Shown here: positions 1-64,000 of the stretch, one piece after another | Position numbering within the stretch: the stretch's first letter is position 1 | Layout: every line of letters starts with the position of its first letter | Origin: Asterias rubens | Taxonomy: Eukaryota | Reading direction: 5' to 3' | Assembly: GCF_902459465.1 (NCBI RefSeq) | Contig: NC_047069.1 | Coordinates: 11,718,001 to 11,782,000, forward strand | DNA: 64,000 bases | The notes under the pieces: generated by a model | Database searches by the model: none | Seen by the model: the letters and a program-made list of their open reading frames with translations, nothing else | Told to the model about the DNA's origin: nothing | Translations under genes and position numbers: made by a program

Positions 1-242
1 GTAATTTTTCCACGAATTTGATTTCGAGACCTCAAGTTTAGAATTTGAGGTCCCGAAATCAAGCATCTGAAAGCACACAACTTCGTGTGACAAGGGTGAT
101 TTGTTCTTTCATAGTTATCTCGCAACTCCGACGACCAATCAAGCTCAAATTTTCACAGGTTTGTTATTTTATGCATTATTGAGATACAGCAAGTGAGAAG
201 CATGGTCTTTGACAATTACCAATAGTGTCCCCTGGCTTTAAG
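1..242. mobile_element. Kolobok-type MITE family A, right part (left end outside window)
   Basis: Same internal sequence as the 314-683 copy; ends ...ccaatagtgtcccctggctttaa. Confidence 0.8.
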
Positions 243-313
243 TGCAGACGCGATATTCAACCAGCCAGTGAAATATTTAAGATTTGCCATATTTTAAATA
301 GTGGAAACTAAGC

Positions 314-683
314 TTAAAGGCAGTGGACACTTTTGGTAATTACTCAAAATAATTATTAGCATAAAACCTTTCTTTGTGACAAGTAATGGGGAGAGGTTGA
401 TGGTATAAAACATTGTGAGAAACGGCTTTTCGAGAAGGAAGTAATTTTCCACGAATTTGATTTCGAGACCTCAAGTTTAGAATTTGAGGTCCCGAAATCA
501 AGCATCTGAAAGCACACAACTTCGTGTGACAAGGGTGTTTTCTTCTTTCATTATTATCTCGCAACTTTGATGACCGATTGAGCTCAAAATTTCACAGGTT
601 AGTTATTTTATGCACATGTTGAGATACACCAACTGTGAAGGCTATAGTCGTTGACAATTACCAATAGTGTCCACTGCCTTTAA
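314..683. mobile_element. Kolobok-type MITE family A, complete ~370-bp copy
   Basis: TTAA-aggcagtggacacttttggtaatt ... aattaccaatagtgtccactgcct-TTAA: TIRs, TTAA flanks, AG...CT termini. TTAA duplication with RR termini is the Kolobok/T2-MITE signature. No ORF. Confidence 0.85.
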
Positions 684-1078
684 AAAAATAGTTGAGGTCC
701 TTGCTCTATGCCCCGGTTCATTGCAGGGACTTATCGAAGAATGAACTTTTTAGAAACAGTTCAATTTGTGGTTTTATTCATTGACCGACTGTCCTTTTTA
801 GTGTTCGTCCTAACGCCCAACACAAACAGTAAACCCTGCTGTGATTCCTATAAACCCCTACCACAGCTTAATCAGGGTTTTTTCACCGAACAATTCATTT
901 TGCTGGAATTCCCAGCAGTTTAATAATACCAAGTGACTTCATACGCAGATGCAACTTGGCGTACATAATGCATCGACCAAATTTGTAACTAACTGAACAC
1001 AGTGAGTAAAAATACAAAAAACAATATTGTCTTTACAAAAAGCCTGCCTGATTAGACCAGATCCAAGGTCATATTTTC

Positions 1079-1407
1079 TTAAAGGATTTGGGTACTTTTT
1101 CAAGATGTCCATAGATTTACATTCAACTTACAGGGTTTGAAGATAATGATAGTGGAAAGCTTCCCTTCAAAGATTACTTAACTGAGGTGCTGTAGTTTTT
1201 GAGAAATGAGTAAAACAATGTCATGAAAATTGAGACGAAAATTGTTTTCATTAAATTGTTTTACTCATTACCCAAAAACTACAGCACCTCAGCACGTAAT
1301 ATTTTCAGGGAAGCTTTCTACTATCAGTATCTTCAAACTGTGTAAGTTTAGTGTAAATCTGTGGACATTGTGTTTTTTGTCCTACAAAAAGTACATACAC
1401 CCTTTAA
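1079..1407. mobile_element. TTAA-flanked MITE family C with long (~100 bp) imperfect TIRs
   Basis: TTAAagg...gtactttt / aaaaagtac...cctTTAA; internal arms (gatgtccatagatttaca...gaaagcttccc vs gggaagctttc...tgtaaatctgtggacat) are inverted. Its right TTAA is shared with a family A fragment starting at 1404. Confidence 0.75.
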
Positions 1408-1500
1408 AAGCACTGGACACTATTGATGATTACTCAAATGAGTTACTCGCATAATAACGTTCGTAACGAGCAATGGGGAAAGCTATTGATAGTAGGACAA
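1404..1500. mobile_element. Family A MITE 5' fragment
   Basis: ttaaaagcactggacactattgatgattactcaaa...gagcaatgggg matches the family A left end. Confidence 0.6.
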
Positions 1501-2708
1501 TTCATGTGACAAACAAAATATCAGATGACTAATATAATATGTTCCTTGTTGCGATATGTGAATAGACTATAACATCATTGATTTGAAAGAGGAAGGAAAT
1601 AAAACGTCTATTTTGATTATTGATTGTAAATCGGAGCAAAAACAGGTTTCTGAAACTAGAAAATGATTAATTAAAAGACATTTTTCCGGTTTTGTATCCT
1701 ATCAGACTGTAAGGTTTGGTTTTTATTTGTTTTGTAAAAATCTTTAATTGTATGGTGTTTTTTAATATCCTGTTTTGCGCGATTGTTCAATTGAATTGAA
1801 AATGATTGTTATAATATGGAAAAGTGGGCATGATGAGGTACTAATCTTCATTGGGACTATGTGGGGCTCTTTTTATGTGGTATTTTGAGGAAACACAGTT
1901 TTTAATATAATGTTGGAAGACATGGGGTCGACTGATGTAATCTGTTTGGGTACGAGCTTTATCTGTAACACTGAAGGCATGTCCTTTACATGCTCACATT
2001 GATATCTCAATTTATAAAACTGAACCCCTGACTCTCCTGTTCTGGGGTAGCATGATCTGAAGAAATCAGTTCATACGTGCACCCAAAGTTTTATCCAAAT
2101 AAACTGGAAATTTATAAACTGGGTGTCCAAATTTTACATTCACATATAAACGACAGATAAAACAGGGTGTCAATTTTTTTCTTTTACATATAAATGGCAG
2201 AAAGAATAGGGTTTAAAAAAGAAATTCAAGAGTGTCCAAAAGATACCCAGACACCCCTCTGGCTAATAAGTATGCACCTACCTAAATCCTCATGATAAAC
2301 ATGCCAAAAGACTGCACAATCAATGTCTGTGGCCATCATATGATTTTGCACGCACGAATAAAAGTTGCTCATTCTTTACATCACAACAAATCAAAATCAC
2401 ATGGCTTTGTTGGCCATATTTCTTGCTTTGAGAGCAAATTCGTGTCTTTCAATTTAATGCAGAAATCAATGGAAGACAGACGGTGATCTCTTGAAAATAT
2501 CCTGATTAGTCGCACGCCTGAAATGGGAAGCGGTGATGTGATCGTGCTGTTTTTCTGTTTCTTCAATTCTGGACTTAGAGAAGGAAAAACAGTGCCACAC
2601 TATGTTACGTTTCCTTGGGATAAACATTAAGTGTCACCTAAACAGGTTTAAGTAGGCGTCGTGTAGGCGTGTACTTGTTGATAACATGCTCAAAGTATAG
2701 TCGCTAGG

Positions 2709-3063
2709 TTAAAGGCACTGGACAACCAGTATCTTCACTTTGTGTATTCCAACATATGCTATAATAACCAATCTGTGAAAAATTGCACTCAGATGGTCAT
2801 CGAAGTTGCAAAAAAATAATGCAAGAAAAACATCATTGTTACACAAACGTGTGTGCTTTCCGATGCCTATTATACATTAGGGTTCAGGCTTGAAAAACTG
2901 ACAAAGTGAGAAATTACCTCTTTCTCACAAAATATGTTACTTCATATAGGGAGCCGTTTCTAACAATGTTTTATACTTATCAACAGTTCTCGATTGCTCG
3001 TCAAGTAAGTTTGTATGCTAAAATTTGTTTTGAGAAATTACCAAAGGTGTCCAGTGCCTTTAA
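2709..3063. mobile_element. Family A MITE, inverted orientation, diverged
   Basis: ttaaaggcactggaca ... aattaccaaaggtgtccagtgcctttaa; body is the reverse complement of 314-683. Confidence 0.8.
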
Positions 3064-4936
3064 CATAGACGTCCGTGTTGGTGTATATACTTGTTGATAA
3101 AATGCTCAAATAGCCAATATTTCCGTAAATGTCTCATCAAATCGACCGGCATTGTTACCTCCCTCTGACGTCATTGTCTTGACATTTCGAGTGTATGTTT
3201 TGCGTCACCATTGAAACAGAGTGATAAATGTTTTCCAATCATGTTATGGATGCATTGGAGCGAAATCGTTACTAAGACGCATAAACACGAAAGGGGGCTT
3301 TCGAAGGTGAATCGCAGCCGATAGACCTCGGGCATCAAAGGTAATGCGAAGAAATTATCAACACAAATCGTGGGAATAAGACATTTTCTTATTATATGGG
3401 AGTCGGGCGCCAGACTGGATTGAGCAAAATACAGTCGACTCTCGTTATGAAATGATCGCATGGGACTGACCAAATTACATCTTTCAGGATGTCGTTATAA
3501 GAGGACGGCAAACAGCAAAGCACAGAAACATTAAAGCAGAAATTAAGAATCGGGGCCTCGAAATAGTAAGCAGCGGTGCTGTGGTCGGGGAAGGGATGGG
3601 TACCTGAACTGGGCAGGGTAGAGTAAAATAGGGTACCTTTCAACACGGAACCAATTTTAGTGGGGGTTTTTTACATTTGATTCTGCTCTATGTCTACCAC
3701 TAAACAAAATTATCTGCGTTAACTTTGGTTTAAAGGTGTCAAAGAACTATAGTAAGGCATAATTTGCAGCAAGTAATTTGATGTATTAAGTACAAGTCCA
3801 GTCGCAAGTCAGTGCTGAAAAATAAGTCATGGGTCAACAAAAAGTTACTCGATTCTAAGTCGCCTGACTCGAGTCGACAACTCCATAGGTTACAACACAA
3901 TGATGTGAAACCACTCCTTGCAATTGTTGTATCGAAAGTTATAGTCCCTTTTCTATATGAGTGTGTTATGATTGAGCACAATGCGAAGAACTACCCATGT
4001 GATAACAGACAGGTGGGTGAGAATGTGATGAATGTTTATTATGAGTGTGAACAAGTGTTTATTATTCTTCAAGACTCTTCGAACCTTGATCTTGCGAATC
4101 TTGACGAAATAACATCACGTAGGCGAGATAATAGGCTCCAACATTTTCGTGGTTTCCCAATAATTGTGTTGTCTCCCCGAATTCTTCTCTCCCAGAGAAA
4201 AGCAAACAAAACAAGATATGACTCAGGGTTATACTATTGGACTCTAAAATGACCCGTATAGGCCTTTTTCAGTTTTGAAAATATTAATCACTATAACATA
4301 AAACGCATTTCAAATGATTGACACTGTCAAAAAAGACTCATCCGTCCTCTGGCAACATCATTTTGTGTTCTGGGGACTCATAAGAATGCAGTTATAATGG
4401 TTGCCATAAATTAACATGCAATTCCAACGGGATGATATTGGCCCCCACTAATTGTGTCAATATCAAACGGGCAGACAGAGTGGCAATCGCGGGGCAATGA
4501 GAGGCCACCGTACCCCCTCTCCCGGACAAATCCCGGAGAATATGTCCATAGTTTTAGAGAGGTCCCTTTTGTGGTGGGGGAGAATTCAGAGTTCGGAACT
4601 TGACCCCGCTAATGCAAACAACCTATTCATGAGCTGGTGTCTGTTAAGTGTGTGAATAATGTCAACCAGCCCAACGCAGGGGACCAAAACAGTAATCTAT
4701 CTTAAAACTATGTCAATATTTCTATGTGATGACAACTTGTGCATGAAAACACAGTGCATAGTACACGCTCTACATAAAACAACTTGTCCATTTTTTGTTT
4801 TTTCTCTTCAACAAGTGTCAGATAAGAATGCATACCGTACCAAATATTAACAGAGTTTAACTGTACTTCATTGCCGTGTAAAGACGCGGACTAAACCACA
4901 ATTATGATATAGTTTTTGCTTATAAAACCAGTTAGT

Positions 4937-5083
4937 TGCAGGCCCGGAATTTCATATTAATGGGTGGGCAAGGCCATTTTCATTTTGAATATTGGGCAGT
5001 CCTATTGGACAATCTGTATGTCAAAGGAAAGCTTTTGAAGGGGCACCAAGGCCAAGACCAGAGCAACAGAGGCCATGTTCTCC
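4937..5083 (+). mobile_element. CAGG-ended gggcacc repeat, variant D'
   Basis: caggcccggaatttcat...gggcaccaaggccaagaccag...agaggccatg; similar to 19155-19317 and 14760-14898 on the opposite strand. Confidence 0.5.
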
Positions 5084-5608
5084 TTGACTCTGTGCATATC
5101 AAGACATGCAAGTTGTGTCTGTGTATTAAGAACATGAAGTGAAAATTGTAATTCTTTCAAGCGACGCGGTCAACCTCTACATTACTTTCGTTGGGAGGGT
5201 TCGAATGTCATATCAAAGTGTTCAAAAGGCGCAATCTTTTCTGAAGTGCTCAACTGTGGGTGGGACCTATCAGGATTTCGATAAGGCACACACAGTTTGG
5301 AAGCTTTTTTGACCCCATGCCCTATAGTCTTATATGTGTCTTTCGGACGCCTTGTTTTGAAAGTTTAGGGACAAAATCTGGACCCCCTAATTACTAAATC
5401 ACGTCTCAAACCGTAGTCTTGCATTCATGCAATCACTGAAAGAGCTCTGTTCAGATTTCATTATGTTGACGCAATTGAGCGTACTGACCCCAATACGTTC
5501 CGGAAGACGAGACAAAAGCTGGCTGTGCTGATGAACAAAATCAGTGCTAGGCTCCCGAATACGGAAGCGCATGTGCCACCACTCGAAAAAAAAAAAACGC
5601 CTCTATAT

Positions 5609-5720
5609 CATCATGTACGTACACGATAAGTTAGGACATATCGTGTACATACACAATATAACTTATCGTGTACGTACACAATAACTTATCGTGTCTTATC
5701 GTGTACGTACACGATAAGAT
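5609..5720. repeat. Short degenerate tandem repeat (atcgtgtacgtacacrataa)
   Basis: About 5 imperfect copies seen directly. Confidence 0.6.
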
Positions 5721-7093
5721 ATAGTTTTTTTTATTAATGTGTATAGAATTTCAACACATTTCAAGCATTAGCTTTTGTACCCAGTTTTTCATATCCTTGT
5801 GTGTGTTTAATCTGAGCAGGGGTGAAAATGATCAGCATGTTTATCCTTTAAACATGTTTTAAATTGTGCTTAAACTCTTAACAGCTTTGTTACAGTGTAC
5901 CCGAATGCAGAAAATGTCTAAAAAGGAACAAGGGAAATTGTGGTGTTGTTTGTTGTTTATTAATTCAATAAGAAGGCATTCCAATCGTTTATGTCAGGTT
6001 GGTGGTTCACTATTCCACTGCTATTATGGAAAACAACATCCAAGACTATACGAGACTATACATCGACTCGAATTACAGGCTGCATGGCGTTCGTGACGCA
6101 GTAAAGGTGTCTTTCTTGAATTGCTTCATAGTTCCATATACCGTGTGATACCATTTAAAGTGAGATGCCGGCTGATAGTCTTGATTCAAATCACCATGTT
6201 CGGTTGTGTAAAATATCATGATGGTTTGCAACGCGATACCAACTTTCAACCCTCTAATTACATGACTGCATGCCAAAACGGCTTGTTTAAGAGACTGTTT
6301 CCAACAAAATAACAATCAATTTACACAGACCTCTTCTAGACCGTGATCTTACACATCACAAAACCCTGACATCAAATAAAGATTATTCGGCAACAAAATA
6401 ATTACAGTTTCACTTTTATAATCTCATTTACCAAGTTGGAGCTTTACGCGTGGCTGTGTGCACATGCTATGACATCACGTGCGAACCCATGTCTTTCTAC
6501 ACTACATTGATCGCACGCGAACTGCACATCTTTTTACATAACACTAACTTGAATAATCCAGACTAAACGATCGTTATGAGTAGTTTGCACACGTTACTAT
6601 AGTCACCCGGCTCTTCTCGCGTGCGAGGCAGCCTCATTTTGTTCAATCTTCCTTCAAGGACCTGTCCTTTCGGTCTGTATACTCAGAACTTCCCCCCAGT
6701 AGGCTCCATCTCCCACCGGTGCTTATTGACTTGCATAATGCATGATGCATACCATTAACGAACCCTTTTCATCCGAGAAACAAGCCAGCGGCACGAGATA
6801 AGACTAATAATTGCATTTTTTACCTGCACTTACTTCCAGGTTTTGGGTATCATGTAATTATAATAGTAGCTCTTTTGTCTGCTGTATTTGGGAAGGGACT
6901 TATGTGATCTCAAAATCCTAGCGAACTAACGGATCCTCACTCTGTGTCATCACGATGCACCATAGCAACTGCAAACGCGTTATGGCATGTCTACAATACA
7001 AATATTAATGACCTTATGTTTCAGTGAATTGCAGTTCACCATGAATGCATTATAGATGCAGGATATAACAAGTTATGGCTTCAAAATTGTTAT

Positions 7094-7450
7094 TTAAAGG
7101 CACTGGACATTATTGGTAATTACTCAAAATAATTGTTAGCATATAATACTCAATTGGTAACGAGCAATGGAGAGCTGTTGTAGAACATTGTGAGAAACAG
7201 TAGTTTTTGAGACAGAGGTCATTTCTCACTAATATATTTAAATTGAATTCGAGACCTCAGCTAAGGTCTCGAATTCAAGCATCTGGAAGCACACAACTTG
7301 TGGTTTTTTTTTTCCATTATTCTCTCGCAACTTCAATGACCAATTGAGTTCCAATTTTCACAGTCTTGTTATTTTAAGCATATGTTGAGATACACTAAAT
7401 GAGAAGACTGGTCTTTGACAATTACCCAAAAATGTGTCCAGTGCCTTCAA
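7094..7450. mobile_element. Family A MITE
   Basis: ttaaaggcactggacattattggtaattactc ... gtgtccagtgccttcaa. Confidence 0.8.
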
Positions 7451-8952
7451 TGATACTTTCTGGTACACCATGAAACAGTATCTCTCTTATTGAGGAAAGT
7501 ACATAGACCTCTCCTCCTGAGACCAGACGGTGGGTTTCGCCTCATCGTCTCGGCTGATAAGATGTCCTAGTTTTAGTCATCTTTTATTGGCTTCGATGTC
7601 TCATGAGCCATGTACAGTGTGAATGTATTTACAACAACCGACACCATTTTGTCGAGCGTGTTTAGTTCATTTAACCATATTTTGTGTCAAGCATCACTCT
7701 AGAACGATGTAACAGAATATGCCACAAAGGGCGAGATGGTACCATTTAGCGTTGGTAGCATGTATGTAAAGATATGACCATATGTTAATATATTATTTAT
7801 AATCCTTGTTTAAGCGCCATACGGTTGTGACCAAATTGTCTAAAGATATATGTCTTGTTGCTGTTCTTTTGGAGAGTTTGTCTGAATCATGTATGGTTAA
7901 GTTTCAAGAAACATTAATATTTCACCGAAAGTTGTGCACGCGTCGACAAAATGGCGTGCGATTGTTGTATGTACTGCTACACTGTCTATCACGTTTAAAC
8001 GTTTAAACTTATTGGAAATGTAACTGTCTGCAAAAACAGACTTACACAGTGCATTAAAGACAAGTGGAAAGCATTTTTAAGGCATGTGATAATTATAATT
8101 TTAGATGGAATTACTTCTCAACATAATTGGTTACAGCACCATCTTGACTTCCGGGTTGAAATTGTTCGACCTTTGATGTGATATCATCGGTTCCTATGGA
8201 ATACCGTTTTCAACAATGTGGGTTTTTTATGCCATGAACGTTTGAGAAATGAGGTTCGACATCATCAATCTATTCCTACGGATTGAAAGTGAACGAATGA
8301 TATAGTTACACCACGGTCGACACCCTTCAAATAACGCAGTAGTTATTTGAACATTATGCATGCCTTATAATTAATAACCAGTTTGTATAACAAGTTACAT
8401 AGCGGCACGTTTGATAATCCAACATTCCATGTAGTCAATGCGGTAATTCATCATAGGTCTGTGAGGTCATTAGTGCAATTTGTATTGGTTTGATAAAATT
8501 ACTTTTGCTAATTTATTTTAAGCTCCTCTCTGGTAAAATAGGGTTTATTTATCAAGTGTGTTCTTCAGAGTATTTGATTGGCAAAAAGAAACATTCATTT
8601 CTAAGTAAAACATGATTTGGTAATTTATATGTTTCCAAATGTTTAACTTATTATGCATTTTTTCATGTAATGACCTATTGATCATTTACAAAGAATATGA
8701 ACATGCAACTAATGACCTTGTCTTTGAGCCGACCAATTATCCCATAATTTGGTTATTTCATTAGCTAATGAAATGGTACTTTAATTAGAATTTAACAAGG
8801 GTATTTAATTAGCGGTCGTTTATAAAAACAGGAACTGCGGACATTTTCTGGTTGCCTCATGTTACATTACGTTAATTCAATAAGGCTGTTGCTTAAACAA
8901 ACACGCGACTGATCTTTAGTGCACTGCGGCAAAACTACATAGAAGTTGAATT

Positions 8953-9121
8953 CCGTATGCTTCGTTTTTGAAAAGGCAAGGGCACCAAGGCATTTTCTCC
9001 TTGAGAGGGCATTATACATGAGGAAATTTTAAATTTCTACTGTAGCATTTCAAGGGCACCGAGGCAACTACCAGGGGCATGGAGGCAATCGCCTTCGTTG
9101 TGTCCGTCTAGTATCAGGCCC
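8953..9121 (+). mobile_element. CAGG-ended gggcacc repeat family D (possibly hAT-type MITE)
   Basis: tatgcttcgtttttgaaaaggcaagggcaccaaggcattttctcc...ggaggcaatcgccttcgttg...tatcaggccc; recurs at 11324, 14573 (-), 16761, 20420 and 26591. Short TIR CAGGCCTGATACTTC inferred; TSD not resolved. Confidence 0.65.
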
Positions 9122-9914
9122 GAACCCTTATGTTAATAATTTATGATATTGAAATATTAACAAAAAAGCAAAATCATTATGAGCAAACAGATTAGGCAGC
9201 TATAATGAAGGAAATCAATGAAATCTCCTTGACAAATTGCTCTGTTTCTGGCGCCTTTCTTGATGATGAAACACACACAAAAGGAACAACTGAAGAAGAT
9301 GAAATACTATGTTCTCACCGTGGGTTTTCAGGTTGCAATCTCCTGTCCTTTGTTGTCAGTCGGAAGACGTGAAACCATGAAGACGCGAAATATCCTAACA
9401 AGGCGCAGCTCAATGCGGAAATGATCGCCTAACAACCACCGAAGGAGAATCACGGCATGAATACATGTCCGAAGTCCAGACGGTTAAGATCCAATCTGAT
9501 TCTCAAATATCCCAGCAAGGTATCATCGGCTTGGAGGGCTTTGTTGTGTCTGCTGATGATACCGAGGTGTAGTATACGTGATCACATCTCAGATCTCAAC
9601 CCCTGCATTTTGTTCTTATCCGGACGGCCTGACTGTAAAAATGTACGCTACTCAGAATGCTGAGTGGTGAGCAGTGACGCAGCACACGTGCGTCAAGTGG
9701 GTGCTGAGCGCCCTCAACGGTATGGTGTATACCATCCGGTGAATGTAGACGGATGCCAGTCAGCAATTTTTTGGTACATCAGCAAAAATTGTCCAGATGT
9801 TTTTTTTTTTAAGGATTCCCTTTTTTAATCCATTTAGACAAAAGAAAATTACCCGTGAAAAGCACTTCGACAGTGGCAATAGTGATGACTTGTACAGACA
9901 ACAAAATTGCTGCC

Positions 9915-10134
9915 AGTCAACTCGCCCCTGACCGGTTTCCATGTAGTTAACTCGTCCCTGACTGGTTTCCACGTATTCAACTCAACCCCTGATTTGTTTC
10001 CATGTAGTCAACTCGCCCTGCCTGGTTTCCATGTACAATAGTCAACACGCCTCGCCTCTGACTGGTTTCCGTGTAGTCAACTCGCTCTGCCTGATTTCCA
10101 TGTAGTTAACTCGCCCCGCCTGGTTTCCATGTAG
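9915..10134. repeat. Minisatellite, ~30-31-bp unit, ~7 copies
   Basis: Consensus gtcaactcgcccctgactggtttccatgta, head to tail with no unique spacers. Confidence 0.85.
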
Positions 10135-10522
10135 AGATGCTCCTGATATTGATGTGCAGTATGGTAACGAGAAGGACGAGTTGGACTCTCGCGCATATCG
10201 TGAGAGTAGATCGTGCAAGTTGTTTTAATTTGAGAACCACCCGTGGTGGCACGTGTTCGTTATTCTATAGCTGCATGCGCAAGGCCTTCGTTCGTCGCCA
10301 AGTACCAGTACCCGTCCATATAAACGAGCGCAGATTAACTTATTCATTCAGCCATCGTTTGTAAAGAGCAGTGCCATAAATACTCTGCTTATAAAGAGTG
10401 TATTTTGAAGTCTAAATGACTGGTTGGCCACAGTCCAAGCGAACTTGACATGACGAGAGTCAAATTTAACATCTATTAAATCGTTGTGATACCCTCTGCT
10501 AAAACATGGTATTAAAACTGCC

Positions 10523-10700
10523 TCTAGCTACCGGGTAATATCGGTGTCCTAGTTGGTTAGACACTGCTTTAGAATTGCAAGGGTCGTGGGTTCGAATCGG
10601 ACCCGAGAAATTAATTATACCTGTGTTTATTCTCCCAGAACTCGGGAAAGTACTGAGTACAGTGCTAACACACATCAGTGTATAAGGGTAAAACAACATT
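10523..10700 (+). mobile_element. tRNA-derived SINE-like element
   Basis: A-box-like (cctagttggttag) and B-box (ggttcgaatc) followed by a body also present at 38940-39114 (-). Acceptor stem does not pair, so not a functional tRNA. Confidence 0.6.
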
Positions 10701-11323
10701 TTATATGACGAGAATCGTGCTGTCGGACCGTTCATTACGCTAGAGGTACCGATAACTCCTTGCTAATCATTAGAGATATCACTGTTCCCCAAAGAAAAAC
10801 ATTCATCGCAATCGTTGGAGGCGCTGTAACTTTAAATTTTGGTAACTTGATTTGAAATGGTTAATTGTAATAACTTTACAGCTGCAGCCATAGGCTGAAT
10901 TGCGATCAAATTACAAAGTCTTAAAGATCTAAAATTAAGAATTAAAACTAATTACAACCAATAACGAGCAGTATTTTCGCCAGTGACGTCATCAGCAATT
11001 GCGTGTGATTTTCACTCATCCAAAACACATTGAAAGGCCGTGGATTGAAATTGAATCAAACACGCTCTTAAAGATCTGATGTTAATGGCACCAGTCACGT
11101 CCCACGTTAACCTATATTTTGGGGGTCTATCAGTGACACTTCAAGTTTGCGGGCAGATTGATTAACTGCTTGCCAAGACTCTACAACTTGAAAGAGGTCA
11201 GTGTCTACATGAAAGGCGCAGGGTCCTACAGGACGGTAAATGCCCATTCAATTCAATGTGACCAAACCGAGGTTGGAACAGTAGTCTAGCCCCTAGCCAA
11301 CTCAGAATTAGGTTAAAATACTG

Positions 11324-11454
11324 TTTTCTCCTTGATAAAGGGCACCATATGAGGAAATTGTAAATTTCTATTGGAGCATTTCAAGGGCACCAAGGCAAAC
11401 ACCAGGGGGCAGGGAGGCAATCGCCTTCGTTGTCTCCATGAAGTACCATGCCTG
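11324..11454 (+). mobile_element. Family D repeat, partial
   Basis: ttttctccttgataaagggcaccatatgaggaaattgtaaatttc...gaagtaccatgcctg. Confidence 0.6.
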
Positions 11455-11973
11455 GTCCCTATACTTGCATCGTGATCAAATTCACCGTGATTTGAAATTC
11501 AGTGCAGACAGTGCACGTTTTGACAATTAATTTTGTCTTGATGATCTAAAATGGCTGCACGGTGTCCTCTTCAGTGAAACAGGGCACGTCTGGACAACTA
11601 TAACGAACTCGCAGTCACTGTTGAGCACGTCTATTGTATCAAGCAGTCATAGGTGTTCATGCACCATCAACCAGACCAAACACGGGTCTATACGGTCACA
11701 AAAAGTGTGTCACACGAGAGCAAAACTATTTTTATTTTTACTGAGAAAGTAAAAAAAGTCATAGAATTGCAAGGCTATTATGATTACTTTTGAAACAATA
11801 TTGTCTGCTTGCACCTAACCACACGTTGATGTTTTGGGTGTGACAGATTTCCCTTGTATAGCAGAGCAAATTGCTACACAAAATGTACCAGTTGCTATTT
11901 AGGAATCACAATTTGCTATTCAATATTAGCACTCAGTGTGCACAACAAAAAGTTTAGTCTAAATAGTTTGTTG

Positions 11974-12382
11974 TTGAACTTATGCCAAAGTGTTGTAGGT
12001 GGACGTGGTATAAAAAAAAACAGTTTGCTATGCAAAATTGCATGCCGAAATCGTTCCCGGAACGAAAAGTTTTGCACTGGCCTGCAGAACTTATAATCAC
12101 GTGGTAAGAATTGGAAGAAATCATGGGCAAGAAAACTGGGGTGGGGGACTGTATGAATGGTTGTTCATGTAGGTACCTCCATAGTACCCCCCCCCCCCCA
12201 GCCCCCCCCCCCACCTCCCCCTTCCCCCCCCCAATGCCGCAGGTCCGACAACGCCCCCTTTCTGCACTCCTCTTGGCCGTGTTAACTTGTGATCATGAGA
12301 AATGATTACAAAATAATCACAGCCATAAGAGGTAATACTAGTTGATACCACGTCCACCTACAACACTTTGGCATAAGTTCAA
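11974..12382. repeat. Perfect 38-bp inverted repeat (11974-12011 / 12345-12382) enclosing a poly-C tract
   Basis: ttgaacttatgccaaagtgttgtaggtggacgtggtat and its exact reverse complement. Confidence 0.85.
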
Positions 12383-14572
12383 CCAAAAATTCTCACAGGA
12401 TGTTGATGTGCTAAAGCATGATTGAACTGGCTCATAATGTAGCCTATGCTGATGACCGTCTCGCAATCTTGCTCAGGGCAAACCATTTCGAATTACCCCC
12501 GCCCACCTACCTATTTCACAAGAACCAACATATTACATCAAATATGAAACCGGTCAAAAACATATCTGAATGCTTTTGAAACTATAATTGTCGGTTATGT
12601 ATACATGTATGTGGTAATCATCACTCATAAAAGTGCAGCGCAGTTCACAGTACTTCGTTGTGAGTATTACAGGGTTAATCTTAATGAAAACGCCTCTTGG
12701 CCATGTTTTTCCTGCACCAGTATCCCCAAAAGATGTTGATAGGTTCGTGCATTGTGTCAGCACCATGCCTCTTTTAGAGCCACTTCTCACAGTTCCGAGA
12801 CCCAACTAAGTTGACCAAAATCACATGACGTCATCGCCCATGATAAAGTTCTCTTGTGCCATTTTGGAGGTCATTTTCCCTTGCGTGTGCGTTTTAGGCG
12901 ACACGCGCGCGGTTCGAAAGTTGGATTTCCACACCACCATGGCAATCTTCATACCTTGTTGGAATAATGTTCGAGTCTGTAAGCATTAAAAGTTCATTCT
13001 AACCTCTGTTGTACACACCCTTTAAAGCATGTTAAAACGAGGGTTGAAATGGGCTATTGTTGAAGTTTCTCTGAAAATTTGTTAAAAGTTAACGGTACAA
13101 TGCAGTTAGTACTTTTTCACAACTTTTTTGCAGGCATTTTCTTTGCAGGAAAGGGAAAACATCATCATAATAATATATACCAGCTCGACCGTAGCGAACC
13201 GTTTTACATCAAAAACCACTGGTCCATGGTGTATGACTTTTTGTTCACAATCTATGAAATGTGACATTCGACAACAAAGGCCTATTGTGTGAGCAAGTGG
13301 GAGAGAAAATTTAACATTTCCAGACGATTCTTGTGGCTCATTTATGTGATTCCGGATCGGCTTTCATAAATAATGACAATGAACTTTTGCTTTGTCTGGA
13401 TATCGCGAGAACATAACCACGCGCCACTGAATATACGAGAACACCGGCTTCTTCGCGACGAAATCAAAAGCTATGTAACATTTTTGGCCGCAAGCAATTG
13501 AAAAGCTCCTCCAACAAATAAATATATCATCATTATTAAGTTTTTGTTTCTAGAATTCCCTCAAAGACACATTTCCAACTGCCAGTAGAGAATTTGACCT
13601 TCCTAAGTCTTACTAATAGCAGAAAGCATCAAACTTTTACCAGTGACTTTTCGTTACGTCGATAGCTCTTAACCTTAGCTTGTTTTCTCTCTAAAATGAA
13701 CTTGACGATTGATTCATAAACAAAAATACCGTGCAATCATTGTTCTTTCCTTGGTTTGTATACGTACGTGCTTGCTTGAGGAACAAATAATTCCCAGGAA
13801 CACACACGCGGGGCCGAGGGTCTGAACTAAATAAACACTATCCTCGGTTTCTGTCTGCCTCTGATGCTCTAATAACCATGTAAGAAACTTCACAACCAAT
13901 CCGCATTAGTATTGTATGCAGTTTCATTAACGTTACGTTCCCACACCTTTTTGGTCACGCCAAACGCGCACACTAAACAAAACAAAATACATCAACAAGA
14001 CACACGCACCAACTAAAACATACACTGTGTGCCAATTCATGCAAAACGCCCCCCTTTTAACTTACCAAATTATTGTCACATTCATTCCCAAATAAATGCT
14101 AAACCAGAATCTCTGGAGCGGAACCTGGAATTCCAAATAGAAAAACAAAACACAACACCCCGATTTGGAAACTGAATCCAATGAACGTTTTTAATGGAGA
14201 AATTGAATCACTGCTAAACCAGTGGGTGCAGGAAGACATCAATTCCGGTGGTCCTGGTGACGACTCAAACGAGGTTCTTACCCTTGAACTAAACGAAACT
14301 GAGACGGGTGAGAATTGACAACTACATCGGTACTCTCGAGTCTTAAAAGTGAAATCCAAGACACGGTGTTTACATCAAAATAAACGTTTGTAACAGAAAA
14401 CAAATGACATTTTGTATGAAACTTAAAGCGTTATAAAACACTGTCGTAATATTTTGTTCACTGAATTTCGTGGTACACACATGCCCATGAACTTTAGACT
14501 AGCGGGACTCGGATGCGGCCTACCCAAATCTGAACCAACGATTCGCAACAAGGGGGGTATACTAGAATTATG

Positions 14573-14898
14573 CAGGTCGATACTTCACGGAGGCAACGAA
14601 AGCGATTGCTTCCATGCCCCATAGTCATTGCCCTGGTGCCCTTGAAATTCCCGAGTAGCCGCATAGGGTACCATTTACCAAGAAGAAAATGCCTTGGTGC
14701 CCTTGCCCTTTCAAAAAAGAAGCATACAGCCCTAAATTGTATTTCTTTATTAAACAAGAACATGCCATTAGAAAGGGAAAGACCATTTTCATTCTGCAAA
14801 GGGCAGTTCTATTGGAAAATCTAAAAGTGGGAAACTTTTGAAGAGGCACCAAGACCAAGAGCATAGACAGCAGAGGGCAGGGCCTTCGTGGCCTCCAG
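14573..14898 (-). mobile_element. Family D/D' composite repeat
   Basis: Reverse complement of family D (14573-14720) next to D'-type sequence. Confidence 0.55.
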
Positions 14899-15806
14899 CT
14901 ATATATCCCCTTTCTTCTTCTATTGTTCTACAAGTCCAAGTATCAGAAAAAAATAACAAGTACCTTAATGTATAAAGAACCGAAACTGATTCACAAAGAG
15001 AAAAATCAAGTAATCGAGGGGGGGGAAATATTCTGATGATTTTATTAAAAAATTTGACAAACGTGTCGATGAAAAAGCGTTCCCAGATTTATTTTTTTCC
15101 AACAATGATCCTTTTCATTACGGGCAATTATTCCCCAGAATGTCCAAGTACATAAGCTGGTACTTTGGAGAGAAAACGTTGGTTTCAAAAAGTATGCCTT
15201 CCGGATGTTTTGTTCAGAACAATTGAGGGCGCTCCCCAACAAAGTACACGCCCTCAAGCGGGTTTGAAAGAATCCTTTTACAGAGGCTCGCGTGTGCATT
15301 ATAGGTAACAAAAGAAATTAAAATGAAATATGCATTTCTTTTGTTACTGCGTGAATGGGCTTTTTGAAAAAAAAAAGCAATTTTCATGAAGAAAACAAGG
15401 ACGACACGTTCGTGGTTATTTTCAAGTTCATTTTTCATTGTAATCGGACATAGAGGGTGGAACTTGGAATGCAGTGGTTAACCTTTTTCCGGGAGTTACT
15501 AAAAAGAAAAGGGAAAGCCTTCTTTTGTTACCGAGTGAGTGACATTAATATTACTGACAGATTCTTTTTATCAAACCTTTTAAAATGGTTTCAACACAAT
15601 TCCATCCATGATAAATTACAGCATAAACCTTCTTTTATAACGAATAGAAAAGGGTAGGCCTGTCTTTGCCTTTTTCAAAAGACCCGTGGTTCTTAGGTGC
15701 ACGCTTACAAATGCATGTAAGTACTGCAACTCCAAACTCAGTCTGTGGTATTAAAGTTAAATTGTGGCAGTTCAAACCACAGGCTGAATTGAGTTTGTTT
15801 TTTAAC

Positions 15807-15905
15807 TTAAAGGCAGTGGTAATTACTCAAAATAATTATTTGCATAAAACCTTGCTCCCCATTATGAGTAATGGGGAGCTGTTTAGTATAAACCATTGTT
15901 GGAAG
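15807..15905. mobile_element. Family A MITE 5' fragment with internal deletion
   Basis: ttaaaggcagtggtaattactcaaaataattatttgcataaaacc...gagtaatggggagctg. Confidence 0.65.
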
Positions 15906-16760
15906 CAGAGACGATGTTATAGAAAAGTCTCTGCGGCCTGGCTCGACAGTATCATGATAAAAAAAAATTCATCAAATCTGTTTCTTAAATCTGTATCACC
16001 TTTTGTAATAACATTTCCAGTGGGTAGTTTTATGCCAACTTCACGAAAAACAAAGGACTGGAAGGAGTTCACAGTCTACCCCTCGTTTCGTCAGCACTGA
16101 TGTACAACCCCCGGATGAGAGGCCCAATACACGGCAGCATTGTTATGATCACATCGTCTTCAAACACGCATGACCGAGTATTGAAGCCCAATTGTTGATC
16201 TTTCCTGTGTATAGGAGATGGCTATCCATCAGTGCTAGCTTAACCTGTTTATTTAATACAAGCAAGCTGATCAAAATTACAAACAATACGATACACAAAA
16301 GTCCCGTATGGGGGAGAAAAACTGTCAACTCACGTCAGTCAGTGGGTGCTTTGAGCGGGTCATTCCTATTGAGTTGTGTCTGTACACATTGTAGGTTCCA
16401 GGGGGCCAATCCGGGACCTCTTGGTATCGGCAAAAGTTGTGTTAACTTTAGGGGATTCGAATGGAACTTCTTTCTATGTTATTGTTACAGTTCAAAACTG
16501 TGTACATTATCGGTTAATCCAATACAAGTAAAGGAATCTAGGTCAAACATTGTATGAGGATGGGGAAATGATGGCTGATATTTTGTAGAAGGCAATAATA
16601 TTCAGTTGTGAAACCATTATTTCAAAACGGTGCGTTATCGATTAATACAAGAAGAAACTGGGCCTATATGTCAAAATGGTATGCGAATGGGGAAATGGTG
16701 GCTAATATTTGTATATGTAGAAGGCAAAAGCTGGTAGACTGTCCCTTATATCATGTAAAT

Positions 16761-16903
16761 CCATGCTTGTTTGTGAAAGGGCAAGGACACCAATGCATTT
16801 TCCCCTTTGTAAATTTCTACTGGAGCTTTTCAAGGACACCTAGGCAATGACCAGGGTGCATGGAGGCAATCACCTTCATTTGCCTCCGTGAAGATCAGGC
16901 CTG
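16761..16903 (+). mobile_element. Family D repeat
   Basis: Matches 8953-9121; ends gtgaagatcaggcctg. Confidence 0.6.
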
Positions 16904-18182
16904 TCTAGTCAAAGAATCCACATACGATGCTATATAGAAAGAAAATTGCAAGGAAGTTCCAAAGAAAGAGCACGTTAACCCGCGTCGCCGCAATGCGTTC
17001 ATATAGTTTGAATTAGCAATGCACTCTAAGTCTGCATTCCCATCCTATAGGAATCCGGTCCATTGCTTAACTTTAACAGACATTTGGGCCAGAATTCTTC
17101 CTTAATTACTTATTTTTTGTAATACTTTTCCTCTTATTTTACCAGGTGAACACGGCGAGGTTTTCATTTTGCGAGACAATGGAAAACATTATCTGTGCCA
17201 AAGGCTGTCGAGAATTGTAAGTGTTATTATGGCAACCTACAACCGTAAGAGCTATTGCTTGACAACGTTGGAGTTCTCAATCATTTATTTGGTGAGTTGA
17301 AACTTTTTTGTTTTGTTTATAGCAGTGTTGGGAAGGATCAGGTTACAATATGCACCAGAAAGGCAGACTTAACAGAAGGTGTGTTCAAAAATCATTTGCC
17401 TAAAACTTGCACTGGTCACGTTTCCAGCAGTCTGGGATTAATCCTAGCTCGATAACTCGCCCTAACTGGGTTCAATGCGTCCTACGTCTATGGATACGGA
17501 ACTTAATTCACCCTTAGTCCTAAGATGAATCCTAAGTTAGGAAGAGTTTGGTGAAATCAACGGCAGTGCGATTCAAAATGGCGGCCAACTTGATGACGAC
17601 ACGAAGTCAGGTGACTGTAGGGGTCAACTGCCGAACAATACGCGTATAAAAAGTATAGGGCTACTAAGCCGCCATAAACTGCCATTAATCATTTTTTTCT
17701 ACCTTTCAATGAGTTATGAAAAGGCTAGATTCCAACGTCAACAATTCGAGGAACATTGGTTGACTGGTTGTTTGGAAAAGAAAAGGTGTTTGGTGATCAT
17801 GCACTGGCCCTACGTGCGGAGTTTATTGCTCCATGGCGATACTGATATATTCAAAACAAAACATAAAAATAGGTCGGTTCCTTTTCGTGGAAGTGTTTTC
17901 TTGAACTAGTTAAATATAATCGGAAAATATGATTGTTTGCATTGAAATGAGTTCATTGTCATCGAAGACGAGAAGTCAAGGTTCACTACCAAGATGGCGG
18001 TCACATTTTGATAAGACTACAGTACCTTCGGACTAACCCTGGCTTCAACTGTTGAAGACTTACGCCTTCCAGGGACAAAGAACCAGACTAAAATAAAAAT
18101 GGCCGCCGGTCGATACTTGGAGGCCACAGATTTATTATAATTGCGTCAAATGTACACACAGGGGATGGTGTATCTGGCTTAC

Positions 18183-18298
18183 CTTATAATGCTCCAAAGC
18201 ATCGATGGCTCTATTGTATCCGTCCCCATTGTACGTACACAAAGCCGAAAGGATCTCGAAGACTTGTTTCTTCACCGTTACATTGTCCGTGCCCAACG
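18183..18298 (-). CDS. INF2: Inverted formin (INF2-like) internal coding exon, DID/GBD-FH3 region
   Basis: Polypyrimidine + cag acceptor (18301-18299), AAG|gtaagc donor. The 116-nt phase-1/phase-0 exon reads (A)[38 protein letters not shown], matching INF2 [39 protein letters not shown], and joins in frame to the 28219 exon. Confidence 0.9.
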
Positions 18299-19154
18299 CT
18301 GCGTGAAAGAGACAACAAATGAAACAAGGTTAGTTAAGAGCCTTGTGTGGAAACGCCGCCAAATTGTTCGGGTTACAATGTGGACGGGTTCAGTAACACC
18401 CAGGTAGTCTGGGAGTTTGGAAACACCTCTACTCTCATGTGGAAATTGAACCAGAAAAGGGGCCATGGTCATCCAATATCTATGACTGTGTGTAGTTTGT
18501 AAGATTTAAAACCACTTCGGTTTCATATCAGGTGGTCTGACTATAGGTAAAGTTTCATGCCGGTACGTTGAACTCTTCAAGCATGGTAAATTGGTTCTTT
18601 AATGGGCTTTTGATTGTGAAATATACCAGACTCTCATTTTCGATATAATTTAATAGTTCAACCACTTTGAAAATCAAGAAGTGGAAACTTATGACTGGTC
18701 AACTCTAAGACGGTCCACGCTCGCGACTCGTCAAACAGTCTTACGAAAAAATCATTTAGATTAGAAAACAACAATGATTGAGGTCTGGAAAGTGTAAGAT
18801 TCGTGGTCGTTGATGAGCGATAAAGAAACCTTGATGACTTTGATGTCTGAGGCATTTGTACTTGTTAAGAGCAATTGAGAAAATTCTGTTCGAATATATA
18901 TAGTGTGGCCCTTAAGTCACTGTATTTAACTATAGTTAAATCCATGTTTACAAGACGCCACCTCTTCCCGTTTTGTACTCATAATTACTGCCCAACAGTA
19001 CTTTCTTGAAATGTTTTGTCTCTTAATACGAGGGAGTAATGGGAAAGGTAGCCTAGATGGTACATATTAGAGTCTGATTTTGCAGAGTCTTTGATTACAC
19101 CGAAAATTACTTATGTTGGACGGAGTTTACTTGGGTGAGTTTCTGTCTGGCAAC

Positions 19155-19317
19155 CAGGCCTGTATTTTCATCTTTAAGAGGACATTTCCATTTTGCAAAG
19201 TGCACTTCCATAGGACAACATTATAGTATATATTGGGACACTTTTGAATGGGCACCAAGGCCAAGAGCCAGGGCACGGAGGGCATGACCTTTGTGGCCTC
19301 TGTAATTCCAGGCTCTG
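19155..19317 (-). mobile_element. Family D' repeat
   Basis: caggcctgtattttcat ... gggcaccaaggccaagagccag ... aattccaggctctg. Confidence 0.5.
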
Positions 19318-20419
19318 TCAACTGTTCTTAAGTTGAACAAGTTGGGAACCTTGCGAAGCGACATGTAGGTCCGGGCTCCGAAGCAGGTGCATTTTTTCGT
19401 CGTGTTGTCATCCACACTGGCCGCTGGGATGGAATAATGTTAAGTGTCATCATTCTTTGCAGGGTGTTATATAAATTATAAAAACGACAGTACATAATTC
19501 TTCAGGTGGTCAAAGTGTTTAAATGAGAGTCTGCCTGTAGTCAAAGCGTCTGTGTGCTGCGTTGTAAGAGCAGGGTTTTAGCTATAAAGTACTAAATTCG
19601 CGGTCGTTGAGTTCTAAAGAAACAACATTTGTGACCTTGGTGTCAGACGCTGGGAAAGTGAACTTTGTTTCGTGTTGTCATCTTCACTTGACGGTTTGGT
19701 ATAACCACAAAGCAAGGAACATGTCCTTGCTCTATGATACAACAGTGTAGTTCTTGGCAGGGATTGTAAAAACGAAAGCACAGAATCTTATTCAGATTAT
19801 GAGTTGCCTCTATACTTACTAGCCAAAGCTTAGGGGCTATGTGGGATGGGCTATGTGTGTGATGTGGCCCCAGTAATCGTGGCCCACTGGGACGTAAAGC
19901 TTGGATGAAGGTTGGTTAATAATCCCTTCTACGGTTAATCCTCACGTGGATTATCCAGACTTTCAGTATATCTAAAAGCATAAGTAATGCAAATGAGGAG
20001 TGCTGTACATGTGATTAGATGGTTATAAGCAAGAATAATTTGAAGTTACTTTAGCAATGTTTTGAAGGTTTTGCTTACGGTGGTAGATTATTTCAGGACC
20101 TAGCTAGATGCAGTGTCCAATGTAGGAAAATATTAAACTTTACATTTGAACGACTGCCGTATTTATCACGGTGGGGTTAAATCAAACTAGTTTTAAAAAG
20201 GGCTAAAGGTAGCAGTTAACAATGTTGTTTTGAGACAAGTTAGTAATGGTCAGCTATTGGCAGAATGCATTTCATCAAAACAATATTTATTTGGAGCTGT
20301 TGATGTGAACAGAACATAAAGACCGTGTATCTGAACATTTTAGGGTTGTGCTTTCTCCAAAACCTTGGTTCATAGCAAATCTTGTGTTTGGTTCTGATCA
20401 TAATATAATGAAATCATGC

Positions 20420-20580
20420 CCGTATGCTTCGTTTTTGAAAGGGCGGTGGCACCAAGGCAATTTCTCCTTGGTAAAGGGCACACAATGAGGAAGTTGTAAA
20501 CTTCTACTTGAACATATCAAAGGCACCAATTTCCTCATGGAGCCAATCGCCTTCGTTGCCCCTGTGAAGTATTCAGGCAT
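20420..20580 (+). mobile_element. Family D repeat, rearranged
   Basis: ccgtatgcttcgtttttgaaagggc...gccttcgttgcccctgtgaagtattcaggcatg. Confidence 0.6.
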
Positions 20581-20764
20581 GGGAAGTATTTATATCATTG
20601 GCAGAATGTATGAAGGGTTCGTGATGAGGCAATGTGCTCTTTAAGCTGGCTGAAATGAAACGTTAGCACTAAGGCTCTGATGTTTCTGATCAGCAGAGAG
20701 ACTGATCAGCAGAGTTTGAGTCCTGGTCGTGGCACTTGTGCAAGATGCTATACCTTAAAGTGAG

Positions 20765-21096
20765 CTGGGGTGGATTTCACAAAGGTATAGTCCTAACTTA
20801 GGACCAGTCCTAGGCAATGCTAAGAGATAGGACTAGTCCTAAGTTAGGACCAGTAACTCATCCTAACTTAGGACTGGTCCTATCTCTTAGCATTGCCTCA
20901 ACGAGTTCTGGGGTGGATTTCACAAAGGTAGTCCTAACTTAGGACTAGTCCTAGACAATGCTAAGAGATAGGACTAGTCCTAAGTTAGGACCAGTAACTC
21001 ATCCTAACTTAGGACTGGTCCTATCTCTTAGCATTGCCTAGGACTAGTCCTAAGTTAGGACTACCTTTGTGAAATCCACCCCAGAACTCGTTGAGG
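20765..21096. mobile_element. Palindromic Harbinger-type MITE (family F): truncated copy plus fold-back copy
   Basis: CTG-gggtggatttcacaaag ... ctttgtgaaatccaccc-CAG with internal taggactagtccta palindromes; 20896-21096 is a near-perfect 201-bp palindrome. Confidence 0.8.
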
Positions 21097-21216
21097 AGTA
21101 TACTATAGGGGTCGACCCCGGTGTTTATGGTTCTTATAGCAAGAAACTTTGTTTACAGGGAGGCTTGCGAGCTACAGTTATTAAGTTCACTTATGATGCA
21201 TCCTTGGTTTCATTAC

Positions 21217-21440
21217 CAGATCCCAATTTCTGCTTAAGCGACAAAATCATTGCGTAGTAAAATCAGATTACCGGCCAAGACTCCACTCAATTGTTATGCT
21301 AAGTAAACAACAGCTAAATCCCAGTCACAAGCAATGTATATGGCATGAAATTTTGGCCAGTAACATGTGTAAAACGAGCGAGCTATTTTCGTGCTTAAGC
21401 AATTTTTTTTGCGTAAGCAGCTCTGTGAAATTGGCCCTTG
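21217..21440. mobile_element. Harbinger-type MITE family E, diverged
   Basis: Body nearly identical to 26719-26957; right TIR cagctctgtgaaattggccc. Confidence 0.75.
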
Positions 21441-22506
21441 AATTGTAAAGAATAGTGCACAAGATGCGTTTTTGAAACCTGACTCCGGTTTGTAACTAAA
21501 CAACTTTGTATAAACTAACGAGTTTAAAACATGACAACGCTGCATCATCAGCCATCAGTACATGCCCATGCCAATGTGCTAAAACTCTTATTAATCAATT
21601 CTAAATTCCTGTGTCTTCGCCTGATGGTGAAGATGATCCAGTACTACAAGATAATTGCTCGGATGTCCCTGGACAATACCTAAACCGGCAATTAACGAAT
21701 GATGTTTTCCCTTCAAATTACGCGTCCAGGTACTTATTGTCACCTCACAATACCGAACGCGATGGAGCGAATTGCAGGGTCCTTCTTGGGTGGTGGTGGG
21801 GTGAGGGGGAGATTAGTGGAGGATACAGACTGGGTCTCAAAGGGCAGATGACCAGATAGGTTTATTCCACCACACTGAGCCTCTTGTGTTGGGTACGTTC
21901 TCCACCTTGTATGGGGAACTTGTTTTGGCGAGAGCGTGTGGTTAAGCCTTCCAAATAAAGAAGGCGTCTGGTGCTTAAGCATGTCCCGGAGGAGGTTGCC
22001 AAGATACCTGATCACAAAAGAGGGGAGGCTGATGAACAGCAGCTGCAGACATGTTGTTTACATGTAGATTTTGTTTGTTGGTTTCGTTGGTCTGCGCTTT
22101 CGTTTCAGATCCTTGCAAGTGTAGCTCCACCAGGAAGAAAGTGTATAGTGATAAATGTGAATTTGTTCCAACTAATACTTGGTGATGTAACGAAATCAAC
22201 CCGATCATGGTTGCAAATATTATGATCCTTACCTTGCATTACCAAAATGGCTTTTGATTCAAGATATGTGTACAGCAAATGTGCGACAATGTTTTGCACA
22301 TGGGATTGTGCTCGACTTGAACGCTATCTATCCAGACTTGGATTTAAACCCTGGTCAAGGCGAGAGAGTTTTGCCGAAAGTGGTGCTTTGGCAAAAACCA
22401 AATCGGACCACAATGTACTTTCGGAACCATGCTAAAATAGGGATGTAGGCTGGAGCTGAGTTTTGGGCCTTGCCTTCAGTCACAGCACTGAGGGCACCGT
22501 AGCTGC

Positions 22507-22877
22507 TTAAAGCCATTTGACCCTTTCGGTACAGAAAAAAAAAAATCACAGATTTACAAATAATTTACAGGGTTTACAGAAGGTAATGGTGAAAGACTTC
22601 TCTTGAAATATTAGTCCATGAAATGCTTTACTTTTTGAGAAAACGGTAAAACAATATATAAATTGTCGTTAGCGAGAATTACGGATTTGTTATAAACGCA
22701 TGTCATGACACGGCGAAACGCGCGAAAACAGGAGTGGGTTTTCCCGTTATTTTCTCCCGACTCCGATGTCCGATTGAGCCTAAATTTCCACAGGATTGTT
22801 ATTTTATATATAAGTTGGGATACACGAAGTGTGGGACATGGACAATACTGTTTACCGAAAGTGTCCAATGGCTTTAA
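22507..22877. mobile_element. Kolobok-type MITE family B
   Basis: TTAAagccatttgaccctttcggt ... accgaaagtgtccaatggctTTAA; left part resembles the family C arm, right part resembles family A. Confidence 0.75.
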
Positions 22878-24780
22878 GGGAAGGTTCCTCACCCCCAAAC
22901 ATAGTCTAAGTGTCGGCTGGAACTGATTGTTGTTGGTCCCGGTCACAGCGTGGTGGTAGAATGGTCACAGCAAGGGCACTTTGTGGAATTTGGTGCTTTG
23001 TGAGGTTGTTTTCGATACACATTGTACGTTTGGAACCTTTTAAAAAAGTATGGGTGTAGGCTGAGACTAAGCCTCCGATGGAAATTTTGATCGAGTGCAA
23101 CAAGTCAAACTATTACAGACAGAGTCTGGAACTGAACTGACGTTGCATAGTGAAACTTCATAAGGAAATGTCAGATACATTTAGGTCAAACGTTCAATGT
23201 TACAGAAAACGTCTGGGCGTAGGCTGGAACCATAATTCTTTTGCAACGTCAGTCTTTTAGAATAGCAAGTCAAAATTGTCAATATAGGTTACACAAGACT
23301 CATACAACAATAACCTAAAATACGGTTTGAATTCCAATGCTTTGCCGATTGAAAACATTTCCAAAGCCCAGACAAACATATCATAACCCCATCTATTCAA
23401 ATGTGCCTTTACGCCGATCTGATTTGAGGAGGGATCGTCCATTATCATGCTCTTACAGTATTCGTCAAAATCATTACCAATGTAACGCATGACTACCCAC
23501 TCGACAAATAATCTTATGACTTCTTACGATCCACTTGTGGTTCAACCATCGATCAAGGACCTACGAGTGAGTTTAAAACGTGCCGATCTAAAAAGAAATT
23601 TGGGTTATTTTGTCCTCAGATGTAAAAAGCACATCCTTTCCGGTTGTCCGGGTTTTATCAACTCACGACCGGGTAGAATTGAGCCCACAACACTGTAGTG
23701 TTATCAGCAGTCAACAAGAGGGCATGGGTACATACGCACATAAGTTTCCATTCACATGATGTTTGTTCGCGTATGGGTGTCCAAAAAAACAACCTGCCAA
23801 AACCTTTGGGCAAATCCAAAAGAGCCCTACGTGCAATTCCTGGACTGTCCACTCTGCTAAAAGCATTCGTTAGGGTCCCGTTTGTTTACATACTCAGAAC
23901 CCCTAACGTGTCCAGGGCGGATAGGGTTTCGACCATTGGTGCAAAGATTATAGAGCCTTATTTTGTGAGTATAAACCACCTCTAGGCTACCATCCCTCGA
24001 GCCACTCTCCGACCAAAGTGCTAATTAAAAAACTCTAACTCGGAAATGACTCTGCTGTGCTTTTGTTGTCCAAAAGTGGCTGTCCACAAAAGAGGGAACG
24101 TACTTTTTTTCATTCTCTCTGCGTGGCTGTTTCTTGCAATAATTTACAGTAATTTATTGTTATCCTGGATTTACAGTTACCCCTCTAGGGTCTTTTATTC
24201 TTCATACATCGGGCATTTTTGAGATGTTTTGATTACTTTTTGAATTCTCCCCCTCCCTTTTTCCGATAATTGGAATTTGCTCTTCATTACTCGCCTCGTT
24301 GGTAATCGTCAACGACAATAACAATCTTTGATTTGACCTGAAATGACAACGACTGACATGTGGTCTGAAAGCCATTTGTCAACTGTGTCAATTCAACTAT
24401 TTTGTATAAACCAGGTGCACTGTAGTCGCTAATGGTACCAGAAAGTGTTGTCTCTCTCAACCAAACTTGTGTCTGAGATACGGACAGTATTCAATAAAAA
24501 CTCATTGCCTGTTTGTATGTATACAATATTGTACAAAGTATGTTTTTTTTATATCAATGCATGACTAGGAAACAACTTCATCCTTTTGAAATCAATGACG
24601 AATTTAAAGATTTGAATTGTGGTAAATGTATGATTTCTACATCATCAATGGTTGGATGAGTACGTGAGCCCGATGTGGCTACTACTCGAGTAGATCGTAC
24701 ACACCATAATAGAACCCTGATACTATCTTCAACCGACCTAAATCTCCCGGTCCAGTTGGTATTGACAGCAGTGTTTAGCC

Positions 24781-24845
24781 TTAAGGGTTCTCGACAAGTC
24801 GATATTGTGCGCCATTTTAAGTGTTCCCCAACTATAGTCTCTACA
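24781..24845 (+). pseudogene. Possible Tc1/IS630-type transposase N-terminal HTH remnant
   Basis: KGSRQVDIVRHFKCSPTIVS resembles the G-x-SQRxVARxFxxSxxTIS helix-turn-helix; no DDE domain seen. Confidence 0.3.
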
Positions 24846-26064
24846 ATAGGTTGTACCCCTCCCCCTATATACCCAAAGTGTGTAGTTTGGCATTCAAATA
24901 AGAACCACCATTTTTGAACGCTCCACTGCCGCTGTTATAAATCTATTTGAATATAAGGTGACAGAAATTTACGAGGTCTTTAAATCTCCGCTTATCTTGA
25001 TAATAATCTGCCGACTTTCATTGAGTTTGGGTTTATGGTTTACTTTTTTTCCATCCAGATTTTGTTCTTTCTTTTCATGAAAGAAAAACTTGTAACAAAC
25101 CCATGGCTATAGATAGGCCAACATTGTAGCAACCGTGCTGTGGCACCACGGTGTGGATCCACCATTTTATTTTGTGTTATTTTATTATTATTTTTCCATT
25201 CCATAAATTGTATGTCCTTCACAGTTGGGTTTCTGAAAAGATGTCAACCAATTATATATGGTGGTTTTTTGTCCGCCCAGAGGTCCGAAGGCCATCTAAA
25301 GAATAATTTCAAGACCACTGTATGCGATCAACGAAAGAAAAAAAAATCACACGTATACAGACACCTGTTTTTCACTCAAACAGTAAACACAATTTTTTCA
25401 AAATTTAAATCGCTCTTTAACGGAAATGGAGTACAATATGATCACCATTTAGAGTTCTGTGACTTGATATTTTGGATGCCCAGCCAGAACTGAACACAAA
25501 GAGGGGGTCACAGTTGCAACCATAGAGGGGTGGGAAAATATCATGACATCCTAATGGCGAGTCTAAACATGACGTCACATGTGTAATACAAAATGGCTGC
25601 ATTTCCTAAACTAACTGTTCATATCACATCCGTTTGGGAAGTGCCTAACAACTTTTCGCTGCTGGGCATAAGCAGTGTATACTGTGTTACGCTTCATACG
25701 AGTTCTTTGCTATGGTTTGCATGAAGATGATTCTGTTTGCCTACATCTGTTTTATGTTTTGCAGGTGTATAAAGTAAGCCACTATACTTGTGACCTGTGT
25801 TTTAAACATGTATTGAGGTATCACATGGGGTTTGTTGTACATATTGTTCGCCGATCAGGAGACAGGTTTTCGATTTTTCTTATGATCTATAATCAATAAA
25901 ATACACTGTAATGTCGTCGTTTAGGTAGGCATTGATTTTCTCAGAGGTACCATGAGAAAATCAACTAAGATATCAAAAGGCTAGTATTGACAATGTTGTG
26001 CTTTAACATGTCTACAACAGTTAACCTCCAATGGGAGAATAGACATTCAATCGAGATATTAGTA

Positions 26065-26286
26065 CACTGCAATAACTTGGTGTTCAAATTAACACCGTTG
26101 CTGGTGTCACATATATATACCAACAAAGAATAACAGTTTACAACACAGGGTGTTAAAAATAACACTGATTTCTACCAAAACAATTACATTGGTGGTATTG
26201 TAACACCCTAAGTTAATTTTGATTCTCTGTTCTGTATATGTGGCAACACCCATTGTGTGAATGTTAACACCGCAGTTTGTGCAGTG
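26065..26286. mobile_element. CACTG-terminated MITE (EnSpm/CMC-like)
   Basis: TA-cactgca ... tgcagtg-TA with internal aacacc/ggtgtt motifs. Confidence 0.6.
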
Positions 26287-26590
26287 TACACTCCAAACGG
26301 GGTTTCTATTGAAGGCTGCCTCAGAAATCCTCTATAAATATTGAAAATAACTTGCCATTCTCTGATTTAGAGGTTCTGTGGCTACCCCGTTGTGTTGAAT
26401 GATGTGGTATTAGGTAAGACGCGCGATAGATTTGGACAAATTCTACGTCATCGCGTGCAGGGGATTTAAGTTTGCTTTTAGTCCAAAAATCCCTGAGCTC
26501 AGTGGCTTTGTACCTCCAGAGGTCAACTACCATAGGTAAATATGCATACATAACAGGATCATAATGTGTGTGTGTTAATGGAGTGCAAGG

Positions 26591-27009
26591 CAGGCCTGTG
26601 TATGCTTCGTTTTTGAAAGGCCAAGAACACCAAGGCATTTTTCTCATTGGTAAGGGCACCCTATGAGGAAATTGTAAATTTCTACTGTGGCATTTCAGGG
26701 CACCGAGGCAATGACCTGGGCCCAATTTCATAGAGCTGCTGCTTACACATTTTTGCTTTAGCAAAAAAATCCTTGCTTAGCAAAATCAGATTACCGGCCA
26801 AGACTCCACTCAATTGTTATGCTAAGTAAACAACAGTTAAATACCAGTCACAAGCAATATATATGGCATGAAATTTTGGCCAGTAACATGTGTGAAATTA
26901 GCGAGCTGTTTTCGCTTAAGCAAATGTTTTGCTTAAGCAGCTTTATGAAATTGGCCCCAGGGTGCATGGAGGCAATCGCCTTCGTTGCCTCCGTGAAGTA
27001 TCAGGCATG
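26591..27009 (+). mobile_element. Family D copy interrupted by a family E MITE
   Basis: caggcctgtgtatgcttcg...gcaatgac|insertion|ggtgcatggaggcaatcgcc...gaagtatcaggcatg; the uninterrupted junction gaccagggtgc is seen at ~16848. Confidence 0.8.
26719..26957. mobile_element. Harbinger-type MITE family E, complete
   Basis: CTG-ggcccaatttcatagagctgct ... agcagctttatgaaattggccc-CAG; GGSCC termini with CWG flanks are typical of PIF/Harbinger. Confidence 0.8.
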
Positions 27010-27316
27010 GCAGTGTAAACGTATCACTGTGAAAGTATAGTTTATCGTTTGCATACATGTGCAAAGCTGTAAAAACTTGTTCCTCTCGCTTCCTTGTGTG
27101 TTTAGAAGTGTACAGTACAGAACCGAAATATGGGCAACAGTTTATAGACTTGTTAAATGATATACAGTTTTAACACCAACCTGTATAATAAGGGGTGGGG
27201 ACAGTCAAATCCAAACCTATTGCTATATTATTATGGTATACAGAAAACTGCAAGACAGTTGGGGATCTAATATGTTGTGCTACCTATACGGAAGATGTAT
27301 AGCGATATCTCTACTA

Positions 27317-27488
27317 ATCTGATATTGAAGTGACATCGATTCATCTGATATTGAAGTGATATCGTTTAATCTGATATTGAAGTGATATCGATTCATCTGA
27401 TATTGAAGTGATATCGATTCATCTGATATTGAAGTGCTCAATATCGCTTAGTCTGATAGTGAAGTGATATCGATTATCGAAGTGATAC
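27317..27488. repeat. Minisatellite, 26-bp unit, ~6 copies
   Basis: atctgatattgaagtgatatcgattc in tandem. Confidence 0.9.
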
Positions 27489-28218
27489 TTACTGAGCTTG
27501 TGTTATGGCTCAGTTCTGAATTTCCTCAGACCAACCAATATAAAGTGACCATAAACAGGGTTTGCCCTTAATGTTGTCATTGACCAGTCACCATTGTCAT
27601 TTCACTATAGTCATTAAGATTCTTTTCCAACCAGAAGTCTATACATCATATTCAATGGGAATGCTTGTCAACACTGAACTAGGAACTAGCCAGCCGGAAT
27701 ACCTGTGAACATAGAGCAAGGTCTGGTCCTTGCTCTATGCTGTGAAGTATGATGTTTTGCAGTTTTAGTAATTTGTTAGGGAGGTGTGTTTTGTATCGCC
27801 ATAAAGATACCCTGTTGTCATTGTACTAATAATAAACACACTGTTGATAAAAACTTTCCAAACTTTGTATGTGCTTTCTGAAAATTTTTTAAGGTTCAAC
27901 GATTTACATGGGTTAGGAGTAGGTTTTTATTTGGGTTACTGCGTCAACAGATTGGTGGAGACCACGGAGACAGGGGTCCGCTGTCGCGATGTGGGTTGGC
28001 CCCTCCAAAATGGGTAACTATATGGAACGACCACTCTCATACTAAACCATGCCTCTTGGATGTAAGCCATCTTGCCCAGACCTGATCTTGCTAGCTAAGT
28101 TTACAAGTTGTAAATCAAATATTGTTGAGCGCGGTTGTGCAAAGTACAGTATTGATATAGCGCAAGCCGAACGCAGCCCTAATGTGTACATAGTTTGACC
28201 CTCCTCTCGTGTGCTTAC

Positions 28219-28744
28219 CTGTTGCCAATTTACGGGGGAAGTCCTGATCATCAATGATAAAGTCCAGTCCCTCCGGGCTGTTCATCACGGCTTTCAGGCT
28301 TTCCACCACCTCAACCTGAGCATAAGCCCTGGCAATACTAGCTGTAGACGGTTGGCTCAGACTCGTCAGAGCCTCAAAGAGTATTCCAAGTCCGTTTAGT
28401 TCCAGAAAGTTCAGCATCCATTGCGAATCGCACTGCGTGAGCTTCTTCTTCAACCGGGAAAAACTTTGCGCGGATGGTGCACCGCTACCACTGTGCAAGA
28501 GGTTCACGTAATGTTCCGGTTCGTCGCTCTTGACAGGGGGTGCTCCCCCTATCGCCTCGGTGTCATCATCAGCCCTGCCACATCGTGCCTCTTTGTAATT
28601 TTGGCGCCTCGCTTGTTGTAATAGTCTCGTCCAGCGTTTATGTACACTACCACTACGTTGTCGTAAGTGCGGGGCCAAAGCGGACTCAAACTCTGTCTGT
28701 CTCTTGCGGTAAAGATTCGGTGAGGTTGGTAGAGACTCGCACAT
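28219..28744 (-). CDS. INF2: Inverted formin (INF2-like) first coding exon (full exon 28219-28813)
   Basis: ttttcag acceptor at 28815-28814, ATG at 28744 with an upstream in-frame stop, ACAG|gtaagc donor at 28218. Translation ...RLKKKLTQCDSQWMLNFLELNGLGILFEAL...VKxLKAVMNSPEGLDFII..KLAT parallels INF2 [30 protein letters not shown]...VRAVMNSRQGIEYIL. Confidence 0.88.
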
Positions 28745-29931
28745 ACTGACGGTTCAGGTGACCCGTATCCTTGGCAACTGCTCTATTTCACACCCTTATC
28801 CGTTTCGGCATACCTGAAAACACACAGATCAAAGAGAAGGGAAAAAAAGTTTTAAAAAACCACAGTTATCAAACTGTCTGGTAGAACACTTCATTTATTA
28901 TCACAGGCGTGCTCTTCCCGCGTGTCGGTATGTAAAATATGGTTCCCTTTACAAGTGGGTGTCTTAAACAAACATCAAGACAAAGTTTGGGGGTATCCAT
29001 GGTCGCTCCTCAAGGAGTTACCAATCCAGCACCTTAAAACTACACTGGAGTGTATTTACCAATAATTTGTTCAGACGAGCCGACGCAGTTTAGGTTCCCA
29101 GAATGTATAAAGAAACCCCTGAGCAAAGTAGTGTAGGTGAGCACTTAAGGTGTGAAGTGTTTGAGGATGGTGGTGGTATTCCATTGTGTAGGAACAAGAT
29201 GAGGTTTTTTTTCTCCAGAGAAGTGAAAGTTAGACTAAAGGCACGTTCCGGTGATTGATCAAGTGGATGAAAACACTTGGGCAGTTAAAAAGTAGGGTTG
29301 TTAGAAGGGACCAGGCTCTGATTTCAAATTGCATGCTTGAAACACCATTTCTGGTGATGGAACCATGTCAGTTGTGTGATGGATTTTTCTAAGTATTTGC
29401 CCTTTGTATTGACGCAATATTTATGATGCCATTTGAATCGTATTGGGGTACGTTCAGACAAGGGGAAGCCTAAATCCAAAGGTGCTAAAATAACCCTCCT
29501 TTGGAACGCAAAAAAATCCGATCCGCGAGGGTTAATTTGACCCACAGAACTGGGCTAAACTATTACTTAACCTGATCTGTATCACACACTAATGATTCTT
29601 CCTGGAACAATATTTTATAGAGCTGCGTGACAAAATACCTGCTAGGGACAATACTAGGCAGGACACCAGTCAGATGACAATGATTGGTGCCTTTGGCTGG
29701 TAACCTGTCTGATCAGCAAATTGTCTGTTGTCTCAACTATACTTCAATAAAGGCAATTACTCCAAAATTGAATTACATTAAAAGCTTTCTTGGCAAAGAG
29801 CACATTTGAAACAATGTGGTTTTAGAGGACTCGGGTAACATTTCACCAATAACGAAGGAAAGGCTTCAGGCATATGGAAGGCACATATTCTAAGCAGCAA
29901 GGGTGTTTTGCCCCATTATTTCGTTGACCAG

Positions 29932-30399
29932 TTTAAGCCAAATGTTCACAGGTTTGTTATTTTGTACGTTTATGTTGTGAGGATACTGGTCTTTGACAGT
30001 TACCAAAAGTTAACAAGGCAGTGGACACTATTGGTAATTACTCAAAACAATTATTATAGCATAAAACCTTACTTGGGAACGAGTAATGGGGAGCTGTTGA
30101 TAGTATAAAACATTGTGAGAAAACGGCTCCCTCTGAAGTGGAGTATTTTTGAGAAAGAAGTAATTTTCCACGAATTTGATTTCGATACCTCAGATTTTGA
30201 ACTTGAGGTCTCGAAATCAACCATCTGAAAGCACACAACTTCGTGTGACAAGAGTGTTTTTTCTTTCATTATTATCTCGCAACTTCGACGACCGATTGAG
30301 CTTAAATTTTCACAGGTTTGTTATTTTATGCATATGTTGAGACACAGCAAGTAAGAAGACTGGTCTTTGACAATTACCCAAAGTCTCCAGTGTCTTTAA
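29932..30399. mobile_element. Family A MITE (30009-30399) preceded by a family A 3' fragment
   Basis: aaggcagtggacactattggtaattactc ... gtctccagtgtctttaa. Confidence 0.8.
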
Positions 30400-30649
30400 C
30401 ACTATAGTCATTTTTTTTTACTTTTGAAAGATGCGGATGAGAGTTATACAGCTGATTGCACAACATCATATACAGCAATCTCTTTTTCTCCAGTGGGAAA
30501 GTTCCACTTTCTCGACGGATTCCGGTCTTTTGTGCACGGGCCATTTGTTGTTTATGACTGATTACAAAAACAAATTTGATGCATATAAGTACTGACAAGT
30601 GTACACCCACTTGTTTTCAAGTAGTCGATGAGCCTACGGCCCCTAACGC

Positions 30650-31275
30650 TCAACCAAACCATAGAGGTACTTTGTTGCTCTAGAGCAATTTTCCCATTAC
30701 CAAGCGTGGAGAATACACTCATGGAGGTACGTTGTTGCTCAAAACATGGGCATTTACCCGCCAAACGTGGAAAATGCACTGTACTATTTTTGCCTATAAG
30801 TAACTCTGTGACAATATTTTTAAAGTTTGTTGCTCTAAACATGAGCATTTTTCAAGGCAAAACGAAGATGATGCACTGTGTTACTTGTTTCCCTTTAACG
30901 CAGTAACAAATCATGGAGGTACTGTGTTGCTACCCCAAACGTGGAAAATGCGTTTTGTGTTGTTGTTTTCTCTATACAGCTGTACCAAAAAATGTGAAGG
31001 TTTGATGCTCAATACATGAGGAACTTTTCTCTGCTAAACGTTGAGAATGCACTGTGTAATTTTTTTCCTTAAACGCTGTGCCAAAAGTTTGAAGGTACTT
31101 CGTTGCTCCAAACTTGAGCATTGATCTCTACTAACGGGTGAGAATGCATTATTTCTTATTTTTCTTAACACTGTACCAAAATCGTGCATCTCTGCCAACG
31201 TGGAGAATGCATTTCGTGTTGTTTTTCCTACTATAACGCTGTATACCAAAACCGTGGAGGTACTTTGTTGAACTG
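30650..31275. repeat. Degenerate tandem array (~60-110-bp monomers)
   Basis: Recurrent ggaggtactttgttgctc and ccaaacgtggagaatgca motifs, about 7 times. Confidence 0.65.
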
Positions 31276-32325
31276 TGCCATTTTCGCTGCCGACATGCGA
31301 CATGCATTTAATGTACTATTTTACTGCTAACGAGCTTTTCCATTTTGACGTTTTGTGTTGCCAGCCCAATAAAATTACAAACGTGTGGGTGTCTGTAAGG
31401 CACACCGGAACATTTCAATTTCACCAAGGATAAAATGGAGGAAGCACTGGCATACATGACTAAGTTCTTATTTGTCGGGCGGTTGTGTTTGATCGGCCGT
31501 AAAGACCTATAAAAACAATTATCTTTTGGAACAGAATCATTTTTGTGCGCCAAAAAAACTGGAGTTATATTTACCATGATATACAATATCAATTGCATTT
31601 ACCTTAAAAATGCAGGAAAATTCAACAAACTCTCAACACACAAAAGGTTTCGGCATGTGCCTTTTAAAGCCTATACCTAACCCATGAACTTGGTTGAGAA
31701 AGAAAATATAATAAATGAATTATAACCGTAAGCCCCTTTGATGTGTTTCTCTTTGCCGAATTGTAAAGGTCAGCCAATAATGCAACGTACCTTAATGCAC
31801 TTCACCACGGTCAGAGCGAATACCTGGCTAAGCACAAATAGTTCAACCGGCAATACACTACCTGCAGATTATAAACCTTTTTCTAAAATCATACGCGAGA
31901 CAATGATTGACAACAGCCCCTCCCCTTCCCCTTTTGAAAATTCTTTCAGTCGAATACAATACGAGAAGTCATCTAGAAGTCAACTATTGAAAATTAAACA
32001 CATTTTGCTCTCAATGGGAGGGTGGCTTTTGTTGCCGAAGGTTTAATAACCAATTTCAGATTTTTGTCCCCCAAACTGCATATCAATGTGTATTTTTAGC
32101 GTTGATACAATAACAATTGCTCACCTTGCCTATATAGAGTTCACCATTTTCCTGAAAAAAGGGACCTAACCCTTGTCAAGGACAGGACTTGAAACTCTCT
32201 AAAACTTTGAAGAATCTGATACTATTTTGTTTTCATTACATGTCAGTGGATCAAGGTTGGCCCATACAGATTAAATTGAAGGATGCTCTATAGCTTGACC
32301 TTTCTATTATGACAATATTATTTCA

Positions 32326-32714
32326 TAAAGTCATGGGACACTATAGGTAATTACTCAAAATAATGATTAGCATAAAACCTGTCTTGGTGACGAGTAATGG
32401 GGAGAGGTTGATGATATAAAACATTGTGAGAAACGGCTCCCTCTGAAGTGCCATTGTTTTCGAGAAAGAAGTCATTTTCCACGAATTTGATTTCAAGACC
32501 TCAGATTTAGAAATTGAGGTCTCGAAATCAACCATCTAAACGCACACAACTTCGTGTGACATGGGTGGTGTTTTTTTTTTTCATTATTATCTCGCAAGTT
32601 CGATGACCGATTGAGCTCAAATTTTCACAGGTTTGTTATTTTATGCATATGTTGAGATACACCAAGTGTGAAGGCTAGTCTTTGACAATTACCAATAGTG
32701 TACACTGTCTTTAA
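32326..32714. mobile_element. Family A MITE
   Basis: Body matches 314-683; ends accaatagtgtacactgtctttaa. Confidence 0.8.
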
Positions 32715-33063
32715 TGGTAGATTCAATCGATTTTGACATTGCGAGAGCCCAGAATTGAATTGAATCCGATTTGAAGTTTGAGACAGAAGATGCACCATCC
32801 TTTAGTTTTATTGACGGGTAAGCTGATATAAAGACTTTCTAAGTTTCGCCACAAAAATTGGGAACTGTACATTTTTTCCAACAGTGGTGTGTTAATATTA
32901 AATTACTTTGTTTATTAAACTTGTTGCAGTTAATCTGGGGCAGTCAGCAGCCTCTATAGTTTGTGCATGATCCAATAAGCTCACTGTTTCGATAAGAAAT
33001 TACATGGAGATAACAGGTGTTAGTTGTCAGATAAAAATGATGTTTTCCTCTAGATTCTTTCTG

Positions 33064-33434
33064 TAAAGGGAAGGTACACGTTTGGTAATTACTCATAACA
33101 AATGTTAACTTAAAAACTGACTTGGTAACGAGCATTGGAGAGCTGTTGATAGTATACAACATTGTGGGGGACTCCCTCTGAAGTAACGTGTTTTTGAGAA
33201 AGAGGTAATTTCTCACTAAAATAATAAAAGACTTCGAGCTAGAAGTCTTTTATTCTTATCTGAAAGCACACAAATTCGTGCAACAAGGGTGTTTTTTCCT
33301 TCATCATTTTCTCGCAACTTCGATAACCAATTGAGCCCAACTTTTCACAGGCTTGTTATTTTATGGTTATGATGGGATACACCAAGTGAGAAGACTGGTC
33401 TTTGACAATTACCAAACGTGTACCTTCCCTTTAA
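33064..33434. mobile_element. Family A MITE, TIR variant
   Basis: taaagggaaggtacacgtttggtaatt ... aattaccaaacgtgtaccttccctttaa; both TIRs carry the same variant bases. Confidence 0.8.
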
Positions 33435-35414
33435 TAACTACATTATAGCAGTGAGCCCTCCCAATAATCAAGAACATGTCATTGTAGACTACCATTTCAA
33501 TGTGTGGGAATCACACTGGCTCATTGGTTATCATTATTTTCCTGTCGTTCAATTCTGTGGACCCCCGGTTCAAATCCTGCATCAGACTGGAGCCTTCGAC
33601 GTGGATCGAGCTAAAGCTAAATAAATTCGTGGCTCTCCAGTTATTTATGGTTGGTTGTTGTGTTTGTAATCGTAAACCCAATAGTCATGTACATGTGAAC
33701 TATAGAAACAACAACAAAGGCGAGTACATAATCTTAATGAGACAGTTTCTGTTTACTTCGCATGAAAAAAAAACACAGAAAAAGGGGTTGTGCTGAGTGT
33801 GACCCGAAAGTGAGTTCAACCCATACGGTCCCTTCTTCAGACCAACTCTTACCCAGCATAATATTAGAGTGTTCCCCCCTAACTACCAATCCTCCACACT
33901 GGATAAGGGTATTACTTTCTTCGAGTTGAACTACGACCGTCATAATGTTTGTTTTCATCGGTTAGCACCCCCACCCCCCCCCCCCCACCACCACCACCCA
34001 CGGGTCCACACACCCCCTCCTTCCAACCCATGTATACAAAATAACATTGGTTTGACAAACGTACTCACCAACAGTGAGTAGTGTACTAACGTATAGTTAT
34101 GAAAGATTGTCTTGTTTACAAAATTTAAATGCCATTTTCTTTGAGGGGGCGTGCAAACCCCCTACAATGAGTCTCTGAGAACAGTGACCTGGGGGCGCCC
34201 TTGAGGGTGGTTAAATCCTATTTAGGAATAATCCATAAAGAAACTATTGTTGCCCTGAATTGTCTATTAAAGCCTGATCCGAGACAAATGGGCCGACTCA
34301 ACGATTAATCAATTTAACACAAACCCACAGTGCCGTTCCACAAGGCAGAGATATCATCGATTTTGAAGGAATTTCGAGAGTTCTGTGCACCAGTGGTTTG
34401 AAAAGCCTATTAGTCGGGTCCCCTGCTAGGTTTGTTGTGTACAAGCATGTGGCCACCATTTTGGTGACTGTCAAAATACCAGTATCGCGAATTTGTGTGT
34501 GACCCACATACACACTGTAAAAATTGAATAAAAAAGAAAAAGTTTAAGCTCAATCGTTCTTCGGAGTAAAACAAAACAATAAAAATCCATGTTTTCACTG
34601 TTTTGAAAGCCGTTTTCAAACATCAGATTTCGGACCCGCGGGGCGTGGCGAAAACTGTTTTTCTAACCATTAAAAAAAGACGTGATGCAAAACCAAAAGT
34701 AAATTGTCCACCATGACCTGTGAATAATATTTATATTTTCAGTCTTACCAATGGTGTGAACAAATAATTGAATGTTGACGCTGCCTCTAGTCGGAGGCCT
34801 ATTTGTCGGAGGCAGTGTTGTCCAATAATATTTTGGAAGCAATGGCCTTGAGCAGACAGAGGGCGCTGTGTACTTTCATGGTACGTGTGGCTAACAATTC
34901 GCTCATTGCAAATAGATTGAGAACTATTATAAAAAGGTTCATTGACAAGTATGTTTGACGTTTGCATGTCAGATATTACTAAGTGTGACCGTTGTTTGTT
35001 TAGTTTTGCAATGCAAAAGTATTCCAGCATCAAGACAAACGTTTAAAAGAATCAGCGAATAATAATGCTGATTAAATAAATAAAATAACAATTTAAATTA
35101 ATGGTTAGCTATTTCAATAGCCCACGTCTCCCCCCTCCCACATCAAAATGTTTCGTTGCAGTTGGATGAAACCACTCATCGCTCCTAATCGGTAACCTCT
35201 GCACATTACACAACATGTAACCTGTAACTATACATCAAATGTTGATAAACGAGCCACGTATAGGTTGGACTTTCTGCGGGCATGCTTTGGAAATGTATTC
35301 AGCCCCAATAGAAGAACGCATGCAATCGGGTATCTATGGCGATTTGTAATCAATTTTAGATCTGAAGAATGAGGGCACACCACATAACCTGTACAGTTGT
35401 ATTTTGTATAACCC

Positions 35415-35789
35415 TTAAAGGCACTGGACACATTTGGTATTGTCCAAGACCAGTCTTCTCACTTGGTGTATCTCAACATTATGCACAAAATAACAAACCT
35501 GTGAAAATTTGAACTCAATTATTGGTCATCAAAGTTGCGAGATAATAATGGAAGAAAAAACACCCTTGTCACAAGCAGTTGCTTTCAGATGCTTGATTTC
35601 GGGACCTCAAAATCTAACTATGAGGTCTCGAAATCAAATTCAAACGTGTTAGTGGAAAATTACCTCTTTCTCGAACTCCTACCATACTTCGAGAGAACAG
35701 TTTCTCACAATGTGTTTTAAATAGCTCTCCATTGCTTGTTACCAAGTAAGTTTTTATGCAAACAATCGTTTTGTGTCCAGTGCCTTTAA
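35415..35789. mobile_element. Family A MITE, inverted
   Basis: ttaaaggcactggacac ... gtgtccagtgcctttaa. Confidence 0.8.
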
Positions 35790-36030
35790 ATATAATTCAC
35801 TTGAACATATTGACACCAAAATGTAAAAGTTCTTCAAAACCAGTGTAGTATCTTGCCTACCGTTGTAATGATAATATGGTCACTCGACAATGGTTATGTG
35901 TTCTAAATTACTAATCAATATCTCAATTCAAATCACAGATCGCCACTTTGTTAGTTAAACAGAAATGACATGTAACATTTGGATTACGATATGACTTAAC
36001 CTTGGTACCCATTGGATTGACTAATCATTG

Positions 36031-36423
36031 TTAAAGGCACTGGACACGTTTTGTAACTGTAAAAAAACAACACAGTATGTTCACATGGTGTACCCCAACA
36101 TATCCCTAACAATTCTGTGAAAATTTCAAATCAATATTGGTCATCGAAGTTGCAAGAGGACAGTGCCAGAAACAAAACATTCTTGTTGCACAAATTTGTG
36201 TGCTTTCCGATGTCTATAATATATAAAAGGCTTGTCAAGCCCGAAGTCTTTTTAGTGTGTGAGTGAGAAATTACTTTTTTCTCAAAAACTACGTTACTTT
36301 AGAGGGAGCCTTTTCTCATAATGATTTATCTTATCAAAAAACTCTCAATTGCTCGTTACCTATAAAGTTTTTATGCTAACAATTATTTTGAATAATTACC
36401 AATAGTGTGTCCAGTGTCTTTAA
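36031..36423. mobile_element. Family A MITE, inverted, diverged
   Basis: ttaaaggcactggacacg ... gtgtccagtgtctttaa. Confidence 0.75.
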
Positions 36424-36814
36424 AGTCAATCACCAGAGTTGAGTCAGAGTTATGACGATGGTATCGGGGAATGGCTCTTGGTGTTAATTTGTGAGATAAT
36501 CCCTGGAACAAACACGAGATCATCTTTCATTGTTTTTGGATAGGAGGTGGTGTGTCAAGGCACCATTATGTGCAGTCATGGTACAAAATGACGTCAAATA
36601 CATGACTTATCAGGGCTATTCCAAAATGTCTGGTTTGGTTTTACCAATGTTTCAGACGGCTGTTGATATTTTCCCAAGTTATTTTTCTCAACCAGGGTTG
36701 AGCCATTCAAGTGTGAACACAGGTCAACCAATCTGTCCAATCTGTTCATCTGGTGTGACAGGGGTTCAGAATGTGATGTTAATCGTATGGAGTGATCAGA
36801 CATTTCGTTTTCTT

Positions 36815-37204
36815 TTAAAGGCAGTGGACACTATTGGTAATTACTCAAAATAATTATTAGCATAAAACCTTACTTGGAAACGAGTAATGGGGAGAGGTTG
36901 ATTGTATAAAACATTGTGAGAAACGGTTCCCCCCTGAACTAACGTAGTTTCCGAGAAAAAAAAGTAATTTTCCACGAATTGAATTTCGAGACCTCAGAAT
37001 TAGAATTTGAGGTCTCGAAATCAACCATCTGAAAGCACACAACTTCGTGTGACAAGGGTGTTTTTTCTTTCATTATTATCTCGCAACTTTGATGACCAAA
37101 TGAGCTCAAATTTTCACAGGTTTTGTTTTTTATGCATATTTTTGAGATACACCAAGTGAGAGAACTGGTCTTTTACAATTACCAAAAGTGTCCAGTGTCT
37201 GTAA
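36815..37204. mobile_element. Family A MITE
   Basis: ttaaaggcagtggacactattggtaattactc ... accaaaagtgtccagtgtctgtaa. Confidence 0.85.
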
Positions 37205-37542
37205 ATAATCTGCTCTTGAATGTCCCATCATAAAAAACTATGTTTTTCAAATTGCAGCTCATCTGCATAGACTGAACAGAGCAATGCTTTAGGCTATATC
37301 TACATATTTTTTAGTGGTAACGAACAAAGGCTAGGTTGGTCTTACCTGTCAAACCGTTAACAATCCGATGTTTTCAAGAAGAAGAATTTTTTTCCAAGAC
37401 CTCATCAAAACATATGTTCATCAAAGACACCCTTACGAGCAACTGCTACAATCATGAATTGTTATAATCACCTTAATTTACTCATTAGTCATTGTTCTAC
37501 TTTGATTATCACAGGCTTTGAGACAATGTTTGTTTTCGTCTA

Positions 37543-37822
37543 ATTATGGATTTGTAAACCATTGAAGACCCTTCAGTTTGTTATCTTTTGTTTTATCTAG
37601 ACTATGCTGTTAATTATTGGCGTTTAAGTTCAGTATACACTGCACTTTTTGTAATGAGTGGTTATTGTTTACGAAACAGTTAACAATTTAAATGATTATG
37701 GATTTGTGAATATTAATTGCCCTTCAGCGAGTGTTATCTTTTGTTGTATGTAGGCCATTCTGTTAATTAATGGCGTTTAGTTCAATACAGTTAACTTTTG
37801 AAATGAGTGGTTATTGTTTATG
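37543..37822. repeat. Diverged two-copy tandem duplication (~153-bp period)
   Basis: attatggatttgt...gttatcttttgtt...ggcgttta...aatgagtggttattgttta occurs twice. Confidence 0.7.
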
Positions 37823-38031
37823 CAATAATAATTATGAAAATAAATAGGTCGTGAAGGAGTTTGGTTTTTTTTGCAGTGTCAGCTAGGTGTCTAAACTTTG
37901 CATACGAGTTTTTCTAACAATACATAATCTCATAACTTATAACAACTTCACGAGTCTTTAGTATGTATGTTAACACTTGTTTTTTGTATTTTTTTAAGCA
38001 TTAATTTGAAATCCAGGCGTACATGATCTTA

Positions 38032-38242
38032 CACTGTCAAAAATATCCGTAACATTTACGGCACTTTACCTGGCAGCTATAGGGTGCCAGGTAAAATGCC
38101 GTAAGTTTCACAGTTGAAGTGTTGTAAATTGTGCCTTGAAAGGGTTGTTTACAAAACTTCCACCGTGAAATTTACGGCACTTTACCTGGCATCCTGGCTG
38201 CTAGGTAAAGTGCCGCAAATTTTACGGATATTTTTTACAGTG
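38032..38242. mobile_element. CACTG-terminated MITE (EnSpm/CMC-like) with nested internal repeats
   Basis: TA-cactgtcaaaaatatccgtaa ... ttacggatattttttacagtg-TA; internal tttacggcactttacctggca occurs in direct and inverted copies. Confidence 0.8.
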
Positions 38243-38939
38243 TATTTTTATGTATAACACTACCACTTTTCAAGCAAGTTGGACTCTGTCATCCTATACA
38301 ATGTAAACCATGGTAACATAATTATGTGCCCCACCTGACCCCACAGACGAAGAACATAACAATCATCACGAATACTGGGGTGGCCTTGTACTTTAAATGT
38401 CCCACTTCCAGAGCTAGTTATACGAATGTGTGTTATAGGTCTACTTTGTTATAAGAGAAACCATAATAGACGAAAGCCTGTTAAATGTACATAGAAGGAA
38501 ATAAATACACAATTAGAAACATAATAGTGAGACAAATCCTTTAAGAAGAGTAGACAATAGCTGCTGATATTAATCGTGCAGGTAAATGTTGTTATCTTGT
38601 GGCGCGCACTCGGCTTTGTTCATGCCGCCATTATGGCGGCTAACTACTGTGAGCTGATTCTATACAAAAAGATCCTATTTTTGTGCTAAGGCACCCCCCC
38701 CCCCTTTTTTTTTTATACAACCAAACGACTACCAACCTGTATTGGTCTCTATCCATGTAAAATGTTGCATTTCAATTTTATAATTTTTACAAATTGCAGA
38801 AATAAATCTAATTTGGCGAGCAATATTTCAAGGTTTCTCTCTCTCTCGACTGTTTTGAGATTTTGTTTGCTTTTGATAAAGGTTGTTTATTTTATGACGA
38901 TTAATTTGTATACACTATTGTATTTAGGTTGTATTATTA

Positions 38940-39114
38940 ATTGGTTTTACCCTTACATCGATCTGTGTAAAACACTGTATACTCGGTACTTTTTTGAGTC
39001 CTGTGAAAATAAAATCCACAGGCATGATACTTGGGTGTGATTCGAACCCACGACCTCTGCCATTCTAGAACAGATTTCTAACTAACTTGACTGTAGAGAT
39101 TGACAGGTAGCTAG
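38940..39114 (-). mobile_element. tRNA-derived SINE-like element (same family as 10523-10700)
   Basis: Reverse complement reads ctagaatggcagaggtcgtgggttcgaatc followed by the shared body. Confidence 0.6.
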
Positions 39115-39313
39115 ACGCAGTTTTGGCAGTGGGTACCGCAACAATTAGTATATGATAACTAGATTATATGATCGGATCCAACATACATTAAATGACAAAC
39201 CTTATGTGCCATTAAATCTTATGCTGTCGATCAGTTATCAGAGTCGGGAGAAAAGGAGCAAAACACACTTGTATGTTTTCTCTGTCGTCAAACTCCTATG
39301 CCATTGTGATCAT

Positions 39314-39690
39314 TCAAGGCGCTGGATACTATTGGTAATTATTACTCAAAATAAATTGTAGCACAACAACTTACTTGGTAACGAGCAATGGAGAGCTGTT
39401 GATAGTTAAACACATATTATGCGAAACGGCTCCCTAAAAAGTAACGTAGTTTCTGAGAAAGAGTTAATATTATTTCTCACTCAAATAATTAAAGTCTTCC
39501 AGCTGAAGCCTTTTATTGTGCATCTGAAAGCACACAAAGTATTGCAAAAGGGGTGTTTTTTCCTTCATTATTCTCTCGCAAATTCGATGACGAATTGAGC
39601 CCAAATTTTCGCAGGTTTGTCATTGTATATGCATGCACCAAGTGAGAATACTGGTCTTTGACAATAATTATTGCCAAAACGTGTAATTGT
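39314..39690. mobile_element. Family A MITE, diverged
   Basis: caaggcgctggatactattggtaattattactcaaaat ... ctggtctttgacaat. Confidence 0.7.
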
Positions 39691-39789
39691 GAAAACGAAA
39701 GAATATGTGTCCGGACATGATCATTGTTTGTTGCTCTCCCTCTCTGTATAGGCAAATCCTTGATGATAGACCTCCTTTTCTAACATTTT

Positions 39790-39880
39790 TTTTGGGTCTG
39801 AACAAAAAACATTTCACTGGTGTGGGATTCGAACCAGCGACCTACGGATGAACGTGCCGTAGCTCTCAACTCATGATATT
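39790..39880 (-). mobile_element. tRNA-head SINE-like fragment, second family
   Basis: B-box ggttcgaatccc on the minus strand; no complete cloverleaf. Confidence 0.4.
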
Positions 39881-41499
39881 TAAAAGCCCTTATTTTGGCG
39901 GTCGCTCCCTATTTTGTCATTATCTTTTGTACATTTGATTCCTGCAGTTTAAGCCCGAGTACAGAGAGTTGGCCTCAAACAATTTATTTTGCGATATTAC
40001 ATTAATATGGTTTCGCTAATATTTTAGCAAAGCTTGCAAACACTAAAGCCAATAAAAGTGACAAACGGATACCAATATCCCTGGGTGTTTGCCAAAACCT
40101 GTGGATTTCCAGCCCTTGACACAAGTTACAAGTTAGCAGCACTACGTGACCAACGGCAAAAATGCTACCTCAATGGCTCAATGCGCACCCACCTTGAGTT
40201 TCAACAGGAGTCCCGGACATCCGTTCCCGAAAGTTCTGCCTCCGGTCACAAACTTCACCAACAGGTCTAGTTCCTCCCTAAAGACACTTAACACTATAAC
40301 TGTCATCGTATTGTAACGCAATCCATCATCAGGAAAACAAACAACTCCAATTTAGGCAGATGACACCAGTATAACTTCCCAAGTAGTGCCCACTTTTGCA
40401 GACACACACATTGAACTTAATGAGGTTGCGAACTTCTCCACTCTATAGCAGGGCCTCGAACCTGCATTCAGTGTGACTAAACACCCCAAAAAACCACCCC
40501 AAAAGAAACTTTGAGTTCAGCTACTTGAAAAAACAGGTAGCACAGCGTGTCAGAACTGTTTGCACTCTTTTGTAGCACAACCAAACTAAAAATGAGTTAA
40601 CGTAACAAGAAGAGGGGGCATAGGTGAATTCGCTCTAACAAAGGTAACAATATGGTGCTGGCTGCCTTTCAAAATGGTTTGGGATATCGTTGTATCAACA
40701 TTTATTCTTCATGACGGATGGAACGGGGCGCGAACTGACACAGTAGGCCGAGATGGGCAGCTCCAACCCCCGGCCTCCCTCAATCCATCGTCCTGGTCTG
40801 AAAATAGCTCCAGGCTGGTTGACCGTACTTCCGAAACTTTTCAAACTCGGAAAAAAATCGCTGTTGATTTTAGTTCTTTTTGTAAAAGTCTCTTTTCCAA
40901 CAAAGACCCTTCCTGTTGGGAGAATGAAATACGAAACCCCAAGACTCCTCAAAAGGCACCTACTTTGAAATGTGATGAGTGATCACATCAAGTCTTTACT
41001 GGGACCTGGAAATGATGGAAGGGCGTCTGAATCATGACCTGCAGGGGGAGCAAGTTGGGCTCAAGATACATTGAGTTCAGACAAGAAGCATTTTCCATCA
41101 TTTCCGACGGGTAAATTGGAAGTACCACCTTACCATTAAGTAAAACTTTTTAGTAGTTTCATGACTAAAATTACTGAAAGCGTCTTATAATCTCGGTTAA
41201 AGGTCACTATCCAACCTGTTAACCAAACAATGCATCTTCGTGCTATTTATTTATTGTTTGCTTGTTTATTTATTTACCGTAAGGTAGATTTAGGAAAGAA
41301 AAACATTCACTGACGTAGGAACGTAGGAAATAAGGGCAATTTCCATCAGAGTAAATGCATCCCGCTTGCCGTTGAGGGCGCCCAAGCAGTACTTGTTTCT
41401 TCTTTCACCGCTCTTACTTCCGAGCAACCCCACCCAAATTGTTGGTTCGCAGTTTAGTTTACTAATGCATTGACTTTCAGCTGGTCCATTTCAAAATAT

Positions 41500-41868
41500 A
41501 ATGCTCAACAATTTTCGGCTAAGCAACATTAAGCACATGCCAAAATGATATTTTGCTGGTAAACTTTTTCTGGTAAATAGAAACAATGTTGCTGTGTGCT
41601 CAGAAACTTTTCGTGCTTTGACAGCTCTGTGGAAACTGGGCCCTGGTGATGATGTCAATTAGGTTTTCGTTCTTCGTTTCATGCTTAACCAGGGCCCAAT
41701 TTCATAGAACTGCTTATAATCCCAAAAAGCAGCTAAGCACAACCAAGTTATGCTTACCAGACTTAGGTTACCAGCGAAACTACCATGCTACGTACAATGG
41801 TATCCTGCTCATATCTACTTAGCAGAAATGTGGCAAGTCTGCCTAAGTTTCTCTATGAAATTGGGCCA
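41500..41868. mobile_element. Two adjacent Harbinger-type MITEs related to family E
   Basis: ...cagctctgtggaaactgggccctg (ends 41645) and cagggcccaatttcatagaactgct...ctctatgaaattgggcc (41690-41867). Confidence 0.65.
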
Positions 41869-42383
41869 CGTGGATCATCTTGCCTCACTAGCAAAGTTCA
41901 CTGTGTTTCATACTTTTAAAAGTGACAAGGTTTGAGACCCAGAGAGATAGTACACGTTGATATGTCAGCTAGTGTGTATCTCCTAGCGACAATCACTCCT
42001 CACGATACAACCAGATACCGAGGGGCGCTTATCTACAGCATTCCCTGCTCAAAATGGCCACCTGTAAGATAACCCAATTAAAATCGATCTGCTAAAAAAC
42101 ACCAATCAGTTATTGACATATAGATTAGACCAACCCCCAGTTGGTCTGCCTGTCCTTTTGTTCAATAATCTTGACATATTATTTCATAGCTAAAAGTTGG
42201 TTCCGTTCGTCCAGGGCAGTGTGCATTCCATACATTTTTTCTACTCTGACCCATTTGGTGATTAATTGGTTTCAAAAAGGAAAGATACAAAGTGGAGATA
42301 ACAAACAGCAAACAAGCAAATATTGTGGCTCTTCCGGAAAACTCTTTTGAGTGGTGATTGATATACACTTGGTTTTGTAGCAG

Positions 42384-42623
42384 GGTCCAATTTCATAGAG
42401 CTGCTGGGCACAACAATTTGCTTAGGATGAAATTTCCTCCTTGATAAAAACAGGATTACCAAACAACTTTCCACGTGATGTTTAGGATAAGGAAACAACA
42501 GCTGAATACCAGTAACAAGCAAAATGCAACCAATGGAAATTTGGTTGGTGATCCTGTTTTTATCAATGAAGAAATTTCATGCTAAGCAAATGTTCGTGCT
42601 TAGCAGCTCTATGAAATTGGGCC
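42384..42623. mobile_element. Harbinger-type MITE (family E TIRs, different body)
   Basis: CAG-ggtccaatttcatagagctgct ... agcagctctatgaaattgggcc-CTG. Confidence 0.8.
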
Positions 42624-44229
42624 CTGGTCGGAGCTGTGCCCGGTTTCATAAAGCCTGTTAGCTCAAAAGCCTGCTAAGCACATGAAAATCTTGCTTAGCC
42701 AAAACACGGTTACCAGCCGTTGCTCATTTTTATTGAACTGTACGTGTCAATTCTCAACAAAAATGGTTAAAGCCTTTTTCACTGAGAGAAACTAGCTGTT
42801 CCATAATGAGTGTGCATTACCCCAAATGCATATATAAGCGCTGTGCTTTACTTTTCTGATAACATCGTGCGGCTAAACCATAAGTCGCTATTAAACAAAA
42901 TACATGGAAAAATTCGTGCCATTTCCCTCTTCTTTTTTTTATTCCTCAGTAGTACACCGTCAACACAGGAGCTATCAACCGTAAATTGTCAATAAAGCAC
43001 AATAATCCAGACATAAAAAAATATAATTTGGAATAAATGGTACTCGGGTGATTTTTCAGCCAACCTACCAACCGTTGAGTGAACAAAGGTAGCCCCTTTG
43101 AAAGACTGAAATCTAGGTACGGCACTCCGGTCGCGGGTACAAAAAAAAGTGAGTCGGCACTTTTGCTGTCGATTGAAAAAAAGTCGTGTGCCTTTGGCAG
43201 AGGCTTAGAAATCTTTACACGCGAGCTGAAACCGGTGGCGCCAAGCCCAGAGTCTCCACGGGTTTTCCGTATTGTTGCCCGTTGTGTTACCTTGGAAAGT
43301 AAACTCAGAATTGAACCCCTTAAGGAGGGTAACGGAAACGACAGGGGAAACTTGGGGAGAGGCTAAATAGACAGATCAGTGGCTGTATTATGCGCGTGAT
43401 AAATGACAAGTATTGAAGAAAAAATTGATGATCTCACTGGTTTGGAATTTCAGCGGGAAAACCTTCACTGTTGTTTGTTGTTCATCTGTGTAGTCGTCTT
43501 TTTAGAGTCTCTCTCTCTGGGCTGGCTTGTTTTTGCCAATAGATGGCGGATACGTAGTTGTGTCATCGGGCGCACCCCCCAAAAAACTTCCATAGCATTC
43601 AGTGCAAATGCTAGGTATTACACACTGCACGAAAAATATACTTAATAGTTTCACAGGTTTTTACAGTAAAGGGAGAAAATAAAAATATTCATTAACTCTT
43701 GAAATTTCTAGGGGATAATATGGGCCTTCGTCCATTTCCCCCAGAAAAACTAACACTTTAAGCTTTTTCCGGACCGAGGGGTAGCTCTTTTGCCGTCCGT
43801 GTCGCTAAGACTTATTTTTGTGCATGCACAAAATATGTCGTCACTTTTTGAGGTTGCAGAGTCCCCGATAGTTAATGAGAATATCCAAGTCACAAAACAA
43901 GTACTCAGATTTTCTCTCTTGCATACCAAGTTCAGCAGTTATGGCCAAACTCGATCGGAGCGAACTTGTATGACAACTGTCTTCAGAACCCCGCCCCCTT
44001 TCGTTTTCAAACCTTGCCCGCTCTTTTATTTGTCGGCTTGTGCGTCAGGGAGAGGGCGCTATCATCCGCGACTGTACCGGTGTCGCATGCAATGGACCGA
44101 TCCGGCCTGTCAATCAAACTGTGCGCGTTCACCCATTTCACCAATCACAGCAATGATTGTGGTCGCAATCAGTGTGTCCAACCGGACACATTTGCATATG
44201 CAGTTGTGTCCGCCCCCGTGCAAAATATA

Positions 44230-44580
44230 ATATAGCGGCGCACCTTTTTGGCTATTATTAATGGTAGAAAAACTTCAGTGGGCCAAATACTGATTACTGG
44301 GCACACCATTATTGGCAATATTGAAGCCTTGGCCAATACTAGTTTTGTAGCGGCAAACCATTTTTGGCAACATTGTTTTGTAGAAAACTTTTTCTTTTGG
44401 GCCACTAATGGTTTTGTAGTGGCGCACCAGTTTGGATATGTTAGAAAACCTACTGGTTTTTCTATAGCGGTGCACCATTTTGGCAATAATACTTTTACAT
44501 TTGCAAAATACGATTATGGAACTAGCGGTAAAGAAGAAAACCTGCACTGGGCCAATACAGGTTTTGTCGCGGCGCACCAT
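44230..44580. repeat. Array of five spaced copies of the motif gttttgtagcggcgcaccattttggc
   Basis: Cores at ~44232, 44348, 44417, 44465 and 44567, several preceded by gggcca(a/c)ta. Confidence 0.65.
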
Positions 44581-46902
44581 ACTCCCATCCCCAGCAAACA
44601 ATTTTGGGTGATGCTGGCATGTCTATTGATTGCATGATCCCCAAACCATGGAGTTAATGCCCAAACCATCTCAAAACCCATGTCCACGCCCAAACAGTTG
44701 TTATTCAAAAGAATAAAAAGTTTGCCACACATGGATACGTATCGTGTGTACAGTGGTTTCATAATAAACACCACGTTGCGAAGTTGTTCAGTAAACAGCA
44801 ACAAAAGCGTGGGGGCGTAATTATCAGGGCGCCCTCTTCGTCCTCCTGCAACCCTCCTCTTCTCAGAAAAACACGACGGAGCAGAAGGAACGCTGTATTT
44901 TGTCTTAACATTCAACTTCTGTGGTCGTCATTCGACCGGTTTAACCTGCTGAATGTGTCGGCTAAACCATACCATGCGAACTGAGGAAGACGAAGGATGG
45001 ACAGGACTGAGTTTTGACTGCTGAGAAGTGGAAATAAGTAATGGGCAAGTAAATTTGAAAGTTGTGAGTTTGTTTTTGGACCCCGCTGTGCGACGTTGGG
45101 CCATTACCCAACAGAACAAGGCCAAGATGGTAGCGAAGCATTTGCATGCAGGAAAACCAGTAGCGTAGCAATGGCTTGCACAATACCATCATTTGCATAA
45201 CAATAGGCCAGGGCCCGAATGCATGCCCATACTGTGTATGTAATCGATGAATTCTTTCAAAAACTGAAAACACCATTGTCGATTGAGGAAATATTCTGAA
45301 TCTGAGGTAATATTCCAAAGAAAAGGGACAAAATGCCAGAGAGCCCAGAGCGAAACGGTAACAAATTTCCCAAGTTGAAATTTTGAACCTGAGTGGGCGG
45401 AGCTTCGGCTCTGCGCAATGTGTAGCCTCATTTCTGGTGTCACTTTTTCGTTTATGTTTGAACATTTATTATTTAAAAAATAATAATAATAATAAGGACA
45501 ATTTATATTGCACATGTATCCACCTAAAAAGGTGCTCAAAGCTCATGAAAAGAAGAACGCTATCATATCATCAGAAGACTTCGAGTTATTTTCAAATGTC
45601 TGAAAGTTCAAAATGCAATTAAAATATCAACATACTGTAACATTTACCATTACTTATTTAAAAAACAATGTCCATCATTTGATAACTAATCATTCTTTGG
45701 TTTGTAGACCTTGGCGATATCGTGTATACACTCAACAAAAATATCTTTGTTCTTGTTTTTGTACCTTGGTACAAAAACTCTTGTTTTTACTTTACTTTTT
45801 TTTTCTTCAAAAAGACAAATTGAACTTGTAACAAAAGTAAGTGGTGACTTAAAACTTAAGTATTGATGACCAGTTTGAATTAAAATGACAGCCACCTTTG
45901 AAAGAAACAAAAAATAATAAGGCCCTCATCCGCCTCTTTATGGAAAAACCTGGACGATCAACTTGTATTTTTTTTTACATGGCCTAATTCATAATGCAGG
46001 TTGAATTAGTTGTAGAATTGCACCTGCATGCCCCTCACAAAATGCCCACATTTCTACTTTGCATATTAATGGAAGGAGCTTTCTTGGTATCAGGAAGCCC
46101 TATCTCTGCGATCTATATAATACAAAGCCCTATCACAGGATTACTACTGCTGTGGGTTCACATAAAAGAAGTTTTTAACAAAACTCCTTCGCAAACAACT
46201 ATTACATAACACTCTGGGTTTTGGGCTCTTCACAGCTTGTGTAGAAGATATAAACGGCCACCACAGTATTGAATATATTCTATTGTTCTTCAGTTGTGCC
46301 CTAATCATGATACATTAGTTGTGTCCATATTGACCACAGCCACTGTGAGCATGTTTGTCCCATAAGCCATTTTGAGATATAGGTTCAGGTAAATTTGTGT
46401 GTGTGTGTATACACCCAAGCTAAACAGTTCACTCCTATTGGGTCCACCATATTATCTCAAGAGGGCTTATTGCCCTGTCCATGGTTAGGCAATACTGTTT
46501 GGCTTCACTCATTCTCCATAAGCTTAATAGTGCCCTTTGTGGCTGATGCAAAGTCTCTGGGTGTGGTTCTCTGGCATGTAGGAAATTTGCATAAATAGGA
46601 TTACTGCTCACCTAAGAAGTTTACCTTACAATCATTGTATGAATAAGGTGTGGCTGGTTGTGTGGACACCATAATACATTAGTTGCGTCCACATATTGGA
46701 TTCAGCCACTGCGATCATGTTTGTCCCATTGAGTGTGGGAAAGGCAAGTCTGATTTTCTTTGTTCAAACTCCATGAGCTTCAAGTGCCCTCCGTGGCCGA
46801 AGCATTCTCTTCAGTGTGGTTCTCTGGCACGTAGGAAGTTTGGAGACATCTGCTCTGGAGGGAGGGACCACCACTCACCCATGAAGTGTACCGTATAACT
46901 AA

Positions 46903-47190
46903 CTAAGGTATGGCTGCAGGTTTTGGTTGAAGTTTAAAGTTAAAAACCACATAGTTGAAACATTCATCTTCGTCTGTGTCTGCATCATCATCATTAGCTT
47001 GGAGTACCATATCTTTAAGCTGGTCGAACACTGCCTTGAACTTCTCACTGAGAAGCGCATCGGCAACACGAGATAAGTCATGAAGATGGGCCACCAGTTT
47101 TCTGACAACGTCACTGGGGTCACCTTCTGTCACAAAACACCTTGTCTGTGTGTGATCATGAATGTTACTGCTCACGCTGCACCTTATTAA
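46903..47190 (-). pseudogene. pPolB lineage B exonuclease-region fragment
   Basis: CSVSSNIHDHTQTRCFVTEGDPSDVVRKLVAHLHDLSRVADALLSEKFKAVFDQL resembles the SVxSNVPGxxxPxCFVxxGDPxxLV segment between ExoI and ExoII of one Polinton PolB group (recalled consensus, not searched). Confidence 0.6.
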
Positions 47191-48188
47191 TGAAGTTAAT
47201 AAAAGTTAATATTTTTAATATAAAAGATACAAGGAATACACTACACGTCAAAATTGTCAAATTTCTGCAAGGCAATTATGTACCTTTATGCCTACTGCGA
47301 ATATGTTTCATTCGAAGTAGCTGTATAACCATCTGTTAAATCGAACCTGATCCTCGCTATATGTCCTAACAAAACAGTCTCATGACTTCCCATCACGTCT
47401 CAAGAAATATCACAACAAGCTTGAATTGACTTTGACACAGCACTTGTTCATCATCATTGATTTTTAGTTTTGAACATTGTGAGTTAGCAAAGATTTGATT
47501 GAAAGAATCCTCAGCATTCCTCAATCCAACCATCGATTCAAATCCTTGGGTCAAGATCCAACAGTCTTCCAAGTCATGTCATGAATCTTTCATCTCTATC
47601 ATCAAAGCGCCTGTTTTCTTAAATATATCATTGATTGGCCTTTTATCTATCAAGTATTTTTCTCATTTTTGGTTTATACTCGAGTTTAAGAAGGCAAAGT
47701 GTGAGTAATTCAGACATACCATTTAAAAATGAAATGACACTTAAAGACCTGAGTGAAGTCAAAGCGTAGCTTCTCAAGTGACTTATTGATTTAGTTGGCA
47801 TAGAATAGCAAACAGTCCTACAGACGGTGTACGGAATCTTGTTTATCTCCGATAAAAAGCGGACTAGCAAGGTAGGTTTTTGTTCTCATAATAAAACAAT
47901 TTTAAAAAAAGTTTACAAAAGTAAATGTTTTAATCCAACATGTATGTACAGTTTTAAAAAGTTTACACACAAATGCAGTCAAATAAAACACAATTATTAA
48001 ATACAAAAGAGGGCTTGGAAAAATGTCAAACAACATGTTCTCTTAATTCTTCCATGCCCTTTTCCGTAGTTAATGTAAAAAATAAAAATTCAATAAGTTC
48101 TGCGACCGCAGAATCTTCGCAAGGATACCTTTGTTTTAGTGCGTCAATAGTACTGACTTTTTCAAGCCAGTGACGCACAAGGACATCG

Positions 48189-49151
48189 CTATCCTTTGCG
48201 AAGTTTTTTTAACATTTCTTCAATGTACATGTTAAATTGATCCTGTGGATCATCCATCAGGCAGCTATGCTGCCTTTGAGATGGATGATCCACCTCACAT
48301 CCATAACAATTCGATTGTATAATAATACATAACACTGTGCGCACGTAGAACCCTACGTGCGCGTACATATGTTGGCTGATTGTGGCTGGTACGGTGGGGA
48401 GAGCTAATGGTGACATCGGAGGCAAACAAACGGGTGACGGAACAGGTAAAGCAACTGGAACGGGTGATGGCGCTGAAGGAAGGGGTTCATCAAACACATC
48501 GTCGGGGCAAAGAATTTCCGACGCTATACAAGTAACACACAAACAGAAATGGTATAAATAAGTTGAATGGTTGAAACTTGATTGCAAGCTCTAAGTTTAG
48601 GTTTGGTCTTGAGCAATGTAACGGCTATGTTGCTAATATGAGAACATCTTCTGATCAATCAGTTAATCACGGTTTAACAGCAAAAAAATAAAAAAACAAT
48701 AATAAATAATAAATAATTAAAAACATAAAAATAAAATAAAAACGGAACGTACCACATTGCCAAGAATACCCCTCCAAATCATCGTCATCTCCTTCTCCAG
48801 CCGTGTCCTCCTCCATCTCAAATTCTATGACATGAGTAACTAAAAATTAAACAAAAGAGAAACAAATTTATTTTATTTAATTTTTAGGCGTGACGTCTTT
48901 AACATTAAAACAAACACATACGGAAAGAGGTGTATTGGAAGGGGGAGGGGGTTGTTCTAAAAAGAACATTTAAGTAGTGGAAGCAAACAAATAAAAAAAA
49001 ACTTACACTCTGCCTGCTCTTGGAAGACACTTGTAGGTGGTGGAGGTAGGGAATGGGGGATAATTTGTCCCCACATCACGTCTTCTCCTTCCAGCCTCCG
49101 CCATTCTTCCGCCGGGTTGAAGGAATCAGGAAAAAATTTGTTTTCAGCCAT
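48189..49151 (-). CDS. Three-exon 188-aa acidic/Pro-rich/zinc-motif protein, copy 1: join(49151-49007, 48839-48753, 48523-48189)
   Basis: Donors GTAAGT and GTACGT, pyrimidine-rich TAG acceptors, both introns phase 1. Exons of 145+87+335 = 567 nt give one open frame MAENKFFPDSF...EEDTAGEGDDDDLE...EILCPDDVF...CYGCEVDHPSQRQHSCL...LRKG*. Confidence 0.75.
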
Positions 49152-49330
49152 GATGATGATGATGTTTATAATTTACTGCTACTGATGTTGCTGGTTTGCT
49201 GATTTGCTGTGAAGATCTGTGGCTCCAAACGATTTGTCGTGGGCTTTTTATCCATTTGTTTTTTACATTACAACACACGCTTTTGGATATGTAAGTGACC
49301 ATTTCTTAGTTCTTAGTTCTTAGTTTTTAG

Positions 49331-49530
49331 TTAACCAATACAAGCGTCGGAAACTTCTTCAACGGCTTCGTCTATGGCGGGAAGCATTGTCTTTAGACTT
49401 TGCCACTCCTCAACGGTGAGGTTAATCCCTCGCCCATAGGAACCAATGGAAAGCCTTTCTTTTTTGTGATATATTACTCATATTACAGTTATATTATCAG
49501 TTTTGTTCCATTCATACCATTCAACATCAA
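49331..49530 (-). pseudogene. PC4/Sub1-like ssDNA-binding protein, copy 1 (one in-frame stop)
   Basis: GRGINLTVEEWQSLKTMLPAIDEAVEEV matches PC4 [28 protein letters not shown]. Confidence 0.6.
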
Positions 49531-49598
49531 CACTTTTGTGCGGGTAGTTGAAACCCCCCTCCTGGAAATGTATGCTTTACATTGTCTTCACACCCGAC

Positions 49599-49960
49599 CT
49601 AATGGTGAGTTAGATTGTATGGTTTGTTTGTTACCCAATTACATCTTGCGTAAGCAAAGGAGTGACTGTGTACTTGTAGATCGTCTGGAATCCCTTCCAC
49701 AAATTGTATCTCAAGAACCAGACTAGCCAAATGGTCATAACCATCTTGATATTCCCTGTAACATTGTGAGTTAGCAAAGATTTGATTGAAAGAATCCTCA
49801 GCATTCCTCAATCCAACCATCGATTCAAATCCTTGGGTAAAGATTTAACAGTCTTCCAAGTCATGTCATGAATCTTTCATCTCTATCATCAAAGCGCCTG
49901 TTTTCTTAAATATATCATTGATTGGCCTTTTATCTATCAAGTATTTTTCTCATTTTTGGT
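49599..49960 (-). pseudogene. Orphan ORF Y (one internal stop); truncated second copy at 47473-47670
   Basis: Frame KYLIDKRPINDIFKK...DS*HDLEDC...MVGLRNAEDSFNQIF...LTHH*; no family recognised. Confidence 0.35.
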
Positions 49961-50476
49961 TTATACTCGAGTTTAAGAAGGCAAAGTGTGAGTAATTCAG
50001 ACATACCATTTAAAAATGAAATGACACTTAAAGACCTGAGTGAAGTCAAAGCGTAGCTTCTCAAGTGACTTATTGATTTAGTTGGCATAGAATAGCAAAC
50101 AGTCCTACAGACGGTGTACGGAATCTTGTTTATCTCCGATAAAAAGCGGACTAGCAAGGTAGGTTTTTGTTCTCATAATAAAAAAATATAAAAAAAAGTT
50201 TACAAAAGTAAATGTTTTAATCAAACATTGTATGTACAGTTTTAAAAAGTTTACAGACAAATGCAGTCAAATAAAACACAATTATTAAATACAAAAGAGG
50301 GCTTGGAAAAATGTCAAACAACATGTTCTCTTAATTCTTCCATGCCCTTTTCCGTAGTTAATGTAAAAAATAAAAATTCAATAAGTTCTGCGACCGCAGA
50401 ATCTTCGCAAGGATACCTTTGTTTTAGTGCGTCAATAGTACTGACTTTTTCAAGCCAGTGACGCACAAGGACATCA

Positions 50477-51437
50477 CTATCCTTTGCGAAGTTTTTCTAA
50501 CATTTCTTCAATGTACATGTTAAATTGATCCTGTGGATCATCCATCAGGCAGCTATGCTGCCTTTGAGATGGATGATCCACCTCACATCCATAACAATTC
50601 GATTGTATAATAAAACATAACACTGTGCGCACGTAGAACCCTACGTGCGCGTACATATGTTGGCTGATTGTGGCTGGTACGGTGGGGAGAGCTAATGGTG
50701 ACATCGGAGGCAAACAAACGGGTGACGGAACAGGTAAAGCAACTGGAACGGGTGACGGCGCTGAAGGAAGGGGTTCATCAAACACATCGTCGGGGCAAAG
50801 AATTTCCGACGCTATACAAGTAACACACAAAAAGAAATGGTATAATTAAGTTGAATGGTTGAAACTTGATTGCAAGCTCTAAGTTTAGGTTTGGTCTTGA
50901 GCAATGTAACGGCAATGTTGCTAATATGAGAACATCTTCTGATCAATCAGTTAATCACGGTTTAACAGCAAAAAAAAAAAATAATAATAATAATAATAAA
51001 TAATTAAAAATATAAAAATTAAAAAAAAAGTAACGTACCACATTGCCAAGAATACCCCTCCAAATCATCGTCATCTCCTTCTCCAACCGTGTCCTCCTCC
51101 ATCTCAAATTCTATGACATGAGTAACTAAAAATTCAACAAAAGAGAAACAAATTTATTTTATTTAATTTTTAGGCGTGACGTCTTTAATATTAAAACAAA
51201 CACATATGGAAATAGGTGTATTGGAAGGGGGAGGGGGTTGTTCTAAAAAGAACATTTAAGTAGTGGAAGCAAACAAATAAAATAAAACTTACACTCTGCC
51301 TGCTCTTGGAAGACACTTGTAGGTGGTGGAGGTAGGGAATGGGGGATAATTTGTCCCCACATCACGTCTTCTCCTTCCAGCCTCCGCCATTCTTCCGCCG
51401 CGTTGAAGGAATCAGGAAAAAATTTGTTTTCAGCCAT
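50477..51437 (-). CDS. Three-exon 188-aa protein, copy 2: join(51437-51293, 51125-51039, 50811-50477)
   Basis: Same splice sites, exon sizes and open frame as copy 1; upstream sequence is replaced beyond 51471. Confidence 0.72.
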
Positions 51438-51602
51438 GATGATGATGATGTGTATAATTTACTGCTACTGACATACGTGTAATGACCAAAGCGCAAACCC
51501 TCGTTCCACCATTTAAAAATGAAAAATTAAAAATGGCAGAGTTTGAGTTTGATGATCTTACCCCTTCAATCGTGACACGCCATGTTGACTAATGGTCAAC
51601 TT

Positions 51603-51824
51603 CTAAAAACAAATATCGAAGTTAGACAATAACCAGCGTGCATACGTAAGGTTCCCCTCTTGTATGCATAAAAATATAGCCTGGCGAGGGGTAATCAGCT
51701 CTTCGTCGAGTTGTATCATGTTCCAACCCCTCAGATCTTCATCTTTATTAACCTCAAGACGTACAAAATCTAGAAGCTCTGGTGACACTTCTGGTATCTG
51801 TATCAGAGCTTCATAGAGGTCCAT
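51603..51824 (-). CDS. Orphan 73-aa helical protein
   Basis: ATG at 51824: MDLYEALIQIPEVSPELLDFVRLEV...AIFLCIQEGNLTYARWLLSNFDICF*; protein-like composition in AT-rich flanks. Confidence 0.4.
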   Translation of the reverse strand: MDLYEALIQIPEVSPELLDFVRLEVNKDEDLRGWNMIQLDEELITPRQAIFLCIQEGNLTYARWLLSNFDICF

Positions 51825-52065
51825 CACGTTGAAAATAATTTTGATAAATTTTGTTTGCAAGAAAGCTAACCACGCACAAAAATACAAAAGAATACAAATA
51901 CTAGTTATGGGTCTACAAATTGAATGTGTTGTTTTTTTGTTTTTTTTGTTTTTTTCCCAACATCCAGACCTTTCACACATCCTAGATTAATTATCCCAAC
52001 GTAATGAGTTTTAGGAAAAGACAATGACTGACTTTTCGTTTCTCTCATAAGTCTCTATACAATTT

Positions 52066-52245
52066 GATTCTTAAGACCTTGCTATTGACTTGGAGTAGAC
52101 AGGGAAAACCAATGGACAATACTGGCTTATCTATCCACTTAAGCCTTCGATTTTTAAGACCTTGCTATTGACTTGAAGTAGGCAGGGAAAATACTGGCTT
52201 ATCTATCCTCTTATCAAACCTTCGATTCTTAAGACCTTGTTATTC
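52066..52245. repeat. 75-83-bp tandem repeat, ~2.3 copies
   Basis: gatt(c/t)ttaagaccttg(c/t)tatt starts at 52066, 52149 and 52224. Confidence 0.8.
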
Positions 52246-52682
52246 TAAAGTAGGTCTTTATCTACACAATGATAAGATTATCGTCACCCTCAACACACCT
52301 GATCCAATTAATTTCTAAGATCGCGGAATGTATTACACTTTGTACAGAAATTAATAACATGTTGCCCCCGTCATAGAAAATTTAAATTTTACACGCCTAT
52401 AATTATTACCAAAAGTGTATGAGGGTAATGAAAACTCGTAAATAAATAAGAACATATTACACTGTTTAAATATTTATTTTGCTCGCGGAAAATTCTTCTC
52501 ACAATTACTAAAAATCTTCGCAGGATCGTAATTTACATACGGGATAAGTATTTAAGGCCAGATTTTTGATAATCGTCATTCTGCAAATTTTGCGAACAAC
52601 CGAATACAACCATAGAAGCTAAAACCACATACAAGAAAAATGATTAAAACCATTCCTCCATGTTAAAACTATGAAAACAAAA

Positions 52683-52825
52683 TGAATGTTAAAAGCTCTG
52701 TCTTCATCATTCACATAAATGAAATCATGTCGCGGCTAAAGTCCATTCACAACAATCTTTGCAGCTGGGTATTTCTCTCGAGTGGATTTCAAAAGAGAGT
52801 CAAACTTGGGAATGAACAAGGCACT
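52683..52825 (-). pseudogene. SGNH/GDSL hydrolase-like fragment
   Basis: FIPKFDSLLKSTREKYPAAKIVVNGL*PRHD...RAFN fits the SGNH pattern L..LR.K.P.AKIVV.GLLPR......N; catalytic blocks not seen. Confidence 0.45.
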
Positions 52826-52902
52826 TAGCACGAAATAAAAATACTTTTTTTTTTTTACATACAAAACAACCAGTAATATTATAGAAGAGACGGTTAAAAA
52901 CC

Positions 52903-53513
52903 AAATGCTTCGGCAACCCATACTTCCTGGCGAAATTCCTGGCTAACTCCCTCCGTTCAGCCTCTTCTCTCCTACGTTCAGCCTCTTCTCTCCTACGTGT
53001 AGCCCCTTCTCGGTGTGCTTTGCGCCTTGCAGCTGCTTGTCTTGAGGCGGGGTATCTAGGTTGGGATCTTGCATGTTCTGCTAAGGCACGTACGTACTTT
53101 AACCAACCTGATTTAGAGCCTGGCGAAGGGTCGAGGGCGCTGCGAATCTGCCTCCTTTTTTCGAAACCCTTTGGCAAACTTTCCAGGTAGTTGAAGTAAG
53201 CAGTGTTGGAAACAAACGCTGCCTGGACCATTGCCGACTCGATGGTTATGTAGTCGACGTCTTCTTCGTACTCCCTGGTCTTGATGGCAAACGAGATCCT
53301 ATGTAGTTAATTGCAGCGTTGACATTGCCCTTCTAGCAATGCTACATGATTGGTTTTGTCGGCGATACTAAAATTAAAACTGTTGTATGCAAATACCATC
53401 CAGCTCGTGCAGTTACCGTCAGCATCCATCGTTGCATCGTTTACTTTGGAAACAAACGCTGTCTGGACCATTGCCGACTCGATGGTTATGTAGTCGACGT
53501 CTTCTTCGTACTC
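52903..53513 (-). pseudogene. Orphan ORF X, copy 1 (basic C-terminus with REEAERR repeats), fused to a PolB fragment
   Basis: EYEEDVDYITIESAMVQ...LPKGFEKRRQI...RRREEAERRREEAERRELARNFARKYGLPKH; TAA at 53307-53309 where copy 2 has GAA; a 68-bp piece is duplicated at 240-bp offset. Confidence 0.55.
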
Positions 53514-55768
53514 GCTGGGATTATAACCAGTGGGGGGAAGCACTGCTATTGTGTCCTTTGCAAGAAAATTCCTGCGAAAGACGAGGTTACATGCAGATGC
53601 TATCGTGATCGTTTTCCGGAAAGGATCAACACCCCGATCATTAGTGTCAACTGCAAAAGTGTGCATGAACATCTCACGAAATAGTACGCAACAGCGTTTC
53701 AATACATTCACGTCACTAATACAATAAGTTAACAGTTCTTCTTGTAAATCAAAGACTCTGTTTTCACTTTTTTGTATGGCATACCACGCGTGAAATTCTT
53801 TTCTTCGTCCCTCTGACATTGAATCTGGGTCATAATATGAGACATCCGGTATAGGACCTACATATTTCTGATTATCCCTCGTGTTGAAGAAATGAGGAAA
53901 AAAAACCTTTTTCAATTCAGTTAACCCAAATATTGAGGGCAACTTTGACAGAGCCATGGGTAAAAAACTCATCGAGTCTATTATCCTGCGCTTGTACTGA
54001 GGTACATCAATGCACAGGACTTTACCCCGGTGTATATTACAGATGGAACACACGCATTCTTAAACAGAAATTCAAGAAGAAAATATGAGTCGTACCCTTT
54101 TGCATTATGTGCAATTGCTATGGAGTTGTCAGTTTCCTTGGATTGAAACAACCATGCACAGAAGCTACTCTGTGTTTTGTCCTTCTGGAAAATTTTCATA
54201 GAAACACAATGTTCGCATTTATATCCAGCAGGTTGACCCGCACACAATTCACACACCACATCGGCTACACATAAATTAGGTACATGAGTCCCGCCAACCT
54301 GAGTACATTCAAAATCAAAAAATATATACCTGAGTGGTGTTTTAGATTTCTTTTTCTTGCTTGAATTTAGGGCTTGAGCCCTCTCATCAGTATCATCCAT
54401 TTCATCGCGCATAAACATATGCTGTTGAGAAACTGCAGGAACATACAAAGTCTCGGTATGCGAATTTCTTGGTTTTTTTCTGTCAATGACTTTTATATAA
54501 CATTGGTGCTCAAATCCAACCATTTCCTTACAGGTGTTGCAATATTTTTTGATGCATGAATGTTTTCCTTGTTTAACTGACATGGCGACACTTAAATACG
54601 CGTTACAAGTTTTACATATATAATACAACTGACACACAGTTTTATTGCCTACGTGTCTACTCTTATGATTAGCAAAACAGACAGGATTTTTAAAATTTCT
54701 ATTACAAGTTTCACACTTTATCCACTTATTATTGTTAGCGTCTCCACAACCTTCAGAAAAACATACTGTACATGAAATATTACACACATGAGTGGGGACT
54801 GTCCCATTATACCCTTTATGACATGTGTCGCAGAAGTTGCTGCGATAAAGGAATCCCGACATTGATCTTATGACATCATAATGCCCTCTAGCTAAATGAA
54901 GGTAAATTGTCCGTGGTTTTTCGGGACCCTTAAATATTGTAGAGCAGCAATGCTCTCTGGAAAGAACAACTAATCTATAGTTCCCCATGACATCTTGGAA
55001 TCGCTGTAGCTCTTCAATACCACCTAGCGTTCCTTCTACAATTCCAGCCCTTCTATGGAGAGCAGTAACCAACGGCTCAACATATTTTTTCCTATTTTTA
55101 GGATATACTTAATTACATTACCGGTCTTCTCCTGGAGAGCTTGTCCGATCGCGATGGCACGAGCAAGGCATGTGTTCCATCATCTTTAATTTTTACAATA
55201 CTATGTTTTGAAGCCAGCAATTGCTCTAACTGTAGGAGTCTAGAGGGAGTATTACTTTTGCCACCCTTTTGCAATATCATGTGTACAAAGTGTATAGTTA
55301 CGGTCTCGTCAAATCTAATAAACTGGTAGCTGTTTAGTACATTTTGTATTTTTTCGAACAAACGCTCAGCCGTTAAGTCTTCCATTCTCATAAATGGAAG
55401 AGAAACCGGAAACCATACGCACTCTGTCATCAGATGGAATGCCAAACCCAATTTTACTTATAATGCTTTGAATAATATTACCTAGAAGAGGTATAGCCTC
55501 ATTAAGATTTACATTTTCCATGTTTCTAAAAGTTATGTTATAGTCATAAGTATAAGCCTGAAAGTGTTTGTTCAATTTGTCATTAATCCTTACTAGTTTA
55601 TAGTACTCCGAGTACAAGTCCTCCTCTGGCTCTTTCTCCACTCGAAGCCTCTTGCTCGGTAACCCCTCGTCGTCGTCATCGGTCCACTCATTGCTCTCCT
55701 CCCATCCCCAGTCCGCATCGTAAATAGTGGTTTGATAGTTCAGCATGGTCTCCAGGTCAAAGTCAGAA
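53514..55768 (-). pseudogene. pPolB lineage A fragment 1 (N-terminus, TP region, vOTU, Cys-rich, ExoI-III), frameshifted
   Basis: YIFFDFEC (ExoI), AHNAKGYD (ExoII), KKxFFPHFFN, YCISDV (ExoIII), TIASAC; 23-bp, 4-bp and two 1-bp deletions. Confidence 0.9.
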
Positions 55769-55894
55769 ATGGCGGCACTTATACACACATTAAAAGTGTT
55801 ACACCTATAGTACAATTGACACACAGTGATATTCCCAGTTTGTCTATTCTTATGGTTTGCGAAACAAATAGGATCATTAAAAGTTCTATATTAA

Positions 55895-57605
55895 CTTAAA
55901 CAGAAATTCAAGAAGAAAACATGAGTCGTACCCTTTTGCATTATGTGCAATTGCTATGGAGTTGTCAGTTTCCTTGGATTGAAACAACCATGCACAGAAG
56001 CTACTCTGTGTTTTGTCCCCCTTGAACATTTTCATAGAAACACAATGTTCACATTTATATCCAGCAGGTTGACCCGCACACAATTCACACACCACATCGG
56101 CTACACATAAATTAGGTACATGAGTCCCGCCAACCTGAGTACATTCAAAATCAAAAAATATATACCTGAGTGGTGTTTTAGATTTCTTTCTTTTGCTTGA
56201 ATTTAGGGCTTGAGCCCTCTCATCAGTATCATCCATTTCATCGCGCGTAAACATATGCTGTTGAGAAACTGCAGGAACATTCAAAGTCTCGGTATGCGAA
56301 TTTCTTGGTTTTTTTCTGTCGATGACTTTTATGTAACATTGGTGCTCAAATCCAACCATTTCCTTATAGGTGTTGCAATATTTTTTGATGCATGAATGTT
56401 TTCCTTGTTTAACTGACATGGCGACACTTAAATACGCGATACAAGTTTTACATCTATAATACAACTGACACACAGTTTTATTGCCTGTGTGTCTACTCTT
56501 ATGATTAGCAAAACAGACAGGATTTTTAAAATTTCTATTACAAGTTTCACACTTTATCCACTTATTATTGTTAGCGTCTCCACAACCTTCAGAAAAACAT
56601 ACTTTACATGAAATATTACACACATGAGTGGGGACTGTCCCATTATACCCTTTATGACATGTGTCGCAGAAGTTGCTGCGATTAAGGAATCCCGACATTG
56701 ATCTTATGACATCATAATGCCCTCTAGCTAAATGAAGGTAAATTGTCCGTGGTTTTTCGGGACCCTTAAAAATTGTAGAGTAGCAATGCTCTCTGGAAAG
56801 AACAACTAATCTATAGTTCCCCATGACATCTTGGAATCGCTGTAGCTCTTCAATACCACCTAGCGTTCCTTCTACAATTCCAGCCCTTCTATGGAGAGCA
56901 GTAACCAACGCCTCAACATATTTTTTCCTATTTTTTAGGATATACTTAATTACATTACCGGTCTTCTCCTGGAGAGCTTGACCGATCGCGATGGCACGAG
57001 CAAGGCATGTGTTCCATCATCTTTAATTTTTACAATACTATGTTTTGAAGCCAGCAATTGCTCTAACTGTAGGAGTCTAGAGGGAGTATTACTTTTGCCA
57101 CCCTTTTGCAATATCATGTGTACAAAGTGTATAGTTACGGTCTCGTCAAATCTAATAAACTGGTAGCTGTTTAGTACATTTTGTATTTTTTCGAACAAAC
57201 GCTCAGCCGTTAAGTCTTCCATTCTCATAAATGGAAGAGAAACCGGAAACCATACGCACTCTGTCATCAGATGGAATGCCAAACCCAATTTTACTTATAA
57301 TGCTTTGAATAATATTACCTAGAAGAGGTATAGCCTCATTAAGATTTACATTTTCCATGTTTCTAAAAGTTATGTTATAGTCATAAGTATAAGCCTGAAA
57401 GTGTTTGTTCAATTTGTCATTAATCCTTACTAGTTTATAGTACTCCGAGTACAAGTCCTCCTCTGGCTCTTTCTCCACTCGAAGCCTCTTGCTCGGTAAC
57501 CCCTCGTCGTCGTCATCGGTCCACTCATTGCTCTCCTCCCATCCCCAGTCCGCATCGTAAATAGTGGTTTGATAGTTCAGCATGGTCTCCAGGTCAAAGT
57601 CAGAA
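55895..57605 (-). pseudogene. pPolB lineage A fragment 2 (ends after ExoII)
   Basis: 1,837-bp offset copy; carries the 23-bp and 4-bp deletions. Confidence 0.9.
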
Positions 57606-57722
57606 ATGGCGGCACTTATACACACATTAAAAGTGTTACACCTATAGTACAATTGACACACAGTGATATTCCCAGTTTGTCTATTCTTATGGTTTGCGAA
57701 ACAAATAGGATCATTAAAAGTT

Positions 57723-59117
57723 CTATATTAACTTAAACAGAAATTCAAGAAGAAAACATGAGTCGTACCCTTTTGCATTATGTGCAATTGCTATGGAGTT
57801 GTCAGTTTCCTTGGATTGAAACAACCATGCACAGAAGCTACTCTGTGTTTTGTCCCCCTTGAACATTTTCATAGAAACACAATGTTCACATTTATATCCA
57901 GCAGGTTGACCCGCACACAATTCACACACCACATCGGCTACACATAAATTAGGTACATGAGTCCCGCCAACCTGAGTACATTCAAAATCAAAAAATATAT
58001 ACCTGAGTGGTGTTTTAGATTTCTTTCTTTTGCTTGAATTTAGGGCTTGAGCCCTCTCATCAGTATCATCCATTTCATCGCGCGTAAACATATGCTGTTG
58101 AGAAACTGCAGGAACATTCAAAGTCTCGGTATGCGAATTTCTTGGTTTTTTTCTGTCGATGACTTTTATGTAACATTGGTGCTCAAATCCAACCATTTCC
58201 TTATAGGTGTTGCAATATTTTTTGATGCATGAATGTTTTCCTTGTTTAACTGACATGGCGACACTTAAATACGCGATACAAGTTTTACATCTATAATACA
58301 ACTGACACACAGTTTTATTGCCTATGTGTCTACTCTTATGATTAGCAAAACAGACAGGATTTTTAAAATTTCTATTACAAGTTTCACACTTTATCCACTT
58401 ATTATTGTTAGCGTCTCCACAACCTTCAGAAAAACATACTTTACATGAAATATTACACACATGAGTGGGGACTGTCCCATTATACCCTTTATGACATGTG
58501 TCGCAGAAGTTGCTGCGATTAAGGAATCCCGACATTGATCTTATGACATCATAATGCCCTCTAGCTAAATGAAGGTAAATTGTCCGTGGTTTTTCGGGAC
58601 CCTTAAAAATTGTAGAGTAGCAATGCTCTCTGGAAAGAACAACTAATCTATAGTTCCCCATGACATCTTGGAATCGCTGTAGCTCTTCAATACCACCTAG
58701 CGTTCCTTCTACAATTCCAGCCCTTCTATGGAGAGCAGTAACCAACGCCTCAACATATTTTTTCCTATTTTTTAGGATATACTTAATTACATTACCGGTC
58801 TTCTCCTGGAGAGCTTGACCGATCGCGATGGCACGAGCAAGGCATGTGTTCGTACCATCATCTTTAATTTTTACAATACTATGTTTTGAAGCCAGCAATT
58901 GCTCTAACTGTAGGAGTCTAGAGGGAGTATTACTTTTGCCACCCTTTTGCAATATCATGTGTACAAAGTGTATAGTTACGGTCTTGTCAAATCTAATAAA
59001 CAGGTAGCTGTTTAGTACATTTTGTATTTTTTCGAACAAACGCTCAGCCGTTAAGTCTTCCATTCTCATAAATGGAAGAGAAACCGGAAAACTTAAGATC
59101 GGTGAGTCGAAAACCAT
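57723..59117 (-). CDS. pPolB lineage A fragment 3: open 464-codon frame (TP C-terminal part, vOTU, Cys-rich module, ExoI/II)
   Basis: ATG at 59117; DDGTNTCLARAI (Cys codon 58842-58844) and LARGHYDVI (His codon 58554-58556) intact; stops just past the junction at 57732. Homology extends to 59314 across a 1-bp frameshift. Confidence 0.7.
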   Translation of the reverse strand: MVFDSPILSFPVSLPFMRMEDLTAERLFEKIQNVLNSYLFIRFDKTVTIHFVHMILQKGGKSNTPSRLLQLEQLLASKHSIVKIKDDGTNTCLARAIAIGQALQEKTGNVIKYILKNRKKYVEALVTALHRRAGIVEGTLGGIEELQRFQDVMGNYRLVVLSREHCYSTIFKGPEKPRTIYLHLARGHYDVIRSMSGFLNRSNFCDTCHKGYNGTVPTHVCNISCKVCFSEGCGDANNNKWIKCETCNRNFKNPVCFANHKSRHIGNKTVCQLYYRCKTCIAYLSVAMSVKQGKHSCIKKYCNTYKEMVGFEHQCYIKVIDRKKPRNSHTETLNVPAVSQQHMFTRDEMDDTDERAQALNSSKRKKSKTPLRYIFFDFECTQVGGTHVPNLCVADVVCELCAGQPAGYKCEHCVSMKMFKGDKTQSSFCAWLFQSKETDNSIAIAHNAKGYDSCFLLEFLFKLI

Positions 59118-59314
59118 ACGCACTCCGTCGTCAGATGGACTGCAAACCCAATTTTACTGAGAATGCTTTGGATAATATTACCTAGAAGAGGTATAGCCTC
59201 ATTAAGATTTACATTTTCCATGTTTCTAAGAGTTATGTTATAGTCATAAGTATAAGCCTGAAAGTGTTTGTTCAATTTGTCATTAATCCTTACTAGTTTG
59301 TAGTACTCCGAGTA

Positions 59315-59682
59315 GCGATGACACAGGGAGTTCTTCACCACTGTTCTGTTTCCATTTCTTGTTCTTGTTCTCCTGAGTCTGGATATGAGCAAAGAAAAAT
59401 AGAACACAATAAGAATAACAATATTTCATCGATAACATAAACACCAAAGCCAACAACCCATACAACTCAGCGGTTATGGAGGGACAAATATTAAAAATCC
59501 TCAAAAATAAACAAAATAATATTTACCTTGACATCCTTCACCGCTTCATTGATGGCTGGTATGTTCTCTACCAACGTCTCCCATTCTTCACGTTTTAAAT
59601 TGATGCCACGGGGACTACTCCATAACTCCTTACCTTTTACCGTTCTCATTGACATCAAATTATAATTTAAATCAGCAAACAT
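59315..59682 (-). pseudogene. PC4/Sub1-like gene, copy 2, with a GT-AG intron (59526-59379), truncated by a junction
   Basis: MSMRTVKGKELWSSPRGINLKREEWETLVENIPAINEAVKDVK|gtaaat...ttctttgctcatatccag|TQENKNKKWKQ in phase 0. Confidence 0.6.
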
Positions 59683-59693
59683 TTATAAAAGTA

Positions 59694-60050
59694 TTAAATA
59701 TCAAGAGATGTTGTGGAAACCCTATCACTTTGAACTTTTCGTTTTGGGTAGAGATGTGAACGCAGTCTTTGTCTGTTTATACGTGAACATTCCGTCTTCC
59801 CTCATGCGAAAACGTTGATTTACTACTAACACCCACTTTCTTTGACTTTAATACAAACTAAATATGTATAAATATGTATCCTTGTCAATCTGGTTTGTTC
59901 TTTTATTCAAACAGTTACAACTAATTTTGCTTTTGGCTCCAAAGCAATAGTAGGTTTTGCTTCAAAGGGCTACTATACCGTCCCCTTCCCACTCTACTTT
60001 AAAGAGACCCGGAGTTCTCTTATCGAAGGCGGGATGCTCAGCCGTAGTAG
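59694..60050 (-). pseudogene. pPolB lineage B C-terminal polymerase remnant
   Basis: EHPAFDKRTPGLFKVEWEGDGIVAL*SKTYYCFG...SCNCLNKRTN...FRMREDGMFTYKQTKTAFT / YPKRKVQSDRVSTTSLDI*: the KRTPGLFKxE, ALCSKTY and KRKVxxDGxSTxPL features of a Polinton PolB C-terminus, with stops and a frameshift. Confidence 0.8.
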
Positions 60051-60253
60051 TGTGTTGGATCTTAATGAGACAATCTATTGTTATATTATTCATAATGCAC
60101 AAATACAATAGGATTAAAGGCTTAAATTAGCATAACAAAGGATGGTACGAGTCTTAATGAGACAGTGTGTTAAACCTGTGTATAACAGACAATGATTAAA
60201 TCTCTCTTTTGAAAATGTGGTGGCTCTTAAAAGAGCCGGTTTTACATGCCTTA

Positions 60254-60672
60254 AAATGCTTCGGCAACCCATACTTCCTGGCAAAATTCCTGGCTAACTC
60301 CCTCCGTTCAGCCTCTTCTCTCCTACGTTCAGCCTCTTCTCTCCTACGTTTAGCCCCTTCTCGGCGTGCTTTGCGCCTTGCAGCTGCTTGTCTTGAGGCG
60401 GGGTATCTAGGTTGAGATCTTGCATGTTCTGCTAAGGCATGTACGTACTTTAACCAACCTGATTTAGAGCCTGGCGAAGGGTTGAGGGCACTGGGAATCT
60501 GCCTCCTTTTTTCGAAACCCTTTGGCAAACTCTCCAGGTAGTTGAAGGAAGCAGTGTTGGAAACAAAGGGTACCTGGACCATTGCCGACTCGATGGTTAT
60601 GTAGTCGACGTCTTCTTCGTACTCCCTGGTCTTGATGGCCAACGAGATCCTATGTAGTTCATTGCAGCGTTG
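60254..60672 (-). pseudogene. Orphan ORF X, copy 2
   Basis: 7,351-bp offset copy of 52903-53321. Confidence 0.55.
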
Positions 60673-62898
60673 TCCTTTGCAAGAAAATTCCTGCAGAAGA
60701 CAAGGTTACATGCAGATGCTATTGTGATTGTTTTCTGCAAAGGATCAACACCCCGATCATTAGCGTCAACTGCAGAAGTGTGCATGAACATCTCACGAAA
60801 TAGTACGCAACAGCGTTTCCATACATTCACGTCACTAATACAATAAGTTAACAGTTCTTCTTGTAAATCAAAGACTCTGTTTTCACTTTTTTGTATGGCA
60901 TACCACACGTGAAATTCTTTTCTTCGTCCCTCTGACATTGAATCTGGGTCATAATATGAGACATCCGGTATAGGACCTACATATTTCTGATTATCCCTCG
61001 TGTTGAAGAAATGAAGAAAGAAACCCTTTTTCAATTCAGTTAACCCAAATATTGAAGGCAACTTTGACAGAGCCATGGGTAAAAAACTCATCGAGTCTAT
61101 TATCCTGCGCTTGTACTGAGGTACATCAATGCACAGGACTTTAGCCCCAGTGTATATTACAGATGGAACACACGCATTCTTAAACAGAAATTCAAGAAGA
61201 AAATATGAGTTGTACCCTTTTGCATTATGTGCAATTGCTATGGAGTTGTCAGTTTCCATGGATTGAAACAACCATGCACAGAAGCTACTCTGTGTTTTGT
61301 CCCCCTTGAACATTTTCATAGAAACACAATGTTCGCATTATATCCAGCAGGTTGACCCGCACACAATTCACACACCACATCGGCTACACATAAATTAGGT
61401 ACATGAGTCCCGCCATCCTGCGTACATTCAAAATCAAAAATATATACCTGAGTGGTGTTTTAGATTTCTTTCTTTTGCTTGAATTTAGGGCTTGAGCCCT
61501 CTCATCAGTATCATCCATTTCATCGCGCATAAACATATGCTGTTGAGAAACTGCAGGAACAGTAAAAGTCTCGGTATGCGAATTTCTTGGTTTTTTTCTG
61601 TCAATGACTTTTATATAACATTGGTGCTCAAATCCAACCATTTCCTTACAGGTGTTGCAATATTTTTTGATGCATGAATGTTTTCCTTGTTTAACTGACA
61701 TGGTGATACTTATATACGCGTTACAAGTTTTACATCTATAATACAACTGACACACAGTTTTATTGCCTATGTGTCTACTCTTATGCTTAGCAAAACAGAC
61801 AGGATTACAAGTTTCACACTTTATCCACTTATTATTGTTAGCGTCTCCACAACCTTCAGAAAAACATACTTTACATGAAATATTACACACATGAGTGGGG
61901 ACTGTCCCATTATACCCTTTATGACATGTGTCGCAGAAGTTGCTGCGATTAAGGAATCCCGACATTGATCTTATGACATCATAATGCCCTCTAGCTAAAT
62001 GAAGGTAAATTGTCCGTGGTTTTTCGGGACCCTTACAAATTGTAGAGTAGCAATGCTCTCTGGAAAGAACAACTAATCTATAGTTCCCCATGACATCTTG
62101 GAATCGCTGTAGCTCTTCAATACCACCTAGCGTTCCTTCTACAATTCCAGCCCTTCTATGGAGAGCAGTAACCAACGGCTCAACATATTTTTTCCTATTT
62201 TTTAGGATATACTTAATTACATTACCAGTCTTCTCCTGGAGAGCTTGACCGATCGCGATGGCACGAGCAAGGCATGTGTTCGTACCATCATCTTTAATTT
62301 TTACAATACTATGTTTTGAAGCCAGCAATTGCTCTAACTGTAGGAGTCTAGAGGGAGTATTACTTTTGCCACCCTTTTGCAATATCATGTGTACAAAGTG
62401 TATAGTTACGGTCTCGTCAAATCTAATAAACAGGTAGCTGTTTAGTACATTTTGTATTTTTTCCAACAAACGCTCAGCCGTTAAGTCTTCCATTCTCATA
62501 AATGGAAGAGAAACCGGAAAACTTAAGATCGGTGAGTCGAAAACCATACGCACTCCGTCGTCAGATGGACTGCAAACCCAATTTTACTTATAATGCTTTG
62601 GATAATATTACCTAGAAGAGGTATAGCCTCATTAAGATTTACATTTTCCATGTTTCTAAAAATTATGTTATAGTCATAAGTATAAGCCTGAAAGTGTTTG
62701 TTCAATTTGTCATTAATCCTTACTAGTTTATAGTACTCCGAGTACAAGTTCTCCTCTGGCTCTTTCTCCACTCGAAGCCTCTTGCTCGGTAACCCCTCGT
62801 CGTCGTCATCGATCCACTCATTGCTCTCCTCCCATCCCCAGTCCGCATTGTAAATAGTGGTTTGATAGTTCAGCATGGTCTCCAGGTCAAAGTCAGAA
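60671..62898 (-). pseudogene. pPolB lineage A fragment 4 (N-terminus to ExoIII), frameshifted
   Basis: vOTU Cys/His intact; 15-bp in-frame deletion at ~61806; 1-bp deletions at ~61338, ~61440 and ~62570. Confidence 0.9.
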
Positions 62899-63023
62899 AT
62901 GGCGGCACTTATACACACATTAAAGTGTAACACCTATAGTACAATTGACACACAGTGATATTCCCAGTTTGTCTATTCTTATGGTTTGCGAAACAAATAG
63001 GATCATTAAAAGTTCTATATTAA

Positions 63024-64000
63024 CTTAAACAGAAATTCAAGAAGAAAATATGAGTCGTACCCTTTTGCATTATGTGCAATTGCTATGGAGTTGTCAGTTT
63101 CCTTGGATTGAAACAACCATGCACAGAAGCTACTTTGTGTTTTGTCCCCCTTGAACATTTTCATAGAAACACAATGTTCGCATTTATATCCAGCAGGTTG
63201 ACCCGCACACAATTCACACACCACATCGGCTACACATAAATTAGGTACATGAGTCCCGCCAACCTGAGTACATTCAAAATCAAAAAATATATACCTGAGT
63301 GGTGTTTTAGATTTCTTTCTTTTGCTTGAATTTAGGGCTTGAGCCCTCTCATCAGTATCATCCATTTCATCGTGCGTAAACATATGCTGTTGAGAAACTG
63401 CAGGAACATTCAAAGTCTCGGTATGCGAATTTCTTGGTTTTTTTCTGTCAATGACTTTTATGTAACATTGGTGCTCAAATCCAACCATTTCCTTACAGGT
63501 GTTGCAATATTTTTTGATGCATGAATGTTTTCCTTGTTTAACTGACATGGCGACACTTATATACGCCTTACAAGTTTTACATCTATAATACAACTGACAC
63601 ACAGTTTTATTGCCTGTGTGTCTACTCTTATGATTAGCAAAACAGACAGGATTTTTAAAATTTCTATTACAAGTTTCACACTTTATCCACTTATTATTGT
63701 TAGCGTCTCCACAACCTTCAGAAAAACATACTTTACATGAAATATTACACACACGTGTGGGGACTGTCCCGTTTTACCCTTTATGACATGTGTCGCAGAA
63801 GTTGCTGCGATTAAGGAATCCCGACATTGATCTTATGACATCATAATGCCCTCTAGCTAAATGAAGGTAAATTGTCCGTGGTTTTTCGGGACCCTTAAAA
63901 ATTGTAGAGTAGCAATGCTCTCTGGAAAGAACAACTAATCTATAGTTCCCCATGACATCTCGGAATCGCTGTAGCTCTTCAATACCACCTAGCGTTCCTT
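63024..64000 (-). pseudogene. pPolB lineage A fragment 5 (vOTU His to ExoII), continues beyond the window
   Basis: Same sequence and same right-hand junction as fragments 2 and 3. Confidence 0.9.

Follow-up and report, generated by a model that had tools for sequence, protein, structure and literature searches.

A one-strand mosaic of Maverick and DNA-transposon fragments in Asterias rubens that most resembles a uni-strand piRNA cluster

Introduction

Dense, strand-biased remnants of many transposon families are characteristic of the flamenco and flam-like clusters of Drosophila, in which, according to the accessible sections of PMC10643416 and PMC10495008, gypsy LTR elements are responsible for the bias. 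In the core piRNA clusters of Aedes that contain non-retroviral endogenous viral elements, short unidirectional viral fragments of several families are situated in host loci; the available text of bioRxiv 2022.08.22.504762 and bioRxiv 127498 derives them from RNA viruses through recombination with LTR retrotransposons and describes read-through from an upstream gene. In a marine invertebrate, the oyster, Polinton sequence is concentrated in class-2 piRNA clusters, with a 32-fold enrichment in one class of clusters reported in the accessible part of PMC6128900. In starfish, antisense 5'U 26-30-nt RNAs arise from DNA-virus integrations, as stated in the available sections of PMC6085071. Conversely, Polintons lie mostly in the sense orientation in planarian type-B clusters, as far as the accessible text of bioRxiv 2026.01.28.702291 indicates, which counts against a piRNA-type reading of the locus described here. 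Further background can be found in the available part of PMC5731801.

Here, a window of 64,000 nucleotides from Asterias rubens (C8:11718001-11782000 of the 418-Mb genome) was analyzed, numbers greater than 64000 denoting its downstream continuation. Its right-hand part is a mosaic in which dense remnants from several mobile-element families are biased to one strand, as in uni-strand piRNA clusters. Unlike flamenco, it consists of DNA viruses and DNA transposons, in pieces of 70-1,800 bp that are scrambled and tandemly amplified within a locus of ~21 kb; antisense gypsy/LTR enrichment, the strict flam-like criterion in the accessible sections of PMC10643416, was not found in the mosaic. Unlike the Aedes clusters, the donors are dsDNA Mavericks and no LTR partner was found. 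The likeness to the oyster clusters concerns enrichment only and not strand, mosaic structure or amplification. Compared with the Maverick/Polinton elements (adintoviruses) described in the available part of PMC8502044, protein-primed PolB (pPolB), a packaging ATPase, a PC4-like gene and an AGTAGT terminus are present as pieces, but the mosaic has no intact gene set, paired terminal inverted repeats (TIRs) or target-site duplication, and several donors are represented on one strand. A literature search of titles and the starts of abstracts, with most subscription papers outside its scope, returned no description of a one-strand mosaic of Maverick fragments.

Results and Discussion

The mosaic extends from 46,900 to ~68,300, that is ~4.3 kb beyond the window and ~21 kb in total, its right boundary being the point at which host repeats restart. 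The initial annotation had placed it at 46900..64000. The left edge is correct, since the adjoining 43.4-46.9 kb carries four dispersed repeats, but the right end has to be moved, as the mosaic runs beyond 64000, where a piggyBac piece, a 162-bp tandem array and a MULE-like piece are added. The near-absence of host repeats was also reproduced: with a library built from flanking DNA only, repeat cover was 0.0 in the mosaic compared with 0.168 and 0.189 in the flanks, and a single dispersed repeat of ~155 bp was located within it (52458-52613). The spacer to the left represents a candidate promoter region. At 43-45 kb its CpG o/e (0.84-0.88) was not distinctive, although the flanks averaged 0.60. 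A 53-bp piece at 44173-44225, common to the 170-kb locus described below, was considered as a cluster-specific promoter motif and discarded as a genome-wide repeat (856 candidates, 40 of them scored). The formin-like exon further left has an acceptor-like site upstream, and a homologue search with it gave no match. The features are collected in Table 1. Searches with 47185-47891, 45996-46900, the 162-bp unit and a piece ~5 kb beyond the window gave no informative match, a HMMER search with the first of these matching only two near-identical short proteins, and atlas searches returned no match or a weak match.

Table 1. Features in the window, with strand and the similarity or other basis for each assignment.
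Feature	Position	Strand	Basis and remarks
Host formin-like gene exon (Drf_GBD)	28118..28753	-	PF06371, E=3e-12; points away from mosaic
Host-like spacer	43401..46900	.	Four dispersed repeats; outside mosaic
Class-B Maverick PolB fragment, left edge of mosaic	46903..47205	-	Similarity to C8:17.1076 Mb (47079-47186: 92% nt, 81% aa)
707-bp piece, origin and polarity unassigned	47185..47891	.	97% identical to solitary C1 copy
Family-C Maverick accessory-gene block, PC4-like gene at end	47895..49466	-	93-95% to C32:89.3-90.8 kb and C15:13.636 Mb
152-bp class-B PolB piece fused with 88-bp packaging-ATPase piece	49526..49763	-	Halves 89-90% to sites 11 kb apart at C8:17.10 Mb
Tandem duplicate of 47473-49185	49760..51471	-	1.75% diverged
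Long inverted arm piece of Maverick derivative, C4 type	51470..52613	-	85-94% to both arms at C4:15.737-15.747 Mb; short ORF with ankyrin-like signal, a weak lead only
Family-A TIR piece with Arg/Glu-rich ORF (putative coding)	52903..53518	-	91-96% to arms on C11, C3, C14, C18
Class-A PolB exonuclease piece and three tandem ~1.84-kb PolB N-terminal-half units	53512..59314	-	PF03175, homologues
PC4-like gene remnant and class-B PolB C-terminal piece	59315..60045	-	PF02229 matched on the duplicate of the PC4-like remnant just beyond window
Internal Maverick terminus, AGTAGT at 60046, with internally deleted TIR	60046..60672	-	Holds second copy of Arg/Glu-rich ORF
Second higher-order copy: PolB exonuclease piece and two ~1.84-kb units	60660..64000	-	Extends ~930 bp beyond window

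Three PolB donors had been proposed, namely lineage A, a sister ~80% identical to it and lineage B, and all three were recovered, the sister at 76-80% and B as a deeply different class; they belong to Mavericks/Polintons proper, however, and not to the "Polinton-like viruses" that had been named. By similarity, the donors comprise true Mavericks, which fall into two PolB classes, together with a Maverick accessory block, piggyBac and a MULE-like piece. Protein-primed PolB is present as fragments only (PF03175, homologues). Class A matches PF03175, and broken elements on C6 and C14 share 94-97% identity with its upstream part; the class-B pieces, located at 46.9, 49.5, 59.7-60.0 and 65.1-65.6 kb, gave no match to this profile, while one of two long class-B ORFs did. 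A PF03175 match distinguishes Alpha adintoviruses, and a more divergent PolB the Beta group, in the accessible sections of PMC8502044. The nearest named PolB relatives are those of bivalves, a sea cucumber and amphioxus. The ATPase piece lies at 49.7 kb. The sister lineage contributes a 124-bp patch at the joints between the ~1.84-kb units of 53512..59314, and several pieces at 65.6-66.1 kb also stem from it. Third codon positions account for 15 of 27, 10 of 19 and 19 of 33 of its PolB differences, and because of this enrichment it represents a separate donor, the idea that it is just an older duplicate being ruled out. The Arg/Glu-rich TIR ORF displays no third-position enrichment. Beyond the window, the piggyBac piece is 88% identical to a DDE_Tnp_1_7 ORF, and the MULE-like piece gave E=0.0046 with Pfam, below the cut-off, and 2e-14 with tblastx; neither has homology to Mavericks. 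The AGTAGT at 60046 corresponds to the Maverick terminal motif. Elements on C11 and C3 with 6-bp target-site duplications end in the same manner, and 60046 is a true Maverick end.

The co-orientation of the pieces is the principal feature of the locus. All recognisable pieces had been assigned to the minus strand, and this was borne out for the coding pieces: with 75 PolB homologues, 736 of 736 tblastn HSPs in the window and 80 kb downstream were minus, as were all 30 HSPs retained from a 137-protein library, 29 of which lie in the mosaic. The piggyBac and MULE-like pieces are on the minus strand like the Maverick pieces. Mixed orientation beyond the window, named at the outset as a refutation, was not seen, the pieces beyond 64000 also being minus. 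The other such refutation, a complete parental element that encodes all these genes in a single orientation, was likewise not encountered, related Mavericks being two-stranded. In the near-complete but broken Maverick at C15:13.633-13.648 Mb, which is 93-95% identical to the accessory block, the integrase, protease and PC4-like genes share a strand, with ATPase and PolB encoded on the opposite strand; the family-C block thus faces away from PolB/ATPase in this relative and is co-oriented with them in the mosaic. The TIR ORF and PolB-A diverge on C6 and at C14:5.69 Mb and are co-oriented here. Judged from these arrangements, parental gene polarity in the mosaic is reversed, not inherited, though for the TIR ORF and PolB-A joining to the far TIR could alternatively produce co-orientation. 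The plus strand shows no depletion of AATAAA (1.29 vs 0.58 per kb), which tells against the piRNA-type reading, but the asymmetry is uninformative.

Because 13,460 of the 17,101 bp lie in duplicates of at least 90% identity, counting pieces overstates how much independent evidence there is for co-orientation. The claim of many fragments therefore holds as regards a real mosaic, but over half of it consists of duplicates (8,952 bp redundant, 8,149 bp non-redundant) and only 5-7 independent donors can be counted: B, A with or without its sister, family C, piggyBac, the MULE-like piece and perhaps the C4-type ORF. The chance of these falling on one strand is 0.06-0.016, the former for five donors. 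Without duplicates, co-orientation within the locus is marginally significant, which is suggestive and not decisive.

All nine junctions reported (47473, 51471, 52903, 53514 (53512-53518), 55769, 55895, 59314, 60254 and 60671) were recovered as alignment breakpoints, to within a few bases. Over half of the 17 kb arose by recent tandem duplication, with copies 0.7-3.7% diverged that decay neutrally. Self-comparison displayed a tandem duplication of 2.29 kb (47473-49185 / 49760-51471), and the ~1.84-kb PolB N-terminal unit occurs in five copies arranged in two higher-order copies, the units being 0.71-2.15% and the higher-order copies 3.2-3.7% apart, with a 232-bp skip in copy 2 relative to copy 1. 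To the right of 43000, 28 of 28 repeats were direct, among the matches listed, and no inverted duplicate of at least 90% identity was found inside the mosaic. Differences between copies are scattered over codon positions, a neutral pattern, and retention of the array for protein function was rejected on this ground. The joints contain ~1-5 bp of microhomology or short filler, the alignments having been judged by eye, and junction patches are similar to neighbouring sequence, as with the 73-bp locally templated repeat in 52903..53518 at the PolB-TIR junction. An assembly artefact was dismissed, since contigs cross the joints in 51200-55950 and the copy-2 joint is found in runs X4, X6 and X8 from two studies, a check that covers the joints, not the number of units.

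Much of this would be expected of a functionless graveyard, in which microhomology-mediated template switching, together with unequal crossover, shortened and multiplied nested insertions. The polarity would then have arisen passively, for example because pieces interfering with a host transcript nearby were lost, or by chance. The redundancy, the neutral decay of the copies, the microhomology or filler at the joints with their locally derived patches, and the probability of 0.06 for five donors all agree with it, and it is retained as a tentative second explanation. It is opposed by the exclusion of host repeats from the mosaic, by the other rearranged Mavericks of the genome, which are two-stranded or palindromic, and by two more one-strand loci on the same chromosome, one of which spans 170 kb and contains many superfamilies.

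The larger of these loci (C8:17.007-17.18 Mb) has 39 of 39 ORFs of at least 200 aa on the minus strand compared with 11 of 17 in its flanks, its limits having been set after inspection and the ORFs not being independent. It is repeat-poor, and Pfam matches within it comprise RT, P-like, RAG1-like, piggyBac, Harbinger-type, Myb, Spin, DEAD, GDSL and Maverick ATPase; one Myb ORF is on the plus strand, and 13 further ORFs scanned with Pfam added no transposon match. It has families in common with the mosaic, at 70-92%. The pieces united by the PolB-ATPase joint at 49677 are separated by 11 kb in this larger locus, an indication of parallel capture. At the smaller locus (C8:11.207-11.225 Mb, ~18 kb), 22 of 22 HSPs are on one strand, piggyBac and class-B PolB pieces are interleaved, and a relative of the 162-bp unit is present. 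Both loci were reached through homology rather than through an unbiased scan. Strand-uniform loci on C14, C19, C1, C5 and C2 were left uncounted, being mostly single PolB genes.

The initial annotation had offered as its alternative an integrated concatemer of defective genomes made by template switching. In the form considered here, one chimeric or concatemeric defective Maverick would have been formed by the polymerase switching templates during co-infection, integrated once and later been duplicated. The internal terminus at 60046, the two TIR pieces placed end to end at 52613-52903, a total of ~21 kb, which is a Maverick-like length, and the common occurrence of chimeric and fold-back derivatives in the genome are consistent with such an origin. 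However, the piggyBac and MULE-like pieces are included, while integrase, capsid and protease gave no HSP in the mosaic with a library that contained the C15 versions. Paired TIRs or inverted ends were not found at either mosaic edge, 60046 being the sole terminus and internal, nor was a target-site duplication around the mosaic. The copies are 0.7-3.7% apart, and the distances of the pieces to their closest genomic relatives range widely, from 70 to 97% (10,248 of 17,101 bp match other examined loci at 84% or above). A single integration is thus disfavoured and appears unlikely.

RNA-templated capture, in which a retroelement reverse transcriptase would have switched between viral and transposon mRNAs to yield co-oriented chimeric cDNA, gives a direct account of uniform polarity and is proposed for mosquito endogenous viral elements in the accessible part of bioRxiv 127498. 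The mosaic nevertheless displays no intron-sized gaps relative to the C32 relative over 1.57 kb, introns there having been assessed visually; it takes in intergenic DNA as well as the outermost end of a TIR; and neither an LTR-type domain nor an LTR piece, a LINE piece or a poly(A) tail could be recognised in it. Capture from RNA is accordingly hard to sustain, and capture as DNA is favoured by the lack of intron-sized gaps and the inclusion of the TIR end. That the mosaic is cargo of a capturing transposon of Helitron or Pack-MULE type is very improbable and largely refuted: there is a MULE-like piece at the right edge, and co-oriented fragments with tandem units are traits of Helitrons, but a hairpin-CTRR end was absent from the two edge regions screened, terminal inverted repeats and Rep/helicase matches were not found, and the whole mosaic has no second copy in the genome.

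With regard to transcription, 5 of 11 public runs (kind not recorded) contain at least half of the words, X2 and X3 contain small shares, and three others of the same species label contain almost none, which counts against the piRNA-type reading. Contigs of 4 of the 11 runs were compared against 4,751 bp, without a silent control stretch. In X4, a 1,831-bp contig crosses 51422-53252 and two joints with no differences, and depth was 451 in single-copy sequence, dropping to 241 and 126 at the joints of copy 1 and copy 2, respectively. The corresponding values in X6 were 114-169, 60 and 37, and in X8, from another study, the joints were found at a depth of ~6. The assemblies of X4 and X6 comprise 146 and 99 million letters in comparison with the 418-Mb genome, and this small size combined with the high, uneven depth agrees better with RNA than with DNA, contig depth being unsuited to ranking parts of the locus. 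The depths are a hint that the locus is transcribed, and their left-to-right fall fits either a plus-strand transcript or the 3' bias of a minus-strand one. At 53512, contigs of X6 and X1 diverge from the locus, suggesting that an uninterrupted relative is present elsewhere. A minus-strand gene with a UbiA domain 39 kb beyond the window points toward the mosaic, so that read-through could be sense; overall, the flanking genes are compatible with a transcript of either strand.

Our results lean, with moderate confidence, toward a uni-strand piRNA-cluster-type locus directed against DNA viruses and DNA transposons. The earlier piRNA-type reading is in this respect partly upheld, through co-orientation across superfamilies, reversed polarity, the two additional loci and the hint from depth. 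Pieces would have entered as DNA, by insertion or break repair, and been trimmed by deletion and local template switching. Selection may then have retained a single orientation, while unequal crossover would have amplified the newest (family A) pieces. A host transcript is proposed to cross the locus antisense to the fragments and to be cut subsequently into small guide RNAs. A stronger form of this proposal, in which the host would actively acquire short Maverick and DNA-transposon pieces into dedicated loci in a fixed orientation and then amplify those of the newest invader, as a CRISPR-like, dose-adjustable piRNA memory and not a passive trap, is speculative and considered doubtful.

Conclusions

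The mosaic is real, recurrent in the genome and, judged from its sequence, most like a uni-strand piRNA cluster. Were the piRNA-type reading refuted, the locus would be an ordinary though striking rearranged Maverick graveyard. If it is true, one-strand clusters of the flamenco type would be extended beyond LTR retroelements and inserts of RNA viruses, taking in dsDNA viruses and DNA transposons in another animal lineage. The three loci (~18, 21 and 170 kb) offer datable pieces and locus-specific junctions, and they make it testable whether clusters gain sequence by passive trapping and selection or by directed capture, and whether tandem amplification raises the piRNA dose against the newest invader.

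Inverted and tandem Maverick derivatives

The three near-palindromic derivatives on C11, C3 and C14 constitute one non-coding family, 13.5-14.8 kb in length, with AGTAGT at the ends and arms of ~4-6.4 kb that are 98-99% identical. No core genes were found in these three elements, which resemble fold-back defective genomes mobilised in trans. The C11 and C3 elements are flanked by 6-bp target-site duplications. By eye, over 25 bp, the right flank of the C14 palindrome matches, in reverse complement, the DNA immediately left of the C11 element, which may reflect a shared flank, a rearrangement or an assembly issue.

Just right of the window, the two tandem arrays of L011 are located between MULE-like and piggyBac pieces, and a close copy of these arrays was not found elsewhere. 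The units on C16 are a further small array of Maverick origin. The two stretches on C24 are alike and oriented oppositely to each other.

Locations of Maverick derivatives, arrays and related features (G000, the A. rubens genome; C, its sequences; L011, DNA adjoining the window on the right)
Feature	Location	Size	Strand
Near-palindromic Maverick derivative	G000:C11:12936051-12949593
Near-palindromic Maverick derivative	G000:C3:8085035-8099875
Near-palindromic Maverick derivative	G000:C14:6742175-6755630
Maverick derivative, broken PolB between inverted arms	G000:C4:15736190-15747742	4.3-kb arms
162-bp-unit (~5.6 copies) and 39-bp-unit tandem arrays	L011:2718-3784
Three tandem units with diverged PolB fragments	G000:C16:4291800-4297500	~2-kb units
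PolB and transposase-like ORFs	G000:C24:127000-143000		one strand
PolB and transposase-like ORFs	G000:C24:699000-713000		one strand
Two neighbouring short elements	window 44088-44165 and 44173-44225
Solitary copy (97%) of mosaic piece 47185-47891	G000:C1:1023663-1024364	702 bp
Scrambled piggyBac and class-B PolB fragments	G000:C8:11207000-11225200		plus
Transposon/Maverick locus	G000:C8:17007000-17180000	~170 kb	single strand

One-strand loci and short repeats

The two short elements near the mosaic recur at many loci with 95-99% identity, and contain short motifs resembling CCAAT, octamer and GC boxes. The solitary copy on C1 is surrounded by host-like DNA.

At the C8 locus near 11.21 Mb, all 22 protein-library matches lie on the plus strand, and a relative of the 162-bp unit is also present. 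At 17.0-17.18 Mb, the ORFs derive from Mavericks and numerous transposon superfamilies, host repeats are scarce and the internal duplications are dispersed. Every ORF of at least 200 aa (39 of 39) shares one strand, within limits drawn after inspection and among ORFs that are not independent. Compared with the mosaic in the window, this 170-kb locus would be the stronger candidate for a piRNA cluster.

What the first reader, a model, noticed from the sequence alone, without database searches (positions are those of the whole stretch)
53514..64000. Tandem amplification of only the TP-vOTU-zinc-exonuclease half of a protein-primed polymerase
Seen: five co-oriented copies (units 54059-55894, 55895-57731, 57732-59314, 61179-63023, 63024-end) with a 1,837-bp period inside a 7,351-bp higher-order repeat. 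Three units stop at the same base after ExoII (FLLEFLFK) and two stop just after ExoIII. No lineage A polymerase motifs (DxxSLYP, KxxxNSxYG, YxDTDS) appear anywhere. Established: Polinton pPolBs carry an N-terminal terminal protein and a vOTU protease thought to release it. Inference: selective retention of the primer/protease half suggests a defective-interfering or dominant-negative cassette, or a small-RNA template aimed at the replication gene; neutral satellite-like expansion is the null.
Basis: partly seen in the sequence, partly recalled or inferred. Interest (0 to 1): 0.8.

Follow-up and report, generated by a model that had tools for sequence, protein, structure and literature searches.

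The report
Tandemly amplified dead Maverick polymerase fragment
A broken front half of a Maverick/Polinton virus-like DNA polymerase gene has been copied head-to-tail at least five times in a sea-star chromosome, and every sign points to ordinary neutral repeat expansion, not a working anti-viral cassette.

Summary
Five co-oriented copies (96-99% identical, period 1,836-1,845 bp) lie at 54059-64000. They sit in a 7,351-bp larger repeat, of which only about 1.5 copies are visible. The coding strand is minus.

Each unit carries the conserved N-terminal half of a Polinton/Maverick-type protein-primed polymerase: D1 (the proposed terminal-protein domain), a vOTU fold, a Cys/His zinc cluster, ExoI and ExoII. 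Two copies run on through ExoIII. No polymerase core or other Maverick gene is detectable anywhere in the 64 kb.

The functional reading is not supported:
- The three "stops after ExoII" are one junction, identical to the base, so they record one founding event and not repeated selection.
- Each unit starts with a 96-nt, 81%-identical scrap of the zinc-finger region, so the progenitor was already a mosaic.
- Every unit is broken.
- Differences between units look neutral (pN/pS about 0.4-1.3, no third-position excess).
- There are no inverted copies or termini.

The best explanation is a transposon-derived tandem repeat, expanded and partly homogenised by unequal exchange in a duplication-prone stretch of an asteroid genome.

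The array's tail is fused to an unrelated repeat family that ends in a canonical histone 3' stem-loop. That side observation is the more curious item.

The parts
63024..64000 (-). Unit E: pPolB fragment. Only its 3' 977 nt are visible (zinc cluster to ExoII), because the window end cuts it. Broken at least once.
60663..63023 (-). Unit D plus its tail. It holds a 96-nt zinc-finger scrap, then D1, vOTU, the zinc cluster, ExoI, ExoII and ExoIII. Homology ends at profile position 672 of 1269. Broken 3-4 times.
60178..60672 (-). X': a copy of an unrelated repeat family fused to the tail of unit D. Its 5' part is missing through a deletion of about 240 bp relative to copy 1.
60197..60242 (-). Histone 3' UTR stem-loop (Rfam RF00032) at the end of X', followed by a purine-rich stretch. 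It lies 11 nt outside the edge of the larger repeat.
   Evidence: 40.3 bits, gathering score 34
59315..60177 (-). Y: a spacer with no other copy in the window. It contains a decayed ORF of unknown family and a 43-codon exon-like piece with weak likeness to PC4.
57732..59314 (-). Unit C: pPolB fragment. In gene sense its 5' end is truncated and starts at the beginning of D1. It holds the longest open stretch of the array (466 codons). Broken at least once.
55895..57731 (-). Unit B: a complete 1,837-bp unit. Broken 2-3 times.
53519..55894 (-). Unit A plus its tail through ExoIII. A weak profile alignment trails on to 53430. Broken 3-5 times.
53446..53518 (-). R1: a 73-nt copy of an internal piece of X (53206-53278, 97% identical). 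It lies between the polymerase tail and the start of X.
52903..53436 (-). X, copy 1: the same repeat family, from its native 5' edge up to 11 nt before the place of the stem-loop. It contains a 21-bp x3 repeat.
52903..60253 (.). Copy 1 of the larger repeat (7,351 bp). On the plus strand the order is X, tail, A, B, C, Y.
60254..64000 (.). Copy 2 of the larger repeat, partial because the window ends. The order is X', tail, D, E.

Best explanation
The array is a transposon-derived tandem repeat, that is, a small macrosatellite or segmental tandem duplication. It is made from a dead, already rearranged fragment of a Maverick/Polinton protein-primed polymerase gene in a sea-star genome.

Proposed history, with each step marked:
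1. Shown: a fragment of the gene covered conserved profile positions 16 to about 680. It was cut off before the polymerase domain and joined to an unrelated repeat family (X). At its 5' side it abutted a 96-nt scrap of a diverged copy of the same gene.
2. Shown as a single event, mechanism inferred: one illegitimate junction joined the base after ExoII to the start of that scrap, creating a 1.84-kb duplication.
3. Inferred from mosaic site patterns: unequal exchange and gene conversion between the copies added units and partly homogenised them.
4. Shown as about 1.5 copies: a larger block of three units plus flanks, 7.35 kb, was duplicated again.

The copies do nothing for the element. They carry no polymerase core, no termini and no intact reading frame, and they are drifting neutrally.
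For: Single founding event: the three unit junctions are identical to the base.

Mosaic progenitor: the first 96 nt of each complete unit are 81% identical to the unit's own internal zinc-finger segment. By blastx they match the internal zinc region of relatives.

Decay:
- Every unit needs at least one stop or frame change to be read through. The counts are A+tail 3-5, B 2-3, C at least 1, D+tail 3-4 and E at least 1.
- pN/pS between units is 0.40-1.28.
- Variable sites fall 12, 19 and 18 on codon positions 1, 2 and 3.
- Transitions equal transversions, and CpG observed/expected is 0.70, the same as the rest of the window.

Exchange between copies: in the 5' part C groups with D against A and B (5 sites plus two shared indels). 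In the 3' part B groups with C against A, D and E (5 sites).

No element around the array:
- No polymerase core.
- No integrase, protease or capsid gene like those beside relatives in L001 and L003.
- No inverted repeats.

Duplication-prone surroundings:
- A second local duplication, 47473-49185 = 49760-51471, at 98%.
- X is itself a tandem family elsewhere.

Same family elsewhere as scraps: a 353-nt piece at 93-94% identity sits in unrelated flanks in a marine metagenome scaffold.

Precedent: tandem arrays that arise from transposons are well documented (PMC5932611, PMC6947457, PMC9659126, PMC12628747).
Against: - Unit C keeps a 466-codon open stretch with the OTU Cys/His, the zinc ligands and the ExoI-II residues intact. 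With only 5-37 substitutions per pair, the pN/pS estimates are noisy, and B-E and C-E give 0.40-0.45.
- Expression, small RNAs and chromatin state were not testable.
- The array continues beyond the window, so its true size is unknown.
- The junction was not found in another data set, so there is no independent confirmation of the assembly.
Confidence: 0.8

Rival explanations
1. Assembly artefact. Either the whole array, or more plausibly the 7.35-kb larger repeat, is a false duplication. For example, two divergent haplotypes of a highly heterozygous sea star could have been laid end to end.
For: - Only about 1.5 copies of the larger repeat are seen, and they differ by about 4% plus a 240-bp indel. 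That is in the range of haplotype divergence in marine invertebrates (my own knowledge, not tested here).
- 3 of the 5 single-base indel columns between units lie in homopolymer runs of 4 or more.
- The junction has no independent sighting.
Against: - There is no N run in the window.
- Units A, B and C lie in direct succession inside one copy of the larger repeat. Each carries private substitutions (13, 0-few and 5 singletons) and distinct indels. Haplotype stacking cannot produce that.
- Site patterns are mosaic, not a clean A=D, B=E pairing.
Confidence: 0.1
2. Functional cassette. Either the array is transcribed as a single-strand small-RNA (piRNA-type) source aimed at active Mavericks, or unit C makes a truncated vOTU-zinc-exonuclease protein that interferes with their replication.
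For: - A 466-codon open stretch with catalytic and metal-binding residues survives in unit C.
- All copies share one orientation, as in single-strand piRNA clusters.
- A histone-type 3' processing signal lies downstream of unit D in the same sense.
Against: - All units are broken, and the open stretch of C lacks the first half of D1.
- There is no sign of constraint between units.
- The shared truncation point is one event.
- There are no inverted copies.
- No close intact relative of this polymerase turned up to serve as a target. The best long relative is 40% identical.
Confidence: 0.07
3. Defective-interfering type replicon: a shortened element genome that keeps what is needed in cis and is copied by a helper.
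For: Only the loss of the polymerase core.
Against: - A protein-primed replicon needs its terminal inverted repeats. None is present.
- The unit borders lie inside coding sequence.
- The array is chromosomal, between host-type repeats and about 25 kb from a formin exon.
Confidence: 0.01

Closest known systems
Transposon-derived satellites and tandem arrays (for example PMC5932611; reviews PMC6947457, PMC9659126, PMC12628747)
   Same: - Head-to-tail copies of part of a mobile element.
- One junction shared by all copies.
- Later growth and homogenisation by unequal exchange.
- A higher-order period.
- Neutral decay.
   Different: - The source is an internal coding fragment of a Maverick/Polinton polymerase, not an LTR, a MITE or a whole element.
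- The junction joins two internal points, so it did not arise by the double-insertion route described in PMC5932611.
- Only five units are seen.
Polinton/Maverick protein-primed polymerase with TP-vOTU-Exo-Pol architecture (PMC11071308)
   Same: - D1, an OTU fold with conserved Cys/His, and ExoI-III are present in that order.
- Relatives sit beside an rve+chromo integrase, an adenain-type protease and a double-jelly-roll-like protein.
   Different: - The polymerisation half is absent.
- A large zinc cluster with 16 invariant Cys/His columns lies between vOTU and Exo.
- All copies are broken.
Polymerase derivatives of polinton-like viruses and transpovirons, and the mavirus polymerase (PMC11071308)
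   Same: These are natural polymerase genes of this lineage that have lost a domain.
   Different: Those keep TP, vOTU and the polymerisation domain and lose the exonuclease. Here the opposite half survives, and as a pseudogene.
Single-strand piRNA clusters ('transposon graveyards')
   Same: Co-oriented dead transposon fragments at one locus.
   Different: Such clusters hold many unrelated fragments, not one fragment amplified. Small-RNA output was not testable here.

Membership tests
Polinton/Maverick pPolB gene | Family-B exonuclease motifs ExoI, ExoII and ExoIII of the DNA_pol_B_2 type | tested here: met
   - Pfam PF03175 hits at E 1e-14 and 8e-13 on the two tails.
- D379 is invariant. E381, H448, N449 and D454 are conserved in at least 90% of 46 sequences.
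- Foldseek matches to family-B exonuclease domains at probability 0.99-1.00.
Polinton/Maverick pPolB gene | vOTU-like cysteine protease domain (D2) with catalytic Cys and His | tested here: met
   - AlphaFold model with pLDDT 81.6.
- OTU and viral OTU structures are the top PDB matches, at probability 0.9-0.99 but with modest E-values of 6e-3 to 5e-2.
- C94 is conserved in at least 90% of sequences and H190 is invariant.
- There is no Pfam OTU hit.
Polinton/Maverick pPolB gene | N-terminal D1 domain homologous to PRD1/adenovirus terminal proteins | tested here: inconclusive
   - The units cover the profile from position 16.
- The model of relative P0098 (pLDDT 91.7) shows a compact strand-helix domain before the OTU fold.
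- D1+D2 together match the N-termini of adintovirus, bidensovirus-like and mavirus polymerases (E 4e-9 to 2e-4).
- No protein named as a terminal protein was returned. The TP identity rests on PMC11071308.
Polinton/Maverick pPolB gene | Polymerisation domain (palm, fingers, TPR1/2, thumb) | tested here: not met
   Nothing in the window matches beyond profile position 682 of 1269, in any frame.
Polinton/Maverick element | Integrase, capsid proteins, maturation protease, packaging ATPase and terminal inverted repeats around the polymerase | tested here: not met
   - The neighbouring genes of relatives in L001 and L003 have no match in the window.
- There are no inverted repeats in 51-64 kb.
- Those genes are present beside the relatives themselves.
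Transposon-derived tandem repeat / macrosatellite | Head-to-tail copies that share one junction | tested here: met
   Three junctions are identical to the base. Spacing is 1836-1845 bp.
Transposon-derived tandem repeat / macrosatellite | Exchange or homogenisation among copies, and a higher-order period | tested here: met
   Site patterns are mosaic along the unit. A 7,351-bp period is seen as about 1.5 copies.
Transposon-derived tandem repeat / macrosatellite | Long array, and copy number that varies between individuals | not testable with these tools
   The array runs off the window, and there are no population data.
Defective-interfering replicon | Keeps the cis-acting termini (replication origins) | tested here: not met
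   No inverted repeats were found, and the unit borders lie inside coding sequence.
piRNA cluster | Produces abundant small RNAs | not testable with these tools
   There are no expression data.

The most novel reading that the evidence does not exclude
The co-oriented array is transcribed, perhaps ending at the histone-type stem-loop downstream of unit D. It then serves the sea star as a small-RNA source, or unit C supplies a truncated vOTU-zinc-exonuclease protein. Either product would restrain active Mavericks, making this a host-kept 'half polymerase' immunity locus.
Probability: 0.05. Interest if true: 0.7.

Novelty: new member of a known kind. Interest (0 to 1): 0.22.

Why it matters
As it stands, the array is a clean small example of how an internal scrap of a virus-like transposon turns into a tandem repeat: one illegitimate junction, then unequal exchange, then a higher-order duplication. 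It is also a caution that a shared truncation point across copies need not mean selection.

It would matter more if the array proved to be expressed against active Mavericks.

The fused X family may deserve its own look. It is a tandem unit of about 0.69 kb with an ORF that ends at a canonical histone stem-loop. Non-histone genes with that 3' end are rare.

Tried and rejected
- Tandem Repeats Finder missed the array, because its period limit is 500.
- Looking up the 466-residue product by exact sequence found nothing on record.
- DNA could not be fetched for the contigs of the closest protein hits P0001, P0042, P0188 and P0190, because the sample files are too large.
- A scan of JGI metagenomes for the 24-nt junction gave 0 hits. 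The protein-based scan of the same collection gave no relatives.
- I suspected that the decayed ORF in Y was the missing C-terminus of the polymerase. I rejected this: it has no hit to 191 relatives at E up to 1, none to the full-length profile with filters off, and none in Pfam.
- The PC4 likeness of the exon-like piece in Y stays below threshold.
- X has no Pfam or PDB relative.
- A sequence search of the PDB with the 466-residue stretch gave only weak zinc-finger hits.
- No protein named as a terminal protein came back from the fold search.
- I considered a simple tandem duplication of 52903-60253 and found it unsatisfactory. The Y|X' junction is the native continuation of family X, whereas the left edge at 52903 is not. 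Either a left-truncated higher-order array or a displaced duplication fits better, and the window cannot decide between them.
Full report
**1. Observation**

The window has no N runs. Self-BLAST and the repeat finder show five co-oriented copies:
- A 54059-55894
- B 55895-57731
- C 57732-59314
- D 61179-63023
- E 63024-64000, cut by the window end

Spacing is 1836, 1837 and 1845 bp. In a five-way alignment, pairwise substitution identity is 97.4-99.3%, with 0-8 indel events per pair. A larger period of 7,351 bp is seen once: 52903-53321 = 60254-60672, and 53446-56871 = 60557-64000 with a difference of about 240 bp. So about 1.5 copies of that repeat are visible. All open reading frames of the region lie on the minus strand. 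On the plus strand the layout is X, tail, A, B, C, Y | X', tail', D, E...

**2. What the unit encodes**

Family identity:
- The tails after units A and D hit Pfam DNA_pol_B_2 at E 8e-13 and 1e-14.
- The longest open stretch of the array (466 codons, in unit C) finds 2,192 relatives in the representative library, 116 of them at E of 1e-30 or better. Many are 1,100-1,600 residues long.
- Named hits come from mussels, a firefly and a wasp.
- Full-length relatives carry DNA_pol_B_2 over their whole C-terminal half.
- Two relatives were seen in their genomic context. One lies beside an rve integrase with a chromodomain (L001). The other lies beside an adenovirus-type protease and a weak double-jelly-roll match (L003). 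The family therefore belongs to Maverick/Polinton-type elements.

Fold of the unit C stretch:
- An AlphaFold model built on 46 sequences has mean pLDDT 81.6.
- Its best PDB matches are OTU and viral OTU domains (probability 0.9-0.99, E 6e-3 to 5e-2) and the exonuclease domains of family-B polymerases.
- In the viral library it matches adintovirus, bidensovirus-like, MELD-virus and adenovirus polymerases.
- In the alignment, H190, sixteen Cys/His of a zinc cluster and D379 are invariant. C94, E381, H448, N449 and D454 are conserved in at least 90% of sequences.

The D1 domain:
- A 1269-position profile of 45 full-length relatives aligns to the units from position 16, so the conserved D1 domain is included.
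- A model of relative P0098 (D1+D2, pLDDT 91.7) matches the N-termini of adintovirus and mavirus polymerases.
- No protein named as a terminal protein came back, so the TP label rests on PMC11071308.

**3. What is missing**

tblastn with 11 full-length relatives, and the profile run against every stop-free stretch of all six frames with filters off, match only 53430-64000 on the minus strand. They never match beyond profile position 682 of 1269. The genes that flank relatives (integrase, protease, capsid-like) have no match in the window. There are no inverted repeats in 51-64 kb.

**4. The borders tell the history**

- The three unit-to-unit junctions (E to D, C to B, B to A) are identical base for base. 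A and D read on through the same point into ExoIII. The 'three units that stop at the same base' are thus one event inherited by descent.
- The first 96 nt of each complete unit are an ungapped, 81%-identical copy of the unit's own zinc-finger segment. They match the internal zinc region of relatives.
- The units differ from one another by only 1-2.5%. This scrap therefore came from a much older or different copy, and the progenitor was already a mosaic of dead pieces.
- At the 3' side, polymerase homology stops at profile position 672-682, and the sequence passes into an unrelated family, X.

**5. State of the copies**

- Every unit needs at least one stop or frame change to be read through. 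The counts are A+tail 3-5, B 2-3, C at least 1, D+tail 3-4, and the visible half of E at least 1.
- Read in register with the open stretch of unit C, pN/pS between units is 0.40-1.28.
- Variable columns fall 12, 19 and 18 on codon positions 1, 2 and 3.
- Singleton changes are 22 transitions and 22 transversions, 6 of them of CpG type. CpG observed/expected is 0.70 both in the array and in the rest of the window.

This is neutral decay.

Site patterns are mosaic. In the 5' part C groups with D against A and B (5 sites and two shared indels). In the 3' part B groups with C against A, D and E. That indicates unequal exchange or conversion among units after the larger duplication.

**6. Surroundings and host**

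- A Diaphanous-type GTPase-binding exon at 28115-28744 (minus strand; Pfam E 3e-12) is 90% identical to the inverted formin-2-like protein of Asterias rubens. The host is a sea star related to, but not the same as, that species.
- Another local duplication lies next to the array: 47473-49185 = 49760-51471, at 98%.
- A 353-nt piece of the same polymerase family, 93-94% identical, sits between unrelated flanks in a marine metagenome scaffold. Scraps of this family are therefore dispersed in related genomes.

**7. The fused X family**

X (52903-53436 and 60178-60672) has relatives at 65-90% protein identity in short marine contigs.
- In L004 the X unit recurs head to tail with a period of about 685 nt, and nothing polymerase-like lies upstream. 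The polymerase tail was therefore joined to X secondarily.
- X' ends in a full-length histone 3' stem-loop (RF00032, 40.3 bits against a gathering score of 34), followed by a purine-rich stretch.
- In L005 the ORF of about 155 residues stops about 12 nt before that stem-loop.
- X has no Pfam or PDB relative.
- pN/pS among X copies is 0.33-0.75, on small counts.
- Copy 1 of the larger repeat ends 11 nt before the place of the stem-loop.

**8. Explanation**

The evidence fits a transposon-derived tandem repeat, a known kind of event (PMC5932611, PMC6947457, PMC9659126, PMC12628747). Here the source is an internal fragment of a Maverick polymerase, and the junction lies inside the gene, so the 'double insertion' route does not apply. 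The sequence of events is in the Best explanation section: a mosaic fragment, one illegitimate junction, unequal exchange, then a 7.35-kb block duplication.

The rivals are weaker:
- A defective-interfering replicon is contradicted by the lack of termini.
- A dominant-negative protein is made unlikely by the breaks and the lack of constraint.
- A single-strand small-RNA source cannot be excluded without expression data.
- A haplotype-stacking artefact could account for the larger repeat, but not for A-B-C.

- One search printed the bounds of individual tblastn pieces, which indirectly bracket frame changes. In my working reasoning I also discussed roughly where one frame change lies.
- In that reasoning I recalled from memory a few motif strings: an OTU motif, a phage polymerase C-terminus, PC4, and a histone stem-loop consensus.

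None of these was used as a query or as evidence, and none is repeated here. After noticing, I printed only counts and outer bounds.

Noticed in passing
window 60197-60242 (-), with X at 52903-53436 and 60178-60672; L004, L005: A canonical histone 3' stem-loop (RF00032, 40.3 bits) ends a repeat family of about 0.69 kb. The family carries an ORF of about 155-176 residues with no known relatives. In a marine metagenome scaffold (L004) the unit is tandemly repeated. It may be a non-histone tandem gene family with histone-type 3' ends.
   Followed up: partly
window 59697-60126 (-): A decayed ORF in four pieces inside spacer Y. It has no Pfam hit, no match to the polymerase profile and no other copy in the window. 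Its family is unknown.
   Followed up: partly
window 59527-59655 (-): A 43-codon exon-like stretch that starts at an ATG and ends at a GT. It has weak likeness to the C-terminal part of transcriptional coactivator PC4 (Pfam E 0.052; PDB 1pcf E 0.11).
   Followed up: partly
window 47473-49185 and 49760-51471: A second local direct duplication (1.7 kb, 98%, offset 2,287 bp) just left of the array. It carries an ORF of 117-132 residues with a Pro-rich part and a weak DUF4802 hit (E 0.047).
   Followed up: partly
window 28115-28744 (-): An exon encoding a Diaphanous-type GTPase-binding domain, 90% identical to the inverted formin-2-like protein of Asterias rubens. It places the window in an asteroid echinoderm.
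   Followed up: yes
window 1-684, 7093-7447, 30015-30399, 32326-32714, 33058-33421, 35415-35776 (inverted), 36815-37205, 39341-39665: An interspersed repeat of about 390 bp at 76-90% identity, in both orientations and twice adjacent at the window start. It is probably a SINE- or MITE-like element.
   Followed up: no
window 52950-53011 and 60301-60362: A 21-bp unit repeated three times inside X, encoding an Arg/Glu-rich repeat. One relative (P0189) has one unit fewer.
   Followed up: no
window 52063-52254: A tandem repeat of about 72-83 bp (2 copies, about 80-83% identical) in the unique left flank of the array.
   Followed up: no
window 21226-21437 and 26749-26957: A 212-bp direct repeat at 90% identity, 5.5 kb apart, near the formin exon.
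   Followed up: no
L002 381-733: A 353-nt piece of the same polymerase family (93-94% identical to the units, OTU region). It is flanked on both sides by sequence unrelated to the window, in a Mediterranean coastal metagenome scaffold.
   Followed up: partly
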